IMG/VR virus record: IMGVR_UViG_3300021378_000010
Location: 1-64,000 of that record
Reading direction: 5' to 3' (one strand)
DNA length: 64,000 bases
From: a virus
Shown here: positions 1 through 64,000 of the stretch, in pieces
Layout: each line of letters starts with the position of its first letter
Position numbering within the stretch: the first letter of the stretch is position 1
The notes under the pieces: generated by a model
Told to the model about the DNA's origin: nothing
Databases searched by the model: none
Seen by the model: only the letters and a program-made list of their open reading frames with translations
Translations under genes and position numbers: made by a program

Positions 1-312
1 GAACGTCTCAGCCATGATCGTTCTCTTGTGAGTAGGATCCGCGTAGAAGCTATTGTGTCTATGATGTGGAACGCGTATATGAACGATCGTTCCGTGCTTA
101 CATACTCGATAGAGTTCCTGCATCATAGGCATAAACCCGTCACCGATATGTTCAAATATGTGATTTGCAATGACTTCTTCGATAGAGTTATCTTCGAAAG
201 GCCAGACATCTTTTTCTACATCAAAGTTGTAGTCTGGCTTTTCTCTTTCGTCGAAGTCGACGTTTTTAAATCCTGGAAAGCGCTCAGCGCCTGCACCAAT
301 ATTGAGTTTCAT
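1..312 (-). CDS. Class I SAM-dependent methyltransferase (type 11-like); 3' end runs off the window
   Basis: Not in the ORF track. Manual translation from ATG 312 gives MKLNIGAGAERFPGFKNVDFD...WPFEDNSIEEVIANHIFEHI...ELYRVCKHG...VPH...DPTH, with a glycine-rich motif I and typical MTase-11 motifs. A GGAG RBS and a late promoter lie upstream. Confidence 0.8.
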   Translation of the reverse strand, partial: MKLNIGAGAERFPGFKNVDFDEREKPDYNFDVEKDVWPFEDNSIEEVIANHIFEHIGDGFMPMMQELYRVCKHGTIVHIRVPHHRHNSFYADPTHKRTIMAETF

Positions 313-344
313 AATTATTCACTCCGTTCATTGTTATATAGAAC

Positions 345-352
345 TATTTATA
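345..352 (-). promoter_or_regulatory. T4-type late promoter TATAAATA
   Basis: Exact TATAAATA on the minus strand about 33 nt upstream of the methyltransferase ATG. Confidence 0.7.
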
Positions 353-1709
353 CTACCTGTTTGATTGCAATTGTGTGAGAAAGGCCGGATGCTGCTACAC
401 ACCAGTTCGTAGATGAAGTAATTTCTTGTACTGGAGAAGACTGATCTATCGTTGCGCTATTACCAAGTTGGCCAGTTCCGCCAAAGCCCCAGGCGTACAA
501 TTCGCCTGATATTTTTATACCTATGCTGTGAAAATGGTGACTTGCCATGCTGCACCAATCTGTTGACGAAGTTATTTCTTGAACGGGCGAAGAAAAATCA
601 GCAACTGAATTAACTCCTAGTTTACCATAAAAACCATTACCCCAAGCCCATAACGTACCATCTGCTTTTGTTGATATTGTGTGAGCTGCGCCGACTGAAG
701 AACAGTTCCAGTTGGTAGATGAGCTAATTTCTTGTGTTGGAGATATGGGGTTATTGTTACAATTAACACCTAAAATGCCAAACGCGCCGCAGCCCCATCC
801 GTATAATTTTCCAGAAGTTGTTATTGCGATAGAAGATCTACAACCACCTGACGCTAAGCACCAGTCAGTAAAAGAAGAAGCTTCTTGTACAGGTGAGCTT
901 GTATTGGTAGAAGTGCCATTACCCAATTGAAATCTATTATTGCATCCCCAACCCCATAGTGTCCCATCGTTTTTAATAGCTAAACTGTGATCATAACCAG
1001 CTGATACGGCGATCCAGTTTGTAGATGAAGTGATCTCTTGTACTGGAGTAGATCTGCATATTGCGGTACCATCGCCCAACCTACCGCAAAAATTATATCC
1101 CCATGCCCATAATGTGCTGTCGGTTTTAACTGCTAAAGCGTGAAAATTAGTTGCAGAAACGCCGCACCAATTGGCAGATGATGATGCTTCTTGTACGGGT
1201 GAGCTATAATTAGTAGGAATTCCGTTACCAATAGCACCGAAAGTGCCGCAACCCCAACCCCATAATGTACCATCAGTTTTTATACCAAAACTACTACGGC
1301 CTGCAGTAATATCACGCCAATTTGTAGAAAAAGAAATTTCTTGTATTGGAGAGCTATAATTAGTAATATTATTTACTCCAAGTGTTCCTGCAAGATTGCA
1401 TCCCCAAGCCCACAGCTGGCTATCAGGTACATCTTTCCTATAAGTTCTTCCATCTAAACCAGTCCACGCCTGATCCGTTGCGACTACAGGAATTCCTAGT
1501 TCCTGCACATAGAACATAGTACCTTCTGGTGTAGTGCCAAGATTCAAATCAGGCAAATTACACGCGAGTGTAACATAACTTTTACGATCAGTTATGATAC
1601 GATTCGTAGTAGCCGAAAGAGCAACAAGATCGCACGTTGCACAACTGGAGTTTGCTGTAGCTATTTTAGCGTCTGTAACACTCGTAATACAAGTCTTATC
1701 TATACTCAT
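348..1709 (-). CDS. RCC1/BLIP-II-like beta-propeller repeat protein, class C N-terminus
   Basis: About seven ~52-aa repeats (IKxDGTLWxWGxNxxGxLG...SSPVQExxSSTNWC). N-terminal LPDL...G-x-M-x-YV-x-ELG-x-PVVA...W-x-GLDGR-x-YR motif. Confidence 0.85.
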   Translation of the reverse strand: MSIDKTCITSVTDAKIATANSSCATCDLVALSATTNRIITDRKSYVTLACNLPDLNLGTTPEGTMFYVQELGIPVVATDQAWTGLDGRTYRKDVPDSQLWAWGCNLAGTLGVNNITNYSSPIQEISFSTNWRDITAGRSSFGIKTDGTLWGWGCGTFGAIGNGIPTNYSSPVQEASSSANWCGVSATNFHALAVKTDSTLWAWGYNFCGRLGDGTAICRSTPVQEITSSTNWIAVSAGYDHSLAIKNDGTLWGWGCNNRFQLGNGTSTNTSSPVQEASSFTDWCLASGGCRSSIAITTSGKLYGWGCGAFGILGVNCNNNPISPTQEISSSTNWNCSSVGAAHTISTKADGTLWAWGNGFYGKLGVNSVADFSSPVQEITSSTDWCSMASHHFHSIGIKISGELYAWGFGGTGQLGNSATIDQSSPVQEITSSTNWCVAASGLSHTIAIKQVV

Positions 1710-1718
1710 TTTTTATCC

Positions 1719-3062
1719 TTATAGATACGGTACACTTATTACACCTTGCGTATGCCAAATTCCTAGTCCGTGTATATCAACCCAGCTTAAACTGCATGGA
1801 TCCTGAATTGGCGAAGAATAATTAGTAGTTTCAGGTCTTAATAATAGGCCTTTACATCCGCATCCCCACATCCACAGTGATCCGTCAGTTTTTAGCGCAT
1901 GTGAAGCGCCGCCTACTGAAGATGACAAGCACCAATTCGTAGATGAAGTGATCTCTTGTACTGGAGAAGAATGATCAAAAGCGTTTCCTGTAGCCAATTG
2001 TCCTGTCGAATTTAGGCCAATTCCCCAGAGAGTGCCATCGGTTTTTATAGCTCTGGTATTTCGGTCACCTAACGAAACGTAACACCAGTTTGCGCTTGAA
2101 GTTGTTTCTTGTACTGGTGATGAGTACTGCACTGCACCAGTGGATACTCCAAGACCTAGTTGGCCATTAGTGTCCCATCCCCATACCCAAAGAGTGCCAT
2201 CGGTTTTAATTCCGCTGCCGTTCCAACAACTTAGCGTCGCAAAACACCAGTTAGTCGAAGATGAAATTTCTTGAACTGGTGAAGATCTATAAACATCAGT
2301 ACCATCGCCGAGTTGTGCGTGCAGGTTAAATCCCCAAGCCCATAACGTACCATCTGTTTTGATAGCAGAATTTGAAAACGCTGCATGACCCTTAGGAGAT
2401 AATATACTCCAATTAGTCGAAGAAGTATTTTCTTGTATTGGAAGGGAACACGAAGTTGATGTGTTAGTGCCAGATTCGCCCTGGCCATTTTGACCCCAAC
2501 TCCAAAGCGTGCCATCCGATTTTAGAGCAGAACCACCTGTGTTTAATGCTGCTATACTGCACCAGTTTGTGCTATTAGTAAAATCTCTAGTTGGAGTTTC
2601 GTTGTTAGACGTGGAAGGTCGTCTTCCTTGAGCGTTATATCCCCAAGCCCATAGAGTTCCATCTTTCTTCAACCCGTATGAGTTTAAATCTCCAGCATGA
2701 ATACAGCACCAATTACTAGAATACGAGACTTCCTGTACTAGAGAAGAAGCTATTTCATTATATGTTGCTGTTAACGAACAGTATAGACCTTGACCAAAAC
2801 CAAATCCAAAATTATTTTCACTACCTAATGTTATCCAGGTTAAATCTGAAGCAAACACAACAGAATTCTCATCATCTACATAATATATTTTTCCTATAGA
2901 AGCATTGCTTGGCGGAAGATTTGCAAAGGTAGAAACAGTATATATGTTTCCATTACGTAGCTTTTCAAGAGCTTTTGTGTATGTTTGAACATCAATTGGT
3001 GACGTCGCACTATCAATTTTTTGAATTAAAGTAAGCTCAAGATTTCCTAAATTAATACTCAT
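1719..3062 (-). CDS. RCC1-like beta-propeller repeat protein, class B N-terminus
   Basis: Same repeat. N-terminus MSINLGNLE...QKI...Y-x-K-x-LE-x-LR-x-G...TFANLP...GKIYYV. Start overlaps the upstream stop (ATGA). Confidence 0.85.
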   Translation of the reverse strand: MSINLGNLELTLIQKIDSATSPIDVQTYTKALEKLRNGNIYTVSTFANLPPSNASIGKIYYVDDENSVVFASDLTWITLGSENNFGFGFGQGLYCSLTATYNEIASSLVQEVSYSSNWCCIHAGDLNSYGLKKDGTLWAWGYNAQGRRPSTSNNETPTRDFTNSTNWCSIAALNTGGSALKSDGTLWSWGQNGQGESGTNTSTSCSLPIQENTSSTNWSILSPKGHAAFSNSAIKTDGTLWAWGFNLHAQLGDGTDVYRSSPVQEISSSTNWCFATLSCWNGSGIKTDGTLWVWGWDTNGQLGLGVSTGAVQYSSPVQETTSSANWCYVSLGDRNTRAIKTDGTLWGIGLNSTGQLATGNAFDHSSPVQEITSSTNWCLSSSVGGASHALKTDGSLWMWGCGCKGLLLRPETTNYSSPIQDPCSLSWVDIHGLGIWHTQGVISVPYL

Positions 3063-4471
3063 GGTTCGTTAAATCCAATTTGTTGTGCAAGTATTAAAGC
3101 TGCATGGCATGGAGCCACTGATACTGCGCACCAGCCAACGATTTCTGATATTTGTGTAGGTGAATAAACATTCGCGCTTATAGGAATTTGATCTGACACA
3201 AACATACCGCACGAGTTAAAACCCCAACCCCACAGAGTACTATCAGTTTTAATCGCCATAGATCCAAGTTGTCCAGGACTTACTATACACCAGTTTGTCG
3301 AAGACGTAATTTCTTGTACCGGAGAAGACATACTTCCAGCAAAAATTCCATCCCCAATTGCGCCTCCAACATCTGAGCCCCAGCTCCAAAGAGTACCATC
3401 GGTTTTAATTGCGTGTTGGCCGTTTCTATTTGATTGATACACTAAACTCCAATTAGTTGAAGAAGAAATTTCTTGAACTGGAGAAGAATAACATATAATA
3501 ATACTATTAGTAGCAAGCTGCCCACAGATTCCAGACCCAGCACTCCATAGAGTGCCATCGGTTTTAATTCCAGTAGACAAAGCACTGCCAGCGGCAACTT
3601 TACACCAATTAGTTGAAGAAGAAATTTCTTGAACTGGAGAAGAATAACATATAATATCATTTGTTCCTAAAGACCCAAGAAGATTTCGACCCCAACCCCA
3701 AAAAGTTCCATCTGTTTTTAAAGCAACTGCGCCCGGGCATGTCTGACTAAACAAAGACAGCTCAGACCAGATCGTAGAAGAACTTACTTCTTGAATTGGA
3801 GTAGTAAAAGTGGTAAACCCAGATATAACGCCAACCCCAAGATCTCCACAGCGATTAAAACCCCACATCCAAAGACTACCATCAGTTTTAATTCCGCCAG
3901 ACGAAGAACCGGTACTTCGACCTCCACCAGCAGAAAAACACCAGTTTGTTGCAGAACACGCTTCTTGTACTGGTGAAGAGCGATCAATAAGAGCTCCACT
4001 CGAATCTGCTGATAATCCGTATCTGAAACCCCAGTTCCAAAGTGTTCCATCAGTTTTAACTGCTTGTGTAGAAAACTCTCTTGTAGAAATTTGACACCAG
4101 TTTTCCGATAAAGTGAGTTCGCGAACTGGAGTTGATGTGCATATATTAAGTGTTTCGTTGATGCCAAGCGCGCCGAGAGCGTTTGAACCAGTAGACAGTA
4201 ACCTATACGATATTCGCGCTGAACTGGAATATTCGTTAGACCATATAATGCCATTTGAAAAGCGATACGCGCCGATGTCTTCCACAAAGATCCAACGCCC
4301 CTCATTATCACCGGCGCTTGGTAAAGCACTAGTATTTGCTACTGAACACCCAATTGCTGCTTGTTCAATAGAGGCTGCAACACCGGCTAGCTGCTGAGTC
4401 TCCAAACAATTTGGACTTGCAGCTGCGCAACTGTTTGCGTATAATTCGATACAGGATGTACTTACCGGCAT
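3059..4471 (-). CDS. RCC1-like beta-propeller repeat protein, class A N-terminus
   Basis: Same repeat. N-terminus MPVST...LP...N-x-GRWIFVEDIGAYR-x-SNG; C-terminus GFNEP. Confidence 0.85.
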   Translation of the reverse strand: MPVSTSCIELYANSCAAASPNCLETQQLAGVAASIEQAAIGCSVANTSALPSAGDNEGRWIFVEDIGAYRFSNGIIWSNEYSSSARISYRLLSTGSNALGALGINETLNICTSTPVRELTLSENWCQISTREFSTQAVKTDGTLWNWGFRYGLSADSSGALIDRSSPVQEACSATNWCFSAGGGRSTGSSSGGIKTDGSLWMWGFNRCGDLGVGVISGFTTFTTPIQEVSSSTIWSELSLFSQTCPGAVALKTDGTFWGWGRNLLGSLGTNDIICYSSPVQEISSSTNWCKVAAGSALSTGIKTDGTLWSAGSGICGQLATNSIIICYSSPVQEISSSTNWSLVYQSNRNGQHAIKTDGTLWSWGSDVGGAIGDGIFAGSMSSPVQEITSSTNWCIVSPGQLGSMAIKTDSTLWGWGFNSCGMFVSDQIPISANVYSPTQISEIVGWCAVSVAPCHAALILAQQIGFNEP

Positions 4472-4495
4472 GTTATTCTCTTTTGTTTATATTTA

Positions 4496-5854
4496 TTACG
4501 CGCATCTAAATGCCATGCCAATTGTTCCATATAACTGTACACAGAACCATCCAGTATTTTCAGTAAATTCTTGCACTGGCGAACATGAATTAGAAGCACT
4601 GTTTGTACCTAGATGACCACATAGATTTTGACCCCAGCCCCAAAGCGTTCCGTCAGCTTTAATAGCAGCTGTTGCTACATCACCGCTTGCAAAAGCCCAG
4701 TTAGTTGCAGAGCATGTTTCTTGAACTGGTGACGAAAAGTTTGTAACAGTATCACCAAACGCGCCTCTGTTTCCAGCACCCCAATTCCATAGAGTACCAT
4801 CCGCTTTTATTGCTGCGGTATAGCAATTTGCTGCTGATACGTGACACCACGTTGAAGAAGAGCTCGCCTCTTGAACTGGAGAAGACCCGGTTGCTGTAGT
4901 AATACTATCATTTCTTCCTAAAGAACCGAAGCAGTTGGAACCCCAACTCCAAAGTGTTCCATCGGTTTTAATTGCGCCTCCATGTCTTACAAGGGAAGAC
5001 TTGCTTAAGCTCACTTCGGTCCATGACGAACTTGTGTATTCTTGAGTTGGAGAAGAAGAACTTGTAGTACTAAATAGAAACGCAGTGACTACCCATAATG
5101 TAGAATCATCTTTAATTGCTGAGTATCCTGTATCTGCAACAGATACTTTACACCAATTAGTACTTGAACTAATTTCTTGAACTGGGGATGAATGCTTAAT
5201 CACAGTTCCATCCCCAACATATTGACCCCAACCCCAAAGAGTGCCGTTTCTTTTTATTGCTGCACCAGTACAAAATCCGGCGTCAACGCAATACCAATTT
5301 GTGCTTGATGAAATTTCTTGAACCGGTGAAGATTGCGCGCATATACCTGTACTGTTCAATATTGAAAGCAAGGGCCCGCAGACATATCCCCAATTCCACA
5401 TTGTACCGTTTGCTTTGATACCAAAAATTTGCGCAAAACTACCGTCGCCGCCTCCTGCCGTGTCGCACCAGTAATCACTATATTCTTCTCTTAAAAATTG
5501 CTGAGTGCCGCCAGTACTTCTAAGAATAGCTCCATACGTATTTCTTCCGGCAGTATATAGCTGCCCCGCCTGAACATCAGATCTGTAAAGTCTTCCATCG
5601 AGACCAGTCCAAGCAGTTTGCGTAGCGACCACTGGTACTCCAAGTTCTTCTACATATACCATCGTTCCAGCAGGTATATTCGCTGTTTGAAGATCTGGAA
5701 GTTGACAACCAAGAGCGACAGTAAACTTGCGATCTGTATTTGCGTTATCTGCAGCGATCGCAGTCTCGAGAAATACTTCTGCAGAACAACTCGTTGTAAG
5801 GTTGTTGACTGCAGTTTGTATTTCTGATTCTAGACAGTTTTGATTGATTGACAT
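4496..5854 (-). CDS. RCC1-like beta-propeller repeat protein, class C N-terminus
   Basis: RCC1 repeats; LGCQLPDL...YVEELGVPVVATQTAWTGLDGRLYR. Confidence 0.85.
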   Translation of the reverse strand: MSINQNCLESEIQTAVNNLTTSCSAEVFLETAIAADNANTDRKFTVALGCQLPDLQTANIPAGTMVYVEELGVPVVATQTAWTGLDGRLYRSDVQAGQLYTAGRNTYGAILRSTGGTQQFLREEYSDYWCDTAGGGDGSFAQIFGIKANGTMWNWGYVCGPLLSILNSTGICAQSSPVQEISSSTNWYCVDAGFCTGAAIKRNGTLWGWGQYVGDGTVIKHSSPVQEISSSTNWCKVSVADTGYSAIKDDSTLWVVTAFLFSTTSSSSPTQEYTSSSWTEVSLSKSSLVRHGGAIKTDGTLWSWGSNCFGSLGRNDSITTATGSSPVQEASSSSTWCHVSAANCYTAAIKADGTLWNWGAGNRGAFGDTVTNFSSPVQETCSATNWAFASGDVATAAIKADGTLWGWGQNLCGHLGTNSASNSCSPVQEFTENTGWFCVQLYGTIGMAFRCA

Positions 5855-5886
5855 TCTATTTTAACTCTTTTATTAAGTTTAAACTA

Positions 5887-7260
5887 TTAAGCTGTGCACT
5901 TTAACGCGATCGTATATAATACCCCAGCTGATACACGATACCAATCTGCAGCCGAAGTAAGTTCTTGTACCGGCGAACACCTGCCAATCGTAGTCCCATC
6001 ACCTATTGCTCCACAATCACCTTTTCCCCAACCCCAAAGAGTTCCATCCGATTTTACTGCGGAAACGTGGCAAAAGCCAGAATCAACTCCACACCAATTA
6101 GTAGATGATGTAAATTCTTGAGAAGGGCTAGGAGTAATTCCAAAGTTAACAATACCATTGCCAAGTTCACCATTTGCGTTATAACCAAAAGAAAAAATTT
6201 GACCTAAATTGTTTAACGCGTTTGTTTTATAATTACCAGCCGAAACTTGAGCCCAGTTCGTGCTAGAAGAGATCTCTTGTACGGGTGAAGATCTTGGAGT
6301 GCTCGTGCCATCACCGTTATTACCACAAAAATTTATGCCCCAACCCCATAGTGTTCCATCAGTTTTGATGCCTAAACTGTTCTGCCAGGCACCAGCTACG
6401 TCGCACCAGTTTGTACTAGAAGATATTTCTTGTATAGGAGAAGACGTATTTGCTGCGCTTTCATTACCCAGCTTGCCACAAGAGCCATTACCCCAAGCCC
6501 AAAGAGATCCTTCTGTTTTTATACCTAGAGCGTGGCATCTTCCATTTGCAGCTTTAATCCAAGTAGACACAGATATTTCTTGTACTGGAGAACTTATGTT
6601 TATAACGTTTGAATTCGCGAGTACTCCGCATACGCCGCTACCCCACGCATATAACCCACCATCGGCTTTTATTGCAGTCATAAAGCTTAAAGATCCGCCT
6701 TTTGATAACTCGCACCATGCAGTACTTGATGTGATTTCTTGAACTGGAGAAGATATAGTAGTTATTGTTCCATCACCAATTGAGCCGGTGCCGCCGCAAC
6801 CCCAACCCCAAAGTGTTCCGTCGTTTTTTATACCGTGTGTCGTACCACCACCGGCGTTTACTTGTTTCCACACTGTAGTTGATGCGATTTCTTGAACTGG
6901 AGAAGATCTACAAGCAGCGGTACTATCCCCCAATTCTCCGCATCTATTGTAACCCCATGCATATAAAGTAGTATCTGGTATATCTTTCCTATAAGTTCTT
7001 CCGTCGATGCCAAGCCAAGACTGAGAACCAGCAACTACTGGCACACCGAGTTCATCAACATAAAACATGGAACCTACTGGAGTTTTACCTTGATTGAGAT
7101 CTGGTAGTTCACATCCAAGAGATACATGTGATTCAATATCGTTAGTCAAGTTCTTTGCAGAATTAGCAGCAGAAAGCATGTCCTCAGGAGACGTAGCACA
7201 AGTAAAGCCGTCGATCTGTGACTGAACCGTCGTTTCTAAGTTAGATTTATTGATTGGCAT
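5887..7260 (-). CDS. RCC1-like beta-propeller repeat protein, class C N-terminus
   Basis: RCC1 repeats; LGCELPDL...YVDELGVPVVAGSQSWLGIDGRTYR. Confidence 0.85.
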   Translation of the reverse strand: MPINKSNLETTVQSQIDGFTCATSPEDMLSAANSAKNLTNDIESHVSLGCELPDLNQGKTPVGSMFYVDELGVPVVAGSQSWLGIDGRTYRKDIPDTTLYAWGYNRCGELGDSTAACRSSPVQEIASTTVWKQVNAGGGTTHGIKNDGTLWGWGCGGTGSIGDGTITTISSPVQEITSSTAWCELSKGGSLSFMTAIKADGGLYAWGSGVCGVLANSNVINISSPVQEISVSTWIKAANGRCHALGIKTEGSLWAWGNGSCGKLGNESAANTSSPIQEISSSTNWCDVAGAWQNSLGIKTDGTLWGWGINFCGNNGDGTSTPRSSPVQEISSSTNWAQVSAGNYKTNALNNLGQIFSFGYNANGELGNGIVNFGITPSPSQEFTSSTNWCGVDSGFCHVSAVKSDGTLWGWGKGDCGAIGDGTTIGRCSPVQELTSAADWYRVSAGVLYTIALKCTA

Positions 7261-7271
7261 TTATTTTTACC

Positions 7272-8636
7272 TTATAACACATCTTGTCGTATTCCACCTG
7301 TAGAGGAGCCAAACACCGCTAACGTTGACCAATTTGTAAAGAAACAAATTTCCTGTACTGGCGAAGATCTAGAAAAGCTAGTTCCATCACCGAGTTGGCA
7401 GGACGAATTTGAACCCCAACCCCAGAGAGTCCCATCAGTTTTTAGCACTGCAACATGGTAAAACCCAGAAAGCGCACTACACCAATCAGTAGAAGAAGTA
7501 TATTCTTGTATCGGTAAATAAGAATCTGTTGTATTATTCTGCCCAAGAGAGCCGCAGCCATTGTTTCCCCATATCCAAAGAGAGCCGTCATTTTTAAGGG
7601 ATGCGATTTGATTATTTCCTGCCGACACTGTTTTCCAATTTGTAGCTGAACACATTTCTTGCATTGGTGTAGAATAACAAAGAGAATTGCAAACGCCTAT
7701 TCCAATTTTTCCGCCGAGACCAGAACCCCAAGACCATAAAGTACCGTCAGTTTTTATTCCGTGTGCTGTTTGACACACAAAGCTTCCTGCACCAACGTCA
7801 GCATAACACCACGTAGTATCGGAAAAGAATTCTTGAACCGGAGAAGATGTGGTCGGTGTTGCAAGATTGTTTCCTAGTATGCCGCGGCCGCATGAGCCGC
7901 CCATCCACAGTGTACCGTCAGCTTTCAAGCCTATCATAACACCGTCACCACCACTGCTGCTAATCCAGTTTTCGCTAGAAGATATCTCTTGAACTGGAGT
8001 TATACATTGACTAATTCCAGAATTAGTTATAAGATTACCAGCAGGATTGTAGCCCCAAGACCAAAGCGTACCATCATTTTTAATAGCATTCATAAAGTTT
8101 CCGGACAATGCACTGTTATTGACAGTTCTCCAATTTGTGGAAGAAGTTAATTCTTGTCCTGGTGAAATACAGCAACCAGACCTTCCTAAACTTGAAAACG
8201 CCCCTGACCCCCAGGTCCAAAGTGTTCCGTCAGATTTAATAGCAGCAGCATTAGATCCTTTTGCAGCATAACAGGTCCAAGTGTAATCCCCCGTGGCTTC
8301 TTGAGTAGCAGTACTTTTGTTAACACAATTGGTATCAAAATCACCTATTGATATATCATTACCAAAAGAAAAAATAGTGTTACGAACTGTGTCTACTAAA
8401 TTTACATAAGAAACTCCATCATAACCAAAATAAACAGATTCTTCGCTTTCTACAAAGTATAACTTTCCTGTATTTTCACTTGCGGCAGGAAGATTAGCAT
8501 AAGTAGAAACTGTGTTTACAGAACCAGTTCGAAGCTGTTCTAGAACTTTCTGATATGTCAATAACTCCAATTCAGTAGAAGCATCATTGATCTTCTGCAT
8601 CATTGCGAGTTCGAGTTTTGCTACATTGATACTCAC
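7272..8636 (-). CDS. RCC1-like beta-propeller repeat protein, class B N-terminus
   Basis: RCC1 repeats; MSINVAKLE...QKI...GKLYFV. GTG start overlaps the upstream TGA (GTGA). Confidence 0.85.
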   Translation of the reverse strand: MSINVAKLELAMMQKINDASTELELLTYQKVLEQLRTGSVNTVSTYANLPAASENTGKLYFVESEESVYFGYDGVSYVNLVDTVRNTIFSFGNDISIGDFDTNCVNKSTATQEATGDYTWTCYAAKGSNAAAIKSDGTLWTWGSGAFSSLGRSGCCISPGQELTSSTNWRTVNNSALSGNFMNAIKNDGTLWSWGYNPAGNLITNSGISQCITPVQEISSSENWISSSGGDGVMIGLKADGTLWMGGSCGRGILGNNLATPTTSSPVQEFFSDTTWCYADVGAGSFVCQTAHGIKTDGTLWSWGSGLGGKIGIGVCNSLCYSTPMQEMCSATNWKTVSAGNNQIASLKNDGSLWIWGNNGCGSLGQNNTTDSYLPIQEYTSSTDWCSALSGFYHVAVLKTDGTLWGWGSNSSCQLGDGTSFSRSSPVQEICFFTNWSTLAVFGSSTGGIRQDVL

Positions 8637-10039
8637 GGCTCGTTAAATCCTACTATCTGTGATCTTATGCCTATCGTTGCACATGATGTTCCTGCTATTT
8701 GATACCAATCATTAGAACCTAAGTTTAAGCACACTGGAGAAGATCTCAATCCGCTTTCTCCAAATTCTTCTCCAAAAGAATAACTCGCCCAACAACCCCA
8801 ACCCCAAAGGGATCCATCAGTTTTAATTGCGCGGCCGAGTATTATACTGGAGCCGCCGGTATTGGCGTAACACCAATTTGTAGAAGATGATATTTCTTGC
8901 ACAGGAGAAGACGTGGTTGCTCCTACTCCACTATTACTACCGTTTGCTAGTCCACCAAACTGACCCCATCCCCAGGCCCATAAAGTTCCGTCAGTTTTTA
9001 TAGAAAAACTGTTGCAGCATCCCGTAGAAACTAAGCACCAACTTGAACTTGATGAAATTTCTTGAACAGGGGAAGAATGATTGATTATTGTTTCGTTGCC
9101 AACTTGACCGCAATTATTCAAACCCCAACCCCACAGAGTGCCATCAGTTTTTATGGCTATAGCATGAGAAACTGAAGCATCTACATCAACCCAAGACGAA
9201 CTGGATATTTCTTGTACAGGAGATGAATAACACGTAATTGCGTTTGTTCCAGCTTTTCCACAAAAATTAGATCCTCCTACCCATAACGAACTATCTGACT
9301 TTATTCCGTATACTGTCACATTACCATTACCGATTTTTACTTTTGACCAAGAGGAAGACGTATACTCCTGAATTGGAGAACACGATCCGGTGCCGAATTG
9401 ACAAGCATTAATCAATTGCTGTCCTATAGAATTTATTCCCCAGCTCCAAAGAGATCCATCAGATTTGATTGCAGCTGTGTGACTAGATTCTCTGTCTAAG
9501 AAACACCAATCGGTAGAAGAACACATTTCCTGTACTGGTGAAGAATAAGTTATACCATATGTAGTTCCATCACCGTGTGTAGCAAATATCGCGCCAGATC
9601 CCCAACTCCAAACTGTACCATTATTTTTAATCGCGGCAATAAAGTTTCCTCCACCGGCAATTTGAGACCATTGCGAGTTGGTTGACTCTCTTACTATAGT
9701 TGAATATGTTTGAGACGCGTCTACGTTACCGGTTGCTAACTGTCCAAAATTATTTGCACCAACACCCCATATGTTATTTTCGATTCTACAAGTGGTATTA
9801 TAACTATTCGTCCATTCAGTTCCATTCGAGTAACGATAAGCACCAATGTCTGTTACATATACCCATCTTCCGGTATTTTCGGCAACATCGGGCAGTAGAG
9901 CGGTGCATGCAACACTAAACGTATCTCCGGCTTCTATACTCGTAATAGCGCCTGCCATCTGAGCGAGTTCTTGATCTGTAGGACTCGTTGCTAGACAGCA
10001 GGCGATATAATCCGTGATACTTTTGGTGCTTACCGGCAT
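8633..10039 (-). CDS. RCC1-like beta-propeller repeat protein, class A N-terminus
   Basis: RCC1 repeats; MPVST...NTGRWVYVTDIGAYRYSNG; ends GFNEP. Confidence 0.85.
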   Translation of the reverse strand: MPVSTKSITDYIACCLATSPTDQELAQMAGAITSIEAGDTFSVACTALLPDVAENTGRWVYVTDIGAYRYSNGTEWTNSYNTTCRIENNIWGVGANNFGQLATGNVDASQTYSTIVRESTNSQWSQIAGGGNFIAAIKNNGTVWSWGSGAIFATHGDGTTYGITYSSPVQEMCSSTDWCFLDRESSHTAAIKSDGSLWSWGINSIGQQLINACQFGTGSCSPIQEYTSSSWSKVKIGNGNVTVYGIKSDSSLWVGGSNFCGKAGTNAITCYSSPVQEISSSSWVDVDASVSHAIAIKTDGTLWGWGLNNCGQVGNETIINHSSPVQEISSSSSWCLVSTGCCNSFSIKTDGTLWAWGWGQFGGLANGSNSGVGATTSSPVQEISSSTNWCYANTGGSSIILGRAIKTDGSLWGWGCWASYSFGEEFGESGLRSSPVCLNLGSNDWYQIAGTSCATIGIRSQIVGFNEP

Positions 10040-10045
10040 AAAGTA

Positions 10046-10702
10046 TTACTCCGGTAATTCTGGTTCTGGCTCGGGCGGAACAATTTCTACTACATTAAGC
10101 TCTGCGAGAGTCGTGCATGCATCGATCTCTGTCGCCTTTGCTGCTTCCCAGTCAAACTGCGCTTGAATGTATGCTGCACCCGCAGCAACTACAGATCCAA
10201 GCTCAGACTTCGTGAGATTAAGCCAACCCTCTGGAAACTTCCAGTTAATCGTCTCACCATCAGCCATGATCGAGTACTTCTGAATGAACACGTTGCGGCC
10301 GTCACGAGAAGTGTCTAGAGAAACCGTGGTGCCCTTGAGCTCCATCGTGGTACCTACTACTTCACGGCGATAACGTTCTGCCGCAGCCTCGTTTTTAAGG
10401 TCTGATTTTACAAACTCGATCTCTTTGTCCTTGACACGAAACGTACCGAGAGCAACATCATTATCAAATGTCCAGAACGGACCGTATGTTCTCTCGATAC
10501 GAGTGTTGTGTTCCGGTGTCTCGTAACGAGCAGGCATGATCTTCGTGTCTACGTCGTAGACGATCGGTAGCTTATCAGCATCGGGTGCCAGTCTTGGAAC
10601 GTGACCCGATACTTTGATTCTTGCGAGAGCACCCTCAAATAGGCCGCGGTTCCATTTCATCGGACCTACGAGTACTCTCTCCTTATGAACTAGTGCGTAC
10701 AT
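10046..10702 (-). CDS. Tail-fibre-associated/assembly protein (DUF4376-like C-terminal domain)
   Basis: C-terminal AAAERYRREV-x-G...DT-x-R...WK...W-x-x-L...L-x-x-V...Q-x-x-F-x-WE...I-x-A-x-x-T-x-x-EL pattern typical of DUF4376 fibre-associated proteins. Has its own RBS and late promoter. Confidence 0.6.
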   Translation of the reverse strand: MYALVHKERVLVGPMKWNRGLFEGALARIKVSGHVPRLAPDADKLPIVYDVDTKIMPARYETPEHNTRIERTYGPFWTFDNDVALGTFRVKDKEIEFVKSDLKNEAAAERYRREVVGTTMELKGTTVSLDTSRDGRNVFIQKYSIMADGETINWKFPEGWLNLTKSELGSVVAAGAAYIQAQFDWEAAKATEIDACTTLAELNVVEIVPPEPEPELPE

Positions 10703-10726
10703 TTGAGTTTAACTCCTTTTTGTTTC

Positions 10727-10734
10727 TATTTATA
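10727..10734 (-). promoter_or_regulatory. T4-type late promoter TATAAATA
   Basis: Exact motif 25 nt upstream of ATG 10702. Confidence 0.7.
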
Positions 10735-10740
10735 TTCATA

Positions 10741-12090
10741 TTAAAGACTAAATTGTTGAATACCAATTGCATTACAACACGCCCCGGCATCGACACAAAT
10801 CCAGCTTGTACTTGAAGATACTTCTTGCACTGGAGAAGAATAATATAAGGTGCCATATAGCGCAAGATTTCCTTTGGAATTAAATCCCCAACTCCAAAGA
10901 GTACCATCTGTTTTAACACCAAAACCACTGTAATCGTTTCCACAAACATCACACCAATTTGTACTTGAAGATACTTCTTGAACTGGCGAAGAATGATTTA
11001 CGCAAGTTGGAGTTATCAGCTGTCCATATATAGCCGAACCTCCAGACCAAAGAGTACCATCAGTTTTTATTCCAAAAACAGCAATAGATGAAACATTTAC
11101 TTTACACCAATTAGAACTTGAAGATACTTCTTGAACTGGCGAAGAATAAGCTACGTATACAGTATTTTGCCATTGCGAAGTAGAGCCCCAAGTCCACAAA
11201 GTTCCGTCTGTTTTTATACCAGCAGAAGAATCGCGATTTGTACTAGCAAAACACCAATTAGAACTTGAAGACACTTCTTGAACTGGTGATGAATAAGCTA
11301 TTGTACTATTTACTCCAAGCGAACCAACTCCATTTTGGCCAAACCCCCAAAGTGTTCCATTATTTTTAAGACCCAATACGGAAAAAGATAAAAGCATAGA
11401 ACTAAAAATACAACACCAATCTGTACCAGCAGTAATTTCTTGAGTGGGTCCAGATTTATTTAAAGTATCGTTTGTTGCTATATTACCAAACGAATTTCTA
11501 CCCCAACCCCAAAGAGTACCATCGTTTTTAATTGCCGAGGTTGAATTTGCTCCTATATCTAAATAACACCAATTTGTACTTGAACAAGCTTCTTGAACCG
11601 GTGATGAAACCATATAAGTAGCAAGTGTGCAATTTATCCCAAGCTGGTAATATGAGCTATTGCACGCCCAATTCCAAAGAGTGCCATTAGTTTTTATTCC
11701 GCCGGCTGTGTTGAGACCGAGAGATACAGATATCCAATTACTTGCAGATACTTCTTGTACTGGAGATGAGTAGCAAATGATATCATTTGTACCAAGTACT
11801 CCACATTTATTATAACCCCAACCATATAACTTATTTAAAACTTGTGTCTGAAGAGTGATCCAACCGTTTGCAGCGTTCGCCCAGTAAACTGTCTTCTCGT
11901 CCTGTACATAGTAGAGATGACCTACCGATTCTGAAGCAGTAGGAAGACTTGCAAAAGTGTCAACGACCTGAACGATGCCAGTCTTAAGCTCTGTCAGCAT
12001 CTTTGAATACTCGAGCAGCTCCAACTCAGTCGAGGAGCTGTTCATTTTATCGAGTATTGCTTGTTCTATATTGTGTACGTTGATACTCAT
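10741..12090 (-). CDS. RCC1-like beta-propeller repeat protein, class B N-terminus
   Basis: RCC1 repeats; MSINVHNIE...ELELLEYSKML...TFASLP...GHLYYV. ATGA overlap with the upstream gene. Confidence 0.85.
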   Translation of the reverse strand: MSINVHNIEQAILDKMNSSSTELELLEYSKMLTELKTGIVQVVDTFASLPTASESVGHLYYVQDEKTVYWANAANGWITLQTQVLNKLYGWGYNKCGVLGTNDIICYSSPVQEVSASNWISVSLGLNTAGGIKTNGTLWNWACNSSYYQLGINCTLATYMVSSPVQEACSSTNWCYLDIGANSTSAIKNDGTLWGWGRNSFGNIATNDTLNKSGPTQEITAGTDWCCIFSSMLLSFSVLGLKNNGTLWGFGQNGVGSLGVNSTIAYSSPVQEVSSSSNWCFASTNRDSSAGIKTDGTLWTWGSTSQWQNTVYVAYSSPVQEVSSSSNWCKVNVSSIAVFGIKTDGTLWSGGSAIYGQLITPTCVNHSSPVQEVSSSTNWCDVCGNDYSGFGVKTDGTLWSWGFNSKGNLALYGTLYYSSPVQEVSSSTSWICVDAGACCNAIGIQQFSL

Positions 12091-13433
12091 GGTTCGTTGA
12101 AACCTTTTATAGTTTGTTTAATACTCGAAATAAACGACGATCCTATGCCTACTTGGTACCAATTTGTTGAAGATGTGATTTCTTGAACCGGTGAGGATCT
12201 ATCAATGGTAGTTCCATCGCCGATCTGTCCAGCAACATTCCACCCCCACGCTAATAATTGCCCAGACGTCTTCACCGCAGCTGTGTTTACGGCATAAGCA
12301 CATACTTGGCACCAGTCAGTTGAAGATGTGATTTCTTGAACTGGCGAAGAATAGCATAACCCGTTTCCAGTTCCAGTACGTCCAAGGTTACCGCTACCCC
12401 ATACCCATAATGTGTTATCTGTTTTTAACGCAGCAGAATGTTGTTCTGCCGCACTCGATTGACACCAATCGGTTGAAGATGTGATTTCTTGAACTGGCGA
12501 AGAATAGCATAATGTGTCTCCAGTTCCTATTGCTCCTGGAATATTTCTACCCCAGCCCCAGAGAGTACCATCTGTTTTTATGGCTAAAGTATGATATTGG
12601 CTTGCGCTTACTTGAGACCAATCTGTCGAAGACGATATTTCGCGAACTGGAGAAGATTTATTAATGATAGTTTCATCACCGATCTGCCCAGCTGCGTTGC
12701 ATCCCCACAACCACACTTGTCCAGTAGTTTTTACCGCTACCGTAAATTCACCTCCTGCGGCTTGACACCAATCAATTGAAGATGTAAGTTCTTGAATTAG
12801 AGTACAATTATTTATGCTAGCTGCGCCATTTCCAATTTGACCACCATTACCAAGGCCAGACGACCAAAGAGTACCGTCGGTTTTTATAGCAGCAGTATGG
12901 TTTGTTCCTGGTGCTATGTAACACCAAGTTGCATCGGAAAAATATTCTTGTACAGGAGAGGAAAAATTCGAAATACTATTATTGCCAAGACGGCCTTGCG
13001 CACCGCATCCCCATCCCCAAAGAGTGCCGTCGGTTTTTATGGCTAATACATGTCTATCCCCTGTACCTAATTGACTCCAATCGCCTGAAGTGATTTCTTG
13101 AATTGGAGAAGAACTTCTTACTGTTGCACCGTTTCCTATTGTTCCAATGTCGCCGAAACCCCAACTAAATATTGGCGTTTTTGCTATAGTACATGTGCTA
13201 TCATAACTGTTAGTCCACTCTTCACCATCTGAATAACGATAAGCACCAATGTCTTCAACAAATATCATACGACCCTTGTTACACGAAGCAACCGGTAGCA
13301 CTGAAGTGCTCGCAACGGAATAGACTGTGTTTGAAGACTTCACTCCGCTCACTTGAGCTAGGTTCAACTCTGACGGAGAACCTGCTAAACAGCTATTAGA
13401 TTGATTGATTAAGCACTTTGTGCTAATTGGCAT
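12087..13433 (-). CDS. RCC1-like beta-propeller repeat protein, class A N-terminus
   Basis: RCC1 repeats; MPIST...NKGRMIFVEDIGAYRYSDG; ends GFNEP. Confidence 0.85.
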   Translation of the reverse strand: MPISTKCLINQSNSCLAGSPSELNLAQVSGVKSSNTVYSVASTSVLPVASCNKGRMIFVEDIGAYRYSDGEEWTNSYDSTCTIAKTPIFSWGFGDIGTIGNGATVRSSSPIQEITSGDWSQLGTGDRHVLAIKTDGTLWGWGCGAQGRLGNNSISNFSSPVQEYFSDATWCYIAPGTNHTAAIKTDGTLWSSGLGNGGQIGNGAASINNCTLIQELTSSIDWCQAAGGEFTVAVKTTGQVWLWGCNAAGQIGDETIINKSSPVREISSSTDWSQVSASQYHTLAIKTDGTLWGWGRNIPGAIGTGDTLCYSSPVQEITSSTDWCQSSAAEQHSAALKTDNTLWVWGSGNLGRTGTGNGLCYSSPVQEITSSTDWCQVCAYAVNTAAVKTSGQLLAWGWNVAGQIGDGTTIDRSSPVQEITSSTNWYQVGIGSSFISSIKQTIKGFNEP

Positions 13434-13461
13434 GGAGACACCGATTCTATTATTATAGTAC

Positions 13462-13469
13462 TATTTATA
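13462..13469 (-). promoter_or_regulatory. T4-type late promoter TATAAATA driving the RCC1 array
   Basis: Exact motif 29 nt upstream of ATG 13433. Confidence 0.7.
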
Positions 13470-14409
13470 CTCTCTTGGTCTTTATCTTTTCAATAATATC
13501 TGGCAAAGTATCCTCATCTATGACTTTGAATTTCAAATCATATAGCTTTGGAGGTTCAAATTGTTGTTCCCATGCGATTACGCCGCTATCTTTATTTGTA
13601 TCAATCCATATTATAACATCAGGATTCAATATGTCTCTGCTATCTTCGAGTGGACAACTCATATCAATAATTATATTATCAGAACGATTTTTGCGCGCAA
13701 TTTCTAGAATACGATACGTGTGCCGAGACTGACCATCCAGGCTGTAATCTATATCTTTTGCTTTGATACGTTCTTCCTCAGAGTTAATGTAAAGACTTCC
13801 TGGAAGTGACTCACTTATCTTTTTTGCGATCTCGGTTTTACCCTGGCCAGGTCTGCCCATTATAAGAATACGAAGTGAACGGTCTGCCAATAGCCTATAA
13901 TATTGAACTAGCTTGCCTTCATCAAGAGAATGGAACATCCAAGGACGGAAGAATACACCTTGGTTTTCTTCAAGCACGACGTTCGTTTCAATATTCCATT
14001 CCATGAGGTTGCGATAGTTGTACTGCCATCCGTCAAGTGCAGACTTAGCATCCACGTCACCGCTTTCGCCGATGCCATCCTTTAAATGATGAAACATATT
14101 GAATGTAGTCTTTTCAAGAGCAATAACAAAGCACCACTCGTTGAGCGTTTCAAAGTCTTCAAAGTGAACGAACTGTTTTGGTCTACGAAAGAGTCCAGAT
14201 CTTTTTTGATCTATAACTACTTTTTCACCAAGCACTCGACTAAAAACTGGTTCGAGGCCGCGTTGTACCATATTAAAGTTTTCGATCTCATGACCATAAG
14301 GCTTTTCTGTATAGTTAAGACCGCCTACAATGTACTTGAACTTTTTTACTTCTTCATTATTATAAAATCCATCAGCATGGATCAGCTTCACCATCGCTCT
14401 GTTTGACAT
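13465..14409 (-). CDS. Fusion of a 2OG-Fe(II) oxygenase-like (DUF6445-like) domain and an adenylylsulfate-kinase-like P-loop domain
   Basis: N-half has HFED and VFFRPWMFHS (double-stranded beta-helix-like H-x-E/D...H). C-half has Walker A GRPGQGKT, DIDYSLDGQSRH (cf. CysC DLGFS...R) and FEPP. Confidence 0.55.
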   Translation of the reverse strand: MSNRAMVKLIHADGFYNNEEVKKFKYIVGGLNYTEKPYGHEIENFNMVQRGLEPVFSRVLGEKVVIDQKRSGLFRRPKQFVHFEDFETLNEWCFVIALEKTTFNMFHHLKDGIGESGDVDAKSALDGWQYNYRNLMEWNIETNVVLEENQGVFFRPWMFHSLDEGKLVQYYRLLADRSLRILIMGRPGQGKTEIAKKISESLPGSLYINSEEERIKAKDIDYSLDGQSRHTYRILEIARKNRSDNIIIDMSCPLEDSRDILNPDVIIWIDTNKDSGVIAWEQQFEPPKLYDLKFKVIDEDTLPDIIEKIKTKRV

Positions 14410-15184
14410 CTTCTACACACTCCTTCATAATTTCTTCTGCTACAATTTTGTAAGTTGATCCTATCGGACCTTCTGGATCCATGAGCGTAATTGGCTTTCC
14501 ACTATCAGAGTCAATACGTATTCTCGTATTCAATGGTATTCTACCTAAGACTCTTGAACCGTATTCTTTTTCTAGTTTTTTTGCACCATCTTCACCAAAA
14601 ATATGATCTACGTTTCCACAATTGCTGCAAATATGTACACTCATATTTTCAACTACACCTAGAATCTCAATATTCTTTGAACGGAATATATCAATACCTT
14701 TCATGCAATCAATAAGCGCTACATCTTGCGGCGTAGTCACGATCAAAGCTTTCGCCTTTGGAAGCTTTTCGCATATGGAAATTTGAATATCACCAGTTCC
14801 GGGTGGCATATCTACTACAAGATAGTCTAACTCTTTCCAGTTAGTCTCAAATATCATCTGTTGAAGGACCATAGAAGCCATGGGCCCTCTCCAAGAAAGT
14901 GCCTGACCTTTTTTTACACGACTCGCAATCGAACCGATTTTGATGCCGTAAGACTCAAAGGGTTCCACCCACGTGCCATTTTCAGAAATAGTAATTGTAG
15001 AAGCGTCTTCAAGACCAAACATCATAAATTGACTTGGTCCATAGACGTCGGCATCTAATACTCCAACACGATTTCCTAAAAGAGAAAGTGCTGCAGCCAC
15101 GTTTGCTGCGGTTGTTGATTTACCCACGCCGCCTTTACCAGACGATACGAGAATCACATTTTTCACGTCGTTCATTCCAAGCAT
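14372..15184 (-). CDS. apbC: Mrp/ApbC/NBP35 family Fe-S cluster carrier ATPase
   Basis: SGKGGVGKST deviant Walker A, DADVYGPS, WRGPM, LDYLVVDMPPGTGD, VTTPQ, GVVENMS-x-x-x-CSNC. Likely start is ATG 15184 or 15175, not the track start. Confidence 0.92.
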   Translation of the reverse strand: MLGMNDVKNVILVSSGKGGVGKSTTAANVAAALSLLGNRVGVLDADVYGPSQFMMFGLEDASTITISENGTWVEPFESYGIKIGSIASRVKKGQALSWRGPMASMVLQQMIFETNWKELDYLVVDMPPGTGDIQISICEKLPKAKALIVTTPQDVALIDCMKGIDIFRSKNIEILGVVENMSVHICSNCGNVDHIFGEDGAKKLEKEYGSRVLGRIPLNTRIRIDSDSGKPITLMDPEGPIGSTYKIVAEEIMKECVEDVKQSDGEADPC

Positions 15185-15188
15185 TTTT

Positions 15189-16238
15189 TTATCCAATAAC
15201 AGTTGCAGAATAGCTTTCAAGATTTGCCAATGTATCATTATATAAAGTTTCGAGATCAGCGTGTTCTGTAGCTGAAACTATACTCGAAACCAAATTTGTT
15301 TCAAATTCATCCACGGTTTCAATATAGCTATTTATGCCAAGAATAAGAGTTTTCAACTCGTTTTTATCAAGTAACGCAGTTTCAGTAAAATTAAGCTTAC
15401 AGTTAAGTTTTTCAGTATCATCGATAACTGTTATTTTGAATAAAAGCTCGTTTTTGATTCCATCAGTAGGAATAACGTTTAAGTCACGAACAGTTCCAGA
15501 GTTATCGGTAACTTCTACTGTAATACTGTTTTGCTTTTTGTAAAAACAATTGTCATATACGATGCTTTTGAAGTTAGTCTTTATTGATTCAAAATCCTGA
15601 TTTTCTACTACATAAGTACCTTGAGCAACTCCAGAAGTAAGATTCCAAGAAAAACCAGTGATAGTTTTAAGATATTTGTTATCAATAGTTGGCAGAGTAG
15701 AAGGAATTGCTGCTTTATATATTACAACTCTATCGGTAAATGTTTTTGGTGCATCGAAAGGTAAAAGTAAATTGAATCTCATAGTCAGATTGTCCGGAAA
15801 CTCAAAGTCGATAATTCCGTTTTGTTGTAGAATACTATTGACGGTAGAACTTTCCCATCCAAACGGTCCAATAATGTTTTCATCAATTAAAAGAACATAT
15901 TGGTCATTTTGAGTATAAGTTTGCGTAGTCCAAGGAACTGCACTTTCAACCAATTGTGGATTTTTCTTTTGATCCAAGTCATAAAGAACTTGTTGTTGAA
16001 GATAATCTAAGTTTACGTTACTTGTAATCCATCCAACAACCGTTTCAATTGTTAGCCCGTCATATTCAATATAATTAGAAGGATCTGGTGCGGATAGATC
16101 TGTTGATCCATAAACTTCGCCATAATCAAATCCATCTTTTGCAATATATCTCCAATTTATGGTTTTTACAACATTACTTAGTCCATCTTGCGATGGAGTT
16201 GTGCTCATAGAAATGACTGCAAATTCATATTCAACCAT
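15189..16238 (-). CDS. Tail-fibre-associated protein
   Basis: N-terminal DGLSNVVKTINWR...YGS...PD...YIEYDGLT...V-x-GW domain commonly encoded just after phage fibre genes; lies directly after the collagen-like fibre. Confidence 0.5.
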   Translation of the reverse strand: MVEYEFAVISMSTTPSQDGLSNVVKTINWRYIAKDGFDYGEVYGSTDLSAPDPSNYIEYDGLTIETVVGWITSNVNLDYLQQQVLYDLDQKKNPQLVESAVPWTTQTYTQNDQYVLLIDENIIGPFGWESSTVNSILQQNGIIDFEFPDNLTMRFNLLLPFDAPKTFTDRVVIYKAAIPSTLPTIDNKYLKTITGFSWNLTSGVAQGTYVVENQDFESIKTNFKSIVYDNCFYKKQNSITVEVTDNSGTVRDLNVIPTDGIKNELLFKITVIDDTEKLNCKLNFTETALLDKNELKTLILGINSYIETVDEFETNLVSSIVSATEHADLETLYNDTLANLESYSATVIG

Positions 16239-18228
16239 TGTTTAATTCTCCCACTTTTTCATTCAGTTCTTTGATTGCTTCAATAAGAAGAGGAACAATT
16301 TTTTCGTATTGAACCGTTTTATAATTTTTTCCACTTATAGAATACTCATTTCCATTTTCATTCACTCCAATATCAAATGGTGCAGGCTTGACAATTTGGG
16401 GAAGTATTGCTTCAATTTCTTGCGCGTTTACGCCGACTTGTATTTCTTTATCATCATATCCAAACGATTTTGCTACTTCATTTGAAGTGAAATAGTAACC
16501 ACCAATATTGCATACCTTATCAAGCGCGTTATCTATATTTCCAATGAAGTCTTTGAGTCTTTCATCTGAGTAATACGCTGTAATGTTACTCGTGGCTCGA
16601 ATTTGGCCTGTCGGAGGAGCTACAGTATTGATTCCAAGAGAAGCAAATCTTACTGCATTTGTAGTATTCAGTGATTGATCTGTATTGATACCTTCGCCAT
16701 CGCGTCCTTGCGATCCAAGAACACCTTGTATACTAAGACCTTGAAGACCTTGAGTACCTTGAGTACCTTGAGTACCTTGATTACCTCCAGTACCTTGTAT
16801 AGATTCACCTTTTGTACCTTGTACACTAAGACCTTGAGTACCTTGAGTACCTTGAGTACCTCCAGTACCTTGAGTACCTCCAGTACCTTGTATAGATTCA
16901 CCTTTTGTGCCTTGTGCACCTAAAAGACCCTGAGTACCCCGCGTGCCTTGAAAACCTACCGTTCCTTGAATACCTTGAGATCCTCGAGTGCCTTGAGCAC
17001 CCTGCGAACCTTGCGTACCTTGGGCATCAAATAATCCTCTTGTACCTTGTGTACCTTGAACACCCTGGCCGGCAAATTCTCCAGCAAGACCCTGAGATCC
17101 TTGAATACCTTGGCCTGCGAATGCTCCATCTAAACCTTGAGTACCTTGAGATCCTCGAGTACCTTGTGTACCCTGTGAACCTTGTGTACCGCCACCACCT
17201 TGAATTGATTCGCCCTGAACACCTTGTGTTCCTTGAGATCCTTGAACACCTTGACCTGCAAATGCACCATCTAAACCTTGAGTACCTTGTATGCCTTGTA
17301 TGCCTTGTGTTCCTTGAGATCCTTGTGTTCCTTGAAAACCAAATGTACCCTGATTACCAGAAGTACCTTGAATACCTTGAGATCCTTGAACACCCTGGTT
17401 TGCAAAACCTTGAATACCTTGAGATCCTTGTGTTCCTTGAGTACCTTGAGTACCTTGAGTACCTTGAGTACCCTGTGTTCCTTGAGATCCTTGAATACCC
17501 TGAACACCGAGATCACCTTGCACACCAAGAGTACCTTGAATACCCTGAGCACCAAATTCTCCATTGATACCCTGATTACCTTGAACACCTAGATCACCTT
17601 GCACACCAAGAGTACCTTGAGATCCTTGAACACCCTGTAGTGCTTCACCCTGAACACCTTGAATACCGAGATCACCTTGTGTTCCCTGAGATCCTTGAAT
17701 ACCTTGACTGCCCTGAAGACCTTGATCACCGCGAGAACCTTGAATACCTTCTTCGCCTTGTTCACCTTGGATACCCTGAACACCTTGAATACCTTGAGCA
17801 CCCTGTGTTCCAGTAATATCGCCTAAATTGATCCAAGAACTGAGATCTGTATTGTACACCCAAAGATTATTAGTGAGATCATCGAGTACTGCGTCACCGC
17901 TCGTAGCAGTGGGAAATGTATTTGCAAGATAAACTTGAGGATCGTTTGGAGGATTGACGTTTACATCATCCGTAGATCCTATAATTGTTACGATAGTGGA
18001 TGCTTCACCTTGAACACCTTGTGTGCCCTGAGTTCCCTGAATACCCTGAATACCTTGCGTTGCGGTACTTACAAGCTGCCATATGGAACCGTTCGAGTAT
18101 CGAAGCACACCCTCATCAGTATATACTATTGCGCCTTCATAAATTGCAGGATCAAGAGTAACCGGAGCTTCTAATTCTAAAGCTGGTCCTATTACTCTTG
18201 TTCTACCTCTTATACTAAATAATGACAT
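16231..18228 (-). CDS. Collagen-like (Gly-X-Gln) tail fibre with C-terminal intramolecular chaperone (peptidase S74-like)
   Basis: Long QGTQGSQG triplet tract. C-terminus has YYSDERLKD...GV-x-AQEIE-x-ILP-x-IV...YKTVQYEKIVPLLIEAIKEL, the S74 autocleavage domain signature. Confidence 0.85.
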   Translation of the reverse strand: MSLFSIRGRTRVIGPALELEAPVTLDPAIYEGAIVYTDEGVLRYSNGSIWQLVSTATQGIQGIQGTQGTQGVQGEASTIVTIIGSTDDVNVNPPNDPQVYLANTFPTATSGDAVLDDLTNNLWVYNTDLSSWINLGDITGTQGAQGIQGVQGIQGEQGEEGIQGSRGDQGLQGSQGIQGSQGTQGDLGIQGVQGEALQGVQGSQGTLGVQGDLGVQGNQGINGEFGAQGIQGTLGVQGDLGVQGIQGSQGTQGTQGTQGTQGTQGTQGSQGIQGFANQGVQGSQGIQGTSGNQGTFGFQGTQGSQGTQGIQGIQGTQGLDGAFAGQGVQGSQGTQGVQGESIQGGGGTQGSQGTQGTRGSQGTQGLDGAFAGQGIQGSQGLAGEFAGQGVQGTQGTRGLFDAQGTQGSQGAQGTRGSQGIQGTVGFQGTRGTQGLLGAQGTKGESIQGTGGTQGTGGTQGTQGTQGLSVQGTKGESIQGTGGNQGTQGTQGTQGLQGLSIQGVLGSQGRDGEGINTDQSLNTTNAVRFASLGINTVAPPTGQIRATSNITAYYSDERLKDFIGNIDNALDKVCNIGGYYFTSNEVAKSFGYDDKEIQVGVNAQEIEAILPQIVKPAPFDIGVNENGNEYSISGKNYKTVQYEKIVPLLIEAIKELNEKVGELNNG
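16700..17810 (-). repeat. Low-complexity 9-nt-period coding repeat (Gly-X-Gln collagen tract)
   Basis: Tandem ccttgagta/ccttgaata/ccttgtgtt-type units on the + strand. Confidence 0.9.
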
Positions 18229-18231
18229 GTA

Positions 18232-18693
18232 TTAAGACTCCAAGAATTCTTCTGCTTGTCCAAGCGTAAACGATATTGTCGCGTCGATTGAGTTATTTTG
18301 ATCTGCTTTCGCATCAAGACGATCCCCATTGTAGAAAAACTGCCCATTAAGAGGAAACGTGATAATATCATATGCTCCAATAGGAAGATTAGTAGCAATA
18401 GAAAAAGAAGTAGAAACAGAAGTAGGAGGTTCTGTAGAATAATCTTCGTATCTATACACTTGAATGTCGACATATACAGTGTTTGCTGTTTTATTTGATA
18501 GTATAAGTGGCGAAATAACTTCTGCTACGCCCGGAGCAATAACTGTTGTTCCACCAAAAATAAGTTCTGGAATATTGAAGTTTGGTACTTCGATTAGTGG
18601 AGAAAAATTTGTTGTAAGTTCTTTACTTTTCGCTACCGGTTTTGCATCGGGCGATTGTGAAGTTGAAACTGTTGTAATAGTTGTATTTGCCAT
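18232..18693 (-). CDS. Hypothetical virion structural protein
   Basis: Beta-rich 153-aa ORF tightly packed between fibre genes. Confidence 0.55.
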   Translation of the reverse strand: MANTTITTVSTSQSPDAKPVAKSKELTTNFSPLIEVPNFNIPELIFGGTTVIAPGVAEVISPLILSNKTANTVYVDIQVYRYEDYSTEPPTSVSTSFSIATNLPIGAYDIITFPLNGQFFYNGDRLDAKADQNNSIDATISFTLGQAEEFLES

Positions 18694-20969
18694 TAGATTA
18701 TTGCCCTGCTATTTGAAGCTCTACGAGCTAGTTTTCTTACTGAAGACGTAAATGGTCTTCCTTCAAGGCGACCGGTTCTTCCATTAATTCTAAGTCCCTG
18801 TGCAAAGTACTGATTGTTTAATTCGTCTGCACCAGACCATCTTACTCTTCCACCTTGCTCTTGTGATACAGAAGCAGCAGCTGATATTGGCTGACCTACT
18901 CTGCGGAAGTTGAGAGGCAATGCGTTTACGTTTACCCCCGCTGAAGCAAGGTTGAACTGGTGAGATAGACTTTCTACAAGACTTCCAAATGCAAGAGTTC
19001 TAGGAGTTCTTAGACTTGCTATAAGAATATCATCAATTAGTCCGTCAAGCATTACTTCTTCTGCTGCAGTATTTGCACCGTCTGAAAGATTTGTTACAAT
19101 GTAATCTCTCATATGATCGAAAGAATCAGTAAAAGCGTCAAGTAAAGTGGTATCGTTTGCACCATCATCTACCCAATTATTTCCATCTGAATAGTAAACT
19201 GTTCCGTCATAAAAGTTTGTATTTGATGAATATACGATATAAGAGTCGTCAGCATTTACTGTATTAGCATCAGGAAGATCTTCAAATACTCCTACACTAT
19301 CAATATATACAAGTCCTGCAGTATTTGCGTTGAATACTGAAAATACATGATCACCTTTGTAGTTGAAAAGACCGGCAGTAAAGATACGTGTAGCAGATTG
19401 TTTTCCAACCTTAAAATCATTTGCGATTGAGGTCAGGAAACTATTTGCATCGCGGCGGGTAAGTTCTTCATTTACAGTATTTGATGAGTATCCTTGAGTA
19501 TCTGTGAGAAAGTCCCACATATCGTCAATAATTGTATTTGCATTATCCATTATAGATTGTGCGTAAGCGGTATTAGCAACAGTGTTTGCACTCATCGTAT
19601 AAGGATTGAATACGTCTGTTGTACCCTTTGCTCTCATAGAAATATCACCGAACTGAGTACCAGAGTTGTTCAGTGTAATTTGACCTCCGTCAAGAGCATA
19701 AAAAGAACATCTTGCAAAAATTGACAGCGATGAAATTCCATTGATGCCAGCACCATTTCTTGCAACGTATCCGATACCGTTTTGGGTACGTGGTGTAGCA
19801 CCAAATGCAAGAATATATGGAAAAATAGAGTCTTGATCTAATTTAGCTCTATCTGCGAGTATCATACCACCGCCACGACCAACTTCTTTATTTGGAAAAT
19901 CTTCTTCGCCAATAATTTCCATCAAAGCAGTACCGCCTGATGAAGAAGTAATATTTGTATTCGCGGTAAGTTCAGCACTGTTATTACGAATGTAAATTGT
20001 ACCGCTTTCTATTTCAGCAACTCTTGATATAATACCAGTAATTTCTGTATCATTTAACGTAACTGTGTCACCGACTTCAAATTTTCCAGTTACACCACTT
20101 ACAGTTACCTCATATCCGAGATCTTCATTTCCGCCTTTACTATTGAAAGGATTTAGTGGTGGAGGAATTGATCTTTCAAAATAATTAGAAATTTGGCTAG
20201 AGTCACGAACATAAGGAGATCTTGTTATACGAACGCCAGGTCGAAAAGCAAACGCGAAGCCACACGTTGGATCATCAAAGTTATCTACTTTGAGATTGAA
20301 AAATGAAAAGCCCTGAACATAACAGCCAGAACCAAGAAGAATACAGTTTTTTGACTCGTATCCTTCATTCATTGCGATTGTTGTAGTATATTGCCCTGTA
20401 GATGAAGTCATAGAACAAAAATCTGGAAGAGCAAGTTCACCGTTAGTATAATACGTTCCAGGCAATACCGTAATATTTACTGCTCTACGATTGAGCATGC
20501 CTTGCGCAACTGTCAACGATGCAGCTTGTGCTAATTCAATAGCTTTTTCAAGAGTGGCTACTGGTGCAAGATAACTTCCATTATCGCCATCATTGCCATC
20601 AGCACTCACGTATATCTTAGCTGCATTCTTTGCAGTTGCTGCAATCTCATCATAAAATTGAGAATATGAAATTGCTACAGTAGTTCCTGCAGATACATCT
20701 TTAAGTAAGAAATAATCTTCGTCTTGAATATTTGGAGTAAACTCGGTACTTACAGAAATGTTAGGATCATTGATTGGCATGTTATTGATATAACTGCCAC
20801 CATTAATTTTAATTTCGTTAAAGACTTCTTGCTCGAGTGCATTGACTAATTCTGCACGAGTAATATTTTTTGTACCATCGTCACCTTGAGTAAGGTTCAC
20901 AGTTACGAAAAGATCATCTGATCTCGTATTACTGCCAGTAATAGTACCTAGTTCTGAAATCTTTGTCAT
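18693..20969 (-). CDS. Tail fibre/spike-like protein with beta-helix (DUF1565/pectin-lyase-like) domain
   Basis: N-terminal MTKISEL...DDLFV...TKNITRAEL attachment motif, followed by IYVSADGNDGDNGS...PVATLEKA...V-x-PGTY, a beta-helix cap motif. Confidence 0.6.
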   Translation of the reverse strand: MTKISELGTITGSNTRSDDLFVTVNLTQGDDGTKNITRAELVNALEQEVFNEIKINGGSYINNMPINDPNISVSTEFTPNIQDEDYFLLKDVSAGTTVAISYSQFYDEIAATAKNAAKIYVSADGNDGDNGSYLAPVATLEKAIELAQAASLTVAQGMLNRRAVNITVLPGTYYTNGELALPDFCSMTSSTGQYTTTIAMNEGYESKNCILLGSGCYVQGFSFFNLKVDNFDDPTCGFAFAFRPGVRITRSPYVRDSSQISNYFERSIPPPLNPFNSKGGNEDLGYEVTVSGVTGKFEVGDTVTLNDTEITGIISRVAEIESGTIYIRNNSAELTANTNITSSSGGTALMEIIGEEDFPNKEVGRGGGMILADRAKLDQDSIFPYILAFGATPRTQNGIGYVARNGAGINGISSLSIFARCSFYALDGGQITLNNSGTQFGDISMRAKGTTDVFNPYTMSANTVANTAYAQSIMDNANTIIDDMWDFLTDTQGYSSNTVNEELTRRDANSFLTSIANDFKVGKQSATRIFTAGLFNYKGDHVFSVFNANTAGLVYIDSVGVFEDLPDANTVNADDSYIVYSSNTNFYDGTVYYSDGNNWVDDGANDTTLLDAFTDSFDHMRDYIVTNLSDGANTAAEEVMLDGLIDDILIASLRTPRTLAFGSLVESLSHQFNLASAGVNVNALPLNFRRVGQPISAAASVSQEQGGRVRWSGADELNNQYFAQGLRINGRTGRLEGRPFTSSVRKLARRASNSRAII

Positions 20970-20989
20970 CTAAGAAACCTTTTTTCTTA

Positions 20990-20997
20990 TATTTATA
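20990..20997 (-). promoter_or_regulatory. T4-type late promoter TATAAATA
   Basis: Exact motif 21 nt upstream of ATG 20969. Confidence 0.7.
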
Positions 20998-21664
20998 AAG
21001 ATTGTTTTATGTAAAGATATGCTCGATCTCTGTTTTCTCTGATAGCAACAGAACATTTTATATTAAGATGCTGTATTTTTTTGTAATCTTCTTGTAAGAT
21101 TGTAGGAACATCGTTCAAATTTTTTACTTTACCGTGAAGGCAATCTTGCGTTTCAATTAAGCTTGTTTTATTTTCGTCAATAGAAAATAAAAAATTCTTA
21201 AAATACTTTTTACTGTCATCTTTTTTTCTTATTTTATAATCACAGTAAGATTTTATGTAAGTTATTTTATCTGTTTTTATATCGTATGTAATTTTAATAG
21301 CATCTTCTACTAAGTTATCTGGTAGTAGCTTTTTATATTCTTGTGGATAGTTTATGCATTTAGCGTTAGCAACATTCTTGAAGCCAAACGTTACTGTATC
21401 TTTATTGGCTTTTGAATATAATACTATATCACCAATTTTTACTATTGATTTAATAAGTAAACTTACACCACTATTTTTTGGCATACCATTAGAACACAAA
21501 AAGTTTTCAATTTTTTTGGAGTCTTTAGTTTTCAATATTACTAACCAACTACTTTCTATAGTATCTTTCTTTATAATTAAGCACCGTATATCAGTTTCTA
21601 AAATACCTATATTTGAGTGTTTTTCAATTGGAAAAATTTCTTGTACAATTTTCTCGTAGTTCAT
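20993..21664 (-). CDS. Hypothetical Lys-rich protein
   Basis: Long AT-rich ORF; probable start ATG 21664 (MNYEK). No recognisable motif. Confidence 0.55.
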   Translation of the reverse strand: MNYEKIVQEIFPIEKHSNIGILETDIRCLIIKKDTIESSWLVILKTKDSKKIENFLCSNGMPKNSGVSLLIKSIVKIGDIVLYSKANKDTVTFGFKNVANAKCINYPQEYKKLLPDNLVEDAIKITYDIKTDKITYIKSYCDYKIRKKDDSKKYFKNFLFSIDENKTSLIETQDCLHGKVKNLNDVPTILQEDYKKIQHLNIKCSVAIRENRDRAYLYIKQSL

Positions 21665-21665
21665 A

Positions 21666-22400
21666 TTAACCCCATCCCGATCCAGTGATCGCACTAGTCG
21701 TTGTTACTCCAAAAGAAGAAGATGTAAAACTATCAGCTTGAAAGATATTCCAAGGTGCTTGGCTAATGCTTTCAGAATAAATATCCGCTACCCATCTGTA
21801 GGTGTAATAACCCACTTTGTTCGCAGTATAGGTTCCTCCAATAACACTCACAGTCAAAATGCCAGAATCGTCATCGGTGCTTTGGCCACTTCCTCTATAA
21901 CTAGCTTCAGTGGTTGCAGTAGAAAATTGTGCAGATCTATAAACCAATTCTAACCCAGGATTTCTAATTCCAGTATTTTCATCACTGCTGAATTTATCTT
22001 CATCTTCATCACCGCGTATTTCAATAGTCATATTTGGAGTAGTAATAGTAGTGCCTATACCGCGATCAGAAACATAAAATCCCTGGAAAGTTCTATAAAA
22101 ATATTTTTGCCATGACCCATTCACGCTTGGCTGCAATCCTACTTCTTGAGCTATAGCATCTTGAGCAAAAGTATTAGTATTTCTTCCTGATATATCAACT
22201 GTTGATATAAAGAATCTACTAGAATTATAAAAATTGCTAAATGAAATTGGACCTGAAGTTGGAATATTAGCGTTAAGACTCGAAACGGGAACTAAAGCTC
22301 CACCTTTATAGTACTCACTTAGAGAGTGCGGTCTTGCGCCTCCGAATTCGTTTACTATATTTGATTCTAATGATAATATTCCAGATGATTTAATTGCCAT
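21666..22400 (-). CDS. Tail-fibre tip/adhesin-like protein
   Basis: N-terminal SG-x-LS...I-x-x-EFGG...SLSEYY-x-GG-x-x-V...IPTSG-x-IS-x-SNFY motif typical of fibre-tip attachment proteins. Confidence 0.55.
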   Translation of the reverse strand: MAIKSSGILSLESNIVNEFGGARPHSLSEYYKGGALVPVSSLNANIPTSGPISFSNFYNSSRFFISTVDISGRNTNTFAQDAIAQEVGLQPSVNGSWQKYFYRTFQGFYVSDRGIGTTITTPNMTIEIRGDEDEDKFSSDENTGIRNPGLELVYRSAQFSTATTEASYRGSGQSTDDDSGILTVSVIGGTYTANKVGYYTYRWVADIYSESISQAPWNIFQADSFTSSSFGVTTTSAITGSGWG

Positions 22401-22411
22401 TTTGATCTTTC

Positions 22412-23350
22412 TTAGATTCCGCCAAACGCAGTGATATCGCCTTCAGCCACAAATCCGCCATTAGTATTCATTCTAAATTTTAGATTTCCGTTGTAATAAA
22501 AACAGAGATTACCACTTCCATCATCATTAATTTTCCAACCGCCAGTTTCAAAGTCGTTGCTGGTAACGCTATTGAAAGTTACATTACTCGTTGTTGCAAC
22601 AGCTTGACCAATAGCAATAGCACCAGTTGCAGAATTGTATGTTACGCCCGTGCTACCAGATAAAGCAGCTCTTGCCCTGGATGTAGTAAAATATAAATTA
22701 GTGCCTTCTGTCAAATCACCAGTATCGTGATTTGAAATGTCACTAACTGTACCAGTAACATTGCCAGTAACATTGCCAGTAATATTGCCAGTAACATTGC
22801 CAGTAACATTGCCAGTAACATTGCCAGTAATATTACCAGTAACATTGCCAGTAACGTTTCCTACAAATCCTCCAGTTCCAGAAGTAATGCTTCCAGAAAC
22901 ACTGAGATTACCCGAAGTTGTAAGTCTTAATCTTTTTGTAGCAACGCCAGTATTGATAATAAAACTTTGCGAATCATTATCAAAACCTACGTCCCATGCT
23001 ATAGTATCGTTATTGATTCTAACTACTGGATCTACAGAACTACTAAATGTTTGAAACGCGACTCTGCTTGATGTATTTACAATTGTGGGTGCTTCAAGCG
23101 TAATATCAGTTGAACCAGGAATTGTTCCAATTTTATCTGCTCTCATTCTTGTATTTGCAATAAATGTATTGGCAGAAAAAGTTCCTATTAGTGTTGCAAT
23201 TTTTGGAGTTCCTGTACTTCCAGTCGTATCTCCAGAAACCGACGCAGTAATTACGTCGCTTCCCATAAGATCTACTAATTCGTTTGTTCTATCGAGCCAA
23301 ACCTGAAACGTATTGTTCGCAGTAACGTTTATAAGACCTGATTTTGCCAT
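22412..23350 (-). CDS. Fibre/whisker-like structural protein with GNVT repeats
   Basis: N-terminal NTF-x-x-W-x-x-RTNEL, tandem GNVT repeats, EGTNLYFT-x-x-RAR repeat, and C-terminal GDITAFG. Confidence 0.65.
   Translation of the reverse strand: MAKSGLINVTANNTFQVWLDRTNELVDLMGSDVITASVSGDTTGSTGTPKIATLIGTFSANTFIANTRMRADKIGTIPGSTDITLEAPTIVNTSSRVAFQTFSSSVDPVVRINNDTIAWDVGFDNDSQSFIINTGVATKRLRLTTSGNLSVSGSITSGTGGFVGNVTGNVTGNITGNVTGNVTGNVTGNITGNVTGNVTGTVSDISNHDTGDLTEGTNLYFTTSRARAALSGSTGVTYNSATGAIAIGQAVATTSNVTFNSVTSNDFETGGWKINDDGSGNLCFYYNGNLKFRMNTNGGFVAEGDITAFGGI
22752..22860 (-). repeat. 12-bp tandem repeat (about 9 copies) encoding (GNVT/GNIT)n
   Basis: ccagtaacattg units directly visible. Confidence 0.9.
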
Positions 23351-23530
23351 TTATCTACTTTCTAACTTTTCTACAACATCGCACAGTCTAGATAACATAG
23401 TCTTGACATCAGTGAGTTCTTTACTGAGAACGTCAATCTTGCGCTGATTATTTCTTTCTAGTTTATATTTATTGAGAGCTGCGACATCATTATTGATAAG
23501 AGCTTTCGTTTTTTCGTCTCTATACATCAT
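23351..23530 (-). CDS. Small coiled-coil protein (59 aa)
   Basis: Below the track cut-off. MMYRDEKTKALINNDVAALNKYKLERNNQRKIDVLSKELTDVKTMLSRLCDVVEKLESR fills the gap exactly, with an ATGA overlap. Confidence 0.65.
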   Translation of the reverse strand: MMYRDEKTKALINNDVAALNKYKLERNNQRKIDVLSKELTDVKTMLSRLCDVVEKLESR

Positions 23531-26500
23531 GTTAGCGATATTCCTCTATAATCTAGAAGTCTTGGCGCTTTGAAAATGTTTTCAGATAGTAGTTCAATCT
23601 TAATAGCGAATCTACGATAACCTATAAAAGTACCGATCTCATTCGTGTATGTAAGAACTCCATTTGTTTTTGCACTTTCTGGAAGCTTGTAAACGAAGTC
23701 TTTAAAGTCAAAACGATTTGCTATAGAAGAATAAAGATTGATACCTTCAGTAAGTTCGAGTTCTACCCAGTCTGCATTATCAAATACTGATGGATCATCA
23801 GCAGCTTGTGGTCGAATATATACTTTGACATCTGTGCCATTTGGCCTATACGCAGTAACAAATATTTCAAAGTCTTCAGCATCAAGACTTTCTGCAAGTT
23901 CAACAGTTTTTGAAACGTACTTTGAAGTTGTAGAAGATGTATTTGTAATTTTCCACTGATAAGCAAGAACAGAAGCGGTTTCAATATCAATGAACGGAGT
24001 AGATGTTACATTTGAACCATTTTGCATAGATACAGTAAAGTCCATGGTTTTTGTTCTTGCAATATCATTTGACTTACTAAACACTACCATTCCGGTTTTA
24101 CCAAAGTACGAGTTATCATTGAATAGCATCGGCTGAACGTAAGTATTTAGAGTGTTATTTGGATCTACAAACGTTCCGCTTATAGATGCAGAAGTTACGC
24201 TGTCATTTGTTCTTATAATTGTCGGTTGGATGTAACTAAAGCTTATGTTATCAACAGAAGCAATTGTAGCAACGGTGTTACTATCAAAACCGTAAATAGT
24301 ATCTGCAGCTTCAAATTTTCTAGAAATATCAGCGTTTGATTCTTCAAGAATAATAAACGTTGGATATCTAAAATCGTAATGACGAAGAGTACCAATTGTT
24401 ACAGGGTTTCCTGCAAGAGTTGCAGTAAACGATGCAGGTCTATCTGCAATTATAACAGTCGTATTGGCGCTAACTACTTGGAATATTTGCTTATTGGAAG
24501 CACCATCATTAACCAATATGTAGTCATCAGTTGCATATGTTGCTGTAATATCTTCTGTGGAAGATATTTCATTACTTCCGGCAGTAACGCTTACTGTATT
24601 TGAAGTTTCTGCGTCAACTGGATGAACCGTATATACAAGCTCGCCAGCCTTAAATCTTCCAATGTTGTTTTCCGTAGTCAAGAATTCGTGATCGTTATTT
24701 GTAAAGGTAACAGATCCAGATGAAGAGTTGAAGTTGTGACGATACAGAGTAAACTTGATGTCTTCGTCTTGATATGACTTCCAAGCTCTATTATTTGTAG
24801 AAGTAAAGAGAACACCATCACCCCAGTCTTGTACGACTACAAGTCCTTGGTTTGCTCCTGGAGTTAGATTAGTTCCGCCGACCTGAGAAGTAAAGATTAG
24901 ATAATTTGGATCTGAAGCATCAGGTATAATAACGAAAGCATATTCTTTTTCTGAGTCGAGTCTTACTGGTGCTGGAAATACTACCGTAGTAGCCTGAGAA
25001 GCGTCATCAGAAACGTTTATTTGTGATGGTGTTAAATGTACTCTCGAAAATGGAACGTTTTGATACGACGGATAACCATTGAGAACTTCGCGTAGTTCTA
25101 TTACAGCACCATTTGTATCACTTTTTCTTTTGAAGTATAAATCGATCTTAGAAACAAATACTGTATTTGATCCTTGACCCATACCATCTTTTACGAAGAA
25201 CGTTTGAGCGATCGGATCAAAGAATCCTCTACGCGGTGCAATTCTTCGAGTAACATTGCGCTCAGAAGTAGTAGTACTAATAAACTCTGCTGGAGATCTT
25301 GTAGAAGCAGTCAGAGATGATTTTTCTATGGAAAAATTGTACGCTCTATAAGTAGCAAATCCATATGACGTAGACGCGCTTTCAATAGTACCATACGCAT
25401 CAACGTCTACTATTTCTAGCTTTCTATCACCAACAAAAAATCTTTCTGCTGGTAGTGCGAATATAGCTGTAAGCACTCCGTTTGCATCAGTAGTGATTGC
25501 ATCATTGAAATTTCCGTTACGATGAACGTCTGTAGCATTGTCAACACTATCGCCAGGTGCTACAAATTCATTCACGTCTACTTCATCAAAGAAAAAGTAA
25601 TGGCGTGTATTAGGACGAAGTCCCGACATATATACTTTGATTTCTCTAGGAGCCATAAACGGATTGAAGTTTACATTGGATACAAAATCTCCAACCGGTG
25701 TTTCTGTCGTTTGTTCTCCAGTGATTTGAAGTGTGCGAGTTGTATCTCTAAGTGTATCTTCTACGGTACCGTTTCTTCTTCCAATACCGAAGAAACCTCT
25801 ACGCCCTTGATCTACAACTCTAGAGCTAAGTAATTCTGATGTCGTCGAAGTAAGAGGAATGAACTCTTGTATCGCATCTGCAAATTCTGCGAGTGGTGTT
25901 ACTAAATCTATGTCAAGAGTAACAGGGTTTGTAGTTACATCATAGAAAGCGTCATATTCAGGATTTATAGATCCGTTACCCCTGTACGAATAAAAGTTAC
26001 TTACGCAGTTTCTAAAGCTAGTAGCATAAGGCTGATCGATAATAGAAACATCAGTATTTCTAGAAAGCGTAGCGACTTGAGGATTAGAAGTAGAAGGGAA
26101 TATAGTTGCAGAAGAGTTGCTCTTATATTTGAGATTAATCGGAAAAGTTTTTACGGATGGCATCAAAGATTTTTCCGTGAAGTCAATCGCTGCATTGAAT
26201 TCCGTACTTTCAAGATTAGCAATGTTGAGATCATTGAATGGATCTACAATAATACCATTTTTAAATCTTGATAGACCATTTTCATCTACGATATTAAGAT
26301 TTTTAGTATCAGATTCAAGAGCACTCAGTAGAACATAATATTTCAATGCATCTACTTTCTTTTCAACATTTTGAATGTCTTTCATTCTGTAAGATTTAGT
26401 ACCAGTAGTTGTAACCTTTATTCCATATTGTGGTCTATCTTGCGCAAAAGCTTCCTCTTGAGTAAGAGCAGGAACACCGGGCACATAAATTTCTGCTATT

Positions 26501-28911
26501 TTTACCTGGTCGCCAATGACGCTCGGAGCAATAGAATTTTCTGACTCGGTTCCCTTTACGATACGTACCGCTCCATATGAGTCAAGAGTTACTATATCAA
26601 TTCTGCTAAGATAAAATTCGTAGTCGAGTTGACCAAAGGTATTGAAAGCTGGAGTAATAATGGTAGGAACTGGATCAAAAGAAGGTGCTATATTTACGCT
26701 AGTACTTGAACTGCTAACAGTTGGAGCAGTGCCTAATGACGCAGCATTAGTATACGTAGCACCAGCAATAGGTTCAACTAGTGGTCTAAAATCTAAGCAA
26801 TCTCGTAGAATATATGTAGAACCAGAAGCCGACCTATATGGTTGTATTTTGTTTTTAGCTACGTTTTGATAGCTATCGACAGTAAAAAAGTAATTTCCAG
26901 TATTCGGATCTTCAATTTTGAATGTATTCATTCTAACTGTCATTTCACCATCAGCGGCGGCTGGTCGACCTGGAATAAATTCAATATAAGAGTGATCGTA
27001 GTAATTGTCTTTTTGATTTGTCTTAAGCTTGAAACTTGTGGTTACATCAGTATTTGCTGCATCTGTAATAGAGACAATTTCGTATACGTCAGGAAATCCT
27101 AGATTGAACTTGCTTGAAGTCTGCACGTCAGTATTTGCAAATGTACACTTTACATAAAGCTCTACTGAAGATTTTGTAAATGGGCTTGCGGATGTAATTC
27201 TTTTATTCAAATATATGGCAGCATTTGATGATGGCGTACCGCTCAGTTCCACAATCATAGTATTGCCACCGTTGGTTACAGACGTGCTCAATATGTCAAA
27301 AGTTGTATTTGTCGCATCAACTACAAGAATATCATCATTGTTTGTGTTAAAGTCAGCACCAATTCCAGAAGAAAGAATTATTGTATTACTAGATAATCCA
27401 GTAAGATCTCTTTTTTCACGTACCGGTAAAGAAATATTAGAAGTAGATTTAAGACTTACTGCTCCAGTATCAAATATCATCGGAGCATTTCCTGCTCCGA
27501 TTATAGTAGCACTTGATACTGTATTGTTTGCAACCGTGATAAAACCACTAGAGCCTTCTATGGTCTGAACTTCAGAAAAACTTGTATTAGCGCGAATATC
27601 AAAAAGGAAAATTTTGTCTTTAGTAATATTACGTACGCGTGCTGTACCAACTGCAGCATCAGACTCGTTTTTAAGTGTTACTGTTGAGCCGTCAAGAGGA
27701 ACTACTCCACTCGTACCGACATCTAAAATATTTACATAACCGCCGTAGTTGAACGATATAGCTTGATTAGTTCTATCATCAACTGAAGTATTTGCAATAG
27801 GATCGATGTCAAACAATTGTTCTGCGAGAGTTTCTACACGATAGCCTTTTACATAAGCCAATCCGGTTCCAACTGAAGCTTTGAGATTATTATCTCTGCG
27901 AATTACTCTAGTTTTGAAGTCTCTTACGATGTAATCGCCAGATTCTTCATATGTGCGACGAGCCATTTCCTCACCAAGAGCGTTATATTGAGATACGTCT
28001 CTTAGACTTACCGCATTACCGTTTGAGTATCTAGTAAGTGTAAAAAATGTAGTATCGCCGTCAGCTTCTGTAGTAGGAAGAGCAGTCAATATTGGTGTAA
28101 GCTTGAGTCTATCTGCACCTGGTGCGTTTTCATTTGCTGATCCGTTTGCATTATCATATAAAGAAGGATCTTGAAGTGCTGCAATTAGTCTTTCTTCAAC
28201 TACATAACCAATGGATACTCCATCGGGTTGATTAGTATATTTTGATACAATTACGAGTTGCTCTTCAGCATAAAGGAAATGACCCTTTTGAAAAATAATA
28301 CCAGGTGCAGATTGTAAACCAAAAGCGCTTCCTGTTGGGCTAGGAAAATTTGTTACAGGAACTGTGCCAACATTAGTTTCAATAACACTAGTAGTAGTAC
28401 CAATATCCACAGAACTTACTTTGATAATGTCTAATGTTTCACCACCTTGGAATACCTTGATATTTCCAACTGTATTGGTGTAATTGATATAAAAAGTATT
28501 GAGGTCTGGAGCTCTCGTTTCAAAACCGCGCGTGGCTGCTACTATTTCTGCTTCGACATTAGTAATTCGACCTACTATTTTGAATACATTATTTCTTTCA
28601 TATACTTGACCAGAAATAGTTTCAGTGTCTGTAAAACTAATATATGAAAAAGGATCAAAATCGGCCGGGTTCTGCAATTTTACATATTGCAGATCATTAA
28701 GTTCTGTGAAGTTACACCCTTTGACGATGGAACCTTCTTTGAAAACGTTATCTCCAAATTGCTCGATCTGATTTTGCAAAATCGTTTGAAGTTGTGTAAG
28801 TTCCCTTGCCTGAACTGCGTAGGAAGGCTTGAACATAACGCGGTAATACTGATTCTCGAGATTGAAATCATCAAAGTACGGAGCAGTATTAAGATCTGTA
28901 TTGATTGGCAT
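23527..28911 (-). CDS. Large baseplate/virion structural protein (DUF4815-type)
   Basis: 1794 aa. N-terminal DLN-x-x-PYFDDF...YYRVMFKP...VQARELTQLQ-x-ILQ-x-Q, plus APGADRLK, ARRTYEESGDY and DP-x-AQTF motifs, typical of non-enteric T4-like phages. Confidence 0.8.
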   Translation of the reverse strand: MPINTDLNTAPYFDDFNLENQYYRVMFKPSYAVQARELTQLQTILQNQIEQFGDNVFKEGSIVKGCNFTELNDLQYVKLQNPADFDPFSYISFTDTETISGQVYERNNVFKIVGRITNVEAEIVAATRGFETRAPDLNTFYINYTNTVGNIKVFQGGETLDIIKVSSVDIGTTTSVIETNVGTVPVTNFPSPTGSAFGLQSAPGIIFQKGHFLYAEEQLVIVSKYTNQPDGVSIGYVVEERLIAALQDPSLYDNANGSANENAPGADRLKLTPILTALPTTEADGDTTFFTLTRYSNGNAVSLRDVSQYNALGEEMARRTYEESGDYIVRDFKTRVIRRDNNLKASVGTGLAYVKGYRVETLAEQLFDIDPIANTSVDDRTNQAISFNYGGYVNILDVGTSGVVPLDGSTVTLKNESDAAVGTARVRNITKDKIFLFDIRANTSFSEVQTIEGSSGFITVANNTVSSATIIGAGNAPMIFDTGAVSLKSTSNISLPVREKRDLTGLSSNTIILSSGIGADFNTNNDDILVVDATNTTFDILSTSVTNGGNTMIVELSGTPSSNAAIYLNKRITSASPFTKSSVELYVKCTFANTDVQTSSKFNLGFPDVYEIVSITDAANTDVTTSFKLKTNQKDNYYDHSYIEFIPGRPAAADGEMTVRMNTFKIEDPNTGNYFFTVDSYQNVAKNKIQPYRSASGSTYILRDCLDFRPLVEPIAGATYTNAASLGTAPTVSSSSTSVNIAPSFDPVPTIITPAFNTFGQLDYEFYLSRIDIVTLDSYGAVRIVKGTESENSIAPSVIGDQVKIAEIYVPGVPALTQEEAFAQDRPQYGIKVTTTGTKSYRMKDIQNVEKKVDALKYYVLLSALESDTKNLNIVDENGLSRFKNGIIVDPFNDLNIANLESTEFNAAIDFTEKSLMPSVKTFPINLKYKSNSSATIFPSTSNPQVATLSRNTDVSIIDQPYATSFRNCVSNFYSYRGNGSINPEYDAFYDVTTNPVTLDIDLVTPLAEFADAIQEFIPLTSTTSELLSSRVVDQGRRGFFGIGRRNGTVEDTLRDTTRTLQITGEQTTETPVGDFVSNVNFNPFMAPREIKVYMSGLRPNTRHYFFFDEVDVNEFVAPGDSVDNATDVHRNGNFNDAITTDANGVLTAIFALPAERFFVGDRKLEIVDVDAYGTIESASTSYGFATYRAYNFSIEKSSLTASTRSPAEFISTTTSERNVTRRIAPRRGFFDPIAQTFFVKDGMGQGSNTVFVSKIDLYFKRKSDTNGAVIELREVLNGYPSYQNVPFSRVHLTPSQINVSDDASQATTVVFPAPVRLDSEKEYAFVIIPDASDPNYLIFTSQVGGTNLTPGANQGLVVVQDWGDGVLFTSTNNRAWKSYQDEDIKFTLYRHNFNSSSGSVTFTNNDHEFLTTENNIGRFKAGELVYTVHPVDAETSNTVSVTAGSNEISSTEDITATYATDDYILVNDGASNKQIFQVVSANTTVIIADRPASFTATLAGNPVTIGTLRHYDFRYPTFIILEESNADISRKFEAADTIYGFDSNTVATIASVDNISFSYIQPTIIRTNDSVTSASISGTFVDPNNTLNTYVQPMLFNDNSYFGKTGMVVFSKSNDIARTKTMDFTVSMQNGSNVTSTPFIDIETASVLAYQWKITNTSSTTSKYVSKTVELAESLDAEDFEIFVTAYRPNGTDVKVYIRPQAADDPSVFDNADWVELELTEGINLYSSIANRFDFKDFVYKLPESAKTNGVLTYTNEIGTFIGYRRFAIKIELLSENIFKAPRLLDYRGISLT

Positions 28912-28921
28912 TTATTTTTCC

Positions 28922-30511
28922 TTAGAACTCTATAATAATCTTGAATAGCTCTCTTGAGTCTTCATTTCTTTCGATTGGAAAGAAATCATTCATGTAGTAA
29001 ACGTCACCGGTTTTCGGTTCATACGTCGGATATGTAATTGTATTTATTTCAATTAGATTACCTTGAGAATCAGTAAGAAACAAATTAGGATCAATTGAAA
29101 AGCTAGTATTTGCTGCATTTTCGTACGGCCCATGATAATCGGTTAGGTAAATAGTATTTGCAGATATTTCATGAAGTATAGAAGAAAACGCAACTTCGTT
29201 GTTTGTGTCAACCTGAGTAATTTGTTCATTGACTGTAAATGATTCGGTCGTAACGACTTCTACTTCTATTCTATTATCAAATATATCAGTATTTGATGTA
29301 AATTCTGGATTTTTTACTAGACCAATTTTTGAAAAGCTATTTACCACGGGAATAGTAACATTGTCTAGTTCTGTTATTTCAGAATATATCATACAATGCT
29401 TGCAACCCAACTCATCTACGAGATTGGAAACGTGGCCACCTCTTGGAGATAATATCGGTCGCAATATTACTCTTACGTCCAACCTATTTTCGTCAGTTGG
29501 ATCGAATGCAAATGGATCTATTACACTAGCAGAAACGTTTGTATATCCAGATCCAGTATTGATAACACTTATACTAGTAATAGCACCATTTACTATATTT
29601 GCTTTTGCAAATGCGTCTATTCCATCACCCAATATTTCAATTCTAGGTAAAATTTCAAATGTCGTGATACCATCACCAGGAAGTATAATGCCATCTGTCG
29701 AAGGACTGCCAGAAAGTCTTATGATACCATTTCCTGTTACTGTATCGAAAGTATAATTACTTATAGTATAATAACTCGAAAGACCGCTTTGAGTATTGAA
29801 CGCATAAAACAGTCGATCTGAATAGTAATTTGAAATTTCAGAAAACGAATAGCCATTGCCGGCTTTTAGAACGATAGTATCAAAAAAGTCTGTTTCCGAA
29901 ACTGTCGTGGTATTTACCTGAAATACAGATCCTTCAAATTTTTCGTAACCATTATTTTCTTGATTGTTTTCTACAATTATTTCTTCAACGACGGATGTTT
30001 CAAATGATGTATTTGCTATTAAAGTATTTGCAGTAATAGGAATATAACCAAACGTGTTATATTTGTCAAAATCAGTTTCTGTAATGACGTACATCAGTCT
30101 CCAAATATATCCATCACCACTTCCCGCATCTGTGCTTGGCGGGAATCTAGATGGCAATCCATAATTATTGAATAGGCATTTATAAACTCTATAATCACCA
30201 GTGTCATTATTCTCAGAATAAACTACTGTATAATATTTCTTATCAGATAAATCTATTGCATCGTCATACTGATCATATATCAATCCAGATTGCCATGGAT
30301 AATTTTTGATCATATAAAAAAAGTCTGTTTCTGGATCTATTTTTTTACCAAAAATAGTTTTTTCTAAAAATTCATTTTTAGAAACTGACGAGTTTACTGC
30401 TGTGGTTCTACTGATGGAAGAGCCAAATATAAAATAGTCATTGGTTTCTAGATCATTCAGAAAAAATCTGACTGAATCTGATCTGAATTTACTTGTAATG
30501 ATATTGGCCAT
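28922..30511 (-). CDS. Baseplate wedge subunit, gp8-like
   Basis: W-x-SG-x-x-YD-x-YD, YRVYKCLFNN, DGYIW-x-x-MY, and ILSP-x-GGH motifs. Confidence 0.75.
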   Translation of the reverse strand: MANIITSKFRSDSVRFFLNDLETNDYFIFGSSISRTTAVNSSVSKNEFLEKTIFGKKIDPETDFFYMIKNYPWQSGLIYDQYDDAIDLSDKKYYTVVYSENNDTGDYRVYKCLFNNYGLPSRFPPSTDAGSGDGYIWRLMYVITETDFDKYNTFGYIPITANTLIANTSFETSVVEEIIVENNQENNGYEKFEGSVFQVNTTTVSETDFFDTIVLKAGNGYSFSEISNYYSDRLFYAFNTQSGLSSYYTISNYTFDTVTGNGIIRLSGSPSTDGIILPGDGITTFEILPRIEILGDGIDAFAKANIVNGAITSISVINTGSGYTNVSASVIDPFAFDPTDENRLDVRVILRPILSPRGGHVSNLVDELGCKHCMIYSEITELDNVTIPVVNSFSKIGLVKNPEFTSNTDIFDNRIEVEVVTTESFTVNEQITQVDTNNEVAFSSILHEISANTIYLTDYHGPYENAANTSFSIDPNLFLTDSQGNLIEINTITYPTYEPKTGDVYYMNDFFPIERNEDSRELFKIIIEF

Positions 30512-30541
30512 ATCCGTCCTAACAAAATTAGTAGTTACCTT

Positions 30542-30549
30542 TATTTATA
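30542..30549 (-). promoter_or_regulatory. T4-type late promoter TATAAATA
   Basis: Exact motif 31 nt upstream of ATG 30511. Confidence 0.7.
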
Positions 30550-30554
30550 CCGGT

Positions 30555-32705
30555 TTACGGTTCTATTTCTTCTGGAATCAAAAACTTGGGGGTGTATCTG
30601 ATATTTCTAGATCTATTGAGATAATTTTCCAATCTAAATCTACTAAAGTTTTTGGTACCGGAAACATGCATTAATTCTTTGAGTAATTCTTCATATTCAG
30701 TTTGATTTACACTAGATATTATCTGATAAGAATATTCTTGATAGAAATCACTATCTTGTAAGAACTTGCCAGAATCAAAATATTTAGTAGATTCATTTGA
30801 AACTACGTATCCATTTAAATGAGATTCTAAACTAGACCAAAATCCACCAGTAATTCCTGTGCCTTTGCATTGCATTATACCTCTTGATGCCACGTTTCCA
30901 TCAGAGTCTATGAGATCTACTACTTGACCATCTCTATATCCGAATCCAGAATTTATAATATCTACAGTCAGTACTCGGCCTGTTGCAAACTGAGTATCTG
31001 GATCTACTATCGCGTTCAATCCATACTTATTTCTAGAATAATCTGTTTCTATAGCTGTAATGGTGTAGTCATTATTCTTATATGTTAAAGGATCATCAAT
31101 ATTGAAACCGTAATATGAGTAAGGCAGCACTGTTATGCTTTTATTTACGATGTCAATAACCTTTCCCTCAAATTCATTTTGAGAAACAGTATCTCCTATT
31201 GAAATAGCCGCATTAATTTCATTTAGTGTTATAATTTGAGGATAACGATCAAAAGCGTTCATTACAGGATCTTGAACAATAACAAACACGTCGTTTACGT
31301 AGTCAAAGCCCGGATCTATGTTGTCGAATGATTTGATGGAACCAATCTGAAACGGTGTAAGGTCGAACGCGTCTTCCAGTGCAGTATCTATTGTTATTGG
31401 ATCTGTGTTTCCAGACATTGCAACTAGTGCTGGAGGATCATTATAATTACTAGCATCTATCGAAACGTTTGCAAAATTGCCTATTACATCAGTAATCAAC
31501 GAAACATTAGCTGAATTTTCTAATTCTGCTAAAATTACATCTGATGTATTAGCAGTTTCTGGATAAAGATTTCCAGGAGAACTGCTATTTTTTGGAGTAA
31601 TTGCAAATATATAAGACGCGTCAAACGTAACATTCGAATCTCTATCAAGAGTAGATATGCTCGACGTATTTGCAAATTCATTGTTAGCATCCAATTTAAA
31701 ACCAACAAAATTTTCATCGTATCCAATGACTGTAGCTTTATTACCGAACTGATCTTCAACTCTTTCTAACGGAATAAAATCAGAATTTTCTATTCCAACA
31801 TTTGCAGCGTATTTAATACTTTGATTTGAAACAAGAAGCTTAGTATTTTCTAATGTGTAGCCAAAACCGCCGTCAGTTACCGTGTAACTGATCTGACCAG
31901 TAAATGTATCATTTACGCTAGTTATTACAGCTTTAGCATCAAATCCTTGCGTAGAAGATATCGTAAGCACATCTCCTATGCGGTTTCCAGTAGTTCCGTT
32001 AAAATCTCCATCGATGATAATACCATCAACAGAACCAAAGACTCTTCCGAATGAAACAAGTTCGCCATCTATCTTTGTAAAGATATCATCGTATCCGATA
32101 AATTTACCTTTCATTTTGTTAAGATAAAGAACGGGCGTGACAGTATTATTTAGTACTCTGATATTAATTTTATCAACGATGCCAGTAGCTCTTGAAACTG
32201 ATCCGCTAATTGTTCTTCCACTCAAGTCTTCATAAGTAAAAGTTCTATCAAGTTCTGCAGAATAAAATCTTCCTGAGTTTGGAAACAGTTGGATGTAAGG
32301 ATTTATTTTCCATTCAGATGTAGAAGGTTTGAACATATCTTCAGCTGGATAATAGATTTCTATATTTTCTTGAAAGAATAATCTAAAGAATAGCTTAAGA
32401 CCTTCTGAGGTTCCTCTTCTACGATAAAGGCTCATTATGTTTTTGACTATAAAACGCGTATTTTCCTCATCAAGAGGCAACTCACTAAGAAACTTATTTT
32501 TGAAAAACAGCAGCATTTTTGGTAGCGTTGTATCGATATCTCTATATTCAAAAAGTCTGCGCGCATTATACACTGACTGGTTTTCATCAGTCTCGAGCCA
32601 TTTATAGTACTCTTCTACGATTGCTATAAGCTCTTTACCGCTTTCTTTATAGATCGCAGGAAATTGCTGCTCTATAAGAAATGATATATTTTTTTCTACT
32701 TGCAT
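30555..32705 (-). CDS. Baseplate wedge subunit, gp7-like
   Basis: QFP...YY-x-WLE...RDID-x-T...LY-x-x-RGT...FFRLFF at the N-terminus; LQDSDFYQEYSY...H-x-SG at the C-terminus. Located between gp6 and gp8. Confidence 0.7.
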   Translation of the reverse strand: MQVEKNISFLIEQQFPAIYKESGKELIAIVEEYYKWLETDENQSVYNARRLFEYRDIDTTLPKMLLFFKNKFLSELPLDEENTRFIVKNIMSLYRRRGTSEGLKLFFRLFFQENIEIYYPAEDMFKPSTSEWKINPYIQLFPNSGRFYSAELDRTFTYEDLSGRTISGSVSRATGIVDKINIRVLNNTVTPVLYLNKMKGKFIGYDDIFTKIDGELVSFGRVFGSVDGIIIDGDFNGTTGNRIGDVLTISSTQGFDAKAVITSVNDTFTGQISYTVTDGGFGYTLENTKLLVSNQSIKYAANVGIENSDFIPLERVEDQFGNKATVIGYDENFVGFKLDANNEFANTSSISTLDRDSNVTFDASYIFAITPKNSSSPGNLYPETANTSDVILAELENSANVSLITDVIGNFANVSIDASNYNDPPALVAMSGNTDPITIDTALEDAFDLTPFQIGSIKSFDNIDPGFDYVNDVFVIVQDPVMNAFDRYPQIITLNEINAAISIGDTVSQNEFEGKVIDIVNKSITVLPYSYYGFNIDDPLTYKNNDYTITAIETDYSRNKYGLNAIVDPDTQFATGRVLTVDIINSGFGYRDGQVVDLIDSDGNVASRGIMQCKGTGITGGFWSSLESHLNGYVVSNESTKYFDSGKFLQDSDFYQEYSYQIISSVNQTEYEELLKELMHVSGTKNFSRFRLENYLNRSRNIRYTPKFLIPEEIEP

Positions 32706-34492
32706 TAGTTAGACTCTATCATGTTGATAATTACATCCTGGTTTCGTATTACAAAAACTCTACTTTTTGGTGCAATAATATCGTTTCTTACTGTATCTGC
32801 AAAAATCTTAATAGCTGGTAAGCTATAACCATCTGTTACAAAGTTTACAAGTCTTACTTCTCCGGTATCATAATTGACAGTACCTATACTTGGCTCAAGT
32901 ACCTGAGTATTGACGGTATCGCTACTGATAATTTGCATTCCGCCAGTACCATTATCTTGAAGAAGAGCGCAAACATTATTGTATGAAAATATCGAGCTTT
33001 TGATTGCTGGCTTATAGTCTGAAAAACCGCTTGCTTCACGAAATGGATATGGTTTTACAAGAGACTGCGCAAAATTAAATCTAGGATTTTCAATTCGGTT
33101 TAGATCTGGAGAATATTCAATAATGGGTTTCGCAATAATTCTATTACTCAGTATTCCTTCGTCTGATTCATCTATGGCAGCACTAAGTCTAGATAGGCGA
33201 AGTGTAGAACCAAACTGATTAAGATTGTTAAGGCTAAACTGTGTTATGGTGTTACGAATAATAGCTTCAAGTTGTTGCGAAGATTTACTCGTAAACTTTC
33301 TTGAATAATAAACATTGATTGCTGTATTGAGATATAAGAATGCAGGATCGACAAATACTGGCTCAATCGTGAGTGGGCTTTTTTCTGATAAGAAATTAGT
33401 GTATTCATTTTTTGCAGTATCTGATAACAACTTATTGCCAAGTAGATTTACAGATACTGCAACACGGCCAAACCGAGGAGGATCTAATTCATCACCGCCG
33501 TACACGGATATAGATTGAATGTCTGGAAAATTCTGCTTGAGAAGTACTTCATAGTCTCTTGCAGTTACCGCGCGTTCTTGAATTTGAACAGATTTTGGAG
33601 CAAAGAAACGAATGCTTTCGATAGTTTCTCTTTCTGATCCGCCAGCAGCAGTAGATACTGTAGTCACTAAAGCATTTTGAAATCCAGTAGAAAATTTAGA
33701 AACTCCGTTTGCTTGTTCACCACTGCAAATTCGGTAACGAACCTTTACATCTTCAAAGTTTTTTGGCTGTTCACCAAACAGGTTTTTTCCAAAATAAATT
33801 GAATACCTACCATCAAAATATGGAGCAAGATAAAACACTTTGCTTTCAGGTCCCACTCCAAAAATATCAGTAGTAAGAAAAAACTGATTTTCGCCTTCAG
33901 TAGCTTCTTCGTCAATAAACACTTCAATCGTTCTCGTGTCAATATTTTCATTTGTAAGATTTGCTCTTAGTGCGCCATCATCGTCTACGAAAAAACCGTC
34001 TTTTTCAAAACCATCGAGGATTTCACCCTCATAAATCGAAACTTCATCCGCTATATATACTCCATTTGTAGTCCTACGTGCGACGTAAACTTGATCTGTA
34101 ATAAACGAAAAAATTTCACCATCCGCAAACCCAGAAAACTCGGTAAATTTTGGTATCTCAATTGTTGGTTCTGTATTTGTAGGATCATCTATTCTAACTC
34201 TTACAATTGCGCGTGCAGACTGCATAGATCTTGGCGTGTAGTTAAGTTCTTTTGCATGCGACATTACGGAGTTTCTCAAGACAGCCGAGTCGAGAAACAT
34301 TTCATTGATAGCCATATTTGTATAATAGTTATTCATAAAGGTATTATATGAAAGCACGTCAAGTAGCACACTCATATTCGAACCTTCAAAGTCGTAGTCC
34401 TTGAATTGAGATTGTTCTCGATTTAAGAATTCTATGAATTGGCTTTTGATAGATTGAAAGTCAATATTATTGATTGGTGTTTTGAGTGCCAT
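32705..34492 (-). CDS. Baseplate wedge subunit gp6
   Basis: DF-x-x-IK...FKDYDFEGSNMSVLLDVLSYNT...NEMFLDSA-x-LR-x-SV-x-SHAK-x-L-x-Y-x-PRS and Q-x-RAVT-x-x-DY. Confidence 0.92.
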   Translation of the reverse strand: MALKTPINNIDFQSIKSQFIEFLNREQSQFKDYDFEGSNMSVLLDVLSYNTFMNNYYTNMAINEMFLDSAVLRNSVMSHAKELNYTPRSMQSARAIVRVRIDDPTNTEPTIEIPKFTEFSGFADGEIFSFITDQVYVARRTTNGVYIADEVSIYEGEILDGFEKDGFFVDDDGALRANLTNENIDTRTIEVFIDEEATEGENQFFLTTDIFGVGPESKVFYLAPYFDGRYSIYFGKNLFGEQPKNFEDVKVRYRICSGEQANGVSKFSTGFQNALVTTVSTAAGGSERETIESIRFFAPKSVQIQERAVTARDYEVLLKQNFPDIQSISVYGGDELDPPRFGRVAVSVNLLGNKLLSDTAKNEYTNFLSEKSPLTIEPVFVDPAFLYLNTAINVYYSRKFTSKSSQQLEAIIRNTITQFSLNNLNQFGSTLRLSRLSAAIDESDEGILSNRIIAKPIIEYSPDLNRIENPRFNFAQSLVKPYPFREASGFSDYKPAIKSSIFSYNNVCALLQDNGTGGMQIISSDTVNTQVLEPSIGTVNYDTGEVRLVNFVTDGYSLPAIKIFADTVRNDIIAPKSRVFVIRNQDVIINMIESN

Positions 34493-34909
34493 TTATCTGA
34501 TTCTCTCTAGAAATACGTTGAATTGTATTGGTTGAGCAATATTTGTAATATAGAAACGAATAGTAGCTTCAACCTTATTATCGTCTATTGTTGATTTAAC
34601 TTCCACATCAATGAGTTCTGCTCTTGGCTCATATTCTTCTATCGTCGTTGCAATCTGCTGTTCAATCATTTTGAGCACTGCAGGAGTAAGATTTTCAAAA
34701 AGCATCGCACGTATGTTTCCGCCTATAAGCGGTTGCATAAGACGTTCACCTTTGTCAGTTAAAATCAAATTTTTAATAGACTCTTTCACTGCTTCTTCAT
34801 CGCGACGTAATGCTAAATCTCCAGTAGTTGGATTTTGTGTCAAGTCCTTATAGATGTCTGAGTAAAGACTGATCTTTTTTTGTCTTGGTGAGAGTAATTG
34901 TACTACCAT
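34493..34909 (-). CDS. Baseplate wedge subunit gp25
   Basis: YSD...AVK-x-SIKNLILT-x-x-GER-x-x-x-P-x-x-G...LFE...YEPR. Confidence 0.92.
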   Translation of the reverse strand: MVVQLLSPRQKKISLYSDIYKDLTQNPTTGDLALRRDEEAVKESIKNLILTDKGERLMQPLIGGNIRAMLFENLTPAVLKMIEQQIATTIEEYEPRAELIDVEVKSTIDDNKVEATIRFYITNIAQPIQFNVFLERIR

Positions 34910-36529
34910 TTACGATCCCCATGACCTTCTGCTATTAATATCAACGTGTACAAACCTTATACCATATCTGCCAATTCCTAAAAATCCAACTTCAAGAGCT
35001 TTTCGAATAAACTCTTCTCTGCTATCGATATTTATGCCACTCCATTTTATGTCAAGAGCTCTTCCTGATACGTGAGGTGCGTCATTAGAAGGAAAAGCAA
35101 CACCTTGAATTCTTTCTCCTCTCGCAAGGCTAGCCAACGCCTCAGCTCGCGTCAACCCGCGCTTTTGTAAAGTATTGAGATAAATGATGGTCTGCTCTTC
35201 TAATGTCCTGTGCGCACTTATAACAATTAATTTTCTTCCAAAACTTCTTTGTAATGCCACTATTTTTCTTTTTACGTCAGGCACAACAGGCTCCCAATCT
35301 TCTCTTGTTACGTTCATTTGAAACCCTGCAGTACCTGAGTTCAATTGTTCCCAAGTTGGTATGCTATCTATTTCAGAAGCAGTTGGAGGTCTTTGATACG
35401 ATCCAGCAGTTTCAAATCTTTCTCTAGCTATATTTATTTGAGCTATTCTTTCTTCTTTGGAATATCTTATTGCACCATCGGTAACTGCAGCTGCAGTAGC
35501 TAAATTACTAGATGCCTGTATACTTTTAAAAATATTACGATAGTTGCTTATCATATTTGAAAGATCTGTTTTTGTAGCATTAATAGCGTTTTCCATATTA
35601 CTTGCAAAAGAACAAAATCTGTAAACAAGAAACTGTATTTCATCAAGAGAAGGATCTTTGAAAACTCCAACCGCATAACTAATAAGGTTATCTACCTTTT
35701 TTAATAGACTATCAATATTTTCTTTATCAAAAAACGCAAGAGCTTTTTCTTTCAGTTTTTGAAACCTATAAAGAATTTCTTCATTTACAAATGTTTCTAT
35801 TTCTCCTACTATAGACTCAATTGTTAGATTTTCAATTGCAAATCTTACATTATTTACTACTTGATTAATTATATCGTTTATTTCTTTTTTGATTCTATTA
35901 ATTAGTTGTTTCATTAATGCTTTTGGTATTTCTCTTCTGAAACGATCTAATAAACCGCCAATTAAACCAGATATAGTGAAGTTAGTTATAAAATCATTAA
36001 TGTCGGCAAACACCGCACTTGCATCTTCAACAAAGTTGAAAAAATCACTGATAGCACTAAAAACACTTGGCATAAGAGAACAAAAGGAACCTATTGCGCT
36101 TTGAGTAAAGTTGTTTTTATAAAAGTTATTGAGCTGAGATTTTACCAAAGTTGTATTTGTTATTAGCGTGTTATTTAGACTTTCTGGAGTGTAAAGATAT
36201 GCATCGAGATAACTAGCATATTCAATTGGAGTTATAAAAAGCGTACTATCCAGTCTATTATTTAGTTCTGGATAAAGGTCAAGATTTTCTTTAAGAGCTG
36301 GATTACTGTTTAGATTTTGAAGTCCTTTTCTAAAAGCGTCTTCACCATATTGCTCTACAAGACGTCGTATAAGCGTGCTTCTATATGAAGATTCTATATC
36401 AGCCGCCACAGCATTTGAGTACTGTTCTATCGCGGTTACAGAAAATTCTGGCAGTAGCGTACCATCAGAAGCTACTGTGTTTGATAACGGAGCTATTAAT
36501 ACTTCGTTTGGATCTTTACATATTGCCAT
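34910..36529 (-). CDS. Baseplate-associated protein with C-terminal peptidase M15 (Zn D-Ala-D-Ala peptidase-like) domain
   Basis: C-terminal ISAHR...PHVSGRALDI...GF-x-GIGRY...FVHVD, the M15 zinc-ligand pattern. Confidence 0.7.
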   Translation of the reverse strand: MAICKDPNEVLIAPLSNTVASDGTLLPEFSVTAIEQYSNAVAADIESSYRSTLIRRLVEQYGEDAFRKGLQNLNSNPALKENLDLYPELNNRLDSTLFITPIEYASYLDAYLYTPESLNNTLITNTTLVKSQLNNFYKNNFTQSAIGSFCSLMPSVFSAISDFFNFVEDASAVFADINDFITNFTISGLIGGLLDRFRREIPKALMKQLINRIKKEINDIINQVVNNVRFAIENLTIESIVGEIETFVNEEILYRFQKLKEKALAFFDKENIDSLLKKVDNLISYAVGVFKDPSLDEIQFLVYRFCSFASNMENAINATKTDLSNMISNYRNIFKSIQASSNLATAAAVTDGAIRYSKEERIAQINIARERFETAGSYQRPPTASEIDSIPTWEQLNSGTAGFQMNVTREDWEPVVPDVKRKIVALQRSFGRKLIVISAHRTLEEQTIIYLNTLQKRGLTRAEALASLARGERIQGVAFPSNDAPHVSGRALDIKWSGINIDSREEFIRKALEVGFLGIGRYGIRFVHVDINSRRSWGS

Positions 36530-36543
36530 TTCTTCTCCAATTA

Positions 36544-38286
36544 TTATGGTCTTCTAGTAATTTCAGCCTCAAGCTGTGGTACAATTCTAGAATTATAACC
36601 GCCAGGGGCTGTATATGAAGCACGCTCCTGCGGTACTTCAAAATAATTTGTAAACCAATTTGCAGCTTCAAGTGAAGAACTAAAACTCGTATTTTTAAAT
36701 CTTGTGCCAGTGTTTTCTTGATTAAAAGTGTATTCAAGTTGACCATCAACATTTGTCTGCCAATTTGGCACAGCCTGAACAAATGGATCTAATCTTCCTG
36801 CACCTTTATTATATTGGAATAATCCAAAACTATCTCCGTTGTCACCAATAGCTCCAGGTCTGAATGAAGATTCTCTATTGATGTTAGCCATGGCACCTAT
36901 GGCTTGCTCGTGAGTTAATCCTGCATCTCTAAGCTTATCGTAAACTTGCTGTCTAGATATTCTTGTTTGACCTAACGTAGTATCTAACTGATCTGGATTT
37001 TCGTCATTACTGTTGAGTTCATCATCTCTTGAAGTATATCCAGCACTACCTAACAATCTTGTGTTTCGATAACCAACAGTAGAAGTAGATTTTTCCGGTG
37101 GTTCTGGAAGATCCGTACCAGCAGCAGGAAGAGCACCTCCTGGTGCTCTGGAAAGTTGGTTGGCAAGAAAAATGACATTGTCAATAGCAACAAGTGCTCC
37201 TCTGACGCTCGTCTGAAGACCACCGCCAAAACTTGCTTGAAAATTTGCTTTTAGATTTGCATTGAAAGATGCTTGCATGTTAACATTAAAGGCTTTGAGG
37301 TTAAAGTCTTCATCACAAGTAATGTACGTATTTCTAGCAGATTTTATGTTGACGTTTGAAGAATTGGCTTCAATTCTAATTTGCGCGCCTCTTGCTTGAA
37401 TTTCTTCACTTGCATTGAGATTTATTTGACCACCAACTGAAAGTAAATGATTGCCATGAACAATTTGAACTAGGTCACCTTTAATTTGTTCAATTTTATT
37501 GCCTTCAACGTAAACGTGAGAATCGCCCATAATTGTTACAGAGCTTCTTCCACCGATATAAACCATGTTGTTTTCATCATTCACTTCGTAGTGATCTGAT
37601 TTTGATTTATCTACTCTCGTTCCATTCGAGTCTATTTGTATAAATGACCCACGATGCCAAGCCATAAAACGTTCTGCGCCTTCTGTAGAATCTAATTCTA
37701 CAACAGTTTTTCCGTCTGGTGATTCGTAAACAACATTATCTGGATATTTAGCAGCGTATGCAGTAGAAGGTTCTGACCAAGTCGTAAAATTGCTAGGAGA
37801 GCTTGGATTTTGCGCAACTTTTACATTTAAAGCACGATTGTTTTCTTGCTCAAGAGGGTAATTTTCTTCTATGTATTCACCTCTAGCAAGATCGTGGTTT
37901 TGCGGTTTTCCGAAGTCTTCTGGTAGTGAACCTTTTGATCTGGAATTAGCATTTTCTTCGGGAAAATTTCCCCAACCGCTTCTTTCAGGATCAAGTATTT
38001 CGCTCATGAAGGTTGGTATCGTTCCAAGTATAAGAGGCTGTTGCGCATCACGTCCGTCTAAAAATACTCCTAAAACCCAATGGTTTTGCTGTGGAAGTAC
38101 GTTCATTTGATAATTGCCCGCCACGCAAATAGCCCAAGGAAGATCTTCTGTGGGTATCTGATCGATTGTGCCATGAACACCAAACGCCCTAACTCTTACT
38201 CGAGATTCGTGTCTTTTATCAACTCTTTCTTCTACAACGCCAATAAAGAAAAGAGGATTTCGTATTCCTACTCCAGTTTCAAACAT
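36544..38286 (-). CDS. Baseplate hub/spike gp5-like protein with C-terminal phage tail lysozyme domain
   Basis: FFIGVVE...RVRVR-x-FG-x-H...LPWA...F-x-DG-x-x-x-QQP-x-ILG (gp5 OB fold), beta-helix repeats, and C-terminal G-x-MANI-x-RES...GLFQY. Start at ATG 38286. Confidence 0.85.
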   Translation of the reverse strand: MFETGVGIRNPLFFIGVVEERVDKRHESRVRVRAFGVHGTIDQIPTEDLPWAICVAGNYQMNVLPQQNHWVLGVFLDGRDAQQPLILGTIPTFMSEILDPERSGWGNFPEENANSRSKGSLPEDFGKPQNHDLARGEYIEENYPLEQENNRALNVKVAQNPSSPSNFTTWSEPSTAYAAKYPDNVVYESPDGKTVVELDSTEGAERFMAWHRGSFIQIDSNGTRVDKSKSDHYEVNDENNMVYIGGRSSVTIMGDSHVYVEGNKIEQIKGDLVQIVHGNHLLSVGGQINLNASEEIQARGAQIRIEANSSNVNIKSARNTYITCDEDFNLKAFNVNMQASFNANLKANFQASFGGGLQTSVRGALVAIDNVIFLANQLSRAPGGALPAAGTDLPEPPEKSTSTVGYRNTRLLGSAGYTSRDDELNSNDENPDQLDTTLGQTRISRQQVYDKLRDAGLTHEQAIGAMANINRESSFRPGAIGDNGDSFGLFQYNKGAGRLDPFVQAVPNWQTNVDGQLEYTFNQENTGTRFKNTSFSSSLEAANWFTNYFEVPQERASYTAPGGYNSRIVPQLEAEITRRP

Positions 38287-39656
38287 TAAGTGCTCCAATC
38301 ATATTTTATTAGTCTCAAATTAGTTTTGAGCTCTTCTAGTTGAATACTGTGATTCGCAGTATGTACCAAATAATTACCAGAAAGCTGTCTATTTTTACTT
38401 CTATTACTCTTAGAATTGAGTTCTTGTATTTCGAGGTTTACAACGCTTCCTGGTTTGATATCTAAACGACCTCTTAATGAAACATTTATTGCCGTGCTAT
38501 TTATATGATGATTATAAGATGTTCTCTGCTGAATTATGTTTCGAATAAACTGATCTGAGTTTAGCGCGCTAGGAATAGATCCCGCGCTCGAATAATCCTT
38601 AAAGACAATATATCGTTTTGCATTTTCTCTAGTAAAAGTATCACGTGTAAATTTTTCGGTATGAATATATGATTCTGGAGTATGAGGCGCACCATTCATA
38701 TCTAAAAAGTTCGCGTTGTCAAGATAGCTAAAATGTTGCGAATCTAATGAATTCACAGTTCTTCGAGTGAGATCAATTTCAATCACTCTGTTCATATATC
38801 CTCCAGAATACATGTCATCCGCAGTATCAACTCTGTTTGGATAATGTATTTTTTCAACACTCAAAATTTGTTGAGCAATGTCTCTTGGATCTTTACTTAT
38901 TTGCGGCGCGTATACCAGTTTTAGAATTTCATTTTGTCTATTTGCATAGCTGATAAGATATTCATCTGAAACAAAATAAAAGTCGTCGAGAGTTTCGAAA
39001 AATCTGAAAGAACAAGAAGTAAATCCTTGACCACTAACATAAGCACGTGTTGAAAGAAAATACATCGCTTCTGTTGGGCTGTAATTTGGAATAATTCCAT
39101 TGAGCTGTCCTTCAGTAGGCTGAACTATAAAACTTCTTTCAGTATTACCGATACCATATCTTTGACCAGCAAAAGGAAGCGATATTGCGTTGTTATCAGA
39201 AATGGGACTGAAGTATTTTTTGAAAATCTTTTTGACCATTCCACTTGCAGACGGATAAAAAGTTCCGTCTCGAATTGGTTCTACTATACGCCTTTTACTA
39301 GCTTCGAATGATATTCTTGAAACGAAATGAAGATAATATCCCAATCCATCATTTGCATCGTTTATAGTAATATTATCAGCTTTGTACACTTGCAAATCTA
39401 GGGTTTTCTTTGTATCAGTATCGTTTGAACTCAATACAATAGTGAGTCTTTCTTCTCCTCGAATTGGAAAATCTTCTAACATTCCTACATTATCTGTAAT
39501 TTTTATAGAACCATTATATGCAGCTGCTTCAATAGACTGAGAAAAGTTTATCTCAGTTACTAAAAGATCTATACGCTCACTTACTCTACCATCGTAACTA
39601 GTAAGAGTAACCTCATCAATACGCATTTTAGAAGGTGATGGAAGAGAATTACTCAT
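38286..39656 (-). CDS. Baseplate hub protein (gp27-like)
   Basis: G-x-I-x-I-x-D...PI-x-GEE-x-L, F-x-FFET, and C-terminal G-x-V...SGNYLV...H. Position upstream of gp5. Confidence 0.6.
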   Translation of the reverse strand: MSNSLPSPSKMRIDEVTLTSYDGRVSERIDLLVTEINFSQSIEAAAYNGSIKITDNVGMLEDFPIRGEERLTIVLSSNDTDTKKTLDLQVYKADNITINDANDGLGYYLHFVSRISFEASKRRIVEPIRDGTFYPSASGMVKKIFKKYFSPISDNNAISLPFAGQRYGIGNTERSFIVQPTEGQLNGIIPNYSPTEAMYFLSTRAYVSGQGFTSCSFRFFETLDDFYFVSDEYLISYANRQNEILKLVYAPQISKDPRDIAQQILSVEKIHYPNRVDTADDMYSGGYMNRVIEIDLTRRTVNSLDSQHFSYLDNANFLDMNGAPHTPESYIHTEKFTRDTFTRENAKRYIVFKDYSSAGSIPSALNSDQFIRNIIQQRTSYNHHINSTAINVSLRGRLDIKPGSVVNLEIQELNSKSNRSKNRQLSGNYLVHTANHSIQLEELKTNLRLIKYDWST

Positions 39657-39906
39657 TTCTAATTGATTCTATAAATTCTTTTTCAATTTGAGGAAGAAAC
39701 GCGCGATCTACTAAGAAAATTTCGCGTTTATTATCATTAAGCGATTTTTCATAATCATACACCCTATAAGGCTTCCATTCTTCAGGAATAATTCGTTTAA
39801 TTACTATTCTTCTGCCAGCTTCAGTTCTTAGAATTACACGATCTTCTTTACGAAGAAAAATTGTTCTAAAACTGTTAGGAGAAATTTTTACTATATCTAC
39901 TGCCAT
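39649..39906 (-). CDS. gp53-like baseplate wedge protein, C-terminal part (separate ORF)
   Basis: YDYE-x-x-LND-x-KR-x-I-x-L matches the usual gp53 C-terminus. Preceded by a GAGG RBS. Confidence 0.6.
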   Translation of the reverse strand: MAVDIVKISPNSFRTIFLRKEDRVILRTEAGRRIVIKRIIPEEWKPYRVYDYEKSLNDNKREIFLVDRAFLPQIEKEFIESIRNE

Positions 39907-40284
39907 TTATACCTCTTTGTAGTAATATACTATGTTGTTTTCAGTATTTTCATCTCGTGTCCAGTCTACAACTTCGTATCCGGTTTTTAGAGATTCAGTC
40001 TCATATTTGTTTATGAGATACTTGTGAAAGTCTTCTTCAGATAAAGACCATTGATGATATGGATCTACGATGTTATTTGAAAGATAAACCAACCAAGTGT
40101 AATCCGTAGATCCATAGTAATGATAAGCAATATCTTCCGCCCTTTCACCTTCTTTTACCGTGTATGGAAGAAAGAGTAATGGATTGGTAGTAGTGCTTTT
40201 CAGAAACTTATTTCTTCTCGTGATGTCTTTTACACTTCTACCCTGATAGTTTATAGTCGGAAAATTTTCAAAATATTTGGCCAT
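39907..40284 (-). CDS. gp53-like baseplate wedge protein, N-terminal part
   Basis: YF-x-x-FP-x-I-x-Y...Y-x-VKEGER-x-EDIA-x-x-YYG...WLV-x-L-x-NNI-x-DP...W. Confidence 0.8.
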   Translation of the reverse strand: MAKYFENFPTINYQGRSVKDITRRNKFLKSTTTNPLLFLPYTVKEGERAEDIAYHYYGSTDYTWLVYLSNNIVDPYHQWSLSEEDFHKYLINKYETESLKTGYEVVDWTRDENTENNIVYYYKEV

Positions 40285-40286
40285 TA

Positions 40287-41399
40287 TTATCCTCCTGCTG
40301 GTGGCAAGGTTGTAGTAGTTATTGAAGGCGGTATAAGATCACCGGGTTTAGCAATGTCATTAGTAAGATCACCAACTGTTAGTGGCGCTACGCTGCTCGA
40401 GCCGCCATAATCTTCAGCCGTGTGAATATCAAGTTCAAGTAGTTCGATATTTAAAGATACATTACTCGGTTTACCACCTTTGAGAATAGAAACGATACCG
40501 CCAGAGCCGTATTCCACGTTTACCGATCGAATCATTGAAGACTTAAACTTCACGAAGTAATCTGGATTTACGCCAAGTAGATAAATGTCGACTATCGAAG
40601 GATATTTGAGATAAGCTTTGAAGTTAAAATTATCGGTTCCTAAAGTTTGATATGTTGGCAGTGAATTTTGCTTAAGCTTGTAAATTAATGCTTTCAATTT
40701 TTCCGAATCGTTTGCATTTTTTGGTGCCAGAGTCCAATTAAAACTGTGCTGTTTTAGTTCTACACCTTCAAAAGCAAGTGATGCTTTGGGGTTTACCGTA
40801 GAACCAGCTGCGCGGTCTGTAACTTGAGATATTCCAGCCGGTATTACAGAACGAAGTAAGTACATGATATCGCGGCTTGCGCTTCCTACAGACTGATCTA
40901 GTATGTCACCTACAGCAGTACCTAAAGCTCCCATACCAGATGAATATATGTTTCCCATATTAGCATTAGCTGCATCTCTTCCTAATCCTTGAATGGCTGA
41001 AGGCATGCCTCGAAGTGTTAAATCTGATGACGAAAGACCTGATGCAGCACCGGCAATTGCTCCACCGATTGCAGACTCTAAAGCACTTTGAGTAATTCCT
41101 TCAACACGAAGAATATCGTTATCTCTTAGATTTGCCGGTATCGGAAGTTCAATACCACTATAATTTGAAAGAAACGCTCCACCTCTACTTGCTATTCTTT
41201 GACTTCTTATGGTAGAACCGGTGCCAAGAGAAAGTAATCCTTGTTCTCCAGCTCGAGCATATTGGTATTGATATTCCTTGAATACCATAAGCATCGTATG
41301 CGGTCCTAGATTAGAAGGAAAACTAATTAGCTGAGAAGAGTTTTGATTTTTTCTTCTTTCACTAGAAAGTACAACTCCTGGTTTAGATGTCATCGGCAT
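40287..41399 (-). CDS. Baseplate tail-tube cap gp48-like
   Basis: I-x-LP-x-P...NP...FEGV-x-L-x-x-H-x-F-x-W-x-L-x-PKN...YP...L-x-EL. Confidence 0.7.
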   Translation of the reverse strand: MPMTSKPGVVLSSERRKNQNSSQLISFPSNLGPHTMLMVFKEYQYQYARAGEQGLLSLGTGSTIRSQRIASRGGAFLSNYSGIELPIPANLRDNDILRVEGITQSALESAIGGAIAGAASGLSSSDLTLRGMPSAIQGLGRDAANANMGNIYSSGMGALGTAVGDILDQSVGSASRDIMYLLRSVIPAGISQVTDRAAGSTVNPKASLAFEGVELKQHSFNWTLAPKNANDSEKLKALIYKLKQNSLPTYQTLGTDNFNFKAYLKYPSIVDIYLLGVNPDYFVKFKSSMIRSVNVEYGSGGIVSILKGGKPSNVSLNIELLELDIHTAEDYGGSSSVAPLTVGDLTNDIAKPGDLIPPSITTTTLPPAGG

Positions 41400-41413
41400 T
41401 TTGTTTCTTTCTG

Positions 41414-41439
41414 TATAAATAGTCTCATATTTATTTATA
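41414..41439. promoter_or_regulatory. Divergent pair of T4-type late promoters
   Basis: TATAAATA on + at 41414-41421 (towards gp4) and on - at 41432-41439 (towards gp48). Confidence 0.75.
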
Positions 41440-41445
41440 TCATAA

Positions 41446-41922
41446 GTGAGAAGTTACTTGGCTAAAACCTATAAAGGAAGATTCAGACCGAATAATCCTG
41501 AGAAATATAAGGGTGATCCTACAAAGATTATCTACCGAAGTTCGTGGGAATTCAAGTTTTTTCGTTATGTGGATCAACATCCAGATGTGATGTGGTGGGC
41601 ATCTGAAGAATATGTAATTCCTTATATGTCTCCAATAGATGGAAAAATGCACCGTTACTTTCCTGATGTAGTGATGAGAAAGAAAACTCCTGAAGGAAAA
41701 TACGAAACGATAATGATAGAAATTAAACCGAATAGTCAGACAAAACCGCCTGATATATCAAAGAAAAACGCAACAAAGAGTGGCAGAGTGTCAAGAAAGT
41801 ACATAAACGAAGTAAAGACATATGGTACAAATGAAGCAAAATGGAAAGCAGCTGAACGCTATTGCGCAGAACGTGGCTGGACGTTTATGATAATGACCGA
41901 ACATCATTTAGGAATCAAATAA
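41446..41922 (+). CDS. Head completion nuclease gp4
   Basis: YKG-x-F-x-P-x-NP-x-KYKGDP-x-x-I-x-YRSSWE...W-x-SEE...Y-x-SP-x-DG-x-x-HRYFPD...IEIKP...N-x-AKW-x-AA. Start may be TTG 41458. Confidence 0.92.
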   Translation: MRSYLAKTYKGRFRPNNPEKYKGDPTKIIYRSSWEFKFFRYVDQHPDVMWWASEEYVIPYMSPIDGKMHRYFPDVVMRKKTPEGKYETIMIEIKPNSQTKPPDISKKNATKSGRVSRKYINEVKTYGTNEAKWKAAERYCAERGWTFMIMTEHHLGIK

Positions 41923-42530
41923 TGGCTGCAAAGATATTTGATGACATTTTGCTAAAGGGTATCAGATCTGGCCAAGTGCCAGCTCGTACACAAGCTGCGC
42001 GCGATTGGTATCGCGATCAAGCAAAGCTAGTAAGAAAATCAGAAGTAAAAGAAACACAACTAATTAGAGAAATGGGAAGTGATCGTTACGAAACTAGATT
42101 TAGACTCGGCCATATGTACATGTTTGGATATGATCCAAAACACAAAAGCACGCTTCCTTATTACGATAGATTTCCACTAATATTTCCTATCAATAAAGCA
42201 AAAGGCGGATTTCTTGGTCTTAACTTTCATTATCTGCCGTTACAACTTAGGGCAAAGTTATTAGATTCACTTTATGATGTCACATCAAATGATAAGTATG
42301 ATGAAAATACCAAGTTACGATTATCTTATAGTATTTTGAGTAGCACAACCAAGTATAAAGAGTTCAAGCCAACCATCAAACATTATCTTGCAAACCACGT
42401 CAGAACAAAACTCGTATATGTACATCCTACAGAGTGGGACGTTGCTATTTTTCTACCGACAGCTCAGTTCCAAGGTGCAAGTCAAGCAAAAGTTTGGGCA
42501 GACTCCAAAAAAATTATAAGAGGAAAATAA
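41922..42530 (+). CDS. DNA end protector gp2
   Basis: Y-x-F-x-YDPK-x-K-x-x-LPYYD-x-FPL...GLN-x-HYL...K-x-YL-x-x-HV...LP. Start at ATG 41922 overlapping the gp4 stop. Confidence 0.9.
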   Translation: MAAKIFDDILLKGIRSGQVPARTQAARDWYRDQAKLVRKSEVKETQLIREMGSDRYETRFRLGHMYMFGYDPKHKSTLPYYDRFPLIFPINKAKGGFLGLNFHYLPLQLRAKLLDSLYDVTSNDKYDENTKLRLSYSILSSTTKYKEFKPTIKHYLANHVRTKLVYVHPTEWDVAIFLPTAQFQGASQAKVWADSKKIIRGK

Positions 42531-43292
42531 ATGCCTTTCAGTATTAATGAGTTCAAATCTAGAATAGATCGCTTTGGCGGTCCTGCCAGAACTTCCTTAT
42601 TCACAGTCGAGCTTATAAGCAGAAAGGGAAATCCTTATGTAAGAGATGATGAAATTCTTTTCTTTTGCAAAAACGTAACACTTCCCGGAATTAATATTGA
42701 AACTTTTTCACACAAACAAAATACTATGGACATTCCGCACGCGATGCCAGTTTCGATAAACTCAGAACCTCTTACGTGTGTTTTTATGCTCGATTCAGAA
42801 CACCGCGTACTTAGTTTCTTTCATAGTTGGATGCAAAAAATCGTAAACTATAGTACTCAAGGAGGACTATTTGCGTCGATTGATGATCAGCTTCCGTATG
42901 AACTTGGATACAAGGACGAATACTCTTGTCGTATGGTAATCAAATATTACACAACTAGTTCAAGTGAAAACTCAGTAAGATATTATGAAGTAGTACTTGA
43001 CGGCGTATATCCTACAACCGTACAAAGCTTAGATCTTGGATGGGAAAACAATGATAGCGTTGCGATGCTGCCTGTCGCGTTTTCTTATGATCGCATTCAA
43101 TACTCTTCTGAAATACGAGGCATACCTTCAGAAAGAAATACTCGTGGTAATGGTCTAATAAAACTTCTTGCGAGTATCGGAGAAGTAGGACAACTTATAA
43201 ACCAACAGTTAGTACCACAAAATATACAAGATGCAGTGAACAAATATACTCGTGTAAAAAACACATTCAATCAATTGAGAAACTTATTTTAA
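42531..43292 (+). CDS. Tail tube initiator gp54 / tube-like protein
   Basis: FK...GG-x-AR-x-x-LF-x-V...C-x-x-V-x-LPG...F-x-x-W...YP...L-x-W...V-x-F-x-Y, a gp19/gp54 fold pattern. Confidence 0.7.
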   Translation: MPFSINEFKSRIDRFGGPARTSLFTVELISRKGNPYVRDDEILFFCKNVTLPGINIETFSHKQNTMDIPHAMPVSINSEPLTCVFMLDSEHRVLSFFHSWMQKIVNYSTQGGLFASIDDQLPYELGYKDEYSCRMVIKYYTTSSSENSVRYYEVVLDGVYPTTVQSLDLGWENNDSVAMLPVAFSYDRIQYSSEIRGIPSERNTRGNGLIKLLASIGEVGQLINQQLVPQNIQDAVNKYTRVKNTFNQLRNLF

Positions 43293-43307
43293 TGGAGAAA
43301 TTATAAA

Positions 43308-44015
43308 ATGGCAAAGAAACTTCCAAAAATTGATTTACCACTTTTTGAACTAGTGCTTCCATCAACAGGAAAAAAAATCAAGTATCGCCCCTTTACAGTA
43401 AAGGAAGAAAAGATTCTTCTAGTAGCTCAGGAGTCAAATGAACCTGAACAAACCATACTTTCTATAAAGCAGGTAATTAACAACTGTCTTATCGATATTG
43501 ACGTTGAAAAGCTTGCGATGTTTGACCTCGAGTATGTAATTCTAGTACTTCGTTCTAAGTCTGTTGATAATAATATCAAGTTTGCTATTAAGGATCCAGA
43601 TACGAATGAAAGTGTAGAACTTGAAATTGATCTCAATGATGTTAAAGTTACAAAGGATGAAGAGCACAGCAATAAAGTAAAAATCAATGAAGATTACACG
43701 CTGTTTCTACGTTATCCAACAATTCAAGAATTTATCAAAATTGCTGGCGCTGATCCTAAAGACTCACTTACGAGTTACTTCATCATGATTTCTTGCCTTG
43801 ACAAGATTGCTTCTGAAAGTGAAGTATATAAGTTTTCAGATTACACTGATGAAGAGATTGATGATTTTATGGAAAACTTACAAGGTGATATAATTAAAAA
43901 GATCCAAAAGTTTTTTGAAACTATGCCAAAGCTTCGACACGAAATGAAATACAAAAATAGCGAAGGTAAGGAACAAACCTTTGTGATTGAGGGAATGCGC
44001 AGTTTTTTTATCTAG
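43308..44015 (+). CDS. Baseplate hub assembly protein gp26
   Basis: LPKI-x-x-P...LPSTG-x-x-IKYRPF-x-VKEEKILL-x-A...FD-x-EY-x-x-L-x-LR-x-KS...FF-x-TMPKL...EG-x-x-SFF. Confidence 0.88.
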   Translation: MAKKLPKIDLPLFELVLPSTGKKIKYRPFTVKEEKILLVAQESNEPEQTILSIKQVINNCLIDIDVEKLAMFDLEYVILVLRSKSVDNNIKFAIKDPDTNESVELEIDLNDVKVTKDEEHSNKVKINEDYTLFLRYPTIQEFIKIAGADPKDSLTSYFIMISCLDKIASESEVYKFSDYTDEEIDDFMENLQGDIIKKIQKFFETMPKLRHEMKYKNSEGKEQTFVIEGMRSFFI

Positions 44016-44050
44016 CGCTGTGCCATATCAGCCTGGGTGAATATTATAGA

Positions 44051-44185
44051 ATGATATTTGCTTTGGCGCAGCACCATAAATACTCTATATCAGATATTGA
44101 AAATTTGATACCATACGAGCGAGATCTTTACTTTAGCATGTTAATCGAATTTATCAAAGAGCAAAAAGAAAAGAACGGAAAGTAA
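44051..44185 (+). CDS. gp51-like baseplate hub assembly chaperone (possibly the -1 frameshift extension of gp26)
   Basis: Not in the track. MIFALAQHHKYSISDIENLIPYERDLYFSMLIEFIKEQKEKNGK; the frame is open back to the T7 run at 44003-44009. Confidence 0.75.
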   Translation: MIFALAQHHKYSISDIENLIPYERDLYFSMLIEFIKEQKEKNGK

Positions 44186-44186
44186 T

Positions 44187-45833
44187 ATGACTGAAGAAAT
44201 TGTAGAACGACTCAAAACTGAAGGCCAATTAATACGAAACACTGGCACAAATTCAATAAGAGCTGTTCGTATTCAGATGGATCGTTTCGAATCAATTTTT
44301 GAAACAATTTCTGAACAGGTTACTATGCAAACGCGGTTACTTGCAACCATGGCTGAAACTTCGATGGATAAGCTTAAAATTGATGAAGAAACTAGTGAAC
44401 GTGAAAAAGCTCGGCAACAAAGAGAAGATCTTGCAGCAGATCAAGAAGAAAGTAAAAAAGAATCTACAAAAGAAGATTCAGAAAAATCAAAAAAAGAAGG
44501 ACCTGGATTTTTTTCTATGCTTGGCGGTATGGGAATAAGTAATCTTCTTATTGGTGGTGCTTTACTCGGTGCAGGTATGTTTGCAGCATATAATTTTGCA
44601 AAGGGATTTATTGATGAAAAATATGATAATGCATGGTCAAACTTTGAACAAGGATTGGTCGATTTCATTAAGAGTATTGATCTTGAGGCCCTAAAAGATG
44701 CATTTAATAATATCATAGTTGGCCTAGTTGGATTAAGCACTGCGATTGGCGCGCTAAGATTAACTTTACTTGGTTTACAAATCTCAAATATGCTAAAAGG
44801 AGGTCCTAGAGTGTCTCCAGGTAGTGGTGCTGGTTTTGGAACTTTTTTAAGAGGAGCTGGGAGAGTACTTAGAAAAGCAATTCCTGGCCTAGGATTTGTT
44901 ATACCTACTGAAATGGGTGATAGTTCATTGACCGGTCCTGCACAAGAAAGATTAGCAGCTCAAGGGATAACGCCTCCGGCAGAATCATTAAGAAATATTG
45001 CTCCAGATTTGTACGATCAAATGCATAGAAATTACCAAGAACAACTAGAAGCAGAAATGGCTAGGTTTACAGAAGAAGCAAGTAAAATAGCTGCAGAAGA
45101 AATAGCTGCTGCAGACGCAGCTAGAACACCAGAAGAAGAAGCTAGACTTGAAGTTTTAAGAGAACAAAATATTGAACAAGATAGAATTACTGCAGAAATA
45201 AGAAGAAACGCAGATTTATTAGAGTCAGCAAATGACAGTATAGAAAATTTAGGTTTTACTGTCGGCGGCATACAATTTAGAGGAACTGACTTAAGCGATA
45301 TGCGCGCGTCGTTAGGCGATGCTGTTGCTGATGCGTTTACAGAAACAATGAGTTATAAAGCAAATCCATACAATATAGAAACTGCTTTAGAAGTGCTTAG
45401 AAACAGAGTTTTAGGTGGAAATGAATTAACTCCAGAAGAAACGCGATTTATGGAAGCGTTAAGAGAAGCTACGGGTAATAGAGGGTATAGAAGAGGTACA
45501 AACGGTTTCCAAGACTTTGGTCCTGCATCATTTGCAATTCTTCATGGTAAAGAAGCAGTAGTACCAAAAGAAACTCCTGCTGGTCGGTTTCTTGAACAGT
45601 TTTTCAATGAAGATTGGAGTCCAAAAATGTCAGGAGCTTCAAGTGTATCAGAACAAGTTTCTACAGTTGCATCAGGTGGCGTCAATGTGATGACAGTAAA
45701 TAGTAATCCAATATATGCACCAGTTGTCAATAATGTTCAGGGTGGTCCAAACGTAAATGCTCCTACCATTATCGGTAGTGGTGGTGGCGATCGTTCGAGA
45801 GGTACATATGGTATATCAAACGCTGGAAACTAA
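44187..45833 (+). CDS. Tape-measure-like / gp29-like baseplate hub protein
   Basis: Helical, with a Gly/hydrophobic segment and a C-terminal GT-x-GF-x-DFG...LHG-x-EAVVP motif. Follows gp26/gp51. Confidence 0.55.
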   Translation: MTEEIVERLKTEGQLIRNTGTNSIRAVRIQMDRFESIFETISEQVTMQTRLLATMAETSMDKLKIDEETSEREKARQQREDLAADQEESKKESTKEDSEKSKKEGPGFFSMLGGMGISNLLIGGALLGAGMFAAYNFAKGFIDEKYDNAWSNFEQGLVDFIKSIDLEALKDAFNNIIVGLVGLSTAIGALRLTLLGLQISNMLKGGPRVSPGSGAGFGTFLRGAGRVLRKAIPGLGFVIPTEMGDSSLTGPAQERLAAQGITPPAESLRNIAPDLYDQMHRNYQEQLEAEMARFTEEASKIAAEEIAAADAARTPEEEARLEVLREQNIEQDRITAEIRRNADLLESANDSIENLGFTVGGIQFRGTDLSDMRASLGDAVADAFTETMSYKANPYNIETALEVLRNRVLGGNELTPEETRFMEALREATGNRGYRRGTNGFQDFGPASFAILHGKEAVVPKETPAGRFLEQFFNEDWSPKMSGASSVSEQVSTVASGGVNVMTVNSNPIYAPVVNNVQGGPNVNAPTIIGSGGGDRSRGTYGISNAGN

Positions 45834-45835
45834 AA

Positions 45836-45911
45836 GAGTCAACTAGTTGTCCACCAGTTGACTCCTATTATTTAATAGGGTTACCTACCTCAAACGTGAG
45901 ATGGTAACCTC
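45836..45911. terminator. Two stem-loops between convergent genes (probable bidirectional terminator region)
   Basis: GAGTCAACT...AGTTGACTC and GGTTACC-CTCA/TGAG-GGTAACC inverted repeats. Confidence 0.5.
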
Positions 45912-45915
45912 TTGA

Positions 45916-46374
45916 TCAACTGGTTGACTCTACAAGAAACTCTGGATCTAACTGTCGACCAATCAAGATTTTTTTAGGTTTTTTATCTTCTGGAATCAAG
46001 TTCTTCAAACGAACGTTGAGCATACCTTGGTGAAGAGAAACGCCTTCTACTTGTACGGTATCTGCGAGAGTAAATTTACGAACAAAATTTCTTGTTGCAA
46101 TTCCTTTATAAAGATAATCCGCAGAGTCTTCATTTTTGACTTCAGCTTTGATTGTAAGTACTCCATCGTGCAATTCAATATCAAAATCTTCCTCATCAAA
46201 ACCAGCAACTGCTAGTTCAATAAGATATGAGTCTTCACTCAATTTGATAAGATTGTATGGAGGGTAGCTTGGTACAGGCGCGGCGCCTTGATCGCGCAGT
46301 TTGTTGATCAAACTATCAAATCCGATAAAAAACGGATCATTGAGCAAATCTGCGTTATATCTACGAGTATTCAT
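45916..46374 (-). CDS. hsp20: Small heat shock protein (Hsp20/IbpA-like)
   Basis: FIGFD...YPPYN...IELAVAGF...YLYKGIA-x-R-x-F-x-R-x-F-x-LA...G-x-L...IPE-x-KKP-x-KI. Real start is ATG 46374 after AAGGAG. Confidence 0.93.
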   Translation of the reverse strand: MNTRRYNADLLNDPFFIGFDSLINKLRDQGAAPVPSYPPYNLIKLSEDSYLIELAVAGFDEEDFDIELHDGVLTIKAEVKNEDSADYLYKGIATRNFVRKFTLADTVQVEGVSLHQGMLNVRLKNLIPEDKKPKKILIGRQLDPEFLVESTS

Positions 46375-46464
46375 GTCTTTCTCCTTTATAAGCGAGTAAA
46401 TGTTTGCCGTCTCTTGACCGGCTAGTAAAAAGTGGGACCCTTTCGGCATCCCACTTTATTTATA
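46375..46464 (-). promoter_or_regulatory. hsp20 5' leader: late promoter plus ROSE-like RNA thermometer
   Basis: TATAAATA at 46457-46464, a hairpin AAGTGGGA...TCCCACTT, then CTCGCTT-ataa-AGGAG (UCGCU opposite the Shine-Dalgarno). Confidence 0.55.
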
Positions 46465-46484
46465 TAATACTTTTTGAGTAAATG

Positions 46485-46736
46485 TCAACCGCCAATATAA
46501 TTTTCTTTTGGTCTATACCAAGTTTTTTGGTCATGTAATCTAGAAAGCAAATCAGAAATTTCTTGCGATTCAATATTTGCTAGTTTAGATTTTTCCAGTT
46601 CTTCTTTTGACTTGTTATCTATTTGAGCCAACTCTAGCCAATACGCACTGACTTTATGCTGTCGATCTCGTAAAGCATGTTCAATCATATCAATATCGAA
46701 CACACTCAGTTCAAATTTTATATTCGGTTTGACCAC
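46485..46736 (-). CDS. Hypothetical protein
   Basis: 83-aa ORF in an operon-like row. Confidence 0.6.
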   Translation of the reverse strand: MVKPNIKFELSVFDIDMIEHALRDRQHKVSAYWLELAQIDNKSKEELEKSKLANIESQEISDLLSRLHDQKTWYRPKENYIGG

Positions 46737-46739
46737 AGA

Positions 46740-46961
46740 TCAATCCTTCTTGGAAACAAAGGAGTACATTTCCTTTGCCTTTTCCATCAATTCGTCCATG
46801 GTGTACATTTTGTAAGCATCTTTGAGTTCATCAGCAGTCTTTTTACCTTCTTCAATCAGCTTTTCAGTGAATTGAATATTCATTTGGTACTGCTGGTCCA
46901 TATAGTCTTTTGCGAGCTGCAGCATTTCTGCACGAATTTCAAACGGGTTCTTATTAGTCAT
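46740..46961 (-). CDS. Hypothetical helical protein
   Basis: 73 aa, KNPFEIR...AK...AKEMYSFV. GAGGAG RBS. Confidence 0.65.
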   Translation of the reverse strand: MTNKNPFEIRAEMLQLAKDYMDQQYQMNIQFTEKLIEEGKKTADELKDAYKMYTMDELMEKAKEMYSFVSKKD

Positions 46962-47176
46962 TTACAGACTCCTCTCATAACAGAAAATGAAGATTTCATC
47001 GTTTCGCCAAGGCTATCGACAGTTTCGTCACTTTTTTCAAGTTGCGCTTTGAAGAATCCTTGAGTATATTCATTCATAGCTTTAGAATATGTTTTCCATC
47101 CAACGACTTTCAAGTCAATAAAAGAGTCGTAGAACTTAAGGTTGTGTTTGATGAGTTGATCGTAATTATAGATCAT
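46958..47176 (-). CDS. Hypothetical helical protein
   Basis: 72 aa with an AGGAG RBS. Confidence 0.6.
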   Translation of the reverse strand: MIYNYDQLIKHNLKFYDSFIDLKVVGWKTYSKAMNEYTQGFFKAQLEKSDETVDSLGETMKSSFSVMRGVCK

Positions 47177-47210
47177 TTTGTTTCTCCTGTGTGATGTGTA
47201 GTGAGTTTAG

Positions 47211-47726
47211 TTATGCACCTGTACTTCCGAGCCCTCCATCGCGCTCGGTTTTCTGAGCAGGCTTCTCAGAAATTTCTTCAATTTCGCTATATTCGTTTCT
47301 TTCGAGAACTGCTTGGGCAATACGATCGCCGTGAGTAATTGTAATGGGACCATCAGAAGTGTTGTAGAGTAGTACAAAAGACTCTTCTACGTAATCACTA
47401 TCTACGACTCCAACACCGTTTACTACCATCAGCCCACTTTTGAGTGCCAATCCAGACCTCGAAAAGATTTTCAAAACGTGATCTGGATCGATATCAAAAA
47501 TAAGTCCAGTAGGTACTGCAACTCTGTATCCTGGATGAACCTGAATTGTTGCAGTTCCATTGATTTTTTTAGCGGGTACGCCAACTTCTTTGTTCCACGG
47601 ATTATAAGTTTTGACTTTTACGCCTTCTATAAGACATGCTTTTAGATCATAACCTGCAGAACCTCGTGTGGCCTTTTCTGGTAAATGAGCACTTTCATTA
47701 CAACGATAAACTTTCAATGCGATCAT
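47211..47726 (-). CDS. dut: Trimeric dUTPase
   Basis: SAGYDL, RSGLA, GVVDSDY, GDRIAQ and R-x-GG-x-GSTG (motifs 1-5). Start at ATG 47726. Confidence 0.95.
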   Translation of the reverse strand: MIALKVYRCNESAHLPEKATRGSAGYDLKACLIEGVKVKTYNPWNKEVGVPAKKINGTATIQVHPGYRVAVPTGLIFDIDPDHVLKIFSRSGLALKSGLMVVNGVGVVDSDYVEESFVLLYNTSDGPITITHGDRIAQAVLERNEYSEIEEISEKPAQKTERDGGLGSTGA

Positions 47727-48130
47727 TATTTTTTCTTTCCTATTTGATATTTTGGTTCTAAAGACCATTCAGCTTTTTCTTTATGTGAAAGAACTTTAAT
47801 CTGGTTCAATGCCGCTATTGGGTCTTGAGATTTTTCTGCATCGACAACTTCAAGTAAACCCCACTCTTCAAGTAAATTTACAATTGTATTTCTACGCGCT
47901 TTGTCTTCATCTGTAAATGTGTTTTCTTTACCATCCAGAATAAAAAGTTCTTTGAAATGCAAAATAGAATATTTACCTTGCTTGTGTAAAATGTGACACG
48001 ACTGATAAAGCTTCTTATCTTTTCGAGATGCAATACCGATGCGAGTAAGTGTTTCTTTGATCTTAAGGAAGTTATCTGGCTCTGGAAGTCGTATCTCAAT
48101 TCCGACTCCTCTAAATAGATCTGTTTCCAT
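47726..48130 (-). CDS. regA: Translational repressor RegA
   Basis: EI-x-L-x-x-PD-x-FLKIKETLTRIGIAS-x-K-x-K-x-LYQSCHILHKQG-x-Y-x-I-x-HFKELF-x-LDG. Likely start ATG 48130. Confidence 0.95.
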   Translation of the reverse strand: METDLFRGVGIEIRLPEPDNFLKIKETLTRIGIASRKDKKLYQSCHILHKQGKYSILHFKELFILDGKENTFTDEDKARRNTIVNLLEEWGLLEVVDAEKSQDPIAALNQIKVLSHKEKAEWSLEPKYQIGKKK

Positions 48131-48193
48131 AACCTTTTCACCTTTATTATTATTATTATTCACGGTGTTTTCTTCATTGAGACCACACATCAA

Positions 48194-48201
48194 TATTTAT
48201 A
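48194..48201 (-). promoter_or_regulatory. T4-type late promoter TATAAATA upstream of regA
   Basis: Exact motif in the gp62-regA intergenic region. Confidence 0.55.
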
Positions 48202-48204
48202 TTT

Positions 48205-48612
48205 TCAGTTCTTTTTGTCTCCACCCACATTGAGTTTTGAATGTACGGTTTTGATTTGTTCAGAAGATAATGCCTTGAAATAAAGCTTTGCTACAGTGCG
48301 ATTACAAGAATACACTTGTTGAATAGCGTCTAGATCTTTATCTTTTTCAGCTTTGTGCCATTTTGAAAATCGTTTACGCGATCTAAGAACGCCTCTATAA
48401 TAGTCAAACTGCGCTCGAGGAAATAAGTGAGCTCTTTGGTTCATTTCATTTGCATGTAAGATGGTGTCGTCGTAATAAGAAAAACCGCGATTGATAATAT
48501 AAGCAACGTATTCCTTTTCAGTCATTAAAGGATGATCTGAATTGCCAATCAAATCTTCTTTACTGTGAGAAGCTGCGTTGATAAAGTCAAACGGTGAATG
48601 TTCTTTTGTCAA
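48205..48612 (-). CDS. Clamp loader small subunit gp62
   Basis: PFDFIN...Y-x-x-YIINR-x-FSY-x-x-DTI-x-x-ANEMN...QFDY...RKRFSKW-x-K. Probable TTG start at 48612 after GGAG. Confidence 0.88.
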   Translation of the reverse strand: MTKEHSPFDFINAASHSKEDLIGNSDHPLMTEKEYVAYIINRGFSYYDDTILHANEMNQRAHLFPRAQFDYYRGVLRSRKRFSKWHKAEKDKDLDAIQQVYSCNRTVAKLYFKALSSEQIKTVHSKLNVGGDKKN

Positions 48613-48778
48613 TATTTTTCTCCGCAAATTGTGCAAGTTTATCGAACTCTAAAGCGCATGATGGGCACGCATGCGTTTTATGTGTGCCCTCAGCGGTGTT
48701 CATATTTATTGTATACGCAGTTTTCTTTTTTGTCAACTTTTCACAGAAGACACATTTCACTTTAGACTTGAATATCAT
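48587..48778 (-). CDS. Small CxxC...CxxC (Zn-ribbon-like) protein
   Basis: CVFC and CPSC pairs; sits between gp44 and gp62. Confidence 0.55.
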   Translation of the reverse strand: MIFKSKVKCVFCEKLTKKKTAYTINMNTAEGTHKTHACPSCALEFDKLAQFAEKNIDKRTFTV

Positions 48779-49731
48779 TATCGGTAGCTGCACTCGATCA
48801 TAATTTCAGTAAGAAAAGCTACAAGATTGATTTCAGGATCTGCAACAAAGTTTGCCTTATACATGTAATCAGCGAGAGTAACTACAAATCCTGGCATGCT
48901 TTTCATTTCAACGCGATCGATTGCTGCATCATAAATTGCACGAAACATTTCATTCGTGTCTTGATCGCTATTTCCAGCAACCCATTTGCGCATTTCAGTA
49001 AAGTTTTTTGCCTTAAGCAATTCAAAAACGTGATCGATGCTTTCCTGTTTCAGATTTACGAAAATGCCTTCATCGATCTTACCAGAAGCAGCATAGGATT
49101 GAAGTTCTGTAAGCACACGCCGAAAGTCAGGAAAGTGTCGCTCAATTACCTTCGCAACAACCTTTTGATCAAAGTCAACTTCTTCTTGCTTGAGAATAGC
49201 AACGATGCGCTTGAAGAATTGAGCTGCAAGTTTTGGCTTGTCATTATTCTCAATCGAAAAGTCAACCTCAGAAAGTCGAGAACGAAGCGGTTCAATCAGC
49301 CGGTTTTTGTAGTTGCACGTAAAAATAAAGCCACAGTTTTTAGAATATTCTTCGATAAAGTTACGAAGAGCTGGTTGAACATTTGCCGCATTCAAGTAAT
49401 CTGCTTCATCAAAGATTACATATTTGCGGCCACCAGAAAACGAAACTGCAGAAGCAAAACTTGAGATTTCGTATCGAAGTGTATCGATGCCAACATTCAA
49501 CGAACCGTTTTTGATAATATAATCGCAACCGAGTTCTTCAAGCATAGCTTTTGCAATAGTAGTTTTACCCACGCCAGGGCCGCCAGTAAGAAGCAAGTTT
49601 GGAACACTGCCGTCCGAAACGTATTTCTTAAAGGTATCTTTTGTACGCTGAGGAAGAATAGCGTCCTCGATTACTCGAGGACGATACTTTTCTACCCACA
49701 ATACTTCGTCATTTTTGCAGTCAATAGTCAT
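48778..49731 (-). CDS. Clamp loader large subunit gp44 (AAA+)
   Basis: LWVEKYRP, GPGVGKTT, DEAD, Q-x-ALR-x-FIEE, PL-x-SR and PDFRR. Confidence 0.96.
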   Translation of the reverse strand: MTIDCKNDEVLWVEKYRPRVIEDAILPQRTKDTFKKYVSDGSVPNLLLTGGPGVGKTTIAKAMLEELGCDYIIKNGSLNVGIDTLRYEISSFASAVSFSGGRKYVIFDEADYLNAANVQPALRNFIEEYSKNCGFIFTCNYKNRLIEPLRSRLSEVDFSIENNDKPKLAAQFFKRIVAILKQEEVDFDQKVVAKVIERHFPDFRRVLTELQSYAASGKIDEGIFVNLKQESIDHVFELLKAKNFTEMRKWVAGNSDQDTNEMFRAIYDAAIDRVEMKSMPGFVVTLADYMYKANFVADPEINLVAFLTEIMIECSYR

Positions 49732-49758
49732 TTAAGACTCCATAATATAATTTGAGAT

Positions 49759-49977
49759 TTACTCGGTAGGTGCTGGTTCGGTTACTTCTTCTTTTGGTGG
49801 AAGATTTGCTTTTACAAAGGTTTCAATTTTATTTCGCAGTTGGCCAATAGTAACCAATTCGTTACCTTCAAATGCACCGCGTTTAGTGCATGCATCAATA
49901 ATTTGAACTACTAATGCAAGGTCAGAAAGATTGATATTACTTTGGTTTGCTGCGTCTTGATTGGTTTCTTCGGTCAT
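49759..49977 (-). CDS. Conserved small hypothetical protein
   Basis: DL-x-x-x-x-QIID-x-x-x-x-RGAF-x-G-x-EL-x-x-IG-x-LR pattern; lies between gp45 and gp44. Confidence 0.65.
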   Translation of the reverse strand: MTEETNQDAANQSNINLSDLALVVQIIDACTKRGAFEGNELVTIGQLRNKIETFVKANLPPKEEVTEPAPTE

Positions 49978-50643
49978 TTATTCGCCTTTCTGATATGTGG
50001 ATTTAGTATCGATGCCTACAAAGTAAGTGACGTCGTCGCTTTTAAACTCGGAAATACCTTTAGCACAGAGAGTCACGTGGTAGTCACCGGGAAGAAGTTT
50101 TAGATTATCTGTTTTGATAATGATGGTAAATTTGTCGTTCGTTTCACCAATCTCTACACCAAATGTATCAGCAGTTGGATTGGCGCTATCTACCGCACGA
50201 AGGAAGCACTTTCCATCTTCGCCAACGAAAGCAATTTCGCTAAACTGAAGAACACCAGCAGCCTTGAGAACCGACTGCATGTCTTCCCAGGATACATCGA
50301 TTTCAACGTCGTTTGAAGGGATTTTGATTTCTTTATTGGGCGGTGTATGAATCATAGATACATCTGCAAAAACATATTTGGTCTTACGGCGACCTTCAGA
50401 AATTGTAAAGAACTTATCATGAAATTCGACGTCAGGGTTTTGATAAAGACCTACGATCGAAAGGAAACGCGAAAGATCATAAATGCAAGCATCAGATGGA
50501 ATTTCATCTGGAATATTAGCAATTGCAACAAGAGTCTTTTCAGGCGTAATTGTTTTGAGTACATTGCCTTCTGACATCAAAATAGATTTATTGATTGAAG
50601 AGAAGCTTTTGAGGATGGTAAGAGTACGATCAGAAAATTTCAT
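49978..50643 (-). CDS. Sliding clamp gp45
   Basis: MKFS-x-x-T-x-x-ILK-x-F-x-x-IN-x-SI...A-x-I...IYDL-x-x-FL...NLKLLPGDY-x-V. Synteny 45-44-62-regA. Confidence 0.93.
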   Translation of the reverse strand: MKFSDRTLTILKSFSSINKSILMSEGNVLKTITPEKTLVAIANIPDEIPSDACIYDLSRFLSIVGLYQNPDVEFHDKFFTISEGRRKTKYVFADVSMIHTPPNKEIKIPSNDVEIDVSWEDMQSVLKAAGVLQFSEIAFVGEDGKCFLRAVDSANPTADTFGVEIGETNDKFTIIIKTDNLKLLPGDYHVTLCAKGISEFKSDDVTYFVGIDTKSTYQKGE

Positions 50644-50666
50644 AGTGTATAACACTCCTTTTGTGG

Positions 50667-51566
50667 TTATCGGTTTATTTTATTCCGCTTTCGCGATTTT
50701 GTCAACTGTTTTTTATCTCCATAACTGCTTTTGTTTGAAGATTTATCTGCCGTGGGTGTAACGCCAAGTGAAGCAATTGCTGCCATGTGACCCTTGAAAA
50801 TATAAGAACCTACGTGTTGCAGTTCCATCCACGGGCACATCCAAACTTTCATTCCAGCTTTTCGAACATTATAACAGAAGAAGTAATCTTCTGAAAGATA
50901 ACGTCTGGAGTCTGGATCAATTTGGCAATCAAAGTATGCCATAATATCACGCGAACCATCGAAGTTTTGAGTTCTTACATGATCTGGTTTATACTTATAT
51001 TCTGGATATGCTTGCTCATATTTTTTGAATGTTTCCCTTGGAATAAGCATGAAACCGGTACCAGCTTCTCCAACTTCAATTGGTTCATCGATACGGAAAG
51101 ACTTTACGTTATGCACAGGATTGAAAACAAAATCTGCAGCATAATAATCAAGAAAGAATGGATTTTCGTCAGCCTTTCCGAGTTCTACTGCTTTCTTGAT
51201 CTTTTCCCAAGCAATAGTTTTCTTTGGATATGGCGCAGTAACAACGTCAAATTTCTCTGGATCTGAAATTTGAATTCCAATCAGGGAAAGTACATCTTTT
51301 GCACGAAAACCAATATCAGCATCAATGAATAACAAGTGAGTACATTCTGATCGCAAAAACTCATCTACTACATAGTTACGAGCACGCTGAACAAGACTTT
51401 CATTGAATAGATAATAGAATTTTACTTCAATACCATATTTTGTGCATAGAATTGCCAGGTCTGTACAAGATTTAGCATATAAGCCATGTGCGTTTCCACC
51501 ATACATAGGCGTACCTACGAAAATAGAACATTTTCTTAGATCTTCGGTATTTACTTCAAGTTTCAT
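50667..51566 (-). CDS. GT-A fold glycosyltransferase-like protein
   Basis: TPMYGG, ESL-x-x-RARN, THLLFIDAD (DxD), GTGFMLI-x-R, YLSEDY-x-FC and H-x-G. Confidence 0.75.
   Translation of the reverse strand: MKLEVNTEDLRKCSIFVGTPMYGGNAHGLYAKSCTDLAILCTKYGIEVKFYYLFNESLVQRARNYVVDEFLRSECTHLLFIDADIGFRAKDVLSLIGIQISDPEKFDVVTAPYPKKTIAWEKIKKAVELGKADENPFFLDYYAADFVFNPVHNVKSFRIDEPIEVGEAGTGFMLIPRETFKKYEQAYPEYKYKPDHVRTQNFDGSRDIMAYFDCQIDPDSRRYLSEDYFFCYNVRKAGMKVWMCPWMELQHVGSYIFKGHMAAIASLGVTPTADKSSNKSSYGDKKQLTKSRKRNKINR
50677..50705 (-). promoter_or_regulatory. Sigma70-like promoter upstream of gp45
   Basis: TTGACA-N17-TAAAAT on the minus strand. Confidence 0.6.
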
Positions 51567-51593
51567 AATATCTCCTATAAGTAATTATTTTTG

Positions 51594-51803
51594 TCACTGA
51601 ATTTCTTGACTATTTTTAGTAATTACTTTTACTGTTTCAATGATAATTTCTTCTTGCGTTTCTTCAGCATAACCGACTCTTTTGACATCTACTAAAAAGT
51701 AATTCGCATATTGTACTGGAGGGTTTATTGTAAGCTCTGGATTGCTATCCATTTCAGAAACAAATTTTTCAAATTCTTTCGAACCGGCTTTAAATTCTCT
51801 CAT
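51594..51803 (-). CDS. Hypothetical protein
   Basis: 69-aa ORF with an RBS. Confidence 0.5.
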   Translation of the reverse strand: MREFKAGSKEFEKFVSEMDSNPELTINPPVQYANYFLVDVKRVGYAEETQEEIIIETVKVITKNSQEIQ

Positions 51804-51811
51804 AATATTTC

Positions 51812-52429
51812 CTATAAGTCGTTTTCAATACGAACAATTTTTTGCATTCTCAAGACATCAGCTAAAACATCCCAAGCGCTGTCGTGTTCAACAAATACCT
51901 TTGCCCAATGCGCTTCGTCATCTACTGGAATAAAGCCATTCTTTTTTGGAAAATCGAGTTTAGCATCGATGTAAGTTCGAATGTCTCGCACTTTCCAATG
52001 AGGAAAATATTGCTTGAACATTTCATTTTTTCCTTCAGCAGCAAAAATACGGTCAAGGATTACTGGATCAAACGTATTTGATCGAGACCACCAGTAATCA
52101 ATTTTTCCAAAATCGTTAAGATAAGAAACAAGTTGAGTGATGAATTCCTTTACTGTAAGATCGTCTTTTCTAGGAACAATATTTTTTCGTGCATCGCTTG
52201 GCAAAGACTGCCACCACTCTACAGTATCTTTATATACCACCCAGTCGTAATTGTCAACCTGATTTTTCACTGAAAGCTTAAATTTTTTCACGAGTGATAT
52301 ATCTTCAGCCGAATAAGGTTTGTTTGAAACAAACTTTTCAGTATCTACTACGATAAATGAAAAGTCAACTACTGCGCAATTTTGTGCAGGCTGTCCGAGA
52401 GTTTCGCAGTCAATAAAACAATGCTTCAT
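51812..52429 (-). CDS. DEDD 3'-5' exonuclease (DexA-like)
   Basis: IDCETLG, W-x-R-x-x-x-FD, RDIRT and H-D-x-x-x-D. Confidence 0.82.
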   Translation of the reverse strand: MKHCFIDCETLGQPAQNCAVVDFSFIVVDTEKFVSNKPYSAEDISLVKKFKLSVKNQVDNYDWVVYKDTVEWWQSLPSDARKNIVPRKDDLTVKEFITQLVSYLNDFGKIDYWWSRSNTFDPVILDRIFAAEGKNEMFKQYFPHWKVRDIRTYIDAKLDFPKKNGFIPVDDEAHWAKVFVEHDSAWDVLADVLRMQKIVRIENDL

Positions 52430-53652
52430 GTCATAAAATCCGTCAAATCTGTGTTACTTTCTTTTTCTCTGATTGCACCATTGAGATTGCTTTGAATCAT
52501 GTATGATGCACGTTCCATTGGTCGTTCTCCATTGATCGTAGCAAGTACTTCAGTCGCCATGTCTTTCGCAGTTTTGAATGGAACATTTTGACAAATATGG
52601 TTTATGTTCTTTCTTTCGTCAAGAAGTTCATAATCTTGAGGAAGACCCATAATCGTCATTGCTTCTCGAAAGTTGATATAGCGATCTTCGAGATGGTGTG
52701 TTACTACGAAAGGCATGTGTACTACAAACGCACCGATGTGATCTACTGGAATTAGCGTTCCGCGCATCATTACACCTTTACCACTTGTCAACTTTGCATG
52801 TCGACGATCGCACCGATCTGCTTCTCTATCAAGACCTTGCGATCTCATCCACTTACCGACTTGATCATAATTAATACCTTGTTCGAGCATCTCTCCTTCA
52901 ACATTATATGAAGGTCTTGTATGATCTTTTACAGAAGCAGCAAAGTCAACGTGACTCATACCACCTTTAATCTCAGTGAGATAAAAACGATAGTATGGAT
53001 CGTCTTGAGAAGGAATTTTTTTATTGATTGGCTCGACTTGAAAGTTACTCTTTACGCTTTCAAGCAGTTCACGGATAGTTGGATACTGCGTATTAAACCT
53101 GCTAAAAACTGGAACAGAATTATCAAAAGCGTCTCTACGCCAGAAGAAGTAAAATGTTCTACGACGGATCTGAGGAGAACCATGAAGAAGAGATTTAGTC
53201 ACATAAATTGTCATATTGTATCCAGCTGCATCACTAATCTGACGCAACTTGTCTCGCATAAATTTACCGACATTAGTAGCAAGTGCAGGTGCGTTTTCAC
53301 CCCAAAGAACTTTTGGACGAACGTTTTCTAAAACGTGCCGTGTAGTCTTTTCCATCCATTGGTTATTTTGATTGTGTTCTCCATAACTTTTATGATAAGA
53401 ACTAAGTCCTGCGCAAGGACATACTGAAGAAACTACGTCTACTGATTCTGTCGTAATTGGCGCATTCTCGCTATCAAGTACATGATAAGGAATGTCATAG
53501 CCGTCCTTTCTGTAATGGTTCAATAGATGCTGTTCGTTTGACGCGAATGCACCATAGCTCATAATATATTCTGGCTTTACGCCATACGCTTCATCTGAAG
53601 CAAGTAGTTCACCGCCAATAAGCGGCACAATTCCTGCATGTTTTATTGTCAT
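52426..53652 (-). CDS. DNA cytosine-C5 methyltransferase-fold protein with degenerate SAM-binding motif I
   Basis: Motif IV CPCAGLS, VI GENAP, VIII HGSPQIRRRTFY, IX REAMTIMGLP, X CQNVP. Motif I reads IVPLIGG instead of FxGxGG. Confidence 0.8.
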   Translation of the reverse strand: MTIKHAGIVPLIGGELLASDEAYGVKPEYIMSYGAFASNEQHLLNHYRKDGYDIPYHVLDSENAPITTESVDVVSSVCPCAGLSSYHKSYGEHNQNNQWMEKTTRHVLENVRPKVLWGENAPALATNVGKFMRDKLRQISDAAGYNMTIYVTKSLLHGSPQIRRRTFYFFWRRDAFDNSVPVFSRFNTQYPTIRELLESVKSNFQVEPINKKIPSQDDPYYRFYLTEIKGGMSHVDFAASVKDHTRPSYNVEGEMLEQGINYDQVGKWMRSQGLDREADRCDRRHAKLTSGKGVMMRGTLIPVDHIGAFVVHMPFVVTHHLEDRYINFREAMTIMGLPQDYELLDERKNINHICQNVPFKTAKDMATEVLATINGERPMERASYMIQSNLNGAIREKESNTDLTDFMT

Positions 53653-53666
53653 TTTTCATCCTTTAA

Positions 53667-54692
53667 TCAAGCGAAGAAATTTTCGATGCTCATAATTTGT
53701 TTTTCAACACCCGTCCAATGCGGGTAATGTTCTCTTGAAAGGTGTATGGATCTTGGTTTTTCCATATAGGCAAAATCAAGTTCATCACGATCATTGAGTA
53801 GATAATCTGTCCATCGGATTATGCTATATTTATATTCGATGTAATCATTGAAATGATCGCGAACTTTTTTTCGCTCTGACCACGATCCCCAGAAAGGTTT
53901 TCCATCATAATAACCAGTTTTAGGAACTACACGGCTCTCGTTTTCAATTGGAAGCAGTTCATAAATCTTTGCTCCAAGTTCACGAGCTTGTTCAATATAA
54001 CGATCTGCAAGAGCTTCGGCATTTTTGATCAAATCACCTTCAAGACGGCAGAGATGATGACGAACATCAATATTGCCAAAATAAAACTCAAGTTCTTCAA
54101 CAGCATCTATGTCAACAAAAGACTTAAGACCCTGGTTGAGTGCTCCATTCAAAGTCTTGAATACAGTAGAATTGAAAGACCAACCGGGTCTATACATACA
54201 GATCGCATGACTGTCACCAATCACAAGTTTTTTTGTAGGATTGACGTGATTTACTTTTACGGCTTCACGTTCCATCCTACCCCAGTTGTCAATGTCGAGC
54301 TCATGCCAAATAGGTTCAATGTAGATATTATTTTTCTTTGCGAGTTCAAATTTACGACGGAGTAGTCGTTCATACTCAGGAAAGTCGCAATTCAAACTAT
54401 AAATTGGACCTTTATACTTTGATACCTTTACGACATTTTCTGAATATGGACAGTTTTGAAAGCCACCAAAAATATTCATTGCCGCTGGCTTTGTTCTAGA
54501 AGTTCCGTTATCTGCATGGTACATATAAACAGCATCGTACTCGTTGAGATCTTTGATTCTTCCTTCAAAATCAACTTCAGCATCATGACCAAGTTCTTTC
54601 AGCTGATTGCAGTAAATAACTGCTGGTGATGTTCTGTGCGAGTATACTAAACTCGTGAGAGTATTAGTTGGTGAAACGACTGCAATTTTCAT
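53667..54692 (-). CDS. Beta-glucosyltransferase N-domain-like + SGNH hydrolase/acyltransferase fusion
   Basis: N-half MKIAVV...DLNEYD...NIFGG...KYKGPIYSLNCD resembles the T4 BGT N-domain as recalled. C-half has IGDSH (block I), FGNID (block III) and SIHLS (block V). Confidence 0.55.
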   Translation of the reverse strand: MKIAVVSPTNTLTSLVYSHRTSPAVIYCNQLKELGHDAEVDFEGRIKDLNEYDAVYMYHADNGTSRTKPAAMNIFGGFQNCPYSENVVKVSKYKGPIYSLNCDFPEYERLLRRKFELAKKNNIYIEPIWHELDIDNWGRMEREAVKVNHVNPTKKLVIGDSHAICMYRPGWSFNSTVFKTLNGALNQGLKSFVDIDAVEELEFYFGNIDVRHHLCRLEGDLIKNAEALADRYIEQARELGAKIYELLPIENESRVVPKTGYYDGKPFWGSWSERKKVRDHFNDYIEYKYSIIRWTDYLLNDRDELDFAYMEKPRSIHLSREHYPHWTGVEKQIMSIENFFA

Positions 54693-54704
54693 AATATAAA
54701 TCTC

Positions 54705-55796
54705 CTAGCAAAAAAAGCTGTCAACCGTAGTGCAGCTGAGTCTTGACTCAAGGTCAAGAGCAATTTTATCAAAAGCATCAAACGTAAGAGGCAAAATGCG
54801 TTTTTCTTGAAGCTTTGGTGTATCTTTGATACCAAGAAAACAGTTGAACTGGCAAAATGTAATTTCTGCGCCAAAGGTAGTCATATGGCCATTACGTTCA
54901 AGGTTTTCTGAGTAAAATTTTCTTGCAGTATCATCAGGAAACTCAAAAAAATCATATTGATGACTACGAACTGACATTACGATCTTTTCCATAATATCAT
55001 TTTTATTTAGCTTAACGTTTGGAAATACGAAAGCCATACCACGATGGGCGCCAGGACCGACCAGACAATAGTCATCATCTTCATCAATATTTGGAAGATC
55101 TTCGCACCGAGAAAAGTTACAAGGTGGATGGTAAGAAAAATAAGGTCCAATACCGCGATGAGTTTTTAGCCATTCGCAGACATCGCCAAGAGAGTTTTTA
55201 GGATCTTGTACGACATCGCTCATTCCTAGCTTATCAAGTTGATCCATCCAACGAATCATATGCGATAGTTTGAATTGAACTGTAGGATCATCTTCTTCTT
55301 CACGAACAAAGTTTCGAGCCGCGGTCTGAAGCGAAGTCTGAAGCTGAGTAGCACCCCAAACCTTAAGCTTGCGAATATTATCGTCTAGGTTTCTGTTTAC
55401 AGTTTGATAATAATCACCTTTGAGTCGATATTCATCGAAGTCAATAATCTTAGAATAATCTGCAGTATCTGAAGCTACAAGAGTAAGCGTAGGCATGCCA
55501 ACAAATTTTACCGCCATTGCATTTAGAATTTTGTTACGCATTGAGGTATCTTGACCAAAGACATGATTCTCTAGCCAAAATACCTCAGCGTGTTTAGAAC
55601 GGTTTGGATTCCAATACGAAACTTCTTGACGCATCGCAGATCCAAATTCAGGATCAATCTCATATTCTTCAATCCTGCCGGTTTCACGGAGAGTTTCACG
55701 CTTGAAGAAATCCAAGACCCATTTATTGAAATATTTGAATGCATCTGGATCAGCAATAGACTTGAGTTCGTCTACAGTAAAGATTTCTTTTTTCAT
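54705..55796 (-). CDS. aGPT-Pplase / amino-acid:DNA transferase-like base-modifying enzyme (HhH glycosylase fold)
   Basis: KRE...Y-x-N-x-x-R, HhH motif LKTHRGIGPYFSY, VGPGAHRGM, and E-x-x-x-CQF. Confidence 0.7.
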   Translation of the reverse strand: MKKEIFTVDELKSIADPDAFKYFNKWVLDFFKRETLRETGRIEEYEIDPEFGSAMRQEVSYWNPNRSKHAEVFWLENHVFGQDTSMRNKILNAMAVKFVGMPTLTLVASDTADYSKIIDFDEYRLKGDYYQTVNRNLDDNIRKLKVWGATQLQTSLQTAARNFVREEEDDPTVQFKLSHMIRWMDQLDKLGMSDVVQDPKNSLGDVCEWLKTHRGIGPYFSYHPPCNFSRCEDLPNIDEDDDYCLVGPGAHRGMAFVFPNVKLNKNDIMEKIVMSVRSHQYDFFEFPDDTARKFYSENLERNGHMTTFGAEITFCQFNCFLGIKDTPKLQEKRILPLTFDAFDKIALDLESRLSCTTVDSFFC

Positions 55797-55799
55797 ATT

Positions 55800-56183
55800 T
55801 TATTTCTCCGTTAAGTCATGTTGTAGCATGACTATATTTATGCTAGGCATAATCTTCCGAATTTCTTCTGCTTGAATAGGATCATCTTCAAAGTGAATAC
55901 CAAAACGATATCCCATTTCTTCAAGATAAAACAGTGTACGACCTTTATGCTGCCCAGATGATTTACGAGTTTTTTCGTCAAATTTCAGTGGGTTCATGTA
56001 TACTGTATTATAGATTCCACGATTTGTCAACATATTTTTTGTAACTTCGCCTTCATCATCACGAGAACGTCCAGTAATGATTACGTCGTCGGGCCCGGGA
56101 AAGACGCCCGTAAAGGCGTCTCCCATGTAAATAACTCCATCAATATCAAAAGAATTGATAACTTTGTTAGGAATATCATTCAT
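55800..56183 (-). CDS. HAD-superfamily phosphatase (cap-less)
   Basis: FDIDGV (DxD), ITGRS, K and FEDD motifs I-IV. Start ATG 56183 overlaps the MIPS stop by 8 nt. Confidence 0.8.
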   Translation of the reverse strand: MNDIPNKVINSFDIDGVIYMGDAFTGVFPGPDDVIITGRSRDDEGEVTKNMLTNRGIYNTVYMNPLKFDEKTRKSSGQHKGRTLFYLEEMGYRFGIHFEDDPIQAEEIRKIMPSINIVMLQHDLTEK

Positions 56184-57471
56184 AGTCTGTCTTCCCATCT
56201 TGGTATGTGTAAGGAAGATTTTTTGCAATTGGCTTTTCAGCAGCAAGCTGTGGTCGGGTCATTGAAGTAAGTTCACGGCGAGCAAGCGCATCGCATTCAA
56301 ACTTTGCATCAGATGAAGAAAGTTGTACAGGCGGCGTCTTCTGCGTATACGCGCTAGGCCCACGAAGAATTCCAACAATACCCATTTCAGAAGCTACTCG
56401 ACAGAAGCGAACGGCAGAAATAACTACACCACTCGAGTTTGGCGAGTCCTGGCAAGAAAGTCGAGCTTGAAGTGTATAACGAGCACCACCAAAGCCAAAC
56501 GCTACGATGTCAAGATCTGCAATTTTATTATCAGAACCAACATACGTTCCACCAGGCTTCTGAAGAACTGTCAACGAAGGACCTGCATAAAGTGTGTCAC
56601 CAGCATAGCTTACACCACGAACGGTATTTTGACCCTTGAGAACGTTTTCCTTTGAAATATGTTTATTATGAAGACGTTCTTTTTCAGCCATATTGATGAA
56701 GTCAGTATTTGAAGTAACACCAGAACGAATATGTTCTTTACCCTGAGTAGCACCACCGATGCGATTTGTTTGAGTATGATATGTTACATGCAGGCCGCCG
56801 TCAATCATCGCACCTTGTAGAACTTCAGACAAGCGGGATGCACCCCAAGCAGATCGCATATCAGAACCAACAAAAGTAAGACCAGCATCGATAAAGCGCT
56901 GCTCAATTTTCTGAGTTTCTTTAGTATCAATAATTGTTGGAATACAGTTTACGAAGTGTACTCCAGCTTTCAAAGCAACATCGATATAGAAACGAGTTGC
57001 TTTTTCAGAACCAACAGGAAGATAATTGACAAGGACTTCAACTCCGGTCTTTTTTACCAATTCAACAATATCATCAAATGATTTTGCAGCTTCAGCACCA
57101 GTTCTGAACGAAACTTCTTCAGGATAGTATTCCATCCATTCTGCAACACCATCGAGTGTCGGGCTAGAGTAAACCATTGCGCCCTTCGTAACTGCGCCTG
57201 GAGAATTACCACCAGTTTCAAGAATCTCCGCAACGTGATCCATAGCACAGTTTGGTGAAGCACGAAGAGCTTCTACAAGAGGCTTGTTAACCTTACGGCG
57301 ATCTACATCAAATCCAATGACGAACTCGACGTCACCCGAAACATATCCGCCAATTTCTGGATACATCAGGCCAACTTTATCATTCGGGTTTTCATTATAG
57401 TATTGCACACCCTCTACGATAGATTTAGCGCAGTTACCCACACCAATAATACCAATTTTGATCTTTTTCAT
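56176..57471 (-). CDS. ino1: myo-Inositol-1-phosphate synthase
   Basis: GVGNCAKS, FDVD-x-x-KV, LVNYLPVGSE, FVNCIP, GSDMRS-x-x-GA, NTDF-x-NM, K-x-ISK, DNK, DSPNS-x-GV and K-x-PP, as in the bacterial/archaeal MIPS family. Confidence 0.92.
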   Translation of the reverse strand: MKKIKIGIIGVGNCAKSIVEGVQYYNENPNDKVGLMYPEIGGYVSGDVEFVIGFDVDRRKVNKPLVEALRASPNCAMDHVAEILETGGNSPGAVTKGAMVYSSPTLDGVAEWMEYYPEEVSFRTGAEAAKSFDDIVELVKKTGVEVLVNYLPVGSEKATRFYIDVALKAGVHFVNCIPTIIDTKETQKIEQRFIDAGLTFVGSDMRSAWGASRLSEVLQGAMIDGGLHVTYHTQTNRIGGATQGKEHIRSGVTSNTDFINMAEKERLHNKHISKENVLKGQNTVRGVSYAGDTLYAGPSLTVLQKPGGTYVGSDNKIADLDIVAFGFGGARYTLQARLSCQDSPNSSGVVISAVRFCRVASEMGIVGILRGPSAYTQKTPPVQLSSSDAKFECDALARRELTSMTRPQLAAEKPIAKNLPYTYQDGKTDYE

Positions 57472-57589
57472 TTGATTTTCCTTTTCTGTTATATCAGTTT
57501 AACGACTATATTTGGCCGGAAGGTCCGGGGTAGGTCGAGTGCAATCCAGCACTAAGGTTACCATCAGTCTAGATGGTGTTGTATTTATA
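57472..57589 (-). promoter_or_regulatory. Late promoter and structured 5' leader of the MIPS operon
   Basis: TATAAATA at 57582-57589, followed by hairpins ACCATC/GATGGT, AGTGC/GCACT and CGAC..CCGG/CCGG..GTCG before the AAGGA RBS. Confidence 0.5.
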
Positions 57590-57596
57590 GCCGAAC

Positions 57597-58682
57597 TCAA
57601 GCAAACATATCAAAAATTGTAGTTTCTTTGGTATTTTTTTGTCTGTCAATTGTTTGCTCAAACATATTCTGCAAAGACTTAATCCAATTTTCTTTTGAGT
57701 GCTTTTGTTTTGTGAGTTCAGATATTGCTATACGTTCATTATAATCCAAAGCCAGTAATTTGTCAACAACTTCTTTAAATGCAGCAGGACGAATATTTGA
57801 ACGAACTTTTGCAAGATGTTCTGGTTTTGCTGGAATACATTCAGAAGCGTGAGTATCTTTCGTATCAGTTGCTAATACTACAGGAACGCCTCGTGCAAGT
57901 GCTTCCAAAGCGGTAATACCCCAAGTTTCTGCAGGACATGTCGAAAAATAAACACGAGAACGAGCAAGCTTTTCCATGACATCTTTATGAGGAAGATTTT
58001 CAATTGTGTCCTGTGGATGTTTCCAGTGTTGATTAATATTGTAGTAATGTTTATTGGTAGCATCAACAAGGTTACTTGTTGTAGTCAGAATCAAACTGTG
58101 ATAGTTGTTTGAATGAGATAACTTGTGGTTCATATAAGGATTTTTGATTCTATTCATTCGTGCAATAGTCGTGATGTCATATTCCAGATCTTTGTATACT
58201 GGTTCATCACCATTACAAAACGCAGCGTTGATAAATCCGCCATTTAAATTAAGAGGGCATTCGTTGATACGCTGCGAAAGCTTATCCATGCCTTGAAATT
58301 GCCATGGGCTTACCATTGCAAGAGTACCACCCGTATCAATAAATTCTTTCATTTTTTCAATATGAAGAACTTTGCTAATTCCACCGGCAGCGGTATGACT
58401 AACCCATAAAATGGGAATGTTAAATACTTTTCGTATATTTCCAATTAGCGTATTACTATCGAAGTTTACCATCAGTACATCAGGATCATGCTGAATGATA
58501 GCTTGAGAAAGTTTTGTAGTTGTTCTACGCTTTTTGCGATCTTCTTCATTATAATAAAATGGAATCACTTCGCCAGGAAAATTCTGATAGATCAGTTGAA
58601 TAAAACGCTCAATGCCACCAGAAACGTGTGGACTGTCAAGATCATGCTCGTCAGTCATAAAAAATGGAATTAGTACTTTCAT
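57597..58682 (-). CDS. GT-B (GT4-like) glycosyltransferase
   Basis: SGGIERF at the N-terminus, AR-x-x-x-x-KN, and ETWGITALEALARGVPVV (E-x7-E motif). Confidence 0.85.
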   Translation of the reverse strand: MKVLIPFFMTDEHDLDSPHVSGGIERFIQLIYQNFPGEVIPFYYNEEDRKKRRTTTKLSQAIIQHDPDVLMVNFDSNTLIGNIRKVFNIPILWVSHTAAGGISKVLHIEKMKEFIDTGGTLAMVSPWQFQGMDKLSQRINECPLNLNGGFINAAFCNGDEPVYKDLEYDITTIARMNRIKNPYMNHKLSHSNNYHSLILTTTSNLVDATNKHYYNINQHWKHPQDTIENLPHKDVMEKLARSRVYFSTCPAETWGITALEALARGVPVVLATDTKDTHASECIPAKPEHLAKVRSNIRPAAFKEVVDKLLALDYNERIAISELTKQKHSKENWIKSLQNMFEQTIDRQKNTKETTIFDMFA

Positions 58683-59326
58683 ATTTTTACCTCATAATGT
58701 AACCGCCAATCTTCATATTCCTCGTCAAGAGTAACCCATTGGCATTTTGTATTTGTATGATTTGCTTCTTTGTTCCAAACTATCCAGCAATAAGCAATCA
58801 TGCCACCAATTTGGTCATTCTTATTTATGGGTTCTATATGATCGGCACTAAATTTTACTCTGTCTGACATGAATATTATATCACTTGGAGGGTTATTTGT
58901 AAACAATTTTTTTCTCTTTTTTCCTTCGAGAAAAGTAATACGAACAAACATTGCAACAAAATCATATTCATTGACAGCTTTTTCTGCTATTTTTCGAGGA
59001 AGATCTTGATGATATGGCGGATTTGTTACCAGGCCTTTTGCGTCAGAAGGTTTCTGAAGACTCATAAAGTCTGTATCAACAGTTATTGCGCATAGGCTAT
59101 TATCATACTCGTGAAGATCATAAGAACGAACATCATAACCGTGACGAAGCAGCTCAATAGATATGTTACCACGTCCAGCACAAGGCTCAACGATAACATG
59201 AGGTAGATTGACATATTTTTGTAAAACATAAGTTGCGAGTGGTGGTGTTGGATAAAAATCATTTTTTCTGCGGTTTGTATCTGTTTTTTTTACACCAACG
59301 TAAATATCTTTGAGATTATTGGCCAT
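58679..59326 (-). CDS. Amino (N6-A/N4-C) DNA methyltransferase-like protein
   Basis: DFYPTP, EPCAGRG, D-x-DF and TNPPY. Probable start ATG 59326. Confidence 0.75.
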   Translation of the reverse strand: MANNLKDIYVGVKKTDTNRRKNDFYPTPPLATYVLQKYVNLPHVIVEPCAGRGNISIELLRHGYDVRSYDLHEYDNSLCAITVDTDFMSLQKPSDAKGLVTNPPYHQDLPRKIAEKAVNEYDFVAMFVRITFLEGKKRKKLFTNNPPSDIIFMSDRVKFSADHIEPINKNDQIGGMIAYCWIVWNKEANHTNTKCQWVTLDEEYEDWRLHYEVKI

Positions 59327-60152
59327 ATCTAATATTTTGTTCCTTTTCACGATCGTCTAGTTTATACTCAGATCTATAACGAGAGTTAACGCTAATAACT
59401 TCTTCAAGTACAGAAAGATATACACCATTGAGTTTTGAAAAGGCAGAAATCGCGGCAGTATCCTTTGGAAAACAGCTTCCTCCAAAACCTCTTTTTCCGT
59501 CGGGTCCTGGAACCTTTGTGTGAGAATGTCCAATACGATCATCTTCTCCTATGGATCTAGAAACAACATTATATCGAGCATCGAGTGATTCTGTAAGTTC
59601 TTTCCATTGATTAAACCAAACAACTTTCATTGCAAGAAATGAATTGATCCCATATTTTACAAGACTTGCCTCAACTGGTGTCATGTAATGAAATGGTGCA
59701 GGATTGCAGTTTGAATTATACGTGTAAAGATCTTTTACCTTTTCTATGCGATGGATGTCTCCGCCAAGTACATGAAAATCTGGTTTCAAAAAATCTTCTA
59801 ACGCGTTTCTTTCTGTGAGAAATTCTGGGTTGTATACAAAATGATTATTATAACAAATTTCTTCTATTACGTCTGGTGTAATAGTCGACTTTACGATGAT
59901 TGTTGCATCTATATCACTCAGTTGATCCACAACAGTAGTTATGATATTTTTGTTTATCGAACCATCGTCATTCATCGGTGTTGGCACGCAAACAAATACA
60001 AACTCTGGATTAAAAGAAATCATTTCATCTATATCATGATGGCCCTTATAAGGATCTACAATCATAATGTCGTTGGTTTTGTTACGAAACCCAAATTCTA
60101 CAGCGTTTCCAACAAAGCCATAGCCTATAATTGCTATTTTTGTTTTATTCAT
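59316..60152 (-). CDS. UDP-glucose/GDP-mannose dehydrogenase family protein (short, lacks C-terminal domain)
   Basis: IIGYGFVG, FVCVPTP, KSTI-x-P, NPEFL-x-E, K-x-x-x-N-x-FLA-x-KV, D-x-RIG and GFGGSCFPKD. Confidence 0.88.
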   Translation of the reverse strand: MNKTKIAIIGYGFVGNAVEFGFRNKTNDIMIVDPYKGHHDIDEMISFNPEFVFVCVPTPMNDDGSINKNIITTVVDQLSDIDATIIVKSTITPDVIEEICYNNHFVYNPEFLTERNALEDFLKPDFHVLGGDIHRIEKVKDLYTYNSNCNPAPFHYMTPVEASLVKYGINSFLAMKVVWFNQWKELTESLDARYNVVSRSIGEDDRIGHSHTKVPGPDGKRGFGGSCFPKDTAAISAFSKLNGVYLSVLEEVISVNSRYRSEYKLDDREKEQNIRYGQ

Positions 60153-60621
60153 TTTCAAAGGCCCAGTGACGTTCGTTCATGTAAGTAAGCAATACGCCAG
60201 TTTCCTGATACATCGGCTTTGAAAGGTCGTTCCACTGAGTCTGCCACTTCTCAGGAGCATGCTCAGGATGCGTGATCACGACTCGTTTGATACCGGATTG
60301 GACAACATTCTTTGTACACTCAGCACAGACCGGTAGACCCCAAACATAAATCGTCGCATCCTTGACTGATACACCACTGTAGAGCGCATTCATCAATGCG
60401 TTCATCTCACCATGAACGATCAATGGATATTTCTGTTCACGATCGTTAAGACGCTCATCTGTATCTTCAATACCGCGAGGAAACCCGTTGTAGCCAGTCG
60501 CGAGGATGCGACGCTCATCATTTACAATCACTGCTCCGATGCGCGTGCTCGGATCCTTACTCCAGGTCGAGATCTCACGAGCAAGTTTCATAAAGCGGTT
60601 GTCCCACTTGGAGTTAATCAT
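60145..60621 (-). CDS. dCMP deaminase
   Basis: SKDPST-x-IGAVIV, GYNGFPRG, HGE-x-NA and PVCAEC zinc motifs. Confidence 0.92.
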   Translation of the reverse strand: MINSKWDNRFMKLAREISTWSKDPSTRIGAVIVNDERRILATGYNGFPRGIEDTDERLNDREQKYPLIVHGEMNALMNALYSGVSVKDATIYVWGLPVCAECTKNVVQSGIKRVVITHPEHAPEKWQTQWNDLSKPMYQETGVLLTYMNERHWAFENE

Positions 60622-61276
60622 TCATAAGCTCCTCAATGAACTTGAAGTGGCGCTCGTAGACGTGCAAGTTAGTCGCAGTCCAAATTAGATCACCAACCGC
60701 AACATTGAGATCTGCGGCAAGCATCTTTTGAACATGCATCGCCCAATGTACGTCGTTGTCATATCCAAACACAGCATCGTTGGATCGCATTAGGTAGTGA
60801 CTAATGAGCTTACCATCGCGTATCATAAAGGTGTTTGCGTATGTGCAGACGAAGTCAGACATACCATCTGCGCAGTAGTCGGTATGCATAGACGGGCGAT
60901 TGTAGATCATAACGGCACGACGACTGTTCGGGTTCTTCTGCAGCTCAGTCTTTACGTTTTCGTACTGACTGCCGTTTTCTTCTGACCAGATCAGATAGCC
61001 GTAGTTAGAATTGATCATGCCGTTAGAGTCAGATACTTGTTTCCAGATGGCAGGCGTATCACCAGGAATGTCTTCAACGTAACGAGACTGCGACTCATAC
61101 CACTGGAGTTCGCGTTCGATATATTCATAGTTTGGTTTGCGGATGATCCAATCCTCATCAGCAATAAACGACTCACCGATAAGCTCGATGGTCTTAACTC
61201 CGGTCTTATCAGTCACGAAATCCTGTTCTTTGTATTTTTGAATGAGCTTAGCTCGAATATCACTTACTGTTTGCAT
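60614..61276 (-). CDS. dCMP hydroxymethylase (T4 gp42-like, thymidylate synthase fold)
   Basis: Colinear with T4 gp42 as recalled: DKTGVKTIE, RELQWY, DIPG-x-TP-x-IW, INSNYG, SRR-x-x-MIY-x-RPSM, DGMSDF-x-CT, MRSND-x-VFG-x-x-ND and LHVY-x-RHF. The cytosine-specifying Asp (ND) is retained. Confidence 0.9.
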   Translation of the reverse strand: MQTVSDIRAKLIQKYKEQDFVTDKTGVKTIELIGESFIADEDWIIRKPNYEYIERELQWYESQSRYVEDIPGDTPAIWKQVSDSNGMINSNYGYLIWSEENGSQYENVKTELQKNPNSRRAVMIYNRPSMHTDYCADGMSDFVCTYANTFMIRDGKLISHYLMRSNDAVFGYDNDVHWAMHVQKMLAADLNVAVGDLIWTATNLHVYERHFKFIEELMND

Positions 61277-61284
61277 AAATGCTC

Positions 61285-61800
61285 CTATGAATAATTTGAT
61301 ATATTAAGTGATTTGATCTTATTATATAACACGCGATCGTCAATGTCAACAAGAAGTTTGAAGTCTTTCATGAGAAATCCAGCAATAATTCTGCCGTCAT
61401 TAGAATTTCTAATGTTGGAAAACCTGCGCTTACCAAGTGGAGGAGCCTCCCACAACTTAATCGTGGTCTCGTTTTTCATATCAGACGGATTTTGTACAAT
61501 AATCCATCGTTCGGCGTTTAGACACTTATCTAATTGGTTTTGCGCTACTCTACCATCTCGAGTTGTGATAGGAACAGTGAATGCTGGTTCTACATTGCCC
61601 TTTGTAGCATGCGACTTAAAATAATGCCGAATAGTCATGAACTTGACTTCGGTGGTTTTACCATCCACGAGCATATCCATAGACGCATCAAATGGATCTG
61701 TAGCCATTTCTACCACAGACCCAGTTTTTTCAAAATAGTTTTTTACCACATCTTCAGCAAGGTTACCGAGTGATTGAATTTTTTCTTTAATGTCAAACAT
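61285..61800 (-). CDS. PD-(D/E)XK nuclease-like protein
   Basis: LG-x-x-AE-x-x-V...DMLVDGKTTEVK pattern (E...D...E-x-K). Confidence 0.5.
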   Translation of the reverse strand: MFDIKEKIQSLGNLAEDVVKNYFEKTGSVVEMATDPFDASMDMLVDGKTTEVKFMTIRHYFKSHATKGNVEPAFTVPITTRDGRVAQNQLDKCLNAERWIIVQNPSDMKNETTIKLWEAPPLGKRRFSNIRNSNDGRIIAGFLMKDFKLLVDIDDRVLYNKIKSLNISNYS

Positions 61801-62231
61801 CAGGCTTCATCCGGAAGATATGAATTCAAAGTGTAAACCGTAACAGTGTCTTGATCTGACACAATAATGTCATCATCATCTGCAACTGTTGGCCTCTGAA
61901 TTTCTCGGTTAAAGATGTTATGATCGACTAACTGACCAGGAATTTCACCACGGCAGTATGCAACAAAGAAAGATGCATAGTTGATAAGATCTTTTGCACT
62001 ATCTTCAAGACTTTCAAAGTTTGGATCGTATCCATCACTCTGCATAGCTTCCATGACAGATTTCATACGAAGCATTTTTGCATGCATGATGTCATGAATT
62101 GTGATCACACCATTAGGGTAATAGTCTGCTTGTTTGACAGTCGAGTTTGGATTTTGATAGTCACGGCTTTTTCGTAGTTGCAAGTCCATGCATTCTTGTA
62201 GGACTTTGGCTGATTCTGGTTGATTGGTCAT
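61800..62231 (-). CDS. Nucleotide-modification-associated all-alpha domain (Nmad/DUF1599-like, NTP-PPase fold)
   Basis: K-x-x-DY...K-x-x-R...ES-x-x-DS-x-x-DLINY. Start at ATG 62231. Confidence 0.7.
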   Translation of the reverse strand: MTNQPESAKVLQECMDLQLRKSRDYQNPNSTVKQADYYPNGVITIHDIMHAKMLRMKSVMEAMQSDGYDPNFESLEDSAKDLINYASFFVAYCRGEIPGQLVDHNIFNREIQRPTVADDDDIIVSDQDTVTVYTLNSYLPDEA

Positions 62232-62232
62232 A

Positions 62233-62793
62233 TTATACCTCTTCAAGTTTTTCTAAAAATTCTCGTGCGTTTGTTTCGATAGCGTACTTCTTATACTCAG
62301 AAATTATATACAACAATTCTTCAGATGTCAACCTTTTTCCTTCATCAAGAAGAAGGTGAACTCTGCCATTCGAGCCTGCAGAAGCCTCAAGCCATTCAAA
62401 AGTATATCCAAATCGTTCTTTAGACTCAGTGTGAATTTTTGTTTCAAGATTTGAAACATTTTCTTCTGCGCAATACGCGTATCGGATGTAAACTTGAGAA
62501 CGATCAATACCGTTTTGTCGAATGTAACGACTTACGCCGTGCCCACCAGATGGAATGCGAATGGAATAAGTACGGTTCAAAATACTTTTTTCAGACTTTC
62601 CAGTATATCCAATTTTTTGATGAACTAAATTATCACCGATGTCTTCAATGTCGTCAGCAAAAGCAACTTGGTATATACCATGTAAGCCATATTGCTCATT
62701 CATTTCATCATACAAAGGGTTCTTCTCTGTTGGAATCTTCGAGACTTGAAACCAATCTGTTAGGTGAGTTACTTGTATTCCTTTGGTTTTCAT
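62233..62793 (-). CDS. GIY-YIG-like nuclease
   Basis: GIYQV...IGYTGKS...R...E pattern. Confidence 0.5.
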   Translation of the reverse strand: MKTKGIQVTHLTDWFQVSKIPTEKNPLYDEMNEQYGLHGIYQVAFADDIEDIGDNLVHQKIGYTGKSEKSILNRTYSIRIPSGGHGVSRYIRQNGIDRSQVYIRYAYCAEENVSNLETKIHTESKERFGYTFEWLEASAGSNGRVHLLLDEGKRLTSEELLYIISEYKKYAIETNAREFLEKLEEV

Positions 62794-62802
62794 GAAATTT
62801 CC

Positions 62803-63105
62803 TTAACGATTGTAAACATAGACGTCAGCAGTAGTAGCATCAGCAAGGCGAATAGCTTGGTGATTATAGTAAGTACCTGTTCCACCATTTGCACGGCAAC
62901 GATACTTTACAGCAGCAGGGTTGCCTTTACCAAGCCGGCCTTGCAGCTTTACATATTGAGTAGTGCTAAATGCAGAGTTGCCGAGCTTGACGACAGTGCG
63001 AAGACCGTCAACGGAAGCTTGATCTTCGGGGTGAACTTTTCCGTCAATCATACGAATTGTAAAACGATAAGCAGAAGTGCGAGTCATGATGTAGTTCCTT
63101 TTCAT
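62803..63105 (-). CDS. Hypothetical basic protein (probable early gene)
   Basis: 100-aa ORF downstream of a sigma70-like promoter. Confidence 0.6.
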   Translation of the reverse strand: MKRNYIMTRTSAYRFTIRMIDGKVHPEDQASVDGLRTVVKLGNSAFSTTQYVKLQGRLGKGNPAAVKYRCRANGGTGTYYNHQAIRLADATTADVYVYNR

Positions 63106-63118
63106 TTCTTATAATAAG

Positions 63119-63147
63119 ATATTATATTGATTCGGAACAAATGTCAA
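63119..63147 (-). promoter_or_regulatory. Sigma70-like early promoter
   Basis: TTGACA followed by TATAAT at a 15-nt spacer or TAATAT at a 17-nt spacer. Confidence 0.5.
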
Positions 63148-63389
63148 CAGCTATTTTTAGATTTGTTTATGATACTAGCTTGTCTCGCAGCCCATGCAGC
63201 TTCGAAGCCAACTTCATGTACGATAGCTTCGTGGTTGCCCCAAATTCTTTTGAAGTAGCCTTCGTATGTCTTCATGACATCAGCTTCACTCCAGCTTTCA
63301 GGTATCAGTTGACCCTTTACTATCCAATAGTAACGGTTTGCTTCTTTACGTTGAAATCTTGTCATATAGTTCTCAGTTCTTTTTGCCAT
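63144..63389 (-). CDS. Hypothetical protein
   Basis: 81-aa ORF preceded by TATAAATA at 63401-63408. Confidence 0.6.
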   Translation of the reverse strand: MAKRTENYMTRFQRKEANRYYWIVKGQLIPESWSEADVMKTYEGYFKRIWGNHEAIVHEVGFEAAWAARQASIINKSKNSC

Positions 63390-63412
63390 TTTTATAATAG
63401 TATTTATAGACG

Positions 63413-63457
63413 AAAAGAAAAAATGTTACCGCTAACTGGCAATGATAGCGGTAACAT
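63413..63457 (-). terminator. Rho-independent terminator
   Basis: Perfect 12-bp stem ATGTTACCGCTA/TAGCGGTAACAT followed by a U-tract on the minus strand. Confidence 0.8.
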
Positions 63458-63468
63458 GAAATATTTTG

Positions 63469-63939
63469 TTACTTAAAAATTTCTGGAAGTGATCCATGAT
63501 TGCCATCGTGGCTTGGAGCTTTCCAATCTTCTGGTTTGATTAGATCTGGTAGTCCAAATGGGTTGGGACGGCCCGGTTTTACGCCAGGAGTTTTGATTGA
63601 GTTTGCTTTATAAACTTGATCCCAAGCTACTTTGGTATCTACGCCAAATACATCAAGAGTGCCAATAGCGAAAACACATAGATCAATAAGACCATCTACA
63701 ACTTCTTCAGAATCAACTTTGTCTACGTCACCGATAAAAGCAAAATTTCCTTCATCATTAATTGCAAGTTCAAGGTCAGATGCTTGTGCAGTTTCGATCA
63801 ATTCTTCTAAACACATATTCAAACGAAAAGTAAGATACTTTTTCATAAGATCCTTATCGTGTTTGTTTTTTTCAAACCAGTCGTGCACTCCAAACTTATT
63901 GTGCATCATATACATATCATTGATCATATCAGCTGACAT
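63469..63939 (-). CDS. MazG-like all-alpha nucleoside-triphosphate pyrophosphohydrolase (candidate dCTPase)
   Basis: EEL-x-E and EEVVDGLIDL (E-x-x-E...E-x-x-D metal motifs), plus N-x-x-K...DLIKPEDW. Probable start ATG 63939. Confidence 0.75.
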   Translation of the reverse strand: MSADMINDMYMMHNKFGVHDWFEKNKHDKDLMKKYLTFRLNMCLEELIETAQASDLELAINDEGNFAFIGDVDKVDSEEVVDGLIDLCVFAIGTLDVFGVDTKVAWDQVYKANSIKTPGVKPGRPNPFGLPDLIKPEDWKAPSHDGNHGSLPEIFK

Positions 63940-64000
63940 TTTGTAATCCTTCCATTTCGCTTTCAATAGCTATGATCTCATCCTTAATAGAAAGCTTTAG

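Follow-up and report, generated by a model that had tools for sequence, protein, structure and literature searches.

Why would a phage carry a myo-inositol-3-phosphate synthase (MIPS) in the middle of a run of DNA-modification genes? The gene lies on the minus strand of a 64,000-nucleotide viral sequence (the window; positions 1 to 64,000 of IMG/VR record IMGVR_UViG_3300021378_000010), between 52426 and 61276, where ten co-oriented genes mostly overlap one another. The source is a T4-like, marine phage; we judge it somewhat probable that its cassette is a DNA hypermodification set working on 5-hydroxymethylcytosine (hmC), and we lean, with modest confidence, towards inositol as the unit with which this cassette decorates hmC DNA. 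The inositol-decorated base, predicted from gene context and protein fold, is well supported by gene context. Our literature search found no paper on an inositol-bearing DNA base; if the prediction is right, such a base would be undescribed in the literature found.

Cassette layout and the hmC precursor

All ten reading frames of the predicted tight run are present at the coordinates listed here and below, overlapping or 3-14 nt apart with the sole exception of a 125-nt gap before MIPS. The gene families originally assigned were borne out for nine of the ten; the "UDP-sugar dehydrogenase" proved to be a short form only, without the C-terminal UDP-binding domain. The precursor genes, their neighbours and the promoters are as follows.

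60614..61276, minus strand: dCMP hydroxymethylase of the gp42 type, making hm-dCMP (53% identity to T4 gp42; PDB 1b49, E 1e-72)
60145..60621, minus strand: dCMP deaminase, T4 cd analogue (Pfam dCMP_cyt_deam_1, 3e-21; phrog_174, 7.5e-45)
63469..63966, minus strand: MazG/PRA-PH-type nucleotide pyrophosphohydrolase (Pfam PRA-PH, 3.9e-6; phrog_671, 5e-17)
61800..62246, minus strand: small conserved protein accompanying MazG and gp42, function unassigned (phrog_1485, phrog_18404)
61321..61349, minus strand: perfect sigma-70 consensus promoter before gp42 (TTGACA-17-TATAAT, 12/12 matches; a consensus match only)
57738..57766, minus strand: perfect sigma-70 consensus promoter within the 3' end of the GT-B gene, upstream of MIPS (12/12; a consensus match only)
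57582..57589, minus strand: candidate T4-type late promoter TATAAATA inside the 125-nt gap before MIPS, read from the sequence, which we take to be a match to the T4 late-promoter consensus

The gp42-type enzyme keeps the catalytic Cys144 and the cytosine-specifying Asp175 (C148 and D179 in T4), and the Asp is present in all gp42 homologues from related cassettes; the identity to gp42 and these residues mark the TS-like protein as a genuine dCMP hydroxymethylase. The MazG/PRA-PH-type gene, which precedes gp42 in 53 related loci, likely encodes a dCTPase (gp56 analogue) clearing dCTP. Given a bona fide hydroxymethylase, this pyrophosphohydrolase and the deaminase, the phage DNA is expected to carry hmC, like that of T4, and hmC as the precursor base, as proposed, is upheld by the Asp determinant. 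The small protein adjoins gp42 in 46 loci, and the phrog_18404 profile also spans MazG, implying that fused forms of the two exist elsewhere. Of the nucleotide-pool genes predicted upstream, the MazG-like one stands; for the "Nmad-like" identity of genes near it, a Pfam search gave no support.

A predicted inositol-making pair

56176..57471, minus strand: MIPS (1gr0, E 5e-51; TIGR03450, 3.5e-61)
55800..56183, minus strand: cap-less HAD phosphatase, the MIPS partner (127 aa; DxDGV motif; phrog_415, PNK phosphatase type)

Across 62 distinct phage homologues, conservation reaches at least 97% at each of eight catalytic positions of MIPS (D204, N255, D257, K270, K274, K316, D342 and K378), and these agree with 80 cellular MIPS. 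On this alignment the phage active site is complete, every catalytic residue of the cellular enzyme being kept. The HAD gene begins at a conserved Met, with an 8-nt overlap across the MIPS stop (translationally coupled), and encodes the conserved residues D34, D36, G37, V38, T58, K101, D121 and D122. Among 133 viral loci with a MIPS gene, the two are paired in 127, and HAD also follows MIPS in RP13, Moby and Cr30. The same pair occurs on a Kistimonas chromosome, in a glycolysis operon (enolase-MIPS-HAD-GAPDH-PK-PFK), on the strength of which we count HAD as a small-molecule partner. The viral pairing and the bacterial operon together support the view that MIPS and HAD form one unit, which would convert glucose-6-phosphate to free myo-inositol.

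DNA-acting enzymes with a clamp-type tail

54705..55796, minus strand: P8, AADT-like DNA base transferase of helix-hairpin-helix type (Pfam HMUDK_hel PF18723, 9.6e-9; clamp tail TVDSFFC)
53667..54692, minus strand: P9, two-domain enzyme, N-terminal Rossmann-like and C-terminal SGNH (clamp tail SIENFFA)
52426..53652, minus strand: C5-cytosine-methyltransferase-fold enzyme, C5MT (PF00145, 2.4e-16; clamp tail DLTDFMT)
49978..50655, minus strand: gp45 sliding clamp, a context gene (phrog_223, 2.6e-70; Pfam gp45-slide_C)

P8 resembles AADT enzymes by fold and motif. Its predicted model (pLDDT 92) matches the AADT enzyme PUGT gp46 (Foldseek prob 0.99; VIA Z 8.4), and its invariant motif E311-x3-C315-Q is shared, as ExxxCQ, with Pfam-ADDT proteins of Caulobacter phage Cr30 and contig L043; for a protein built wholly of helices, structural matches at Z 8-9 are of middling strength, and the Pfam family is HMUDK_hel, not ADDT. 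In the P9 model (pLDDT 89), the SGNH domain finds matches up to Z 11.7 and carries GDSH, GNID and His317, with invariant residues found in P9 homologues, and the N-terminal domain is weakly T4-BGT-like (1qkj, Foldseek prob 0.99). In Aeromonas phages, P9 is fused to P8. C5MT retains intact PC, ENA and QxRxR motifs with invariant residues; its N-terminal cofactor region is divergent, and alignment of the family profile with M.HaeIII and M.HhaI is confined to motifs IV-VIII and IX-X. It accompanies gp42 and P9 even in loci without MIPS. A search of 100.5 kb, from a record that is about 48% complete, turned up neither a hydroxymethylpyrimidine DNA kinase nor an activating enzyme of any other recognised kind.

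The phage DNA polymerase gp43 (contig positions 64131-66668, just beyond the window) ends in NTIEDFFA. Among 284 ORFs, this tail is shared by P8, P9, C5MT and GT-B alone, bar two short, probably spurious ORFs, and it is kept in homologues of the four; HAD is without it. From these C-termini, the four enzymes with the tail are presumed to dock on the gp45 clamp.

Accessory genes

59316..60158, minus strand: short NDP-sugar dehydrogenase, UGDH-like (280 aa; GxGxxG and GGSCFPKD present, C-terminal UDP-binding domain absent)
58679..59350, minus strand: small amino-methyltransferase, EPCAGRG ... NPPY (phrog_799, 3e-41; motifs read from the sequence)
57597..58682, minus strand: GT-B glycosyltransferase (Pfam Glycos_transf_1, 4e-7; clamp-type tail TIFDMFA)

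The short UGDH covers positions 77-298 of the 413 in TIGR03026 and scores 147 bits, under the 189.8 cut-off; homologues occur in phages SP-15, LIS04, CP21 and C48C1 and, among MIPS loci, only in L017. The NPPY protein, probably an N6-adenine DNA methyltransferase and accessory, is limited to the closest relatives (L004-L006 and L015), the same loci that are the only other MIPS cassettes with the GT-B, which likely adds sugar on DNA as an accessory enzyme; the great majority of MIPS cassettes are without it. The three genes had been proposed as members of the system. By their distribution in few relatives, they are a lineage-specific insert outside the conserved core.

Distribution and alternative explanations

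As had been anticipated, MIPS-HAD-P8 is linked to gp42 across phages: MIPS-HAD-P8-P9(-C5MT) accompanies it, and the core set gp42-cd-MIPS-HAD-P8-P9-C5MT is found, on about 100 marine IMG/VR viral contigs. At least four shuffled gene orders (L033, L094, L100/L103, L128-L131) imply that the set itself is conserved, not synteny alone, although the majority of loci belong to T4-like phages related to one another, and locus counts therefore do not equal independent events. Among P9 loci, P8 is present where MIPS-HAD is present and absent where the pair is absent.

The pair also travels in other company, recurring next to AADT/HMUDK_hel enzymes in phage lineages that are unrelated. Cultured Caulobacter phage Cr30 and about 14 contigs hold TET/JBP-(FkbM or GT)-ADDT-MIPS-HAD-P-loop kinase 3 clusters, in which MIPS-HAD sits exactly between AADT transferase and DNA kinase; some TET/JBP-AADT-MIPS loci also hold GT-B-like genes. 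The non-T4-like Ralstonia phage RP13, whose DNA is reported to be heavily modified and refractory to standard sequencing methods (PMC12686479, PMC13697223), has HMUDK_hel ... MIPS-HAD ... HMUD2 kinase. Finally, 7-deazaguanine clusters (Menderavirus; Moby, L020, L039) contain MIPS-HAD without an AADT-like gene, so AADT-type coupling is not the sole use of the pair. The supposed tie of MIPS-HAD to hmC is therefore not sustained: its presence in hmU-type and 7-deazaguanine clusters suggests a portable kit.

Could MIPS-HAD instead be an auxiliary metabolic module, making inositol for a non-DNA use (osmolyte, drain on host glucose-6-phosphate, precursor of lipid or of surface or virion glycan), placed in a T4-like early/replication region that gathers cargo genes, while P8, P9 and C5MT put something else on hmC? 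The Kistimonas pair is plainly metabolic, the nearest cellular relatives of the phage enzyme are ordinary MIPS, e.g. from Bacteroidota (43-47% identity to the closest), P9 and C5MT occur with gp42 but without MIPS in some loci, P8/P9 occur without MIPS in Aeromonas phages, and the deazaguanine clusters have no AADT-like enzyme. Nevertheless, we consider this explanation rather unlikely, as MIPS-HAD lies directly beside base-modification genes in every inspected locus with enough flanking sequence, keeps such neighbours in RP13, falls between transferase and kinase in the TET/JBP loci, co-varies with P8 and retains its gene company through several rearrangements of order. The Aeromonas phages have a Na+/solute symporter gene alongside their fused P9-P8, a hint that the co-substrate is a free small molecule.

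Macromolecular substrates are common among cap-less HADs, and the best PHROG of this one is of the polynucleotide kinase/phosphatase type. Both points would suit inositol-3-phosphate as the nucleophile, with the phosphate, after coupling to the base, either trimmed by the HAD on DNA or retained in the final base, as in the phosphate-bearing hypermodifications of SP-15, Carin-5 and YerA41 (PMC12686479). However, this HAD is also the companion of MIPS in a bacterial glycolysis operon without DNA-modification genes, as fits a small-molecule phosphatase, and it does not bear the tail of the cluster's DNA-acting enzymes; we find this route improbable. The first steps of mycothiol synthesis are mirrored by MIPS, a GT4-type GT-B and a phosphatase. 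Even so, and although phage DNA glycosyltransferases are reported to resemble MshA structurally (bioRxiv 10.1101/2023.12.21.572611), it is very improbable that inositol or its phosphate is no DNA adduct but a glycosyl acceptor for an MshA-like GT-B, with HAD dephosphorylation yielding a soluble glycosyl-inositol, since the GT-B is missing from most MIPS cassettes and carries the clamp-type tail.

A model for inositol attachment to hmC

What stands of the original prediction is the hmC precursor, the MIPS-HAD unit and its linkage to gp42 and AADT/HMUDK_hel; the exclusive tie to hmC and the membership of GT-B, UGDH and methyltransferase fall away. On inositol as the decorating unit, we propose the following model. 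The tailed enzymes would follow the fork on the gp45 clamp, acting on fresh hmC-DNA. P8, working in the AADT manner through its Glu/Cys pair, may attack the pyrimidine C6, assisted by the C5MT-like enzyme, and expel the 5-CH2 substituent so that an exocyclic methylene forms, to which an inositol hydroxyl would then add; the expected product is an inositol-O-methyl-cytosine ether. Through its SGNH domain, P9 could O-acylate hmC to create the leaving group, in place of the absent DNA kinase, or else O-acylate the finished adduct. In this sub-lineage the GT-B, perhaps supplied by the short UGDH, would attach one more sugar, which might be a uronic acid, and the NPPY methyltransferase would be a separate adenine methylase.

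Comparison with known systems

The C5MT motifs (catalytic PC, ENV-like, QxRxR, and the motif IX-X region) are those of M.HhaI and M.HaeIII, and their retention implies Cys attack at C6. Unlike for these enzymes, C5 is already taken in the expected substrate, no alignment links the N-terminal cofactor region to solved methyltransferases, and the protein bears a clamp-type tail and keeps company with gp42. In vitro, C5-methyltransferases can join thiols to hmC when SAM is absent, behaviour that would suit a transferase.

MIPS shares its NAD-binding motif and all catalytic Asp, Lys and Asn residues with M. tuberculosis Ino1 (PDB 1GR0), and a phosphatase follows, as inositol monophosphatase does in cells. 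In contrast to the cellular pathway, the enzyme is phage-encoded within base-modification operons, its NCBIfam score is far under the equivalog cut-off (207 vs 638 bits), and its phosphatase partner, at 127 aa, belongs to the cap-less HADs rather than to the IMPase family.

In the T4 hmC pathway, with its alpha- and beta-glucosyltransferases and arabinosyl variants in RB69 and DLP3 (PMC6024577, PMC13326640), gp42, a dCTPase-like enzyme and cd likewise sit in the replication module, and cytosine is decorated after replication. As in the arabinose pathway (sugar phosphate, HAD phosphatase, free sugar), the phage would supply the decorating unit. The P9 N-domain weakly resembles the BGT acceptor domain, but the SGNH domain takes the place of the donor-binding half, and the conserved core has neither a nucleotide-sugar donor nor an Agt/Bgt homologue. 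Because inositol lacks an anomeric carbon, an NDP-sugar-derived glycoside is ruled out as the bond.

Another close parallel is thymidine hypermodification by 5-hmdU DNA kinase with AADT or aGPT-Pplase in ViI, M6, PaMx11, PhiW-14 and SP10, where the AADT mechanism is documented, including a hydroxyl nucleophile, used by ViI gp247 (Lee et al., PMC8989533). That system acts, and this cassette would act, post-replicatively on a pyrimidine 5-hydroxymethyl group in DNA, through a helical, helix-hairpin-helix-like transferase with a Glu/Cys pair (in P8, ExxxCQ and the PUGT gp46 fold match) and a free small-molecule nucleophile, and the relatives Cr30, L043 and RP13 hold the full kinase-plus-AADT set around MIPS-HAD. 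The differences are that the base here is hmC rather than hmU, and is produced by gp42 ahead of replication; that no DNA kinase was found and P8 is HMUDK_hel, not ADDT; that the SGNH-type P9 and the C5-methyltransferase fold have no counterpart there; and that the nucleophile would be a cyclitol from dedicated phage genes rather than a host-pool amino acid or polyamine. The ViI serine:DNA transferase places a serine hydroxyl on hmU much as, we propose, an inositol hydroxyl is placed on hmC here.

Results

The ten minus-strand ORFs between 52426 and 61276 overlap or lie 3-14 nt apart, the single larger gap being the 125 nt that precede the gene for myo-inositol-3-phosphate synthase (MIPS). An exonuclease gene, the gp45 clamp gene and the gp44/62 loader genes follow downstream in that order, and the cluster therefore belongs to a T4-type replication module. 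The source record is a viral contig of 100.5 kb from IMG/VR, about 48% complete; when the cluster was compared by megablast with 50,697 phage records, nothing matched. Nearly all gene assignments of the original prediction were borne out by searches of Pfam, PHROG, NCBIfam and PDB sequences: the dCMP deaminase (cd), the GT-B transferase, MIPS and the C5-methyltransferase-fold protein (C5MT) each score above their Pfam cut-off, the amino-methyltransferase carries EPCAGRG and NPPY motifs, and the MazG-like gene upstream encodes a MazG/PRA-PH pyrophosphohydrolase. The label "Nmad-like", given to a second upstream gene, was not confirmed. The features on which the analysis turns are as follows.

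62303-62331, minus strand: sigma-70 consensus promoter, perfect match (12/12), upstream of the cluster
61321-61349, minus strand: sigma-70 consensus promoter, perfect match (12/12), before gp42
60614-61276, minus strand: gp42, dCMP hydroxymethylase
59316-60158, minus strand: UGDH, short NDP-sugar dehydrogenase
57738-57766, minus strand: sigma-70 consensus promoter, perfect match (12/12), before MIPS
57582-57589, minus strand: late-promoter-like box TATAAATA, read from the sequence
54705-55796, minus strand: P8, HMUDK_hel protein resembling amino-acid:DNA transferases (AADT, aGPT-Pplase)
53667-54692, minus strand: P9, SGNH protein with a tentative BGT-N-like half
52426-53652, minus strand: C5MT

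The three promoters and the late-like box suggest two putative transcription units, with MIPS, the HAD phosphatase gene that follows it, P8, P9 and C5MT on both early and late transcripts.

Which base would the cluster modify? The hydroxymethylase is 53% identical to T4 gp42 and aligns end to end with PDB entry 1b49 (E 1e-72). Within its thymidylate-synthase fold the catalytic cysteine (T4 C148) is aligned, and is invariant in 72 homologues, while Asp175 occupies the position of T4 D179, which sets cytosine specificity and is Asn in thymidylate synthases. Every gp42 of the gp42-type MIPS cassettes described below has the Asp; Asn is found at that site only in the ordinary thymidylate synthase genes of phages Cr30, 44RR and RP13. 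Since both the catalytic Cys and the cytosine-selecting Asp are kept, the phage makes hm-dCMP and not hm-dUMP. A Lee-type thymidine system based on 5-hydroxymethyluracil (hmU), first suspected from cd and the HMUDK_hel domain, is ruled out by the same Asp determinant.

MIPS has the NAD-binding GxGxxA motif and, aligned to 1gr0, the catalytic Asp/Lys/Asn set. The sites matching D197, K284, D310 and K346 of the Mycobacterium tuberculosis enzyme, which we take to be functionally important, show 97% conservation or more across 62 distinct homologues from phages, and so do both ISK lysines, the NxDF motif and the NAD motif; of 80 cellular MIPS, at least 79 have the identical residue at each of the eight catalytic positions checked. 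An altered active site, considered on account of an Arg replacing Lys in GSDMRS, was rejected, the Arg being ordinary variation that recurs in 23 of the 80 cellular sequences. The closest cellular enzymes, at 43-47% identity, include those of Bacteroidota and Saccharibacteria. The match to Pfam Inos-1-P_synth scores 36.7 bits (cut-off 27), and that to the NCBIfam mycothiol_INO1 equivalog TIGR03450 scores 207 bits, far under the cut-off of 638. The HAD reading frame most likely starts at a conserved Met at 56183, giving an 8-nt overlap with the MIPS stop, and conservation across 35 homologues is 95% or higher for its motifs I-IV (DxDGV, T, K, DD; residues D34, D36, G37, V38, T58, K101, D121 and D122). 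Of 133 viral loci, 127 have HAD after MIPS. A MIPS-HAD pair 47-48% identical to that of the phage lies on the chromosome of an uncultured Kistimonas (locus L146, 6402-13792), within an enolase-GAPDH-pyruvate kinase-PFK operon, where the HAD copy (48% identical) again follows MIPS; this setting fits a small-molecule inositol-phosphate phosphatase. The tie between HAD and MIPS in viral loci, together with the Kistimonas operon, points to free myo-inositol as the likely product of the two enzymes.

The sole Pfam match of P8 is HMUDK_hel (PF18723); the Pfam ADDT family (PF18724) is not matched by P8, and is matched by the proteins that adjoin MIPS in Cr30 and in locus L043. P8 contains no P-loop or Walker A motif, and a kinase function was discarded. 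Its structural model (pLDDT 92) has a helix-hairpin-helix-glycosylase-like fold, for which the top Foldseek match is PUGT gp46 of phage PaMx11, a 5-PmdU glycinyltransferase of the AADT kind (8z2m/8z2n; probability 0.99, E 0.075). Alignment of the two with VIA-align gave Z 8.4 and rmsd 4.7 over 240 residues, a middling Z for an all-helical protein and one tied with those for helix-hairpin-helix DNA glycosylases and DUF2419. Against PDB sequences, P8 alone matched nothing and its family profile gave spurious antibody matches only. All 46 P8 homologues have E311 and C315-Q316, and this ExxxCQ motif returns in a fusion protein of Aeromonas phage 44RR and, as ESIYCQ and ESHLCQ, in the Cr30 and L043 proteins that match Pfam ADDT. 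A conserved Cys and a neighbouring Glu form the catalytic pair of AADT enzymes (PMC8989533). The RP13 protein called aGPT-Pplase in the literature is a full-length HMUDK_hel match. Searches for a DNA kinase (PF18751, PF18747) or a TET/JBP protein found none in the 100.5 kb of this record, which is about 48% complete.

P9 was predicted to be a BGT-N/SGNH fusion, and the SGNH half of that assignment stands: in the model (pLDDT 89) the C-terminal domain aligns with carbohydrate esterases and O-acetyltransferases at Z up to 11.7, and G159-D160-S161-H162 (block I), G206-N207-I208-D209 (block III) and H317 are invariant, with E311...H317 in place of the usual DxxH spacing. The other half is tentative, since the likeness of the Rossmann-like N-domain to T4 beta-glucosyltransferase (1qkj; probability 0.99, E 1e-3, TM 0.28) comes through Foldseek only. 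The T4 enzyme binds UDP-glucose in its C domain, whereas the C-terminal half of P9 is the SGNH domain and not a nucleotide-sugar domain. P9 alone matched nothing among PDB sequences.

C5MT scores 60.5 bits against PF00145 (cut-off 22) and retains P79-C80 (motif IV), E119-N120-A121 (VI), Q161/R163/R165 (VIII) and Q355-N356-V357 (X) as invariant residues. The motif I position reads IPLIGGE, in contrast to the canonical SAM-binding FxGxG, and the alignment of the family profile with M.HhaI and M.HaeIII covers only the part from just before motif IV through to X. PDB sequences gave no match to C5MT alone, and an ESM Atlas search with it retrieved viral C5-methyltransferase clusters only.

The remaining three genes, UGDH, the NPPY methyltransferase and GT-B, are an insert and not part of the core, being present only in the nearest relatives of the window (L004-L006 and L015; UGDH in L017). 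GT-B had no match among phage records. The original assignment of UGDH as a UDP-sugar dehydrogenase holds for the GxGxxG motif and the GGSCFPKD cysteine; the C-terminal UDP-binding domain is missing, the protein consisting of N-terminal and central domains only, ending about 40 aa after GGSCFPKD and scoring under the NCBIfam subfamily cut-off. This phage-specific short form also occurs in SP-15, LIS04, CP21-type Campylobacter phages and C48C1, and SP-15 DNA carries glucuronolactone (PMC12686479). In C48C1 (L250, 8030-9930) the short UGDH adjoins a nucleotide-sugar epimerase in the replication module. A reading of the protein designated MTaseA as an FkbM-type O-methyltransferase was dropped, as no similarity was found.

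Four of the cluster's enzymes share a C-terminal tail with the phage DNA polymerase gp43, an 845-aa family-B enzyme encoded just outside the window (contig 64131-66668). The ends read TVDSFFC in P8, SIENFFA in P9, DLTDFMT in C5MT and TIFDMFA in GT-B, against NTIEDFFA in gp43. A motif scan of the 284 ORFs of the contig found the tail, (S/T)xL/I-E/D-x-F-F/M-x, in seven: the four enzymes, gp43 and two short ORFs, one nested in the polymerase gene, which are probably spurious. Homologues of all four enzymes in about 100 contigs keep it as (S/T)LE(D/E)FF; gp42, cd, MIPS and HAD lack it. The C-terminal peptide of the T4 and RB69 polymerases is the part that binds the gp45 clamp, and the gp45 gene lies four genes downstream of C5MT. 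In its simplest reading, this looks like clamp recruitment of the four tailed enzymes to newly replicated DNA.

How widely is the MIPS-HAD pair distributed, and in what company? Scans of IMG/VR, with neighbours classed by iterated HMMs, found 164 loci with the window's MIPS, 49 more with that of RP13 and 2 more with that of Cr30; most are from related T4-like phages, and the counts overstate independence. The loci fall into four settings. The gp42 type, in about 100 contigs, has the order (MazG-x)-gp42-cd-MIPS-HAD-P8-(FkbM methyltransferase)-P9-C5MT, with rearrangements in several lineages to MIPS-HAD-P9-P8-gp42, gp42-cd-P9-MIPS-HAD-P8, gp42-P9-MIPS-HAD-FkbM-P8-C5MT-MazG and P9-HAD-MIPS-FkbM-P8. 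The TET/JBP type, seen in about 14 contigs and in Caulobacter phage Cr30, which is in culture, reads TET/JBP-(FkbM, GT-B or TAGT-like)-ADDT-MIPS-HAD-P-loop nucleotide kinase 3. Ralstonia phage RP13, which is not T4-like, has HMUDK_hel, MIPS, HAD and an HMUD2 kinase, in that order with other genes between; its DNA is reported to be too heavily modified for standard sequencing (PMC12686479, PMC13697223). In the 7-deazaguanine type, found in Stenotrophomonas Menderaviruses and several contigs, the pair lies amid FolE/DpdA/QueC/QueE clusters whose order varies by lineage, with no AADT-like gene nearby (Stenotrophomonas phage Moby, L002, 8171-13585; L020; L039). A whole gp42-cd-MIPS-HAD-P8-P9-C5MT cassette was also seen on a 10-kb contig of the MAG 'Planctomycetaceae bacterium TMED10' (L145, NHBP01000004.1), which is almost certainly phage sequence that binning wrongly assigned to a bacterium.

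Loci found through P9 show that P8 travels with the inositol genes: it is present with MIPS-HAD and absent without them, while gp42, P9 and C5MT stay. In L235 (5009-8004) and L242 (4863-8041) the MIPS-HAD-P8 slot is filled by three genes of about 387, 330 and 290 aa, for which a Pfam search returned nothing, and in L246 (5652-7774) by a PLP enzyme and a gene of the 387-aa type. P9 is retained in all three loci, gp42 in L235 and L246, and C5MT in L235; the slot genes may be an alternative side-chain module. Among T4-like Aeromonas phages of the hmC type, 44RR2.8t (L084, 6408-10388) and avDM9-HANS (L144, 2877-6882) have gp42, no MIPS and a P9-P8 fusion of about 800 aa, directly preceded by an SSF Na+/solute symporter that may import a co-substrate in place of its synthesis. 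P9 stands alone in Aeromonas phage 25 (L143, 1776-5047), after a UDP-galactopyranose mutase and an unannotated 358-aa protein, which hints at a galactofuranose-type decoration of hmC (5-hydroxymethylcytosine) in Tulaneviruses. The rearranged orders, the TET/JBP, RP13 and deazaguanine contexts, and the co-variation of P8 are the independent lines of evidence in this survey.

A separate observation concerns the cultured, unannotated Pseudoalteromonas phage vB_Psh_XG4 (L249, 100-6580), where gp42 and ORFs of 559, 414 and 368 aa are followed by a C5MT-like gene (E 2e-70 to the C5MT family) without the clamp tail. It offers a culturable system for the role of the C5-methyltransferase fold in hmC phages.

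Discussion

We consider it possible, if not quite probable, that MIPS and HAD form a portable inositol kit that provides the cyclitol side chain for three or more chemically different routes of phage base modification (hmC made by gp42, hmU made by TET/JBP or thymidylate synthase enzymes, and 7-deazaguanine), that cyclitol nucleobases are a widespread, undescribed class of DNA hypermodification in phages from the sea, from soil and of clinical hosts, and that the hmC branch works without a kinase, through a clamp-tethered trio of SGNH, AADT-like and repurposed C5MT proteins. For the cassette of the window itself, the likeliest course is that the clamp-bound enzymes turn hmC into an inositol adduct after replication.

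How might the hydroxymethyl group be activated? It is conceivable that the SGNH domain of P9 O-acylates hmC and so creates a leaving group; many structural neighbours of P9 are O-acetyltransferases or esterases acting on sugar hydroxyls. Another candidate is C5MT, whose PC/ENA/QxRxR machinery would be suited to attack at C6 of cytosine and would have no ordinary substrate in hmC DNA. Equally, P9 could decorate the finished adduct. In the sub-lineage of the window, GT-B and the short UGDH may attach a sugar, perhaps a uronic acid.

On the main rival view, MIPS-HAD is cargo with a metabolic role that has nothing to do with DNA. The Kistimonas pair sits among glycolytic genes, and the presence of the pair in deazaguanine clusters without an AADT-like gene means that the uses of the kit are not all accounted for. 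In the gp42-type loci the kit is inherited as a set with P8, P9 and C5MT, which bear the polymerase tail. We regard the cargo explanation as unlikely, albeit well above negligible.

What would an inositol base imply? If the proposal of a cyclitol side chain is correct, a carbocyclic polyol on phage DNA would be a new natural nucleobase adduct besides sugars, amino acids and polyamines, and a base common in the ocean virome, given the many marine contigs with the cassette. Such a base would matter for how these phages withstand restriction, CRISPR and nucleases directed at glycosyl-hmC, and for how far sequencing is biased against them. AADT-type chemistry would also extend to cytosine without a kinase, the C5-methyltransferase fold would gain a new function, and modification enzymes would be recruited by the replication clamp. 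The same kit is carried by cultured phages, namely Caulobacter phage Cr30, the Stenotrophomonas Menderaviruses and Ralstonia phage RP13, in the last of which a modification is known to exist. Full-text searches of the literature for inositol or MIPS together with phage DNA modification, hypermodification, deazaguanine or hmC returned no paper describing such a base, and recent work on T-dioxygenase/AADT/kinase neighbourhoods makes no mention of an inositol link (PMC13229309).

The template for the predicted coupling of hmC to inositol by P8 is the AADT chemistry of phage ViI and others. In that mechanism a Cys adds at C6, the leaving group on the 5-CH2 is lost to give an exocyclic methylene, and an amine or hydroxyl then adds (PMC8989533); ViI gp247 uses a hydroxyl nucleophile (PMC8989533). 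The TET/JBP-type and RP13 clusters include a DNA kinase, whereas none accompanies the cassette of the window in the 100.5 kb of its 48%-complete record. As a post-replicative substitution at a 5-hydroxymethylpyrimidine the system would be of a kind already known; the product would open a new chemical class.

Follow-up and report, generated by a model that had tools for sequence, protein, structure and literature searches.

Four unrelated enzymes encoded in a DNA-modification gene cluster of this uncultured, T4-like phage end in a short C-terminal peptide, hereafter the tail, laid out like the C-terminus of the phage's own replicative polymerase gp43; very likely these tails are docking peptides of the gp43-C-terminus kind, with the sliding clamp gp45 as their likely partner. 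Since the four enzymes share the peptide by which T4-type polymerases hold on to the sliding clamp, they probably modify phage DNA from the clamp soon after it has been replicated. There are no binding data for either proposal, and no published report of polymerase-type clamp tails on such DNA-modifying enzymes was found.

Organization of the Cluster and of the Replication Genes

The window, i.e., the whole stretch of DNA that was analyzed, comprises 64,000 nucleotides (positions 1 to 64,000 of IMG/VR record IMGVR_UViG_3300021378_000010); the gp43 gene lies 131 bases past it on the contig.

48205-48636, minus strand: gp62, next after gp44; both are adjacent to gp45
48778-49731, minus strand: gp44, clamp-loader ATPase; its orthologs adjoin gp45 in all relatives
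49978-50643, minus strand: gp45, sliding clamp; ATG start (alternative GTG start at 50655)
52426-53652, minus strand: C5-cytosine-methyltransferase-fold (C5-MTase) enzyme, 408 aa, end ...NTDLTDFMT; PF00145, E 2e-16
52429-52449, minus strand: codons of the C5-MTase-fold tail DLTDFMT
53667-54692, minus strand: SGNH-like enzyme, 341 aa, end ...MSIENFFA; PHROG 13881 and N-part of PHROG 17781
53670-53690, minus strand: codons of the SGNH-like tail SIENFFA
54705-55796, minus strand: aGPT-Pplase / 5-hmdU-DNA-kinase-helical-domain-like enzyme (aGPT-like), 363 aa, end ...TTVDSFFC; PF18723 HMUDK_hel, E 1e-8; C-part of PHROG 17781
54708-54728, minus strand: codons of the aGPT-like tail TVDSFFC
55800-56246, minus strand: HAD-like phosphatase, inside the cluster, no tail
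56176-57471, minus strand: myo-inositol-1-phosphate-synthase-like enzyme (MIPS), PF01658, inside the cluster, no tail
57597-58682, minus strand: GT-B (GT4-type) glycosyltransferase, 361 aa, end ...TTIFDMFA; PF00534, glycosyltransferase group 1
57600-57620, minus strand: codons of the GT-B tail TIFDMFA
58679-59350, minus strand: methyltransferase-like ORF, no tail
59316-60158, minus strand: UDP-sugar dehydrogenase-like, no tail
60145-60621, minus strand: dCMP deaminase, no tail
60614-61276, minus strand: gp42-like hydroxymethylase, no tail
64131-66668 of the contig, minus strand: gp43, replicative polymerase, end ...NTIEDFFA

The four tails, and the family to which each enzyme belongs, had been read by the first-pass annotation; the peptides are indeed found at the ends of four minus-strand ORFs and the family assignments hold, as does the reported absence of tails from MIPS, HAD, UDP-sugar dehydrogenase, dCMP deaminase and gp42. 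The 299-aa ORF adjoining gp45 has no such C-terminal tail either. The SGNH-like enzyme has no Pfam match and its activity is unassigned; the GT-B enzyme falls outside PF11440 and PF09198, the T4 alpha- and beta-glucosyltransferase families, matches PF13692 and PF20706 in addition to PF00534, and returned no tblastn match among cultured phages.

The enzymes and gp43 share one tail layout, with an aliphatic residue at position -6, F/M at -3 and -2 and a single small residue at -1, so that in all five proteins the C-terminus lies one residue past the F/M pair. In the AF2 model of the GT-B enzyme (pLDDT 92.7), the final helix spans residues 330-351, after which values of 59 and 47 are reached over the tail; in that of the C5-MTase-fold enzyme, pLDDT goes from 88 down to 61 across the last 8 residues. 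In these models, the tails lie outside the confidently folded domains. Tail codons are unlike between the genes and the downstream ribosome-binding sites are positioned after the stops; the constraint therefore acts on the peptide, and there is no DNA-level motif.

Comparison with the phage's own replication proteins, proposed by the first-pass annotation as a check, gave a split outcome: the gp43 tail TIEDFFA shares its register with the four enzyme tails, but gp55 of this phage has no such tail, and the T4 list of clamp clients is thus not simply transferable to it. The gp45 call stands: the protein matches PF09116 and aligns over its full length to RB69 gp45 (1b77/1b8h, E 5e-29) and to T4 gp45 (1czd), the RB69 clamp being the one crystallized with the polymerase C-terminal peptide (1b8h). 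The genes for clamp and clamp loader lie 2-4 kb away from the cluster.

Frequency and Conservation of the Tails

Across the 127 ORFs of the contig, the strict expression [ST][ILVM]x[DNS][FM][FM]x$ matches four (three of the enzymes and gp43) where shuffles give 0.005 expected; the looser pattern of the first-pass annotation matches five, against 0.04 expected. A matrix trained solely on 12 distinct gp43 tails and applied to the same 127 ORFs scores gp43 at 20.0, followed by the SGNH-like (16.3, rank 2), aGPT-like (13.3, rank 3) and GT-B (7.4, rank 4) enzymes, the 95th percentile being -2.0. The C5-MTase-fold tail, at -1.8 (rank 7 of 127), is the weakest of the four relative to the polymerase tail, and its support comes from conservation at the level of the family.

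A census of 871 ORFs from 45 related loci finds the tail in 28/28 gp43, 14/15 C5-MTase, 5/5 aGPT, 5/5 SGNH and 33/44 GT-B proteins, and in none of the other assigned gene families, metabolic or replicative, with at least three copies; MT223 (0/14), dCMP deaminase (0/30), gp42 (0/24) and UGDH (0/5) are all tail-less, and the background of the core expression is 17/774. In 78 SGNH loci, taken as an independent set, the tail is present in 77 of the 78 SGNH proteins and in the neighboring C5-MTase (56/57) and aGPT (50/55) orthologs, and absent from the metabolic genes of the same loci (HAD 0/51, MIPS 0/50). Among full-length C5-MTase-fold homologs, 105 of 118 end in L-x-x-F-[FMLI]. GT-B orthologs retain the aromatic-pair end down to about 35% identity, except for the two most distant, which lack it. 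Information content drops from high values in the domain to low ones in the linker and climbs back to high values at L..FF. In Aeromonas phage 44RR2.8t, the aGPT-like enzyme is fused to an SGNH-like part, and only one tail is present, terminating the fusion protein.

Could the tails nevertheless be ordinary structural C-termini that match by chance, or a by-product of overlapping downstream signals? A loose expression does have a real background, with 3.5 matches expected in the 307 ORFs of G001, and some of the matches obtained are false, namely the baseplate hub (end ...MRSFFI), a 96-aa ORF with a non-conserved tail and a MazG-like ORF. However, such an origin is strongly disfavored, and next to nothing speaks for it once the excess of the strict motif, the retention of tails across these families behind divergent linkers, the differing codons with ribosome-binding sites beyond the stops and the predicted location outside folded domains are taken together.

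Co-Variation with the Polymerase Tail

Two observations go beyond what the first-pass annotation had claimed: the flavor of the tail co-varies with that of the polymerase across lineages, and members without a T4-type replisome, for which gp44 served as probe, are tail-less. At least three flavors (FFx, LF and FDI) are seen. In the SGNH-like family, the enzyme flavor is concordant with the polymerase flavor (FFx vs LF) in 18/18 contigs: a polymerase ending TLE[DA]FFx accompanies an enzyme ending xLE[ED]FFx in 8 contigs, and a polymerase ending Y[SA][TS][SA]L[FW]$ accompanies an enzyme ending T[IL]x[STA]LF$ in 10. This concordance represents two clades and not 18 independent events. The FDI flavor belongs to Aeromonas/Stenotrophomonas phages; in IME13, the polymerase ends LFDMFDI and the enzyme TLELFDI, and in 44RR2.8t, the polymerase ends LFDMFDI and the fusion enzyme SLDGLFAI. 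Co-variation is imperfect, as a large GT-B subgroup ends ...PVSWFD and yet gp43 of the same contigs ends TLESFFG.

The SGNH-like members of two complete genomes (G035 and G037) are tail-less, and no gp43-type polymerase, gp44 or gp45 was found in either genome. Tail-less C5-MTase homologs also occur in S-TIM5 and Bacillus phage G, two genomes without gp45. Pseudoalteromonas phage XG4 departs from this pattern: its C5-MTase homolog is tail-less even though the phage has a gp45-like clamp and its gp43 is tailed (...SLDDLFM). With XG4 as one exception, the data bear out the expected loss of the epitope along with the clamp system and its change along with the polymerase tail.

These patterns also bear on whether the tail is a common regulatory signal, for degradation, localization or packaging, that happens to be present in both the polymerase and the enzymes. 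Bacterial proteolysis can be directed by C-terminal hydrophobic tags, and a second role of the tails is not excluded by the data. A signal of this sort is nonetheless very unlikely to be the explanation, as it would account neither for the tracking of the polymerase flavor in three lineages, nor for the loss of the tail along with the T4-type replisome, nor for the tail-less metabolic enzymes of the same operon.

Comparison with Known Clamp-Binding Peptides and the Inferred Docking Partner

Among the closest counterparts are the T4 and RB69 epitopes. The C-terminus of T4 gp43, EKASLDFLFG, binds gp45, and gp55 and gp33 carry a conserved terminal epitope behind a divergent linker, the epitopes being interchangeable (PMC6212786, PMC2988020). 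The motifs quoted for these polymerases by the first-pass annotation are correct, T4 gp43 ending ...EKASLDFLFG and RB69 gp43 ...KKASLFDMFDF. As in those phages, the peptide here is hydrophobic-acidic, with an aromatic pair after an aliphatic residue; it forms the very C-terminus behind a divergent flexible linker and occurs in other proteins of the phage besides its polymerase, and a gp45 homolog is encoded nearby. In contrast, its carriers are base-modification enzymes and not replication or transcription factors, gp55 lacks it, the local flavor is [ST][ILV]x[DNS]FFx and not LDFLF, and T4/RB69-like binding remains to be measured.

A DNA-modifying glycosyltransferase acting from the sliding clamp straight after replication has one phage precedent only, an interaction between T4 alpha-GT and gp45 (Sommer et al. 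2004, BBRC 323:809, as cited in PMC6024577), and that precedent is now contested: a study with C-terminally His-tagged enzymes failed to reproduce it, both in vitro and in vivo (PMC13216743). T4 alpha-GT (...KEQFDIITK) and beta-GT (...DAFKKAIDL) have no polymerase-type tail, and the evidence presented here is of a different kind, a conserved, co-varying sequence motif carried by enzymes of other families. T4 DNA ligase, in comparison, reaches the hydrophobic pocket of gp45 with micromolar affinity through an internal loop, ...GLDFLFD (PMC6212786); it is another DNA enzyme that independently gained a polymerase-type peptide, although the loop is internal and helical, in a replication/repair enzyme, and the tails here are terminal and on modification enzymes.

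Outside phages, DNMT1 is a client of PCNA, whose clients carry the PIP box Qxx[ILM]xx[FY][FY]; there, as is proposed for the present enzymes, an aliphatic residue and two aromatics tether a DNA-modifying enzyme to the replication clamp, so that DNA is modified during its synthesis. The likeness, confined in the peptide to the aliphatic residue and the aromatic pair, is one of analogy and not homology. The present tails are viral and strictly terminal, the clamp family is a different one (gp45), and in none of the five tails does a Gln precede the aliphatic position by three residues, as a canonical PIP box requires.

It remains conceivable, if improbable, that the tails, that of the polymerase included, dock onto a partner other than gp45, such as the clamp loader, the single-strand-binding protein, the polymerase itself or a host protein. 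The partner has never been observed, and in the genomes of the LF lineage a clamp loader is present but neither a gp45-type nor a beta-type clamp was found. The LF flavor (...T[IL]x[STA]LF$, ...[ST]SLF$), carried by distant SGNH-like relatives and polymerases, also ends x-L-F like the bacterial beta-clamp-binding motif Q-phi-x-[LM]-[FL] (QLxLF; PMC11139829), and a host clamp is thus conceivable in that lineage. The LF tails lack the Gln, this flavor is absent from the phage studied and the tails of the latter end FFx or FMx and do not meet QLxLF. Speaking against a partner other than gp45, the homologous polymerase terminus binds gp45 in both T4 and RB69, the present gp45 matches in full the RB69 clamp crystallized with that very peptide, and the tails conform to the T4/RB69 hydrophobic-acidic pattern. 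By homology with T4 and RB69, gp45 is therefore the partner that is inferred.

Proposed Mechanism

In the mechanism considered most likely, clamp tethering, each enzyme would bind gp45 trimers through its peptide, which a short flexible linker connects to the enzyme, once these trimers have been loaded on phage DNA undergoing replication. The polymer-level steps of base hypermodification would then be confined to clamp-loaded, i.e., phage, DNA and take place at the replisome or immediately behind it, and the tail-less precursor makers (MIPS, HAD, sugar dehydrogenase, dCMP deaminase and gp42) would act in solution. That the four enzymes act on DNA, and when they do so, is inferred; an ordered "assembly line" on a single clamp is speculative. 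Clamp tethering, as put forward in the first-pass annotation, is supported on every point that can be tested from sequence, binding to gp45 being an inference. Two of the outcomes that the annotation had named beforehand as refuting it, tails unlike the cognate gp43 tail and tails not conserved in orthologs, were checked for: the tails do resemble that of gp43, and they are conserved in orthologs whose linkers have diverged.

Significance

Phage DNA hypermodification pathways are being resolved enzyme by enzyme, and how the post-replicative steps reach all target bases fast enough, and on phage DNA only, is an open question for which a conserved, co-varying polymerase-type tail offers a concrete and testable mechanism, a viral analog of DNMT1-PCNA coupling. 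Without any biochemistry, the tail splits the DNA-acting arm (the four enzymes) of an uncharacterized inositol/sugar-linked cluster from its precursor-making arm. It also carries the warning that C-terminal tags will mask the interaction; the cultured Aeromonas/Stenotrophomonas phages 44RR2.8t and IME13 are tractable models. The balance tips modestly towards clamp docking being a general rule, tuned to each lineage, of how T4-superfamily phages hypermodify their DNA after replication, by which any enzyme that has to act on polymer DNA acquires the terminal peptide of the cognate polymerase. If this rule is true, the loaded phage clamp would be both a processivity factor for modification and the mark separating phage from host DNA. 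The tail would then allow the DNA-acting genes of an unknown modification cluster to be predicted from sequence alone, and would lead to new clamp clients as well as, in the LF lineage, a still unrecognized clamp.

Gene layout of the contig

The source contig, from an uncultured phage, is 100.5 kb long and an estimated 48% complete, the window being its first 64 kb. The phage is a deep-branching T4-like virus, whose nearest cultured relatives by the polymerase gp43 are T4-like cyanophages with an identity of only 45%; no cultured-phage relatives of its modification cluster were found by megablast, and no match to the GT-B enzyme of this cluster was found in cultured phages by tblastn. Gene calls are heuristic, and many of the contigs compared are fragments. 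The relevant genes are as follows.

Within 47-64 kb, minus strand: replication block of dUTPase, regA, gp62, gp44 (clamp loader) and gp45 (sliding clamp)
Within 47-64 kb, minus strand: 299-aa conserved ORF and 205-aa exonuclease
Within 47-64 kb, minus strand: inositol/sugar-type modification cluster of C5-MTase-fold, SGNH-like, aGPT/HMUDK_hel-like, HAD, MIPS and GT-B genes
Within 47-64 kb, minus strand: further cluster members, namely a methyltransferase-like ORF, UDP-sugar dehydrogenase, dCMP deaminase and a gp42-like hydroxymethylase
Contig 64131-66668, minus strand: gp43, 845 aa (PHROG 262, E 2e-299), 131 bases past the window
Contig 69502-70017 (L003:5502-6017), minus strand: gp55 late sigma factor (PHROG 234)

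The C5-MTase-fold gene and the exonuclease gene downstream of it overlap, stop codon on start, in an ATGA (window 52426-52429), which suggests translational coupling. At the other end of the window (348-13433, minus strand) lie ten tandem paralogous ORFs of ~450 aa and one of 218 aa; their C-termini, in which ...GFNEP alternates with other endings, may mark a family of structural or fibre-like proteins that has diversified.

A polymerase-type tail on four enzymes

The C-terminal ends that the first-pass annotation read as clamp-binding, DLTDFMT (C5-MTase-fold), SIENFFA (SGNH-like), TVDSFFC (aGPT-like) and TIFDMFA (GT-B), are exactly as given there, and the phage's own gp43, with which it had proposed to compare them, ends ...NTIEDFFA in the same register. 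In this register, common to all five proteins, position -6 is aliphatic, positions -3 and -2 are F or M, and a single small residue stands at -1. Of the 127 ORFs, four match a strict expression, [ST][ILVM]x[DNS][FM][FM]x$, where shuffles predict 0.005, and five match the looser pattern first put forward, where 0.04 are expected. For the complete relative G001, matches to the loose pattern are no more frequent than chance (3, with 3.5 expected); this pattern was replaced by a position matrix trained on 12 distinct gp43 tails only, which avoids a post hoc motif, and all C-termini were ranked on it. On this matrix gp43 scores 20.0, SGNH 16.3, aGPT 13.3 and GT-B 7.4; below these comes noise (95th percentile -2.0), and with a score of -1.8 the C5-MTase-fold tail ranks seventh. 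A cause at the DNA level, either overlap with ribosome-binding sites or a common nucleotide motif, is ruled out by tail codons that differ among the five genes and by downstream ribosome-binding sites that lie 3' of the stops.

Three candidates for additional clients were rejected. A 96-aa ORF (contig 72975-73265) ends ...TVLDAEFV, a tail that G001 does not keep, and the baseplate hub, which is structural, ends ...MRSFFI with no aliphatic residue at -6; both are false positives of the matrix. The third is a MazG-like 114-aa ORF (...VSIPVFLE).

The late sigma factor, in which a matching tail had also been sought, has none: gp55 ends ...KKEEKKETE and lacks the hydrophobic epitope by which T4 gp55 binds the clamp. 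The epitope is also missing from gp55 of G001; gp55 of the more distant relative L041 ends ...GLLEFLSDSD. No gp33 was recognised. In the studied phage's clade, clamp-activated late transcription may work differently.

Conservation of the tails in orthologues

Every tail is kept in five close relatives (77-82% identity), and the residues before the tails drift. In an alignment-seeded scan yielding 45 loci and 871 ORFs, tails occur in gp43 (28/28), C5-MTase (14/15), aGPT (5/5), SGNH (5/5) and GT-B (33/44), and in no other assigned gene family with at least three copies; dCMP deaminase (0/30), exonuclease (0/26), gp46 (0/24), gp42 (0/24) and gp45 (0/20) have none, nor do MIPS, HAD and others. The background of the core expression is 17/774. 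In a further, independently drawn set of 78 SGNH loci, the counts are 77/78 for SGNH, 56/57 for C5-MTase and 50/55 for aGPT, with 0/51 for HAD and 0/50 for MIPS. Among protein-database homologues, those of GT-B retain the terminal aromatic pair down to ~35% identity and lose it in the two most distant, 105 of 118 full-length C5-MTase-fold proteins match, with the consensus (S/T/N)LE(A/E)F(L/F), and most aGPT-like proteins do so. Conservation in orthologues, the test named when the tails were first described, thus holds in both locus samples and in the database homologues, and the accompanying claim that the metabolic enzymes (HAD, MIPS, dCMP deaminase, gp42) are tail-less is borne out by the same counts. 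Per-column information falls from a high level in the domain to a low one in the linker and rises to a high level once more at L..FF; AF2 confidence holds to the last secondary-structure element and drops over the tail in the GT-B (pLDDT 92.7, then 59 and 47) and C5-MTase (88, then 61) models.

Several relatives differ in gene content. Two GT-B paralogues stand in tandem at L033/L034:8889-11092, both tailed (...NLMSFTQ, ...SLMDFIT). Relatives without SGNH, aGPT, HAD and MIPS genes have a 372-374-aa ORF with no Pfam match between the GT-B and C5-MTase-fold genes (L019:11093-12211, L031:11105-12229), the G001 version of which ends ...KELEALFD and is weakly tail-like. In two close relatives (L008:165-722, L009:8806-9351), dCMP deaminase carries a C-terminal extension of 25-30 aa, missing in the studied phage, that ends ...SGMRSF or ...SGIRSIF and does not belong to the polymerase-tail type.

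Co-variation with the polymerase tail

Among 396 representatives of the SGNH-like family, members above ~41% identity carry a linker and an FF-type tail, and many distant ones end where the conserved domain ends. A third class, met in viral contigs, has a ~27-residue linker and a distinct conserved end, K-T-[IL]-x-[STA]-L-F$. The polymerase in the contigs of this third class is a split B-family enzyme ending Y-[SA]-[TS]-[SA]-L-[FW]$, and polymerases of the FF-type contigs end TLE[DA]FFx; enzyme and polymerase agree in flavour, register included, in 18 of 18 contigs. As these contigs fall in two clades, the concordance amounts to one evolutionary event or two rather than 18. A third flavour occurs in cultured Straboviridae: the polymerases of phages IME13 and 44RR2.8t both end ...LFDMFDI, the SGNH-like protein gp082 of the former ends ...TLELFDI, and an SGNH/aGPT fusion protein of the latter ends ...SLDGLFAI, its single tail being terminal. 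In such fusions, the two parts that are separate in the studied phage form one ~800-aa protein (PHROG 17781) with a Lys/Pro-rich linker, which argues that the SGNH-like and aGPT-like proteins act together.

L005:6001-8388: SGNH/aGPT fusion, ORF233c of Aeromonas phage 44RR2.8t
L060:2465-4882: SGNH/aGPT fusion of phage UP87

In Stenotrophomonas phage IME13, L059:876-1952 encodes a hypothetical protein of 358 aa that ends ...SCLDLIMA, possibly another tail. It adjoins a UDP-galactopyranose mutase, and the tailed SGNH-like gene lies two genes downstream of it.

In the split-PolB viral contigs (L156-L235, L236-L260), the SGNH-like enzymes and the C-terminal subunit of the polymerase both end ...T[IL]x[STA]LF$; this end resembles the bacterial beta-clamp motif QLxLF, but is without the Gln. 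A gp44-like clamp loader is present in this lineage; no clamp was recognised with the studied phage's gp45, PF09116 or PF02768 as probes, and an unannotated ORF beside gp44 was discarded as a Lys/Glu/Ala-rich, coiled-coil-like protein. Beside the PolB N-terminal subunit, L240-L243 encode a 325-336-aa ORF of unknown function ending ...AITEDDLF or ...DEDDLFD, a possible further clamp client.

Tail-less SGNH-like members occur in two complete genomes, of 225 kb and 45 kb, that lack a gp43-type polymerase, gp44 and gp45 (positive controls matched). Likewise, neither cyanophage S-TIM5 nor Bacillus phage G has a tail on its C5-MTase-fold homologue, and gp45 is absent from both genomes. Pseudoalteromonas phage XG4 is an exception: its gp43 is tailed (...SLDDLFM) and its clamp is gp45-like, yet its C5-MTase-fold homologue is tail-less.

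Proposed docking on the sliding clamp

The T4 gp43 terminus, ...EKASLDFLFG, binds gp45; T4 ligase has gained an LDFLF loop, internal to the protein, with which it holds the clamp pocket (Kd ~10 uM), and the epitopes of gp43, gp55 and gp33 are interchangeable (PMC6212786, PMC2988020). In T4 gp55 and gp33 a divergent unstructured linker precedes a conserved hydrophobic-acidic epitope (PMC2988020), the same architecture as that of the enzyme tails. The tails are also similar to the PIP box, but its Gln is missing. The T4 alpha- and beta-glucosyltransferases, unlike the four enzymes described here, have no polymerase-type tail; an interaction of the alpha-glucosyltransferase with gp45, reported by Sommer 2004 as cited in PMC6024577, was not reproduced in PMC13216743. 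Clamps are not mentioned in the literature examined on phage hypermodification.

The gp45 of the studied phage aligns over its full length with the clamp of RB69, the one crystallised with the polymerase peptide. Given this alignment and the epitope biology of gp43, gp55 and gp33, the best-supported reading, which rests on sequence evidence alone, is that the four enzymes dock on gp45 and modify DNA there; gp45 as the partner is inferred from homology. The enzymes would bind clamps already loaded on phage DNA under replication, and there perform those hypermodification steps that act on the DNA polymer. The soluble precursor enzymes have no tail. In function the peptide groups with the clamp epitopes of T4 and RB69, but its carriers are of a new class. 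The timing of modification and an ordered hand-over on one trimer are speculation, whereas the resemblance of the tails to the polymerase tail and their conservation are shown directly by the sequences.

Follow-up and report, generated by a model that had tools for sequence, protein, structure and literature searches.

The 64,000-nucleotide stretch of viral DNA analysed here (the window), which belongs to a marine, T4-like phage, encodes a methyltransferase-like (MT-like) protein that, judging from its sequence, is best explained as a working DNA enzyme of the 5-hydroxymethylcytosine (hmC) pathway and not as an ordinary SAM-dependent methylase. The protein probably catalyses a reaction other than methylation, with the modified DNA of the phage itself as the substrate; we tentatively favour, as the form of this reaction, a covalent chemistry in which a Cys attacks C6 of hmC in nascent phage DNA and a co-substrate other than SAM is used.

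52426..53652, minus strand: MT-like ORF of 408 aa, with a C5-methyltransferase fold and a rebuilt cofactor pocket (ORF, PF00145, AF2, TIGR00675)

A preliminary description of this DNA had assigned a C5-methyltransferase fold to exactly this ORF and had proposed a structure prediction as a check. The AlphaFold (AF2) model (pLDDT 96, pTM 0.93) agrees with that assignment, revealing the two-domain C5-MTase fold and superimposing on M.HhaI with a Z of 26.3 and an rmsd of 3.0 Å over 294 aligned residues; the Foldseek search with the model gave E=4e-14. At the sequence level, the protein matches the Pfam family DNA_methylase (PF00145; E=2.4e-16, 60.5 bits versus a threshold of 22) in a partial alignment that covers profile positions 57-320 of 324 and leaves motifs I and II unmatched. 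Its score with the NCBIfam dcm model (TIGR00675) is 35.1 bits, below the cut-off of 100.65, the control, E. coli Dcm, scoring 350.8 bits; moreover, the hhalign alignment of the family with the single E. coli Dcm sequence is confined to motifs IV-VIII. Excluding PF00145 from the protein-atlas search left no usable match, and we found no published characterisation of the family in the literature.

The search of 5.8 billion proteins retrieved 1920 homologs and a library clustered at 50% contains 372 clusters with E<=1e-30 to the MT-like protein, which places the observation far beyond chance; at least 588 IMG/VR contigs carry the family. The conservation of each residue was counted in 117 representatives of the clusters, with identities as low as 27%, and residues were mapped to HhaI, HaeIII and CmoX by aligning the family profile with the PDB sequences. 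The catalytic motifs are the following:

53401..53424, minus strand: motif IV, VCPCAGLS (aa 77-84), with the catalytic Cys80 (canonical P-C-Q-x-F-S); C80 in 116/117
53287..53301, minus strand: motif VI, GENAP (aa 118-122; canonical E-N-V); E119 in 117/117, N120 in 115/117, A121 in 113/117
53158..53184, minus strand: motif VIII, HGSPQIRRR (aa 157-165; QxRxR, within PQIRRR, aa 160-165); Q161 in 115/117, R163 and R165 in 117/117

Motif IV aligns with FPCQAFS of HhaI, PPCQSWS of HaeIII and PPCSAFS of CmoX, and E119-N120-A121 with the ENV of the same three enzymes. The residues responsible for flipping and activating cytosine, that is Cys80, Glu119, Arg163 and Arg165, are intact, as the preliminary description had maintained. 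Two substitutions, Ala in place of the Gln of PCQ and Ala in place of the Val of ENV, adjoin the target base; they may enlarge the base pocket and fit a bulkier base better than plain C.

The MT-like protein shares with M.HhaI, M.HaeIII and E. coli Dcm the fold, the order of the motifs, the catalytic Cys, the Glu of ENV, QxRxR and motif IX, and, as in other C5-MTases, its target-recognition region lies between motifs VIII and IX. It differs from the C5-MTases in having P-L-I-G-G, an aromatic residue for the motif II Glu, PCA for PCQ, ENA for ENV, Trp at the position of HhaI Leu100, a C-Q-N-V motif X and a C-terminal extension with a clamp-type tail; furthermore, the family is phage-only and is found together with a dCMP hydroxymethylase, a single MAG contig (L100) not fitting this pattern. 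The cofactor pocket was judged from sequence, secondary structure and alignments; the elements concerned, with a neighbouring SAM enzyme for comparison, are the following:

53611..53631, minus strand: motif I equivalent, IVPLIGG (aa 8-14; canonical F-x-G-x-G-G); conservation in the 117 representatives
53527..53559, minus strand: motif II region, SYGAFASNEQH (aa 32-42), with an aromatic residue for the ribose-binding Glu and an insertion of about four residues (conservation, AF2)
52579..52602, minus strand: motif X equivalent, NHICQNVP (aa 351-358); Q355 in 115/117, N356 and V357 in 113/117
58679-59350: neighbouring amino-methyltransferase, a SAM enzyme of the same operon, which retains the canonical EPCAGRG, SYD and NPPY

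In the motif I equivalent Leu11 replaces the first Gly and the aromatic residue is absent, position 9 being always I, V, Q or M and aromatic in 0/117, while P10 and L11 (116/117 each), G13 (117/117) and G14 (115/117) are conserved. The region around motif II includes YIMSY (aa 29-33). According to the AF2 model, β2 spans residues 30-32 and helix B residues 34-49, and Tyr33 stands at the C-terminal end of β2, in the place of the acidic residue that binds the SAM ribose; this position is Y, F or W in 110/117 and Asp or Glu in none of the 117. The insertion carries F36 (108/117), N39 (109/117) and D/E40 (113/117); N39-D40 align after the motif II Glu of HaeIII, and the acidic D/E40 lies seven residues past the canonical acidic position. 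Asp60 of motif III, located after β3, is kept in 82/117, and Trp99, at the HhaI Leu100 position, in 98/117. Lastly, C354-Q355-N356-V357 maps onto the G-N-S/A-V of HhaI and HaeIII, and Q355 aligns with HhaI N304 and CmoX R350, the position that selects the transferred group (PMC12783734). The loss of the motif I Phe and of its first Gly, the missing acid at motif II and the CQNV for GN(A/S)V had all been pointed out in the preliminary description, and each of them reappears here, the last one with the same mapping in the profile-to-PDB alignment.

The changes in the former SAM pocket amount to a conserved rebuilding and not to decay, because they are maintained in the 117 representatives down to the lowest identity sampled; the polar residues N39, D/E40, H42, Q355 and N356 equal the catalytic ones in conservation. 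Nor does the change reflect a lineage-wide drift, given the canonical motifs of the amino-methyltransferase in the same operon. These data bear on the possibility that the protein is a true SAM-dependent C5 methyltransferase with an unusual cofactor site, which would methylate residual or host C, or convert hmC into 5mC through dehydroxymethylation and methylation, as M.MpeI dehydroxymethylates and remethylates 5hmC (PMC11347137). The fold, the presence of all the catalytic motifs and a PF00145 score above threshold are in keeping with it. So are Asp60 and the nearby D/E40, which would allow an unusual mode of SAM binding, and the target-recognition region (aa ~172-322), which is large, varies by clade and resembles that of sequence-specific methylases; both aspects count against chemistry on hmC. 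However, the canonical contacts with SAM are the motif I Phe, the motif II Glu with the next aromatic residue, the motif III Asp and N304/R350 (PMC12783734), and three of the canonical contacts, two in motif I (the aromatic residue and the first Gly) and one in motif II (the Glu), are lost family-wide, with further changes at the HhaI Leu100 and N304 positions; the score far below the curated dcm cut-off and the canonical SAM enzyme of the same operon point in the same direction. We consider a SAM methylase unlikely.

The only PDB match obtained by single-sequence search was CmoX (PDB 8yf3; Z 23.9), a phage DNA cytosine-C5 carboxymethyltransferase using carboxy-SAM (PMC12783734). In CmoX a phage C5-MTase fold has been adapted in nature to a different donor, and the adaptation concerns the motif X position that is also changed here (R350 versus Q355). 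It retains the adenosyl contacts F25, E47, F48 and D69 together with SPPC, and it has CmoA as a partner (PMC12783734), whereas in the MT-like protein the contacts are lost, VCPC stands for SPPC and Gln355 for the Arg. Probing with CmoA (TIGR00740) did not retrieve any match from the 100-kb contig (~48% complete); a carboxy-SAM enzyme was rejected on the lack of SPPC, of Arg at 355 and of CmoA in the contig. In the phage systems composed of a methyltransferase, a TET (5mYOX) and glycosyltransferases, hmC is made after replication (PMC8256090; bioRxiv 10.1101/2023.12.21.572611), and the gene for a C5-MTase fold lies beside DNA glycosyltransferases, as the MT-like gene does. In those systems, however, the methyltransferase is a true SAM methylase feeding TET, whereas in the phages considered here gp42 makes hmC before replication and the SAM motifs are altered. 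The TET/JBP dioxygenase model (PF12851) had no match in the same ~48% complete contig, and a methyltransferase-TET pathway was rejected for lack of TET.

The genes for hmC synthesis are found in the window itself:

60614..61276, minus strand: gp42-type dCMP hydroxymethylase, the constant genomic partner (PDB 1b49, the T4 enzyme, E=1e-72; motif MRSNDAVFGYDND)
60145..60621, minus strand: dCMP deaminase (PF00383, E=3e-21), present in 48/53 loci
63469..63966, minus strand: MazG/PRA-PH-type NTP pyrophosphatase (PF01503, E=4e-6), upstream of gp42 in 38/80 loci and probably the dCTPase, with the role of gp56

The gp42-type protein is a thymidylate synthase (TS) homolog with Asp at both diagnostic positions (the equivalents of E. 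coli ThyA D169 and N177; criteria from PMC13326640), so the premise that this is an hmC phage stands. A 5-hydroxycytosine pathway was rejected, the residue at the D169 position being Asp and not Asn. Among loci offering 4.5 kb or more of room, gp42 was found upstream of the MT-like gene in 49 of 51, and among those offering 8 kb or more, in 30/30; of the linked TS homologs that were typed, 62/63 were Asp/Asp, as were 55/55 in another set of 100 distant loci. The same link was observed in XG4, S-TIM54, the contigs G003 and G007, and the MAG contig L101, where the gp42-type gene is about 6 kb away. The homologs of two cultured phages, Pseudoalteromonas phage vB_Psh_XG4 and cyanophage S-TIM5, retain the signature at 26-30% identity. 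According to these data, the MT-like gene strictly accompanies a TS homolog of the cytosine-specific, hydroxymethylase type, with the exception of L100.

About 185,000 cellular genomes were scanned for members with NHICQNVP- or GENAP-type patterns. The scan yielded 18 matches, all on MAG contigs, and none in isolate genomes or restriction-modification contexts; flanks were informative in 16 of the 18, and 14 of these 16 contigs carry a T4-like hmC module. In the exception, L100, the MT-like gene adjoins an N6/N4 methylase and no TS homolog is found on its own 61-kb contig; a separate, TS-bearing contig (C124) of the same MAG may be associated with it. A CXXC zinc finger, which binds unmodified CpG, is fused to one relative, and the contigs of the relatives with CXXC or C2H2-like tails are of mRNA size. 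The CXXC-fused relative and the methylase next to the gene in L100 hint that the substrate could be unmodified C, and both fit a SAM methylase. Conversely, an orphan methylase would have no reason for a strict link with a dCMP hydroxymethylase, and the absence from isolate cellular genomes and restriction-modification contexts also speaks against it. The methylation of residual C, which had been put forward as the alternative in the preliminary description, is compatible with the sequence and yet disfavoured by the three lost SAM contacts and this strict link.

Unmodified C would also be the substrate of a DNA-level one-carbon "proofreader", a post-replicative counterpart of gp42 that would turn residual C (from misincorporation, primers or repair patches) into hmC, combining Cys-C6 catalysis with a non-SAM one-carbon donor, e.g., 5,10-methylene-tetrahydrofolate, bound in the rebuilt pocket. 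Such an enzyme would account for intact cytosine-attack residues next to a pocket that is not SAM-like, and it would be expected to show a strict gp42 link, its product having to match the rest of the genome; the CXXC-fused relative points the same way. Liutkeviciute reportedly showed in 2009 that C5-MTases add aldehydes to C in vitro, yielding hmC. On the other hand, were the enzyme able to produce hmC unaided, some phages with the MT-like gene and without gp42 would be expected, and none was found where the context was sufficient; the Ala residues for the Gln of PCQ and the Val of ENV would suit a bulkier base than C, no folate-binding signature was recognised in the protein, and T4 manages with dCTPase alone. 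A proofreading role therefore appears not very probable.

The preferred reading, i.e., chemistry on hmC, has to be compared with the composition of the neighbouring variable cassette of the source phage, which extends over 53667..58682:

53667-54692, minus strand: BGT-N-like/phrog_13881 protein
54705-55796, minus strand: HMUDK_hel/aGPT-Pplase-like protein without P-loop
55800-56246, minus strand: HAD-like protein
56176-57471, minus strand: inositol-1-P-synthase-like protein
57597-58682, minus strand: GT4

The preliminary description had suggested that the fold might be repurposed as an hmC:nucleophile (e.g., inositol) ligase, with the new co-substrate in the old SAM site; in its specific form, inositol (or inositol-phosphate) would come from the adjoining inositol-1-phosphate synthase (MIPS) and phosphatase genes. 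The sharing of an operon with the inositol-1-P-synthase-like and HAD-like genes in the window is in line with this suggestion, and so may be a pocket rich in Asn, Asp, Gln, His and aromatic residues, as in sugar or polyol sites. However, the analysis of the other loci revealed that the MIPS cassette accompanies the MT-like gene in only 11 of 51, and that the genes of the source-phage cassette are present in no more than 11-19 of 49-72 loci. Next to the MT-like gene lies a variable glycosyltransferase island, a slot filled in most loci by AGT, TAGT, GT8, GT4, GLF or unknown genes, with TAGT-family enzymes directly upstream of the MT-like gene in 13 loci, and the pocket residues are identical whatever the cassette. 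Because of this, an inositol ligase is not supported: it was rejected as the general function of the family, and we regard it as highly improbable. The repurposing of the fold has thus to be split into two parts; the link with hmC and a chemistry without SAM are favoured by the conserved pocket, the gp42 link and the clamp tail, whereas inositol is not. The filling of the adjoining slot by T4-type AGT, TAGT and other DNA glycosyltransferases indicates that hmC is present in the DNA of these phages. A function that remains constant whatever the sugar cassette would also suit the one-carbon proofreader.

A further feature may connect the protein with replication:

52429..52455, minus strand: C-terminal tail NTDLTDFMT (aa 400-408), a sliding-clamp-binding-type peptide resembling the end of the source phage's gp43
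49978..50655, minus strand: gp45 sliding clamp, the proposed docking partner (PF09116; phrog_223, E=3e-70)

Residues 377-408 lie outside every structural match with MTases and form an extension of about 30 aa, the end of which is of the same peptide type as the C-terminus of gp43, the phage DNA polymerase (NTIEDFFA). Only five of the 195 ORFs of the 100-kb contig bear a clamp-type tail, namely gp43 and four modification enzymes; three proteins of the cassette are among the bearers. The GT2-like neighbour (phrog_1574) was rejected as a dedicated partner, as it has no clamp tail and adjoins gp45 in cultured phages without the MT-like gene. The prediction of a complex between three gp45 chains and residues 375-408 of the MT-like protein scored 0.52, against 0.04 for the best control, which lends docking weak support. 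In the calibration, 58 of 80 solved complexes attained the mark, against 2 of 110 mismatched pairs, but with scores of 0.60 or less only 7 of the 80 complexes did so, together with both passing mismatches. The runs agreed in at least 57% of the contacts, with a partner pLDDT of at least 42. Since a like complex has been solved (the RB69 clamp with the polymerase peptide), the pass may reflect memory.

The tail would be suited to a proofreader scanning nascent DNA, and it is equally present if the protein uses no donor at all. In the latter case it might be a site-specific hydroxymethyl remover, turning hmC into C with release of formaldehyde, a deaminase of hmC acting through a 5,6-dihydro adduct, or a non-turnover factor flipping and binding hmC, each of which would mark or shield particular sites of the phage DNA. 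The bulky hydrophobic residues L11, Y33, F36 and W99 may fill the old SAM site instead of forming a ligand site; moreover, C5-MTases without SAM dehydroxymethylate hmC and also deaminate C. Nevertheless, the conservation of N39, D/E40, H42, Q355 and N356, on a par with the catalytic residues, suggests a bound ligand, making C or hmU:G in a genome that excludes C seems harmful, and mere binding would not require an invariant Cys80, Glu119 and both Arg residues. We therefore regard the donor-free activities as rather improbable.

Under the preferred chemistry on hmC, the enzyme would ride the gp45 clamp and act on phage DNA just after its replication, when its cytosines are hmC already. Cys80 would add to C6 and Glu119 would protonate N3; the enamine so formed would eject the hydroxyl from 5-CH2OH and leave an exocyclic methylene, an intermediate familiar from thymidylate synthase, and a nucleophile placed in the rebuilt pocket would capture it to form a 5-(X-methyl)cytosine, after which Cys80 would be eliminated. 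The co-substrate X should be a common metabolite or small molecule, and not specifically inositol, because the enzyme and its pocket are constant while the neighbouring sugar genes vary; moreover, any substitution of hmC must be partial or site-specific, because the glycosyltransferases of the same phages need the hmC hydroxyl. It is possible, albeit somewhat doubtful, that the family represents a clamp-riding, non-SAM hmC C5-substituent transferase, which replaces the hydroxyl with a cellular nucleophile in thousands of uncultured T4-like and other phages.

As for precedents, C5-MTases without SAM reportedly couple thiols and selenols to hmC, as described by Liutkeviciute et al. in 2009 and 2011. 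T4 and other cultured hmC phages manage without an MT-like enzyme, which counts against the reading. M.MpeI forms covalent complexes with DNA containing 5hmC and 5OHC, and dehydroxymethylates 5hmC (PMC11347137). The likeness to T4 gp42 and thymidylate synthase is one of concept only, consisting of the addition of Cys to C6 and of an exocyclic methylene at C5, as gp42 has an unrelated fold and acts on a mononucleotide with folate. The same holds for the 5-hmdU kinase/aGPT-Pplase pathways, in which an activated 5-hydroxymethyl oxygen on DNA is replaced by a nucleophile; the aGPT-Pplases have an unrelated fold, need pyrophosphorylated hmU and form no Cys adduct. To our knowledge, there is no natural example of the replacement of the 5-hydroxymethyl oxygen of hmC in DNA by a nucleophile.

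In hmC DNA C5 is already substituted and a cytosine-C5 methylase is left without a substrate; still, the MT-like enzyme is conserved, catalytically intact and widespread. If it turned out to be an odd SAM methylase, the residues needed for SAM binding in the C5-MTase fold would be redefined. If, instead, it carries out a novel reaction on hmC, or draws on a novel one-carbon donor to modify DNA, the hypermodification of phage DNA would gain a step, and the protein would be a natural counterpart to the "SAM-free" reactions of C5-methyltransferases in vitro, as well as a candidate tool for hmC labelling or sequencing. As a substituent transferase, it would generate 5-(X-methyl)cytosine bases, a class not described so far, beside glycosyl-hmC, and the tethering of a whole group of DNA-modifying enzymes to the clamp would illustrate how modification is coupled to replication in phages.

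The gene under study encodes a 408-residue methyltransferase-like (MT-like) protein and lies inside a co-oriented operon: 15 nt separate its start from the stop of the gene upstream, and at its other end its stop overlaps by 4 nt the start of a DexA-like exonuclease gene. The viral contig, from IMG/VR, is 100.6 kb long with a completeness rating of about 48%, and the window covers its initial 64 kb; the source phage is T4-like, since a gp45 clamp, a gp44/62 clamp loader, RegA, a baseplate protein and the gp43 polymerase are present. The features concerned are:

348-13433, minus strand: nine successive ORFs of about 450 aa
52426-53652, minus strand: MT-like gene
54705-55796: ORF with a 5-hmdU-DNA-kinase helical domain
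58679-59350: amino-methyltransferase ORF of the same operon
60614-61276, minus strand: thymidylate synthase (TS) homolog, gp42 type

The nine ORFs, paralogs in tandem that share 34-45% identity, match RCC1-like beta-propellers (phrog_4219) and may make up a diversified family with a host-recognition or structural role.

By fold and catalytic motifs the MT-like protein is a C5-methyltransferase relative; by its SAM-binding motifs and the NCBI curated cut-off it is no canonical member. The Pfam DNA_methylase profile matched it (E = 2.4e-16) only over positions 57-320 of 324, therefore leaving motifs I and II unmatched, and the NCBI dcm model gave 35.1 bits against a cut-off of 100.65, with both profile ends skipped, versus 350.8 bits over the full profile for the E. 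coli Dcm control. The AlphaFold model (117 relatives as input; pLDDT 96, pTM 0.93) bears out the fold proposed in the preliminary description: the nearest solved structure is M.HhaI (Z 26.3, rmsd 3.0 Å over 294 residues, model 1-376 on HhaI 10-325), with M.HaeIII also among the nearest, followed by DNMT1, M.MpeI and CmoX. Identity with CmoX itself was rejected, SPPC, the Arg at the motif X position (R350) and CmoA all being absent from the protein or contig, as was a role as the methylase of an MT-TET system, no TET being found in the contig (about 48% complete). The family is large and discrete, with 1920 matches among 5.8 billion proteins, 372 clusters at E ≤ 1e-30 in a library clustered at 50%, and relatives on at least 588 IMG/VR contigs; we found no paper characterising it.

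All the motifs quoted previously were found in the sequence, and the mapping of motif X was correct, because a profile search of PDB sequences aligns the family 'i-c-Q-N-V-p' with 'i-g-N-A-V-p' of HaeIII, 'f-G-N-S-V-v' of HhaI and 'v-g-R-M-V-P' of CmoX; the same search aligns 'cpCAGLS' with 'FPCQAFS' and 'gENAp' with 'mENVk'. The sequence carries a cytosine-activating catalytic set, with smaller residues beside the target base (PCQ to PCA, ENV to ENA) and Trp99 in place of HhaI Leu100. In canonical enzymes, two residues stack on adenine, the Phe of motif I and the one that follows the Glu of motif II; that Glu contacts the ribose, the motif III Asp contacts adenine N6, and HhaI N304 (CmoX R350) faces the transferred group (PMC12783734). 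The MT-like family lacks the Phe, the Glu and the stacking residue after it, and has Gln355 at the N304/R350 position; in the model, Tyr33 stands at the end of strand beta2, the place of the SAM-ribose-binding acidic residue in this fold, and Asp60 follows beta3. Where SAM would sit there is, judging from the alignments, a conserved non-canonical pocket. Among 117 representatives (as low as 27% identity), P10 and L11 each occur in 116 and G13 in all; position 33 is aromatic in 110 and acidic in none; F36, N39 and D/E40 are kept in 108, 109 and 113, and Q355 and N356 in 115 and 113. The catalytic residues give comparable counts (C80 116; E119, R163 and R165 117 each), and this equal conservation points to a pocket rebuilt, not decayed.

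These features suggest that the enzyme may carry out substituent chemistry on hydroxymethylcytosine (hmC), a tentative reading to which we give somewhat less than an even chance. Cys80 would add to C6 of the flipped hmC while Glu119 protonates N3; the C5 hydroxyl would depart, leaving an exocyclic methylene; a nucleophile held in the rebuilt pocket would then add, and Cys80 would depart. Chemical precedent is provided by the coupling of thiols to hmC that C5-methyltransferases perform without SAM, and by the reactions of M.MpeI. The latter becomes covalently linked to 5hmC and 5OHC DNA, and it dehydroxymethylates 5hmC (PMC11347137). Against substituent chemistry, Asp60 and D/E40 are retained and the TRD is methylase-like; the protein might instead be an atypical SAM methylase, which we consider unlikely. 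The small amino-methyltransferase at 58679-59350 (phrog_799, E = 3e-41; no match in a Pfam search; present in about 11 related loci) is a textbook one, with FYPTPP, EPCAGRG, an acidic residue after beta2 and NPPY, and therefore canonical SAM motifs persist in the lineage where SAM is used. The fusion of one relative to CXXC also counts against hmC substituent chemistry; a donor-free or binding role, with the pocket residues conserved like catalytic ones, seems quite improbable. Four members (P0237, P0176, P0197 and P0211), encoded on mRNA-sized metagenomic contigs, keep the PLIGG, SY, CPCAGLS and QNVP signature and have long low-complexity C-terminal tails with CXXC zinc finger or C2H2-like motifs; they may be of eukaryote or giant-virus origin.

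The MT-like gene depends on hmC synthesis, as its genomic associations show. The premise of an hmC phage was upheld, the TS homolog being of the cytosine-specific hydroxymethylase type: it matches T4 dCMP hydroxymethylase (E = 1e-72) and has Asp at both positions equivalent to E. coli ThyA D169 and N177 (Asp/Asp). Some T4-like TS homologs, with Asn at the D169 position, yield 5-hydroxy-dCMP (PMC13326640, 2026); this position separates hydroxymethylases from 5-hydroxy-dCMP synthases. Of the 80 related IMG/VR loci that made up a first sample, 51 leave 4.5 kb or more of room, and 49 of these have a gp42 homolog upstream of the MT-like gene, as do all 30 that leave 8 kb or more. In this sample 62 of 63 TS homologs are Asp/Asp; the sole gp42 homolog with Cys for Asp at the D169 position (MRSNCAVHG) is that of L006 (IMGVR_UViG_3300044940_000473, at about 2598). 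A second sample drew on distant clades (100 loci): a TS homolog falls within the flanks in 27 of the 35 loci that reach 15 kb, and all 55 TS homologs found are Asp/Asp. Five loci are apparent exceptions; two, on larger contigs, have an Asp/Asp TS homolog elsewhere on the contig, and three are fragments (15-21% complete). The link extends to cultured or distant lineages, among them phage XG4 and contig L101 (below); in cyanophage S-TIM54, a 'ThyA' with Asp at the N177 position lies two genes from the MT-like gene. A folate-type one-carbon 'proofreader' acting at the DNA level on residual C would be another explanation, to which we assign a low probability.

The cultured, unannotated Pseudoalteromonas phage vB_Psh_XG4 (cluster at 100-6580) has the order TS homolog (cytosine-type), nucleotidyltransferase-APH-kinase fusion, two glycosyltransferases (GTs), MT-like gene. 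This arrangement is reminiscent of the arabinosyl-cytosine clusters in RB69 and DLP3, from which its TS, with the Asp169-type residue, sets it apart. XG4 would be a convenient experimental system.

A scan of about 185,000 species genomes retrieved only 18 loci, all on MAG contigs of inconsistent taxonomy and none from an isolate. Two are too short for neighbours; of the other 16, 14 harbor a T4-like hmC module, one (L101, a 425-kb contig) has its MT-like gene about 6 kb away from a gp42-type gene, and the outlier L100, from a gut MAG, adjoins an N6/N4 methylase on a contig devoid of TS homologs. That MAG includes a further contig with an Asp/Asp gp42 beside a dNMP-kinase-like gene; the association of that contig with L100, through the shared MAG, is unproven. 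No counter-example to the link emerged from the two samples and the MAG scan, L100 being the outlier. The T4-like module contigs (L086-L102) are binned with many unrelated taxa, including Rhodobacteraceae, Planctomycetaceae, Verrucomicrobiales, Melainabacteria and Pacearchaeota, one Rhodobacteraceae bin holding three different ones; they are likely bin contamination by phage DNA.

The conserved frame runs from a MazG-like NTPase through gp42 and dCMP deaminase to a variable slot, which the MT-like gene follows; then come DexA (in some loci only), a GT2-like gene and gp45. The slot, which in loci L005-L084 appears as a glyco-diversification island, contains an inositol-1-P-synthase cassette in only 11 of 51 loci; elsewhere it holds a T4-type DNA alpha-glucosyltransferase (16 loci), a TET-associated glycosyltransferase (13 loci, without any TET in L005-L084), the 368-aa family phrog_14998 (19 loci), GT8, GT4, UDP-galactopyranose mutase, a sugar epimerase or an APH-type kinase. 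So many sugar genes suggest that these phages put varied glycans on hmC; glycosyltransferases require the same hydroxyl, a further point against hmC substituent chemistry by the MT-like enzyme. Enzyme and pocket stay constant whatever the slot holds, which argues for a sugar-independent function and against the inositol co-substrate suggested in the preliminary description; an hmC:inositol ligase is therefore very improbable. The GT2-like neighbour was discarded as a dedicated partner: it is a backbone gene without a clamp tail, found near gp45 in cultured phages lacking the MT-like gene. The ORF at 54705-55796 (PF18723) has no P-loop and a clamp-type tail, in a phage of cytosine (hmC) type; the window showed no DNA kinase by which the hydroxymethyl group could be activated.

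Residues 377-408 of the MT-like protein lie outside every methylase structural match, and the protein ends in a polymerase-type tail. The gp43 of the source phage ends ...NTIEDFFA, the MT-like protein ...DLTDFMT, and the BGT-N-like, HMUDK_hel-like and GT4 proteins ...SIENFFA, ...TVDSFFC and ...TIFDMFA. The pattern [ST]-[ILV]-x-[DNS]-F-[FM]-x joins gp43 and these four DNA-modifying enzymes (window 53667-58682; G000:C1:64131-66668), only five of the 195 ORFs of at least 60 aa on the whole contig, and is absent from the metabolic enzymes of the cluster. Cassette enzymes of other loci (TAGT, GT4, BGT-like) have SLEGFFG- or DLEDFFV-type tails. Of 118 full-length proteins in the close family, 83 have L-x-x-[FLYM]-[FLMIV] at the C-terminus; the ...K-x-L-F ending of many distant members is reminiscent of beta-clamp motifs. 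When a complex of residues 375-408 with three gp45 chains was predicted, the support was weak (0.52 versus 0.04 for the best control; contact agreement between runs at least 57%, partner pLDDT at least 42). In the calibration of the method, 58 of the 80 solved complexes attained the mark, as did two of the 110 mismatched pairs; only seven of the 80 and both of these mismatches attained it at 0.60 or below. An RB69 clamp-peptide complex is already solved, and therefore the pass may reflect memory. We regard docking of the MT-like protein on the gp45 clamp as likely; if so, its substrate would be the phage's own replicating, hmC-containing DNA.
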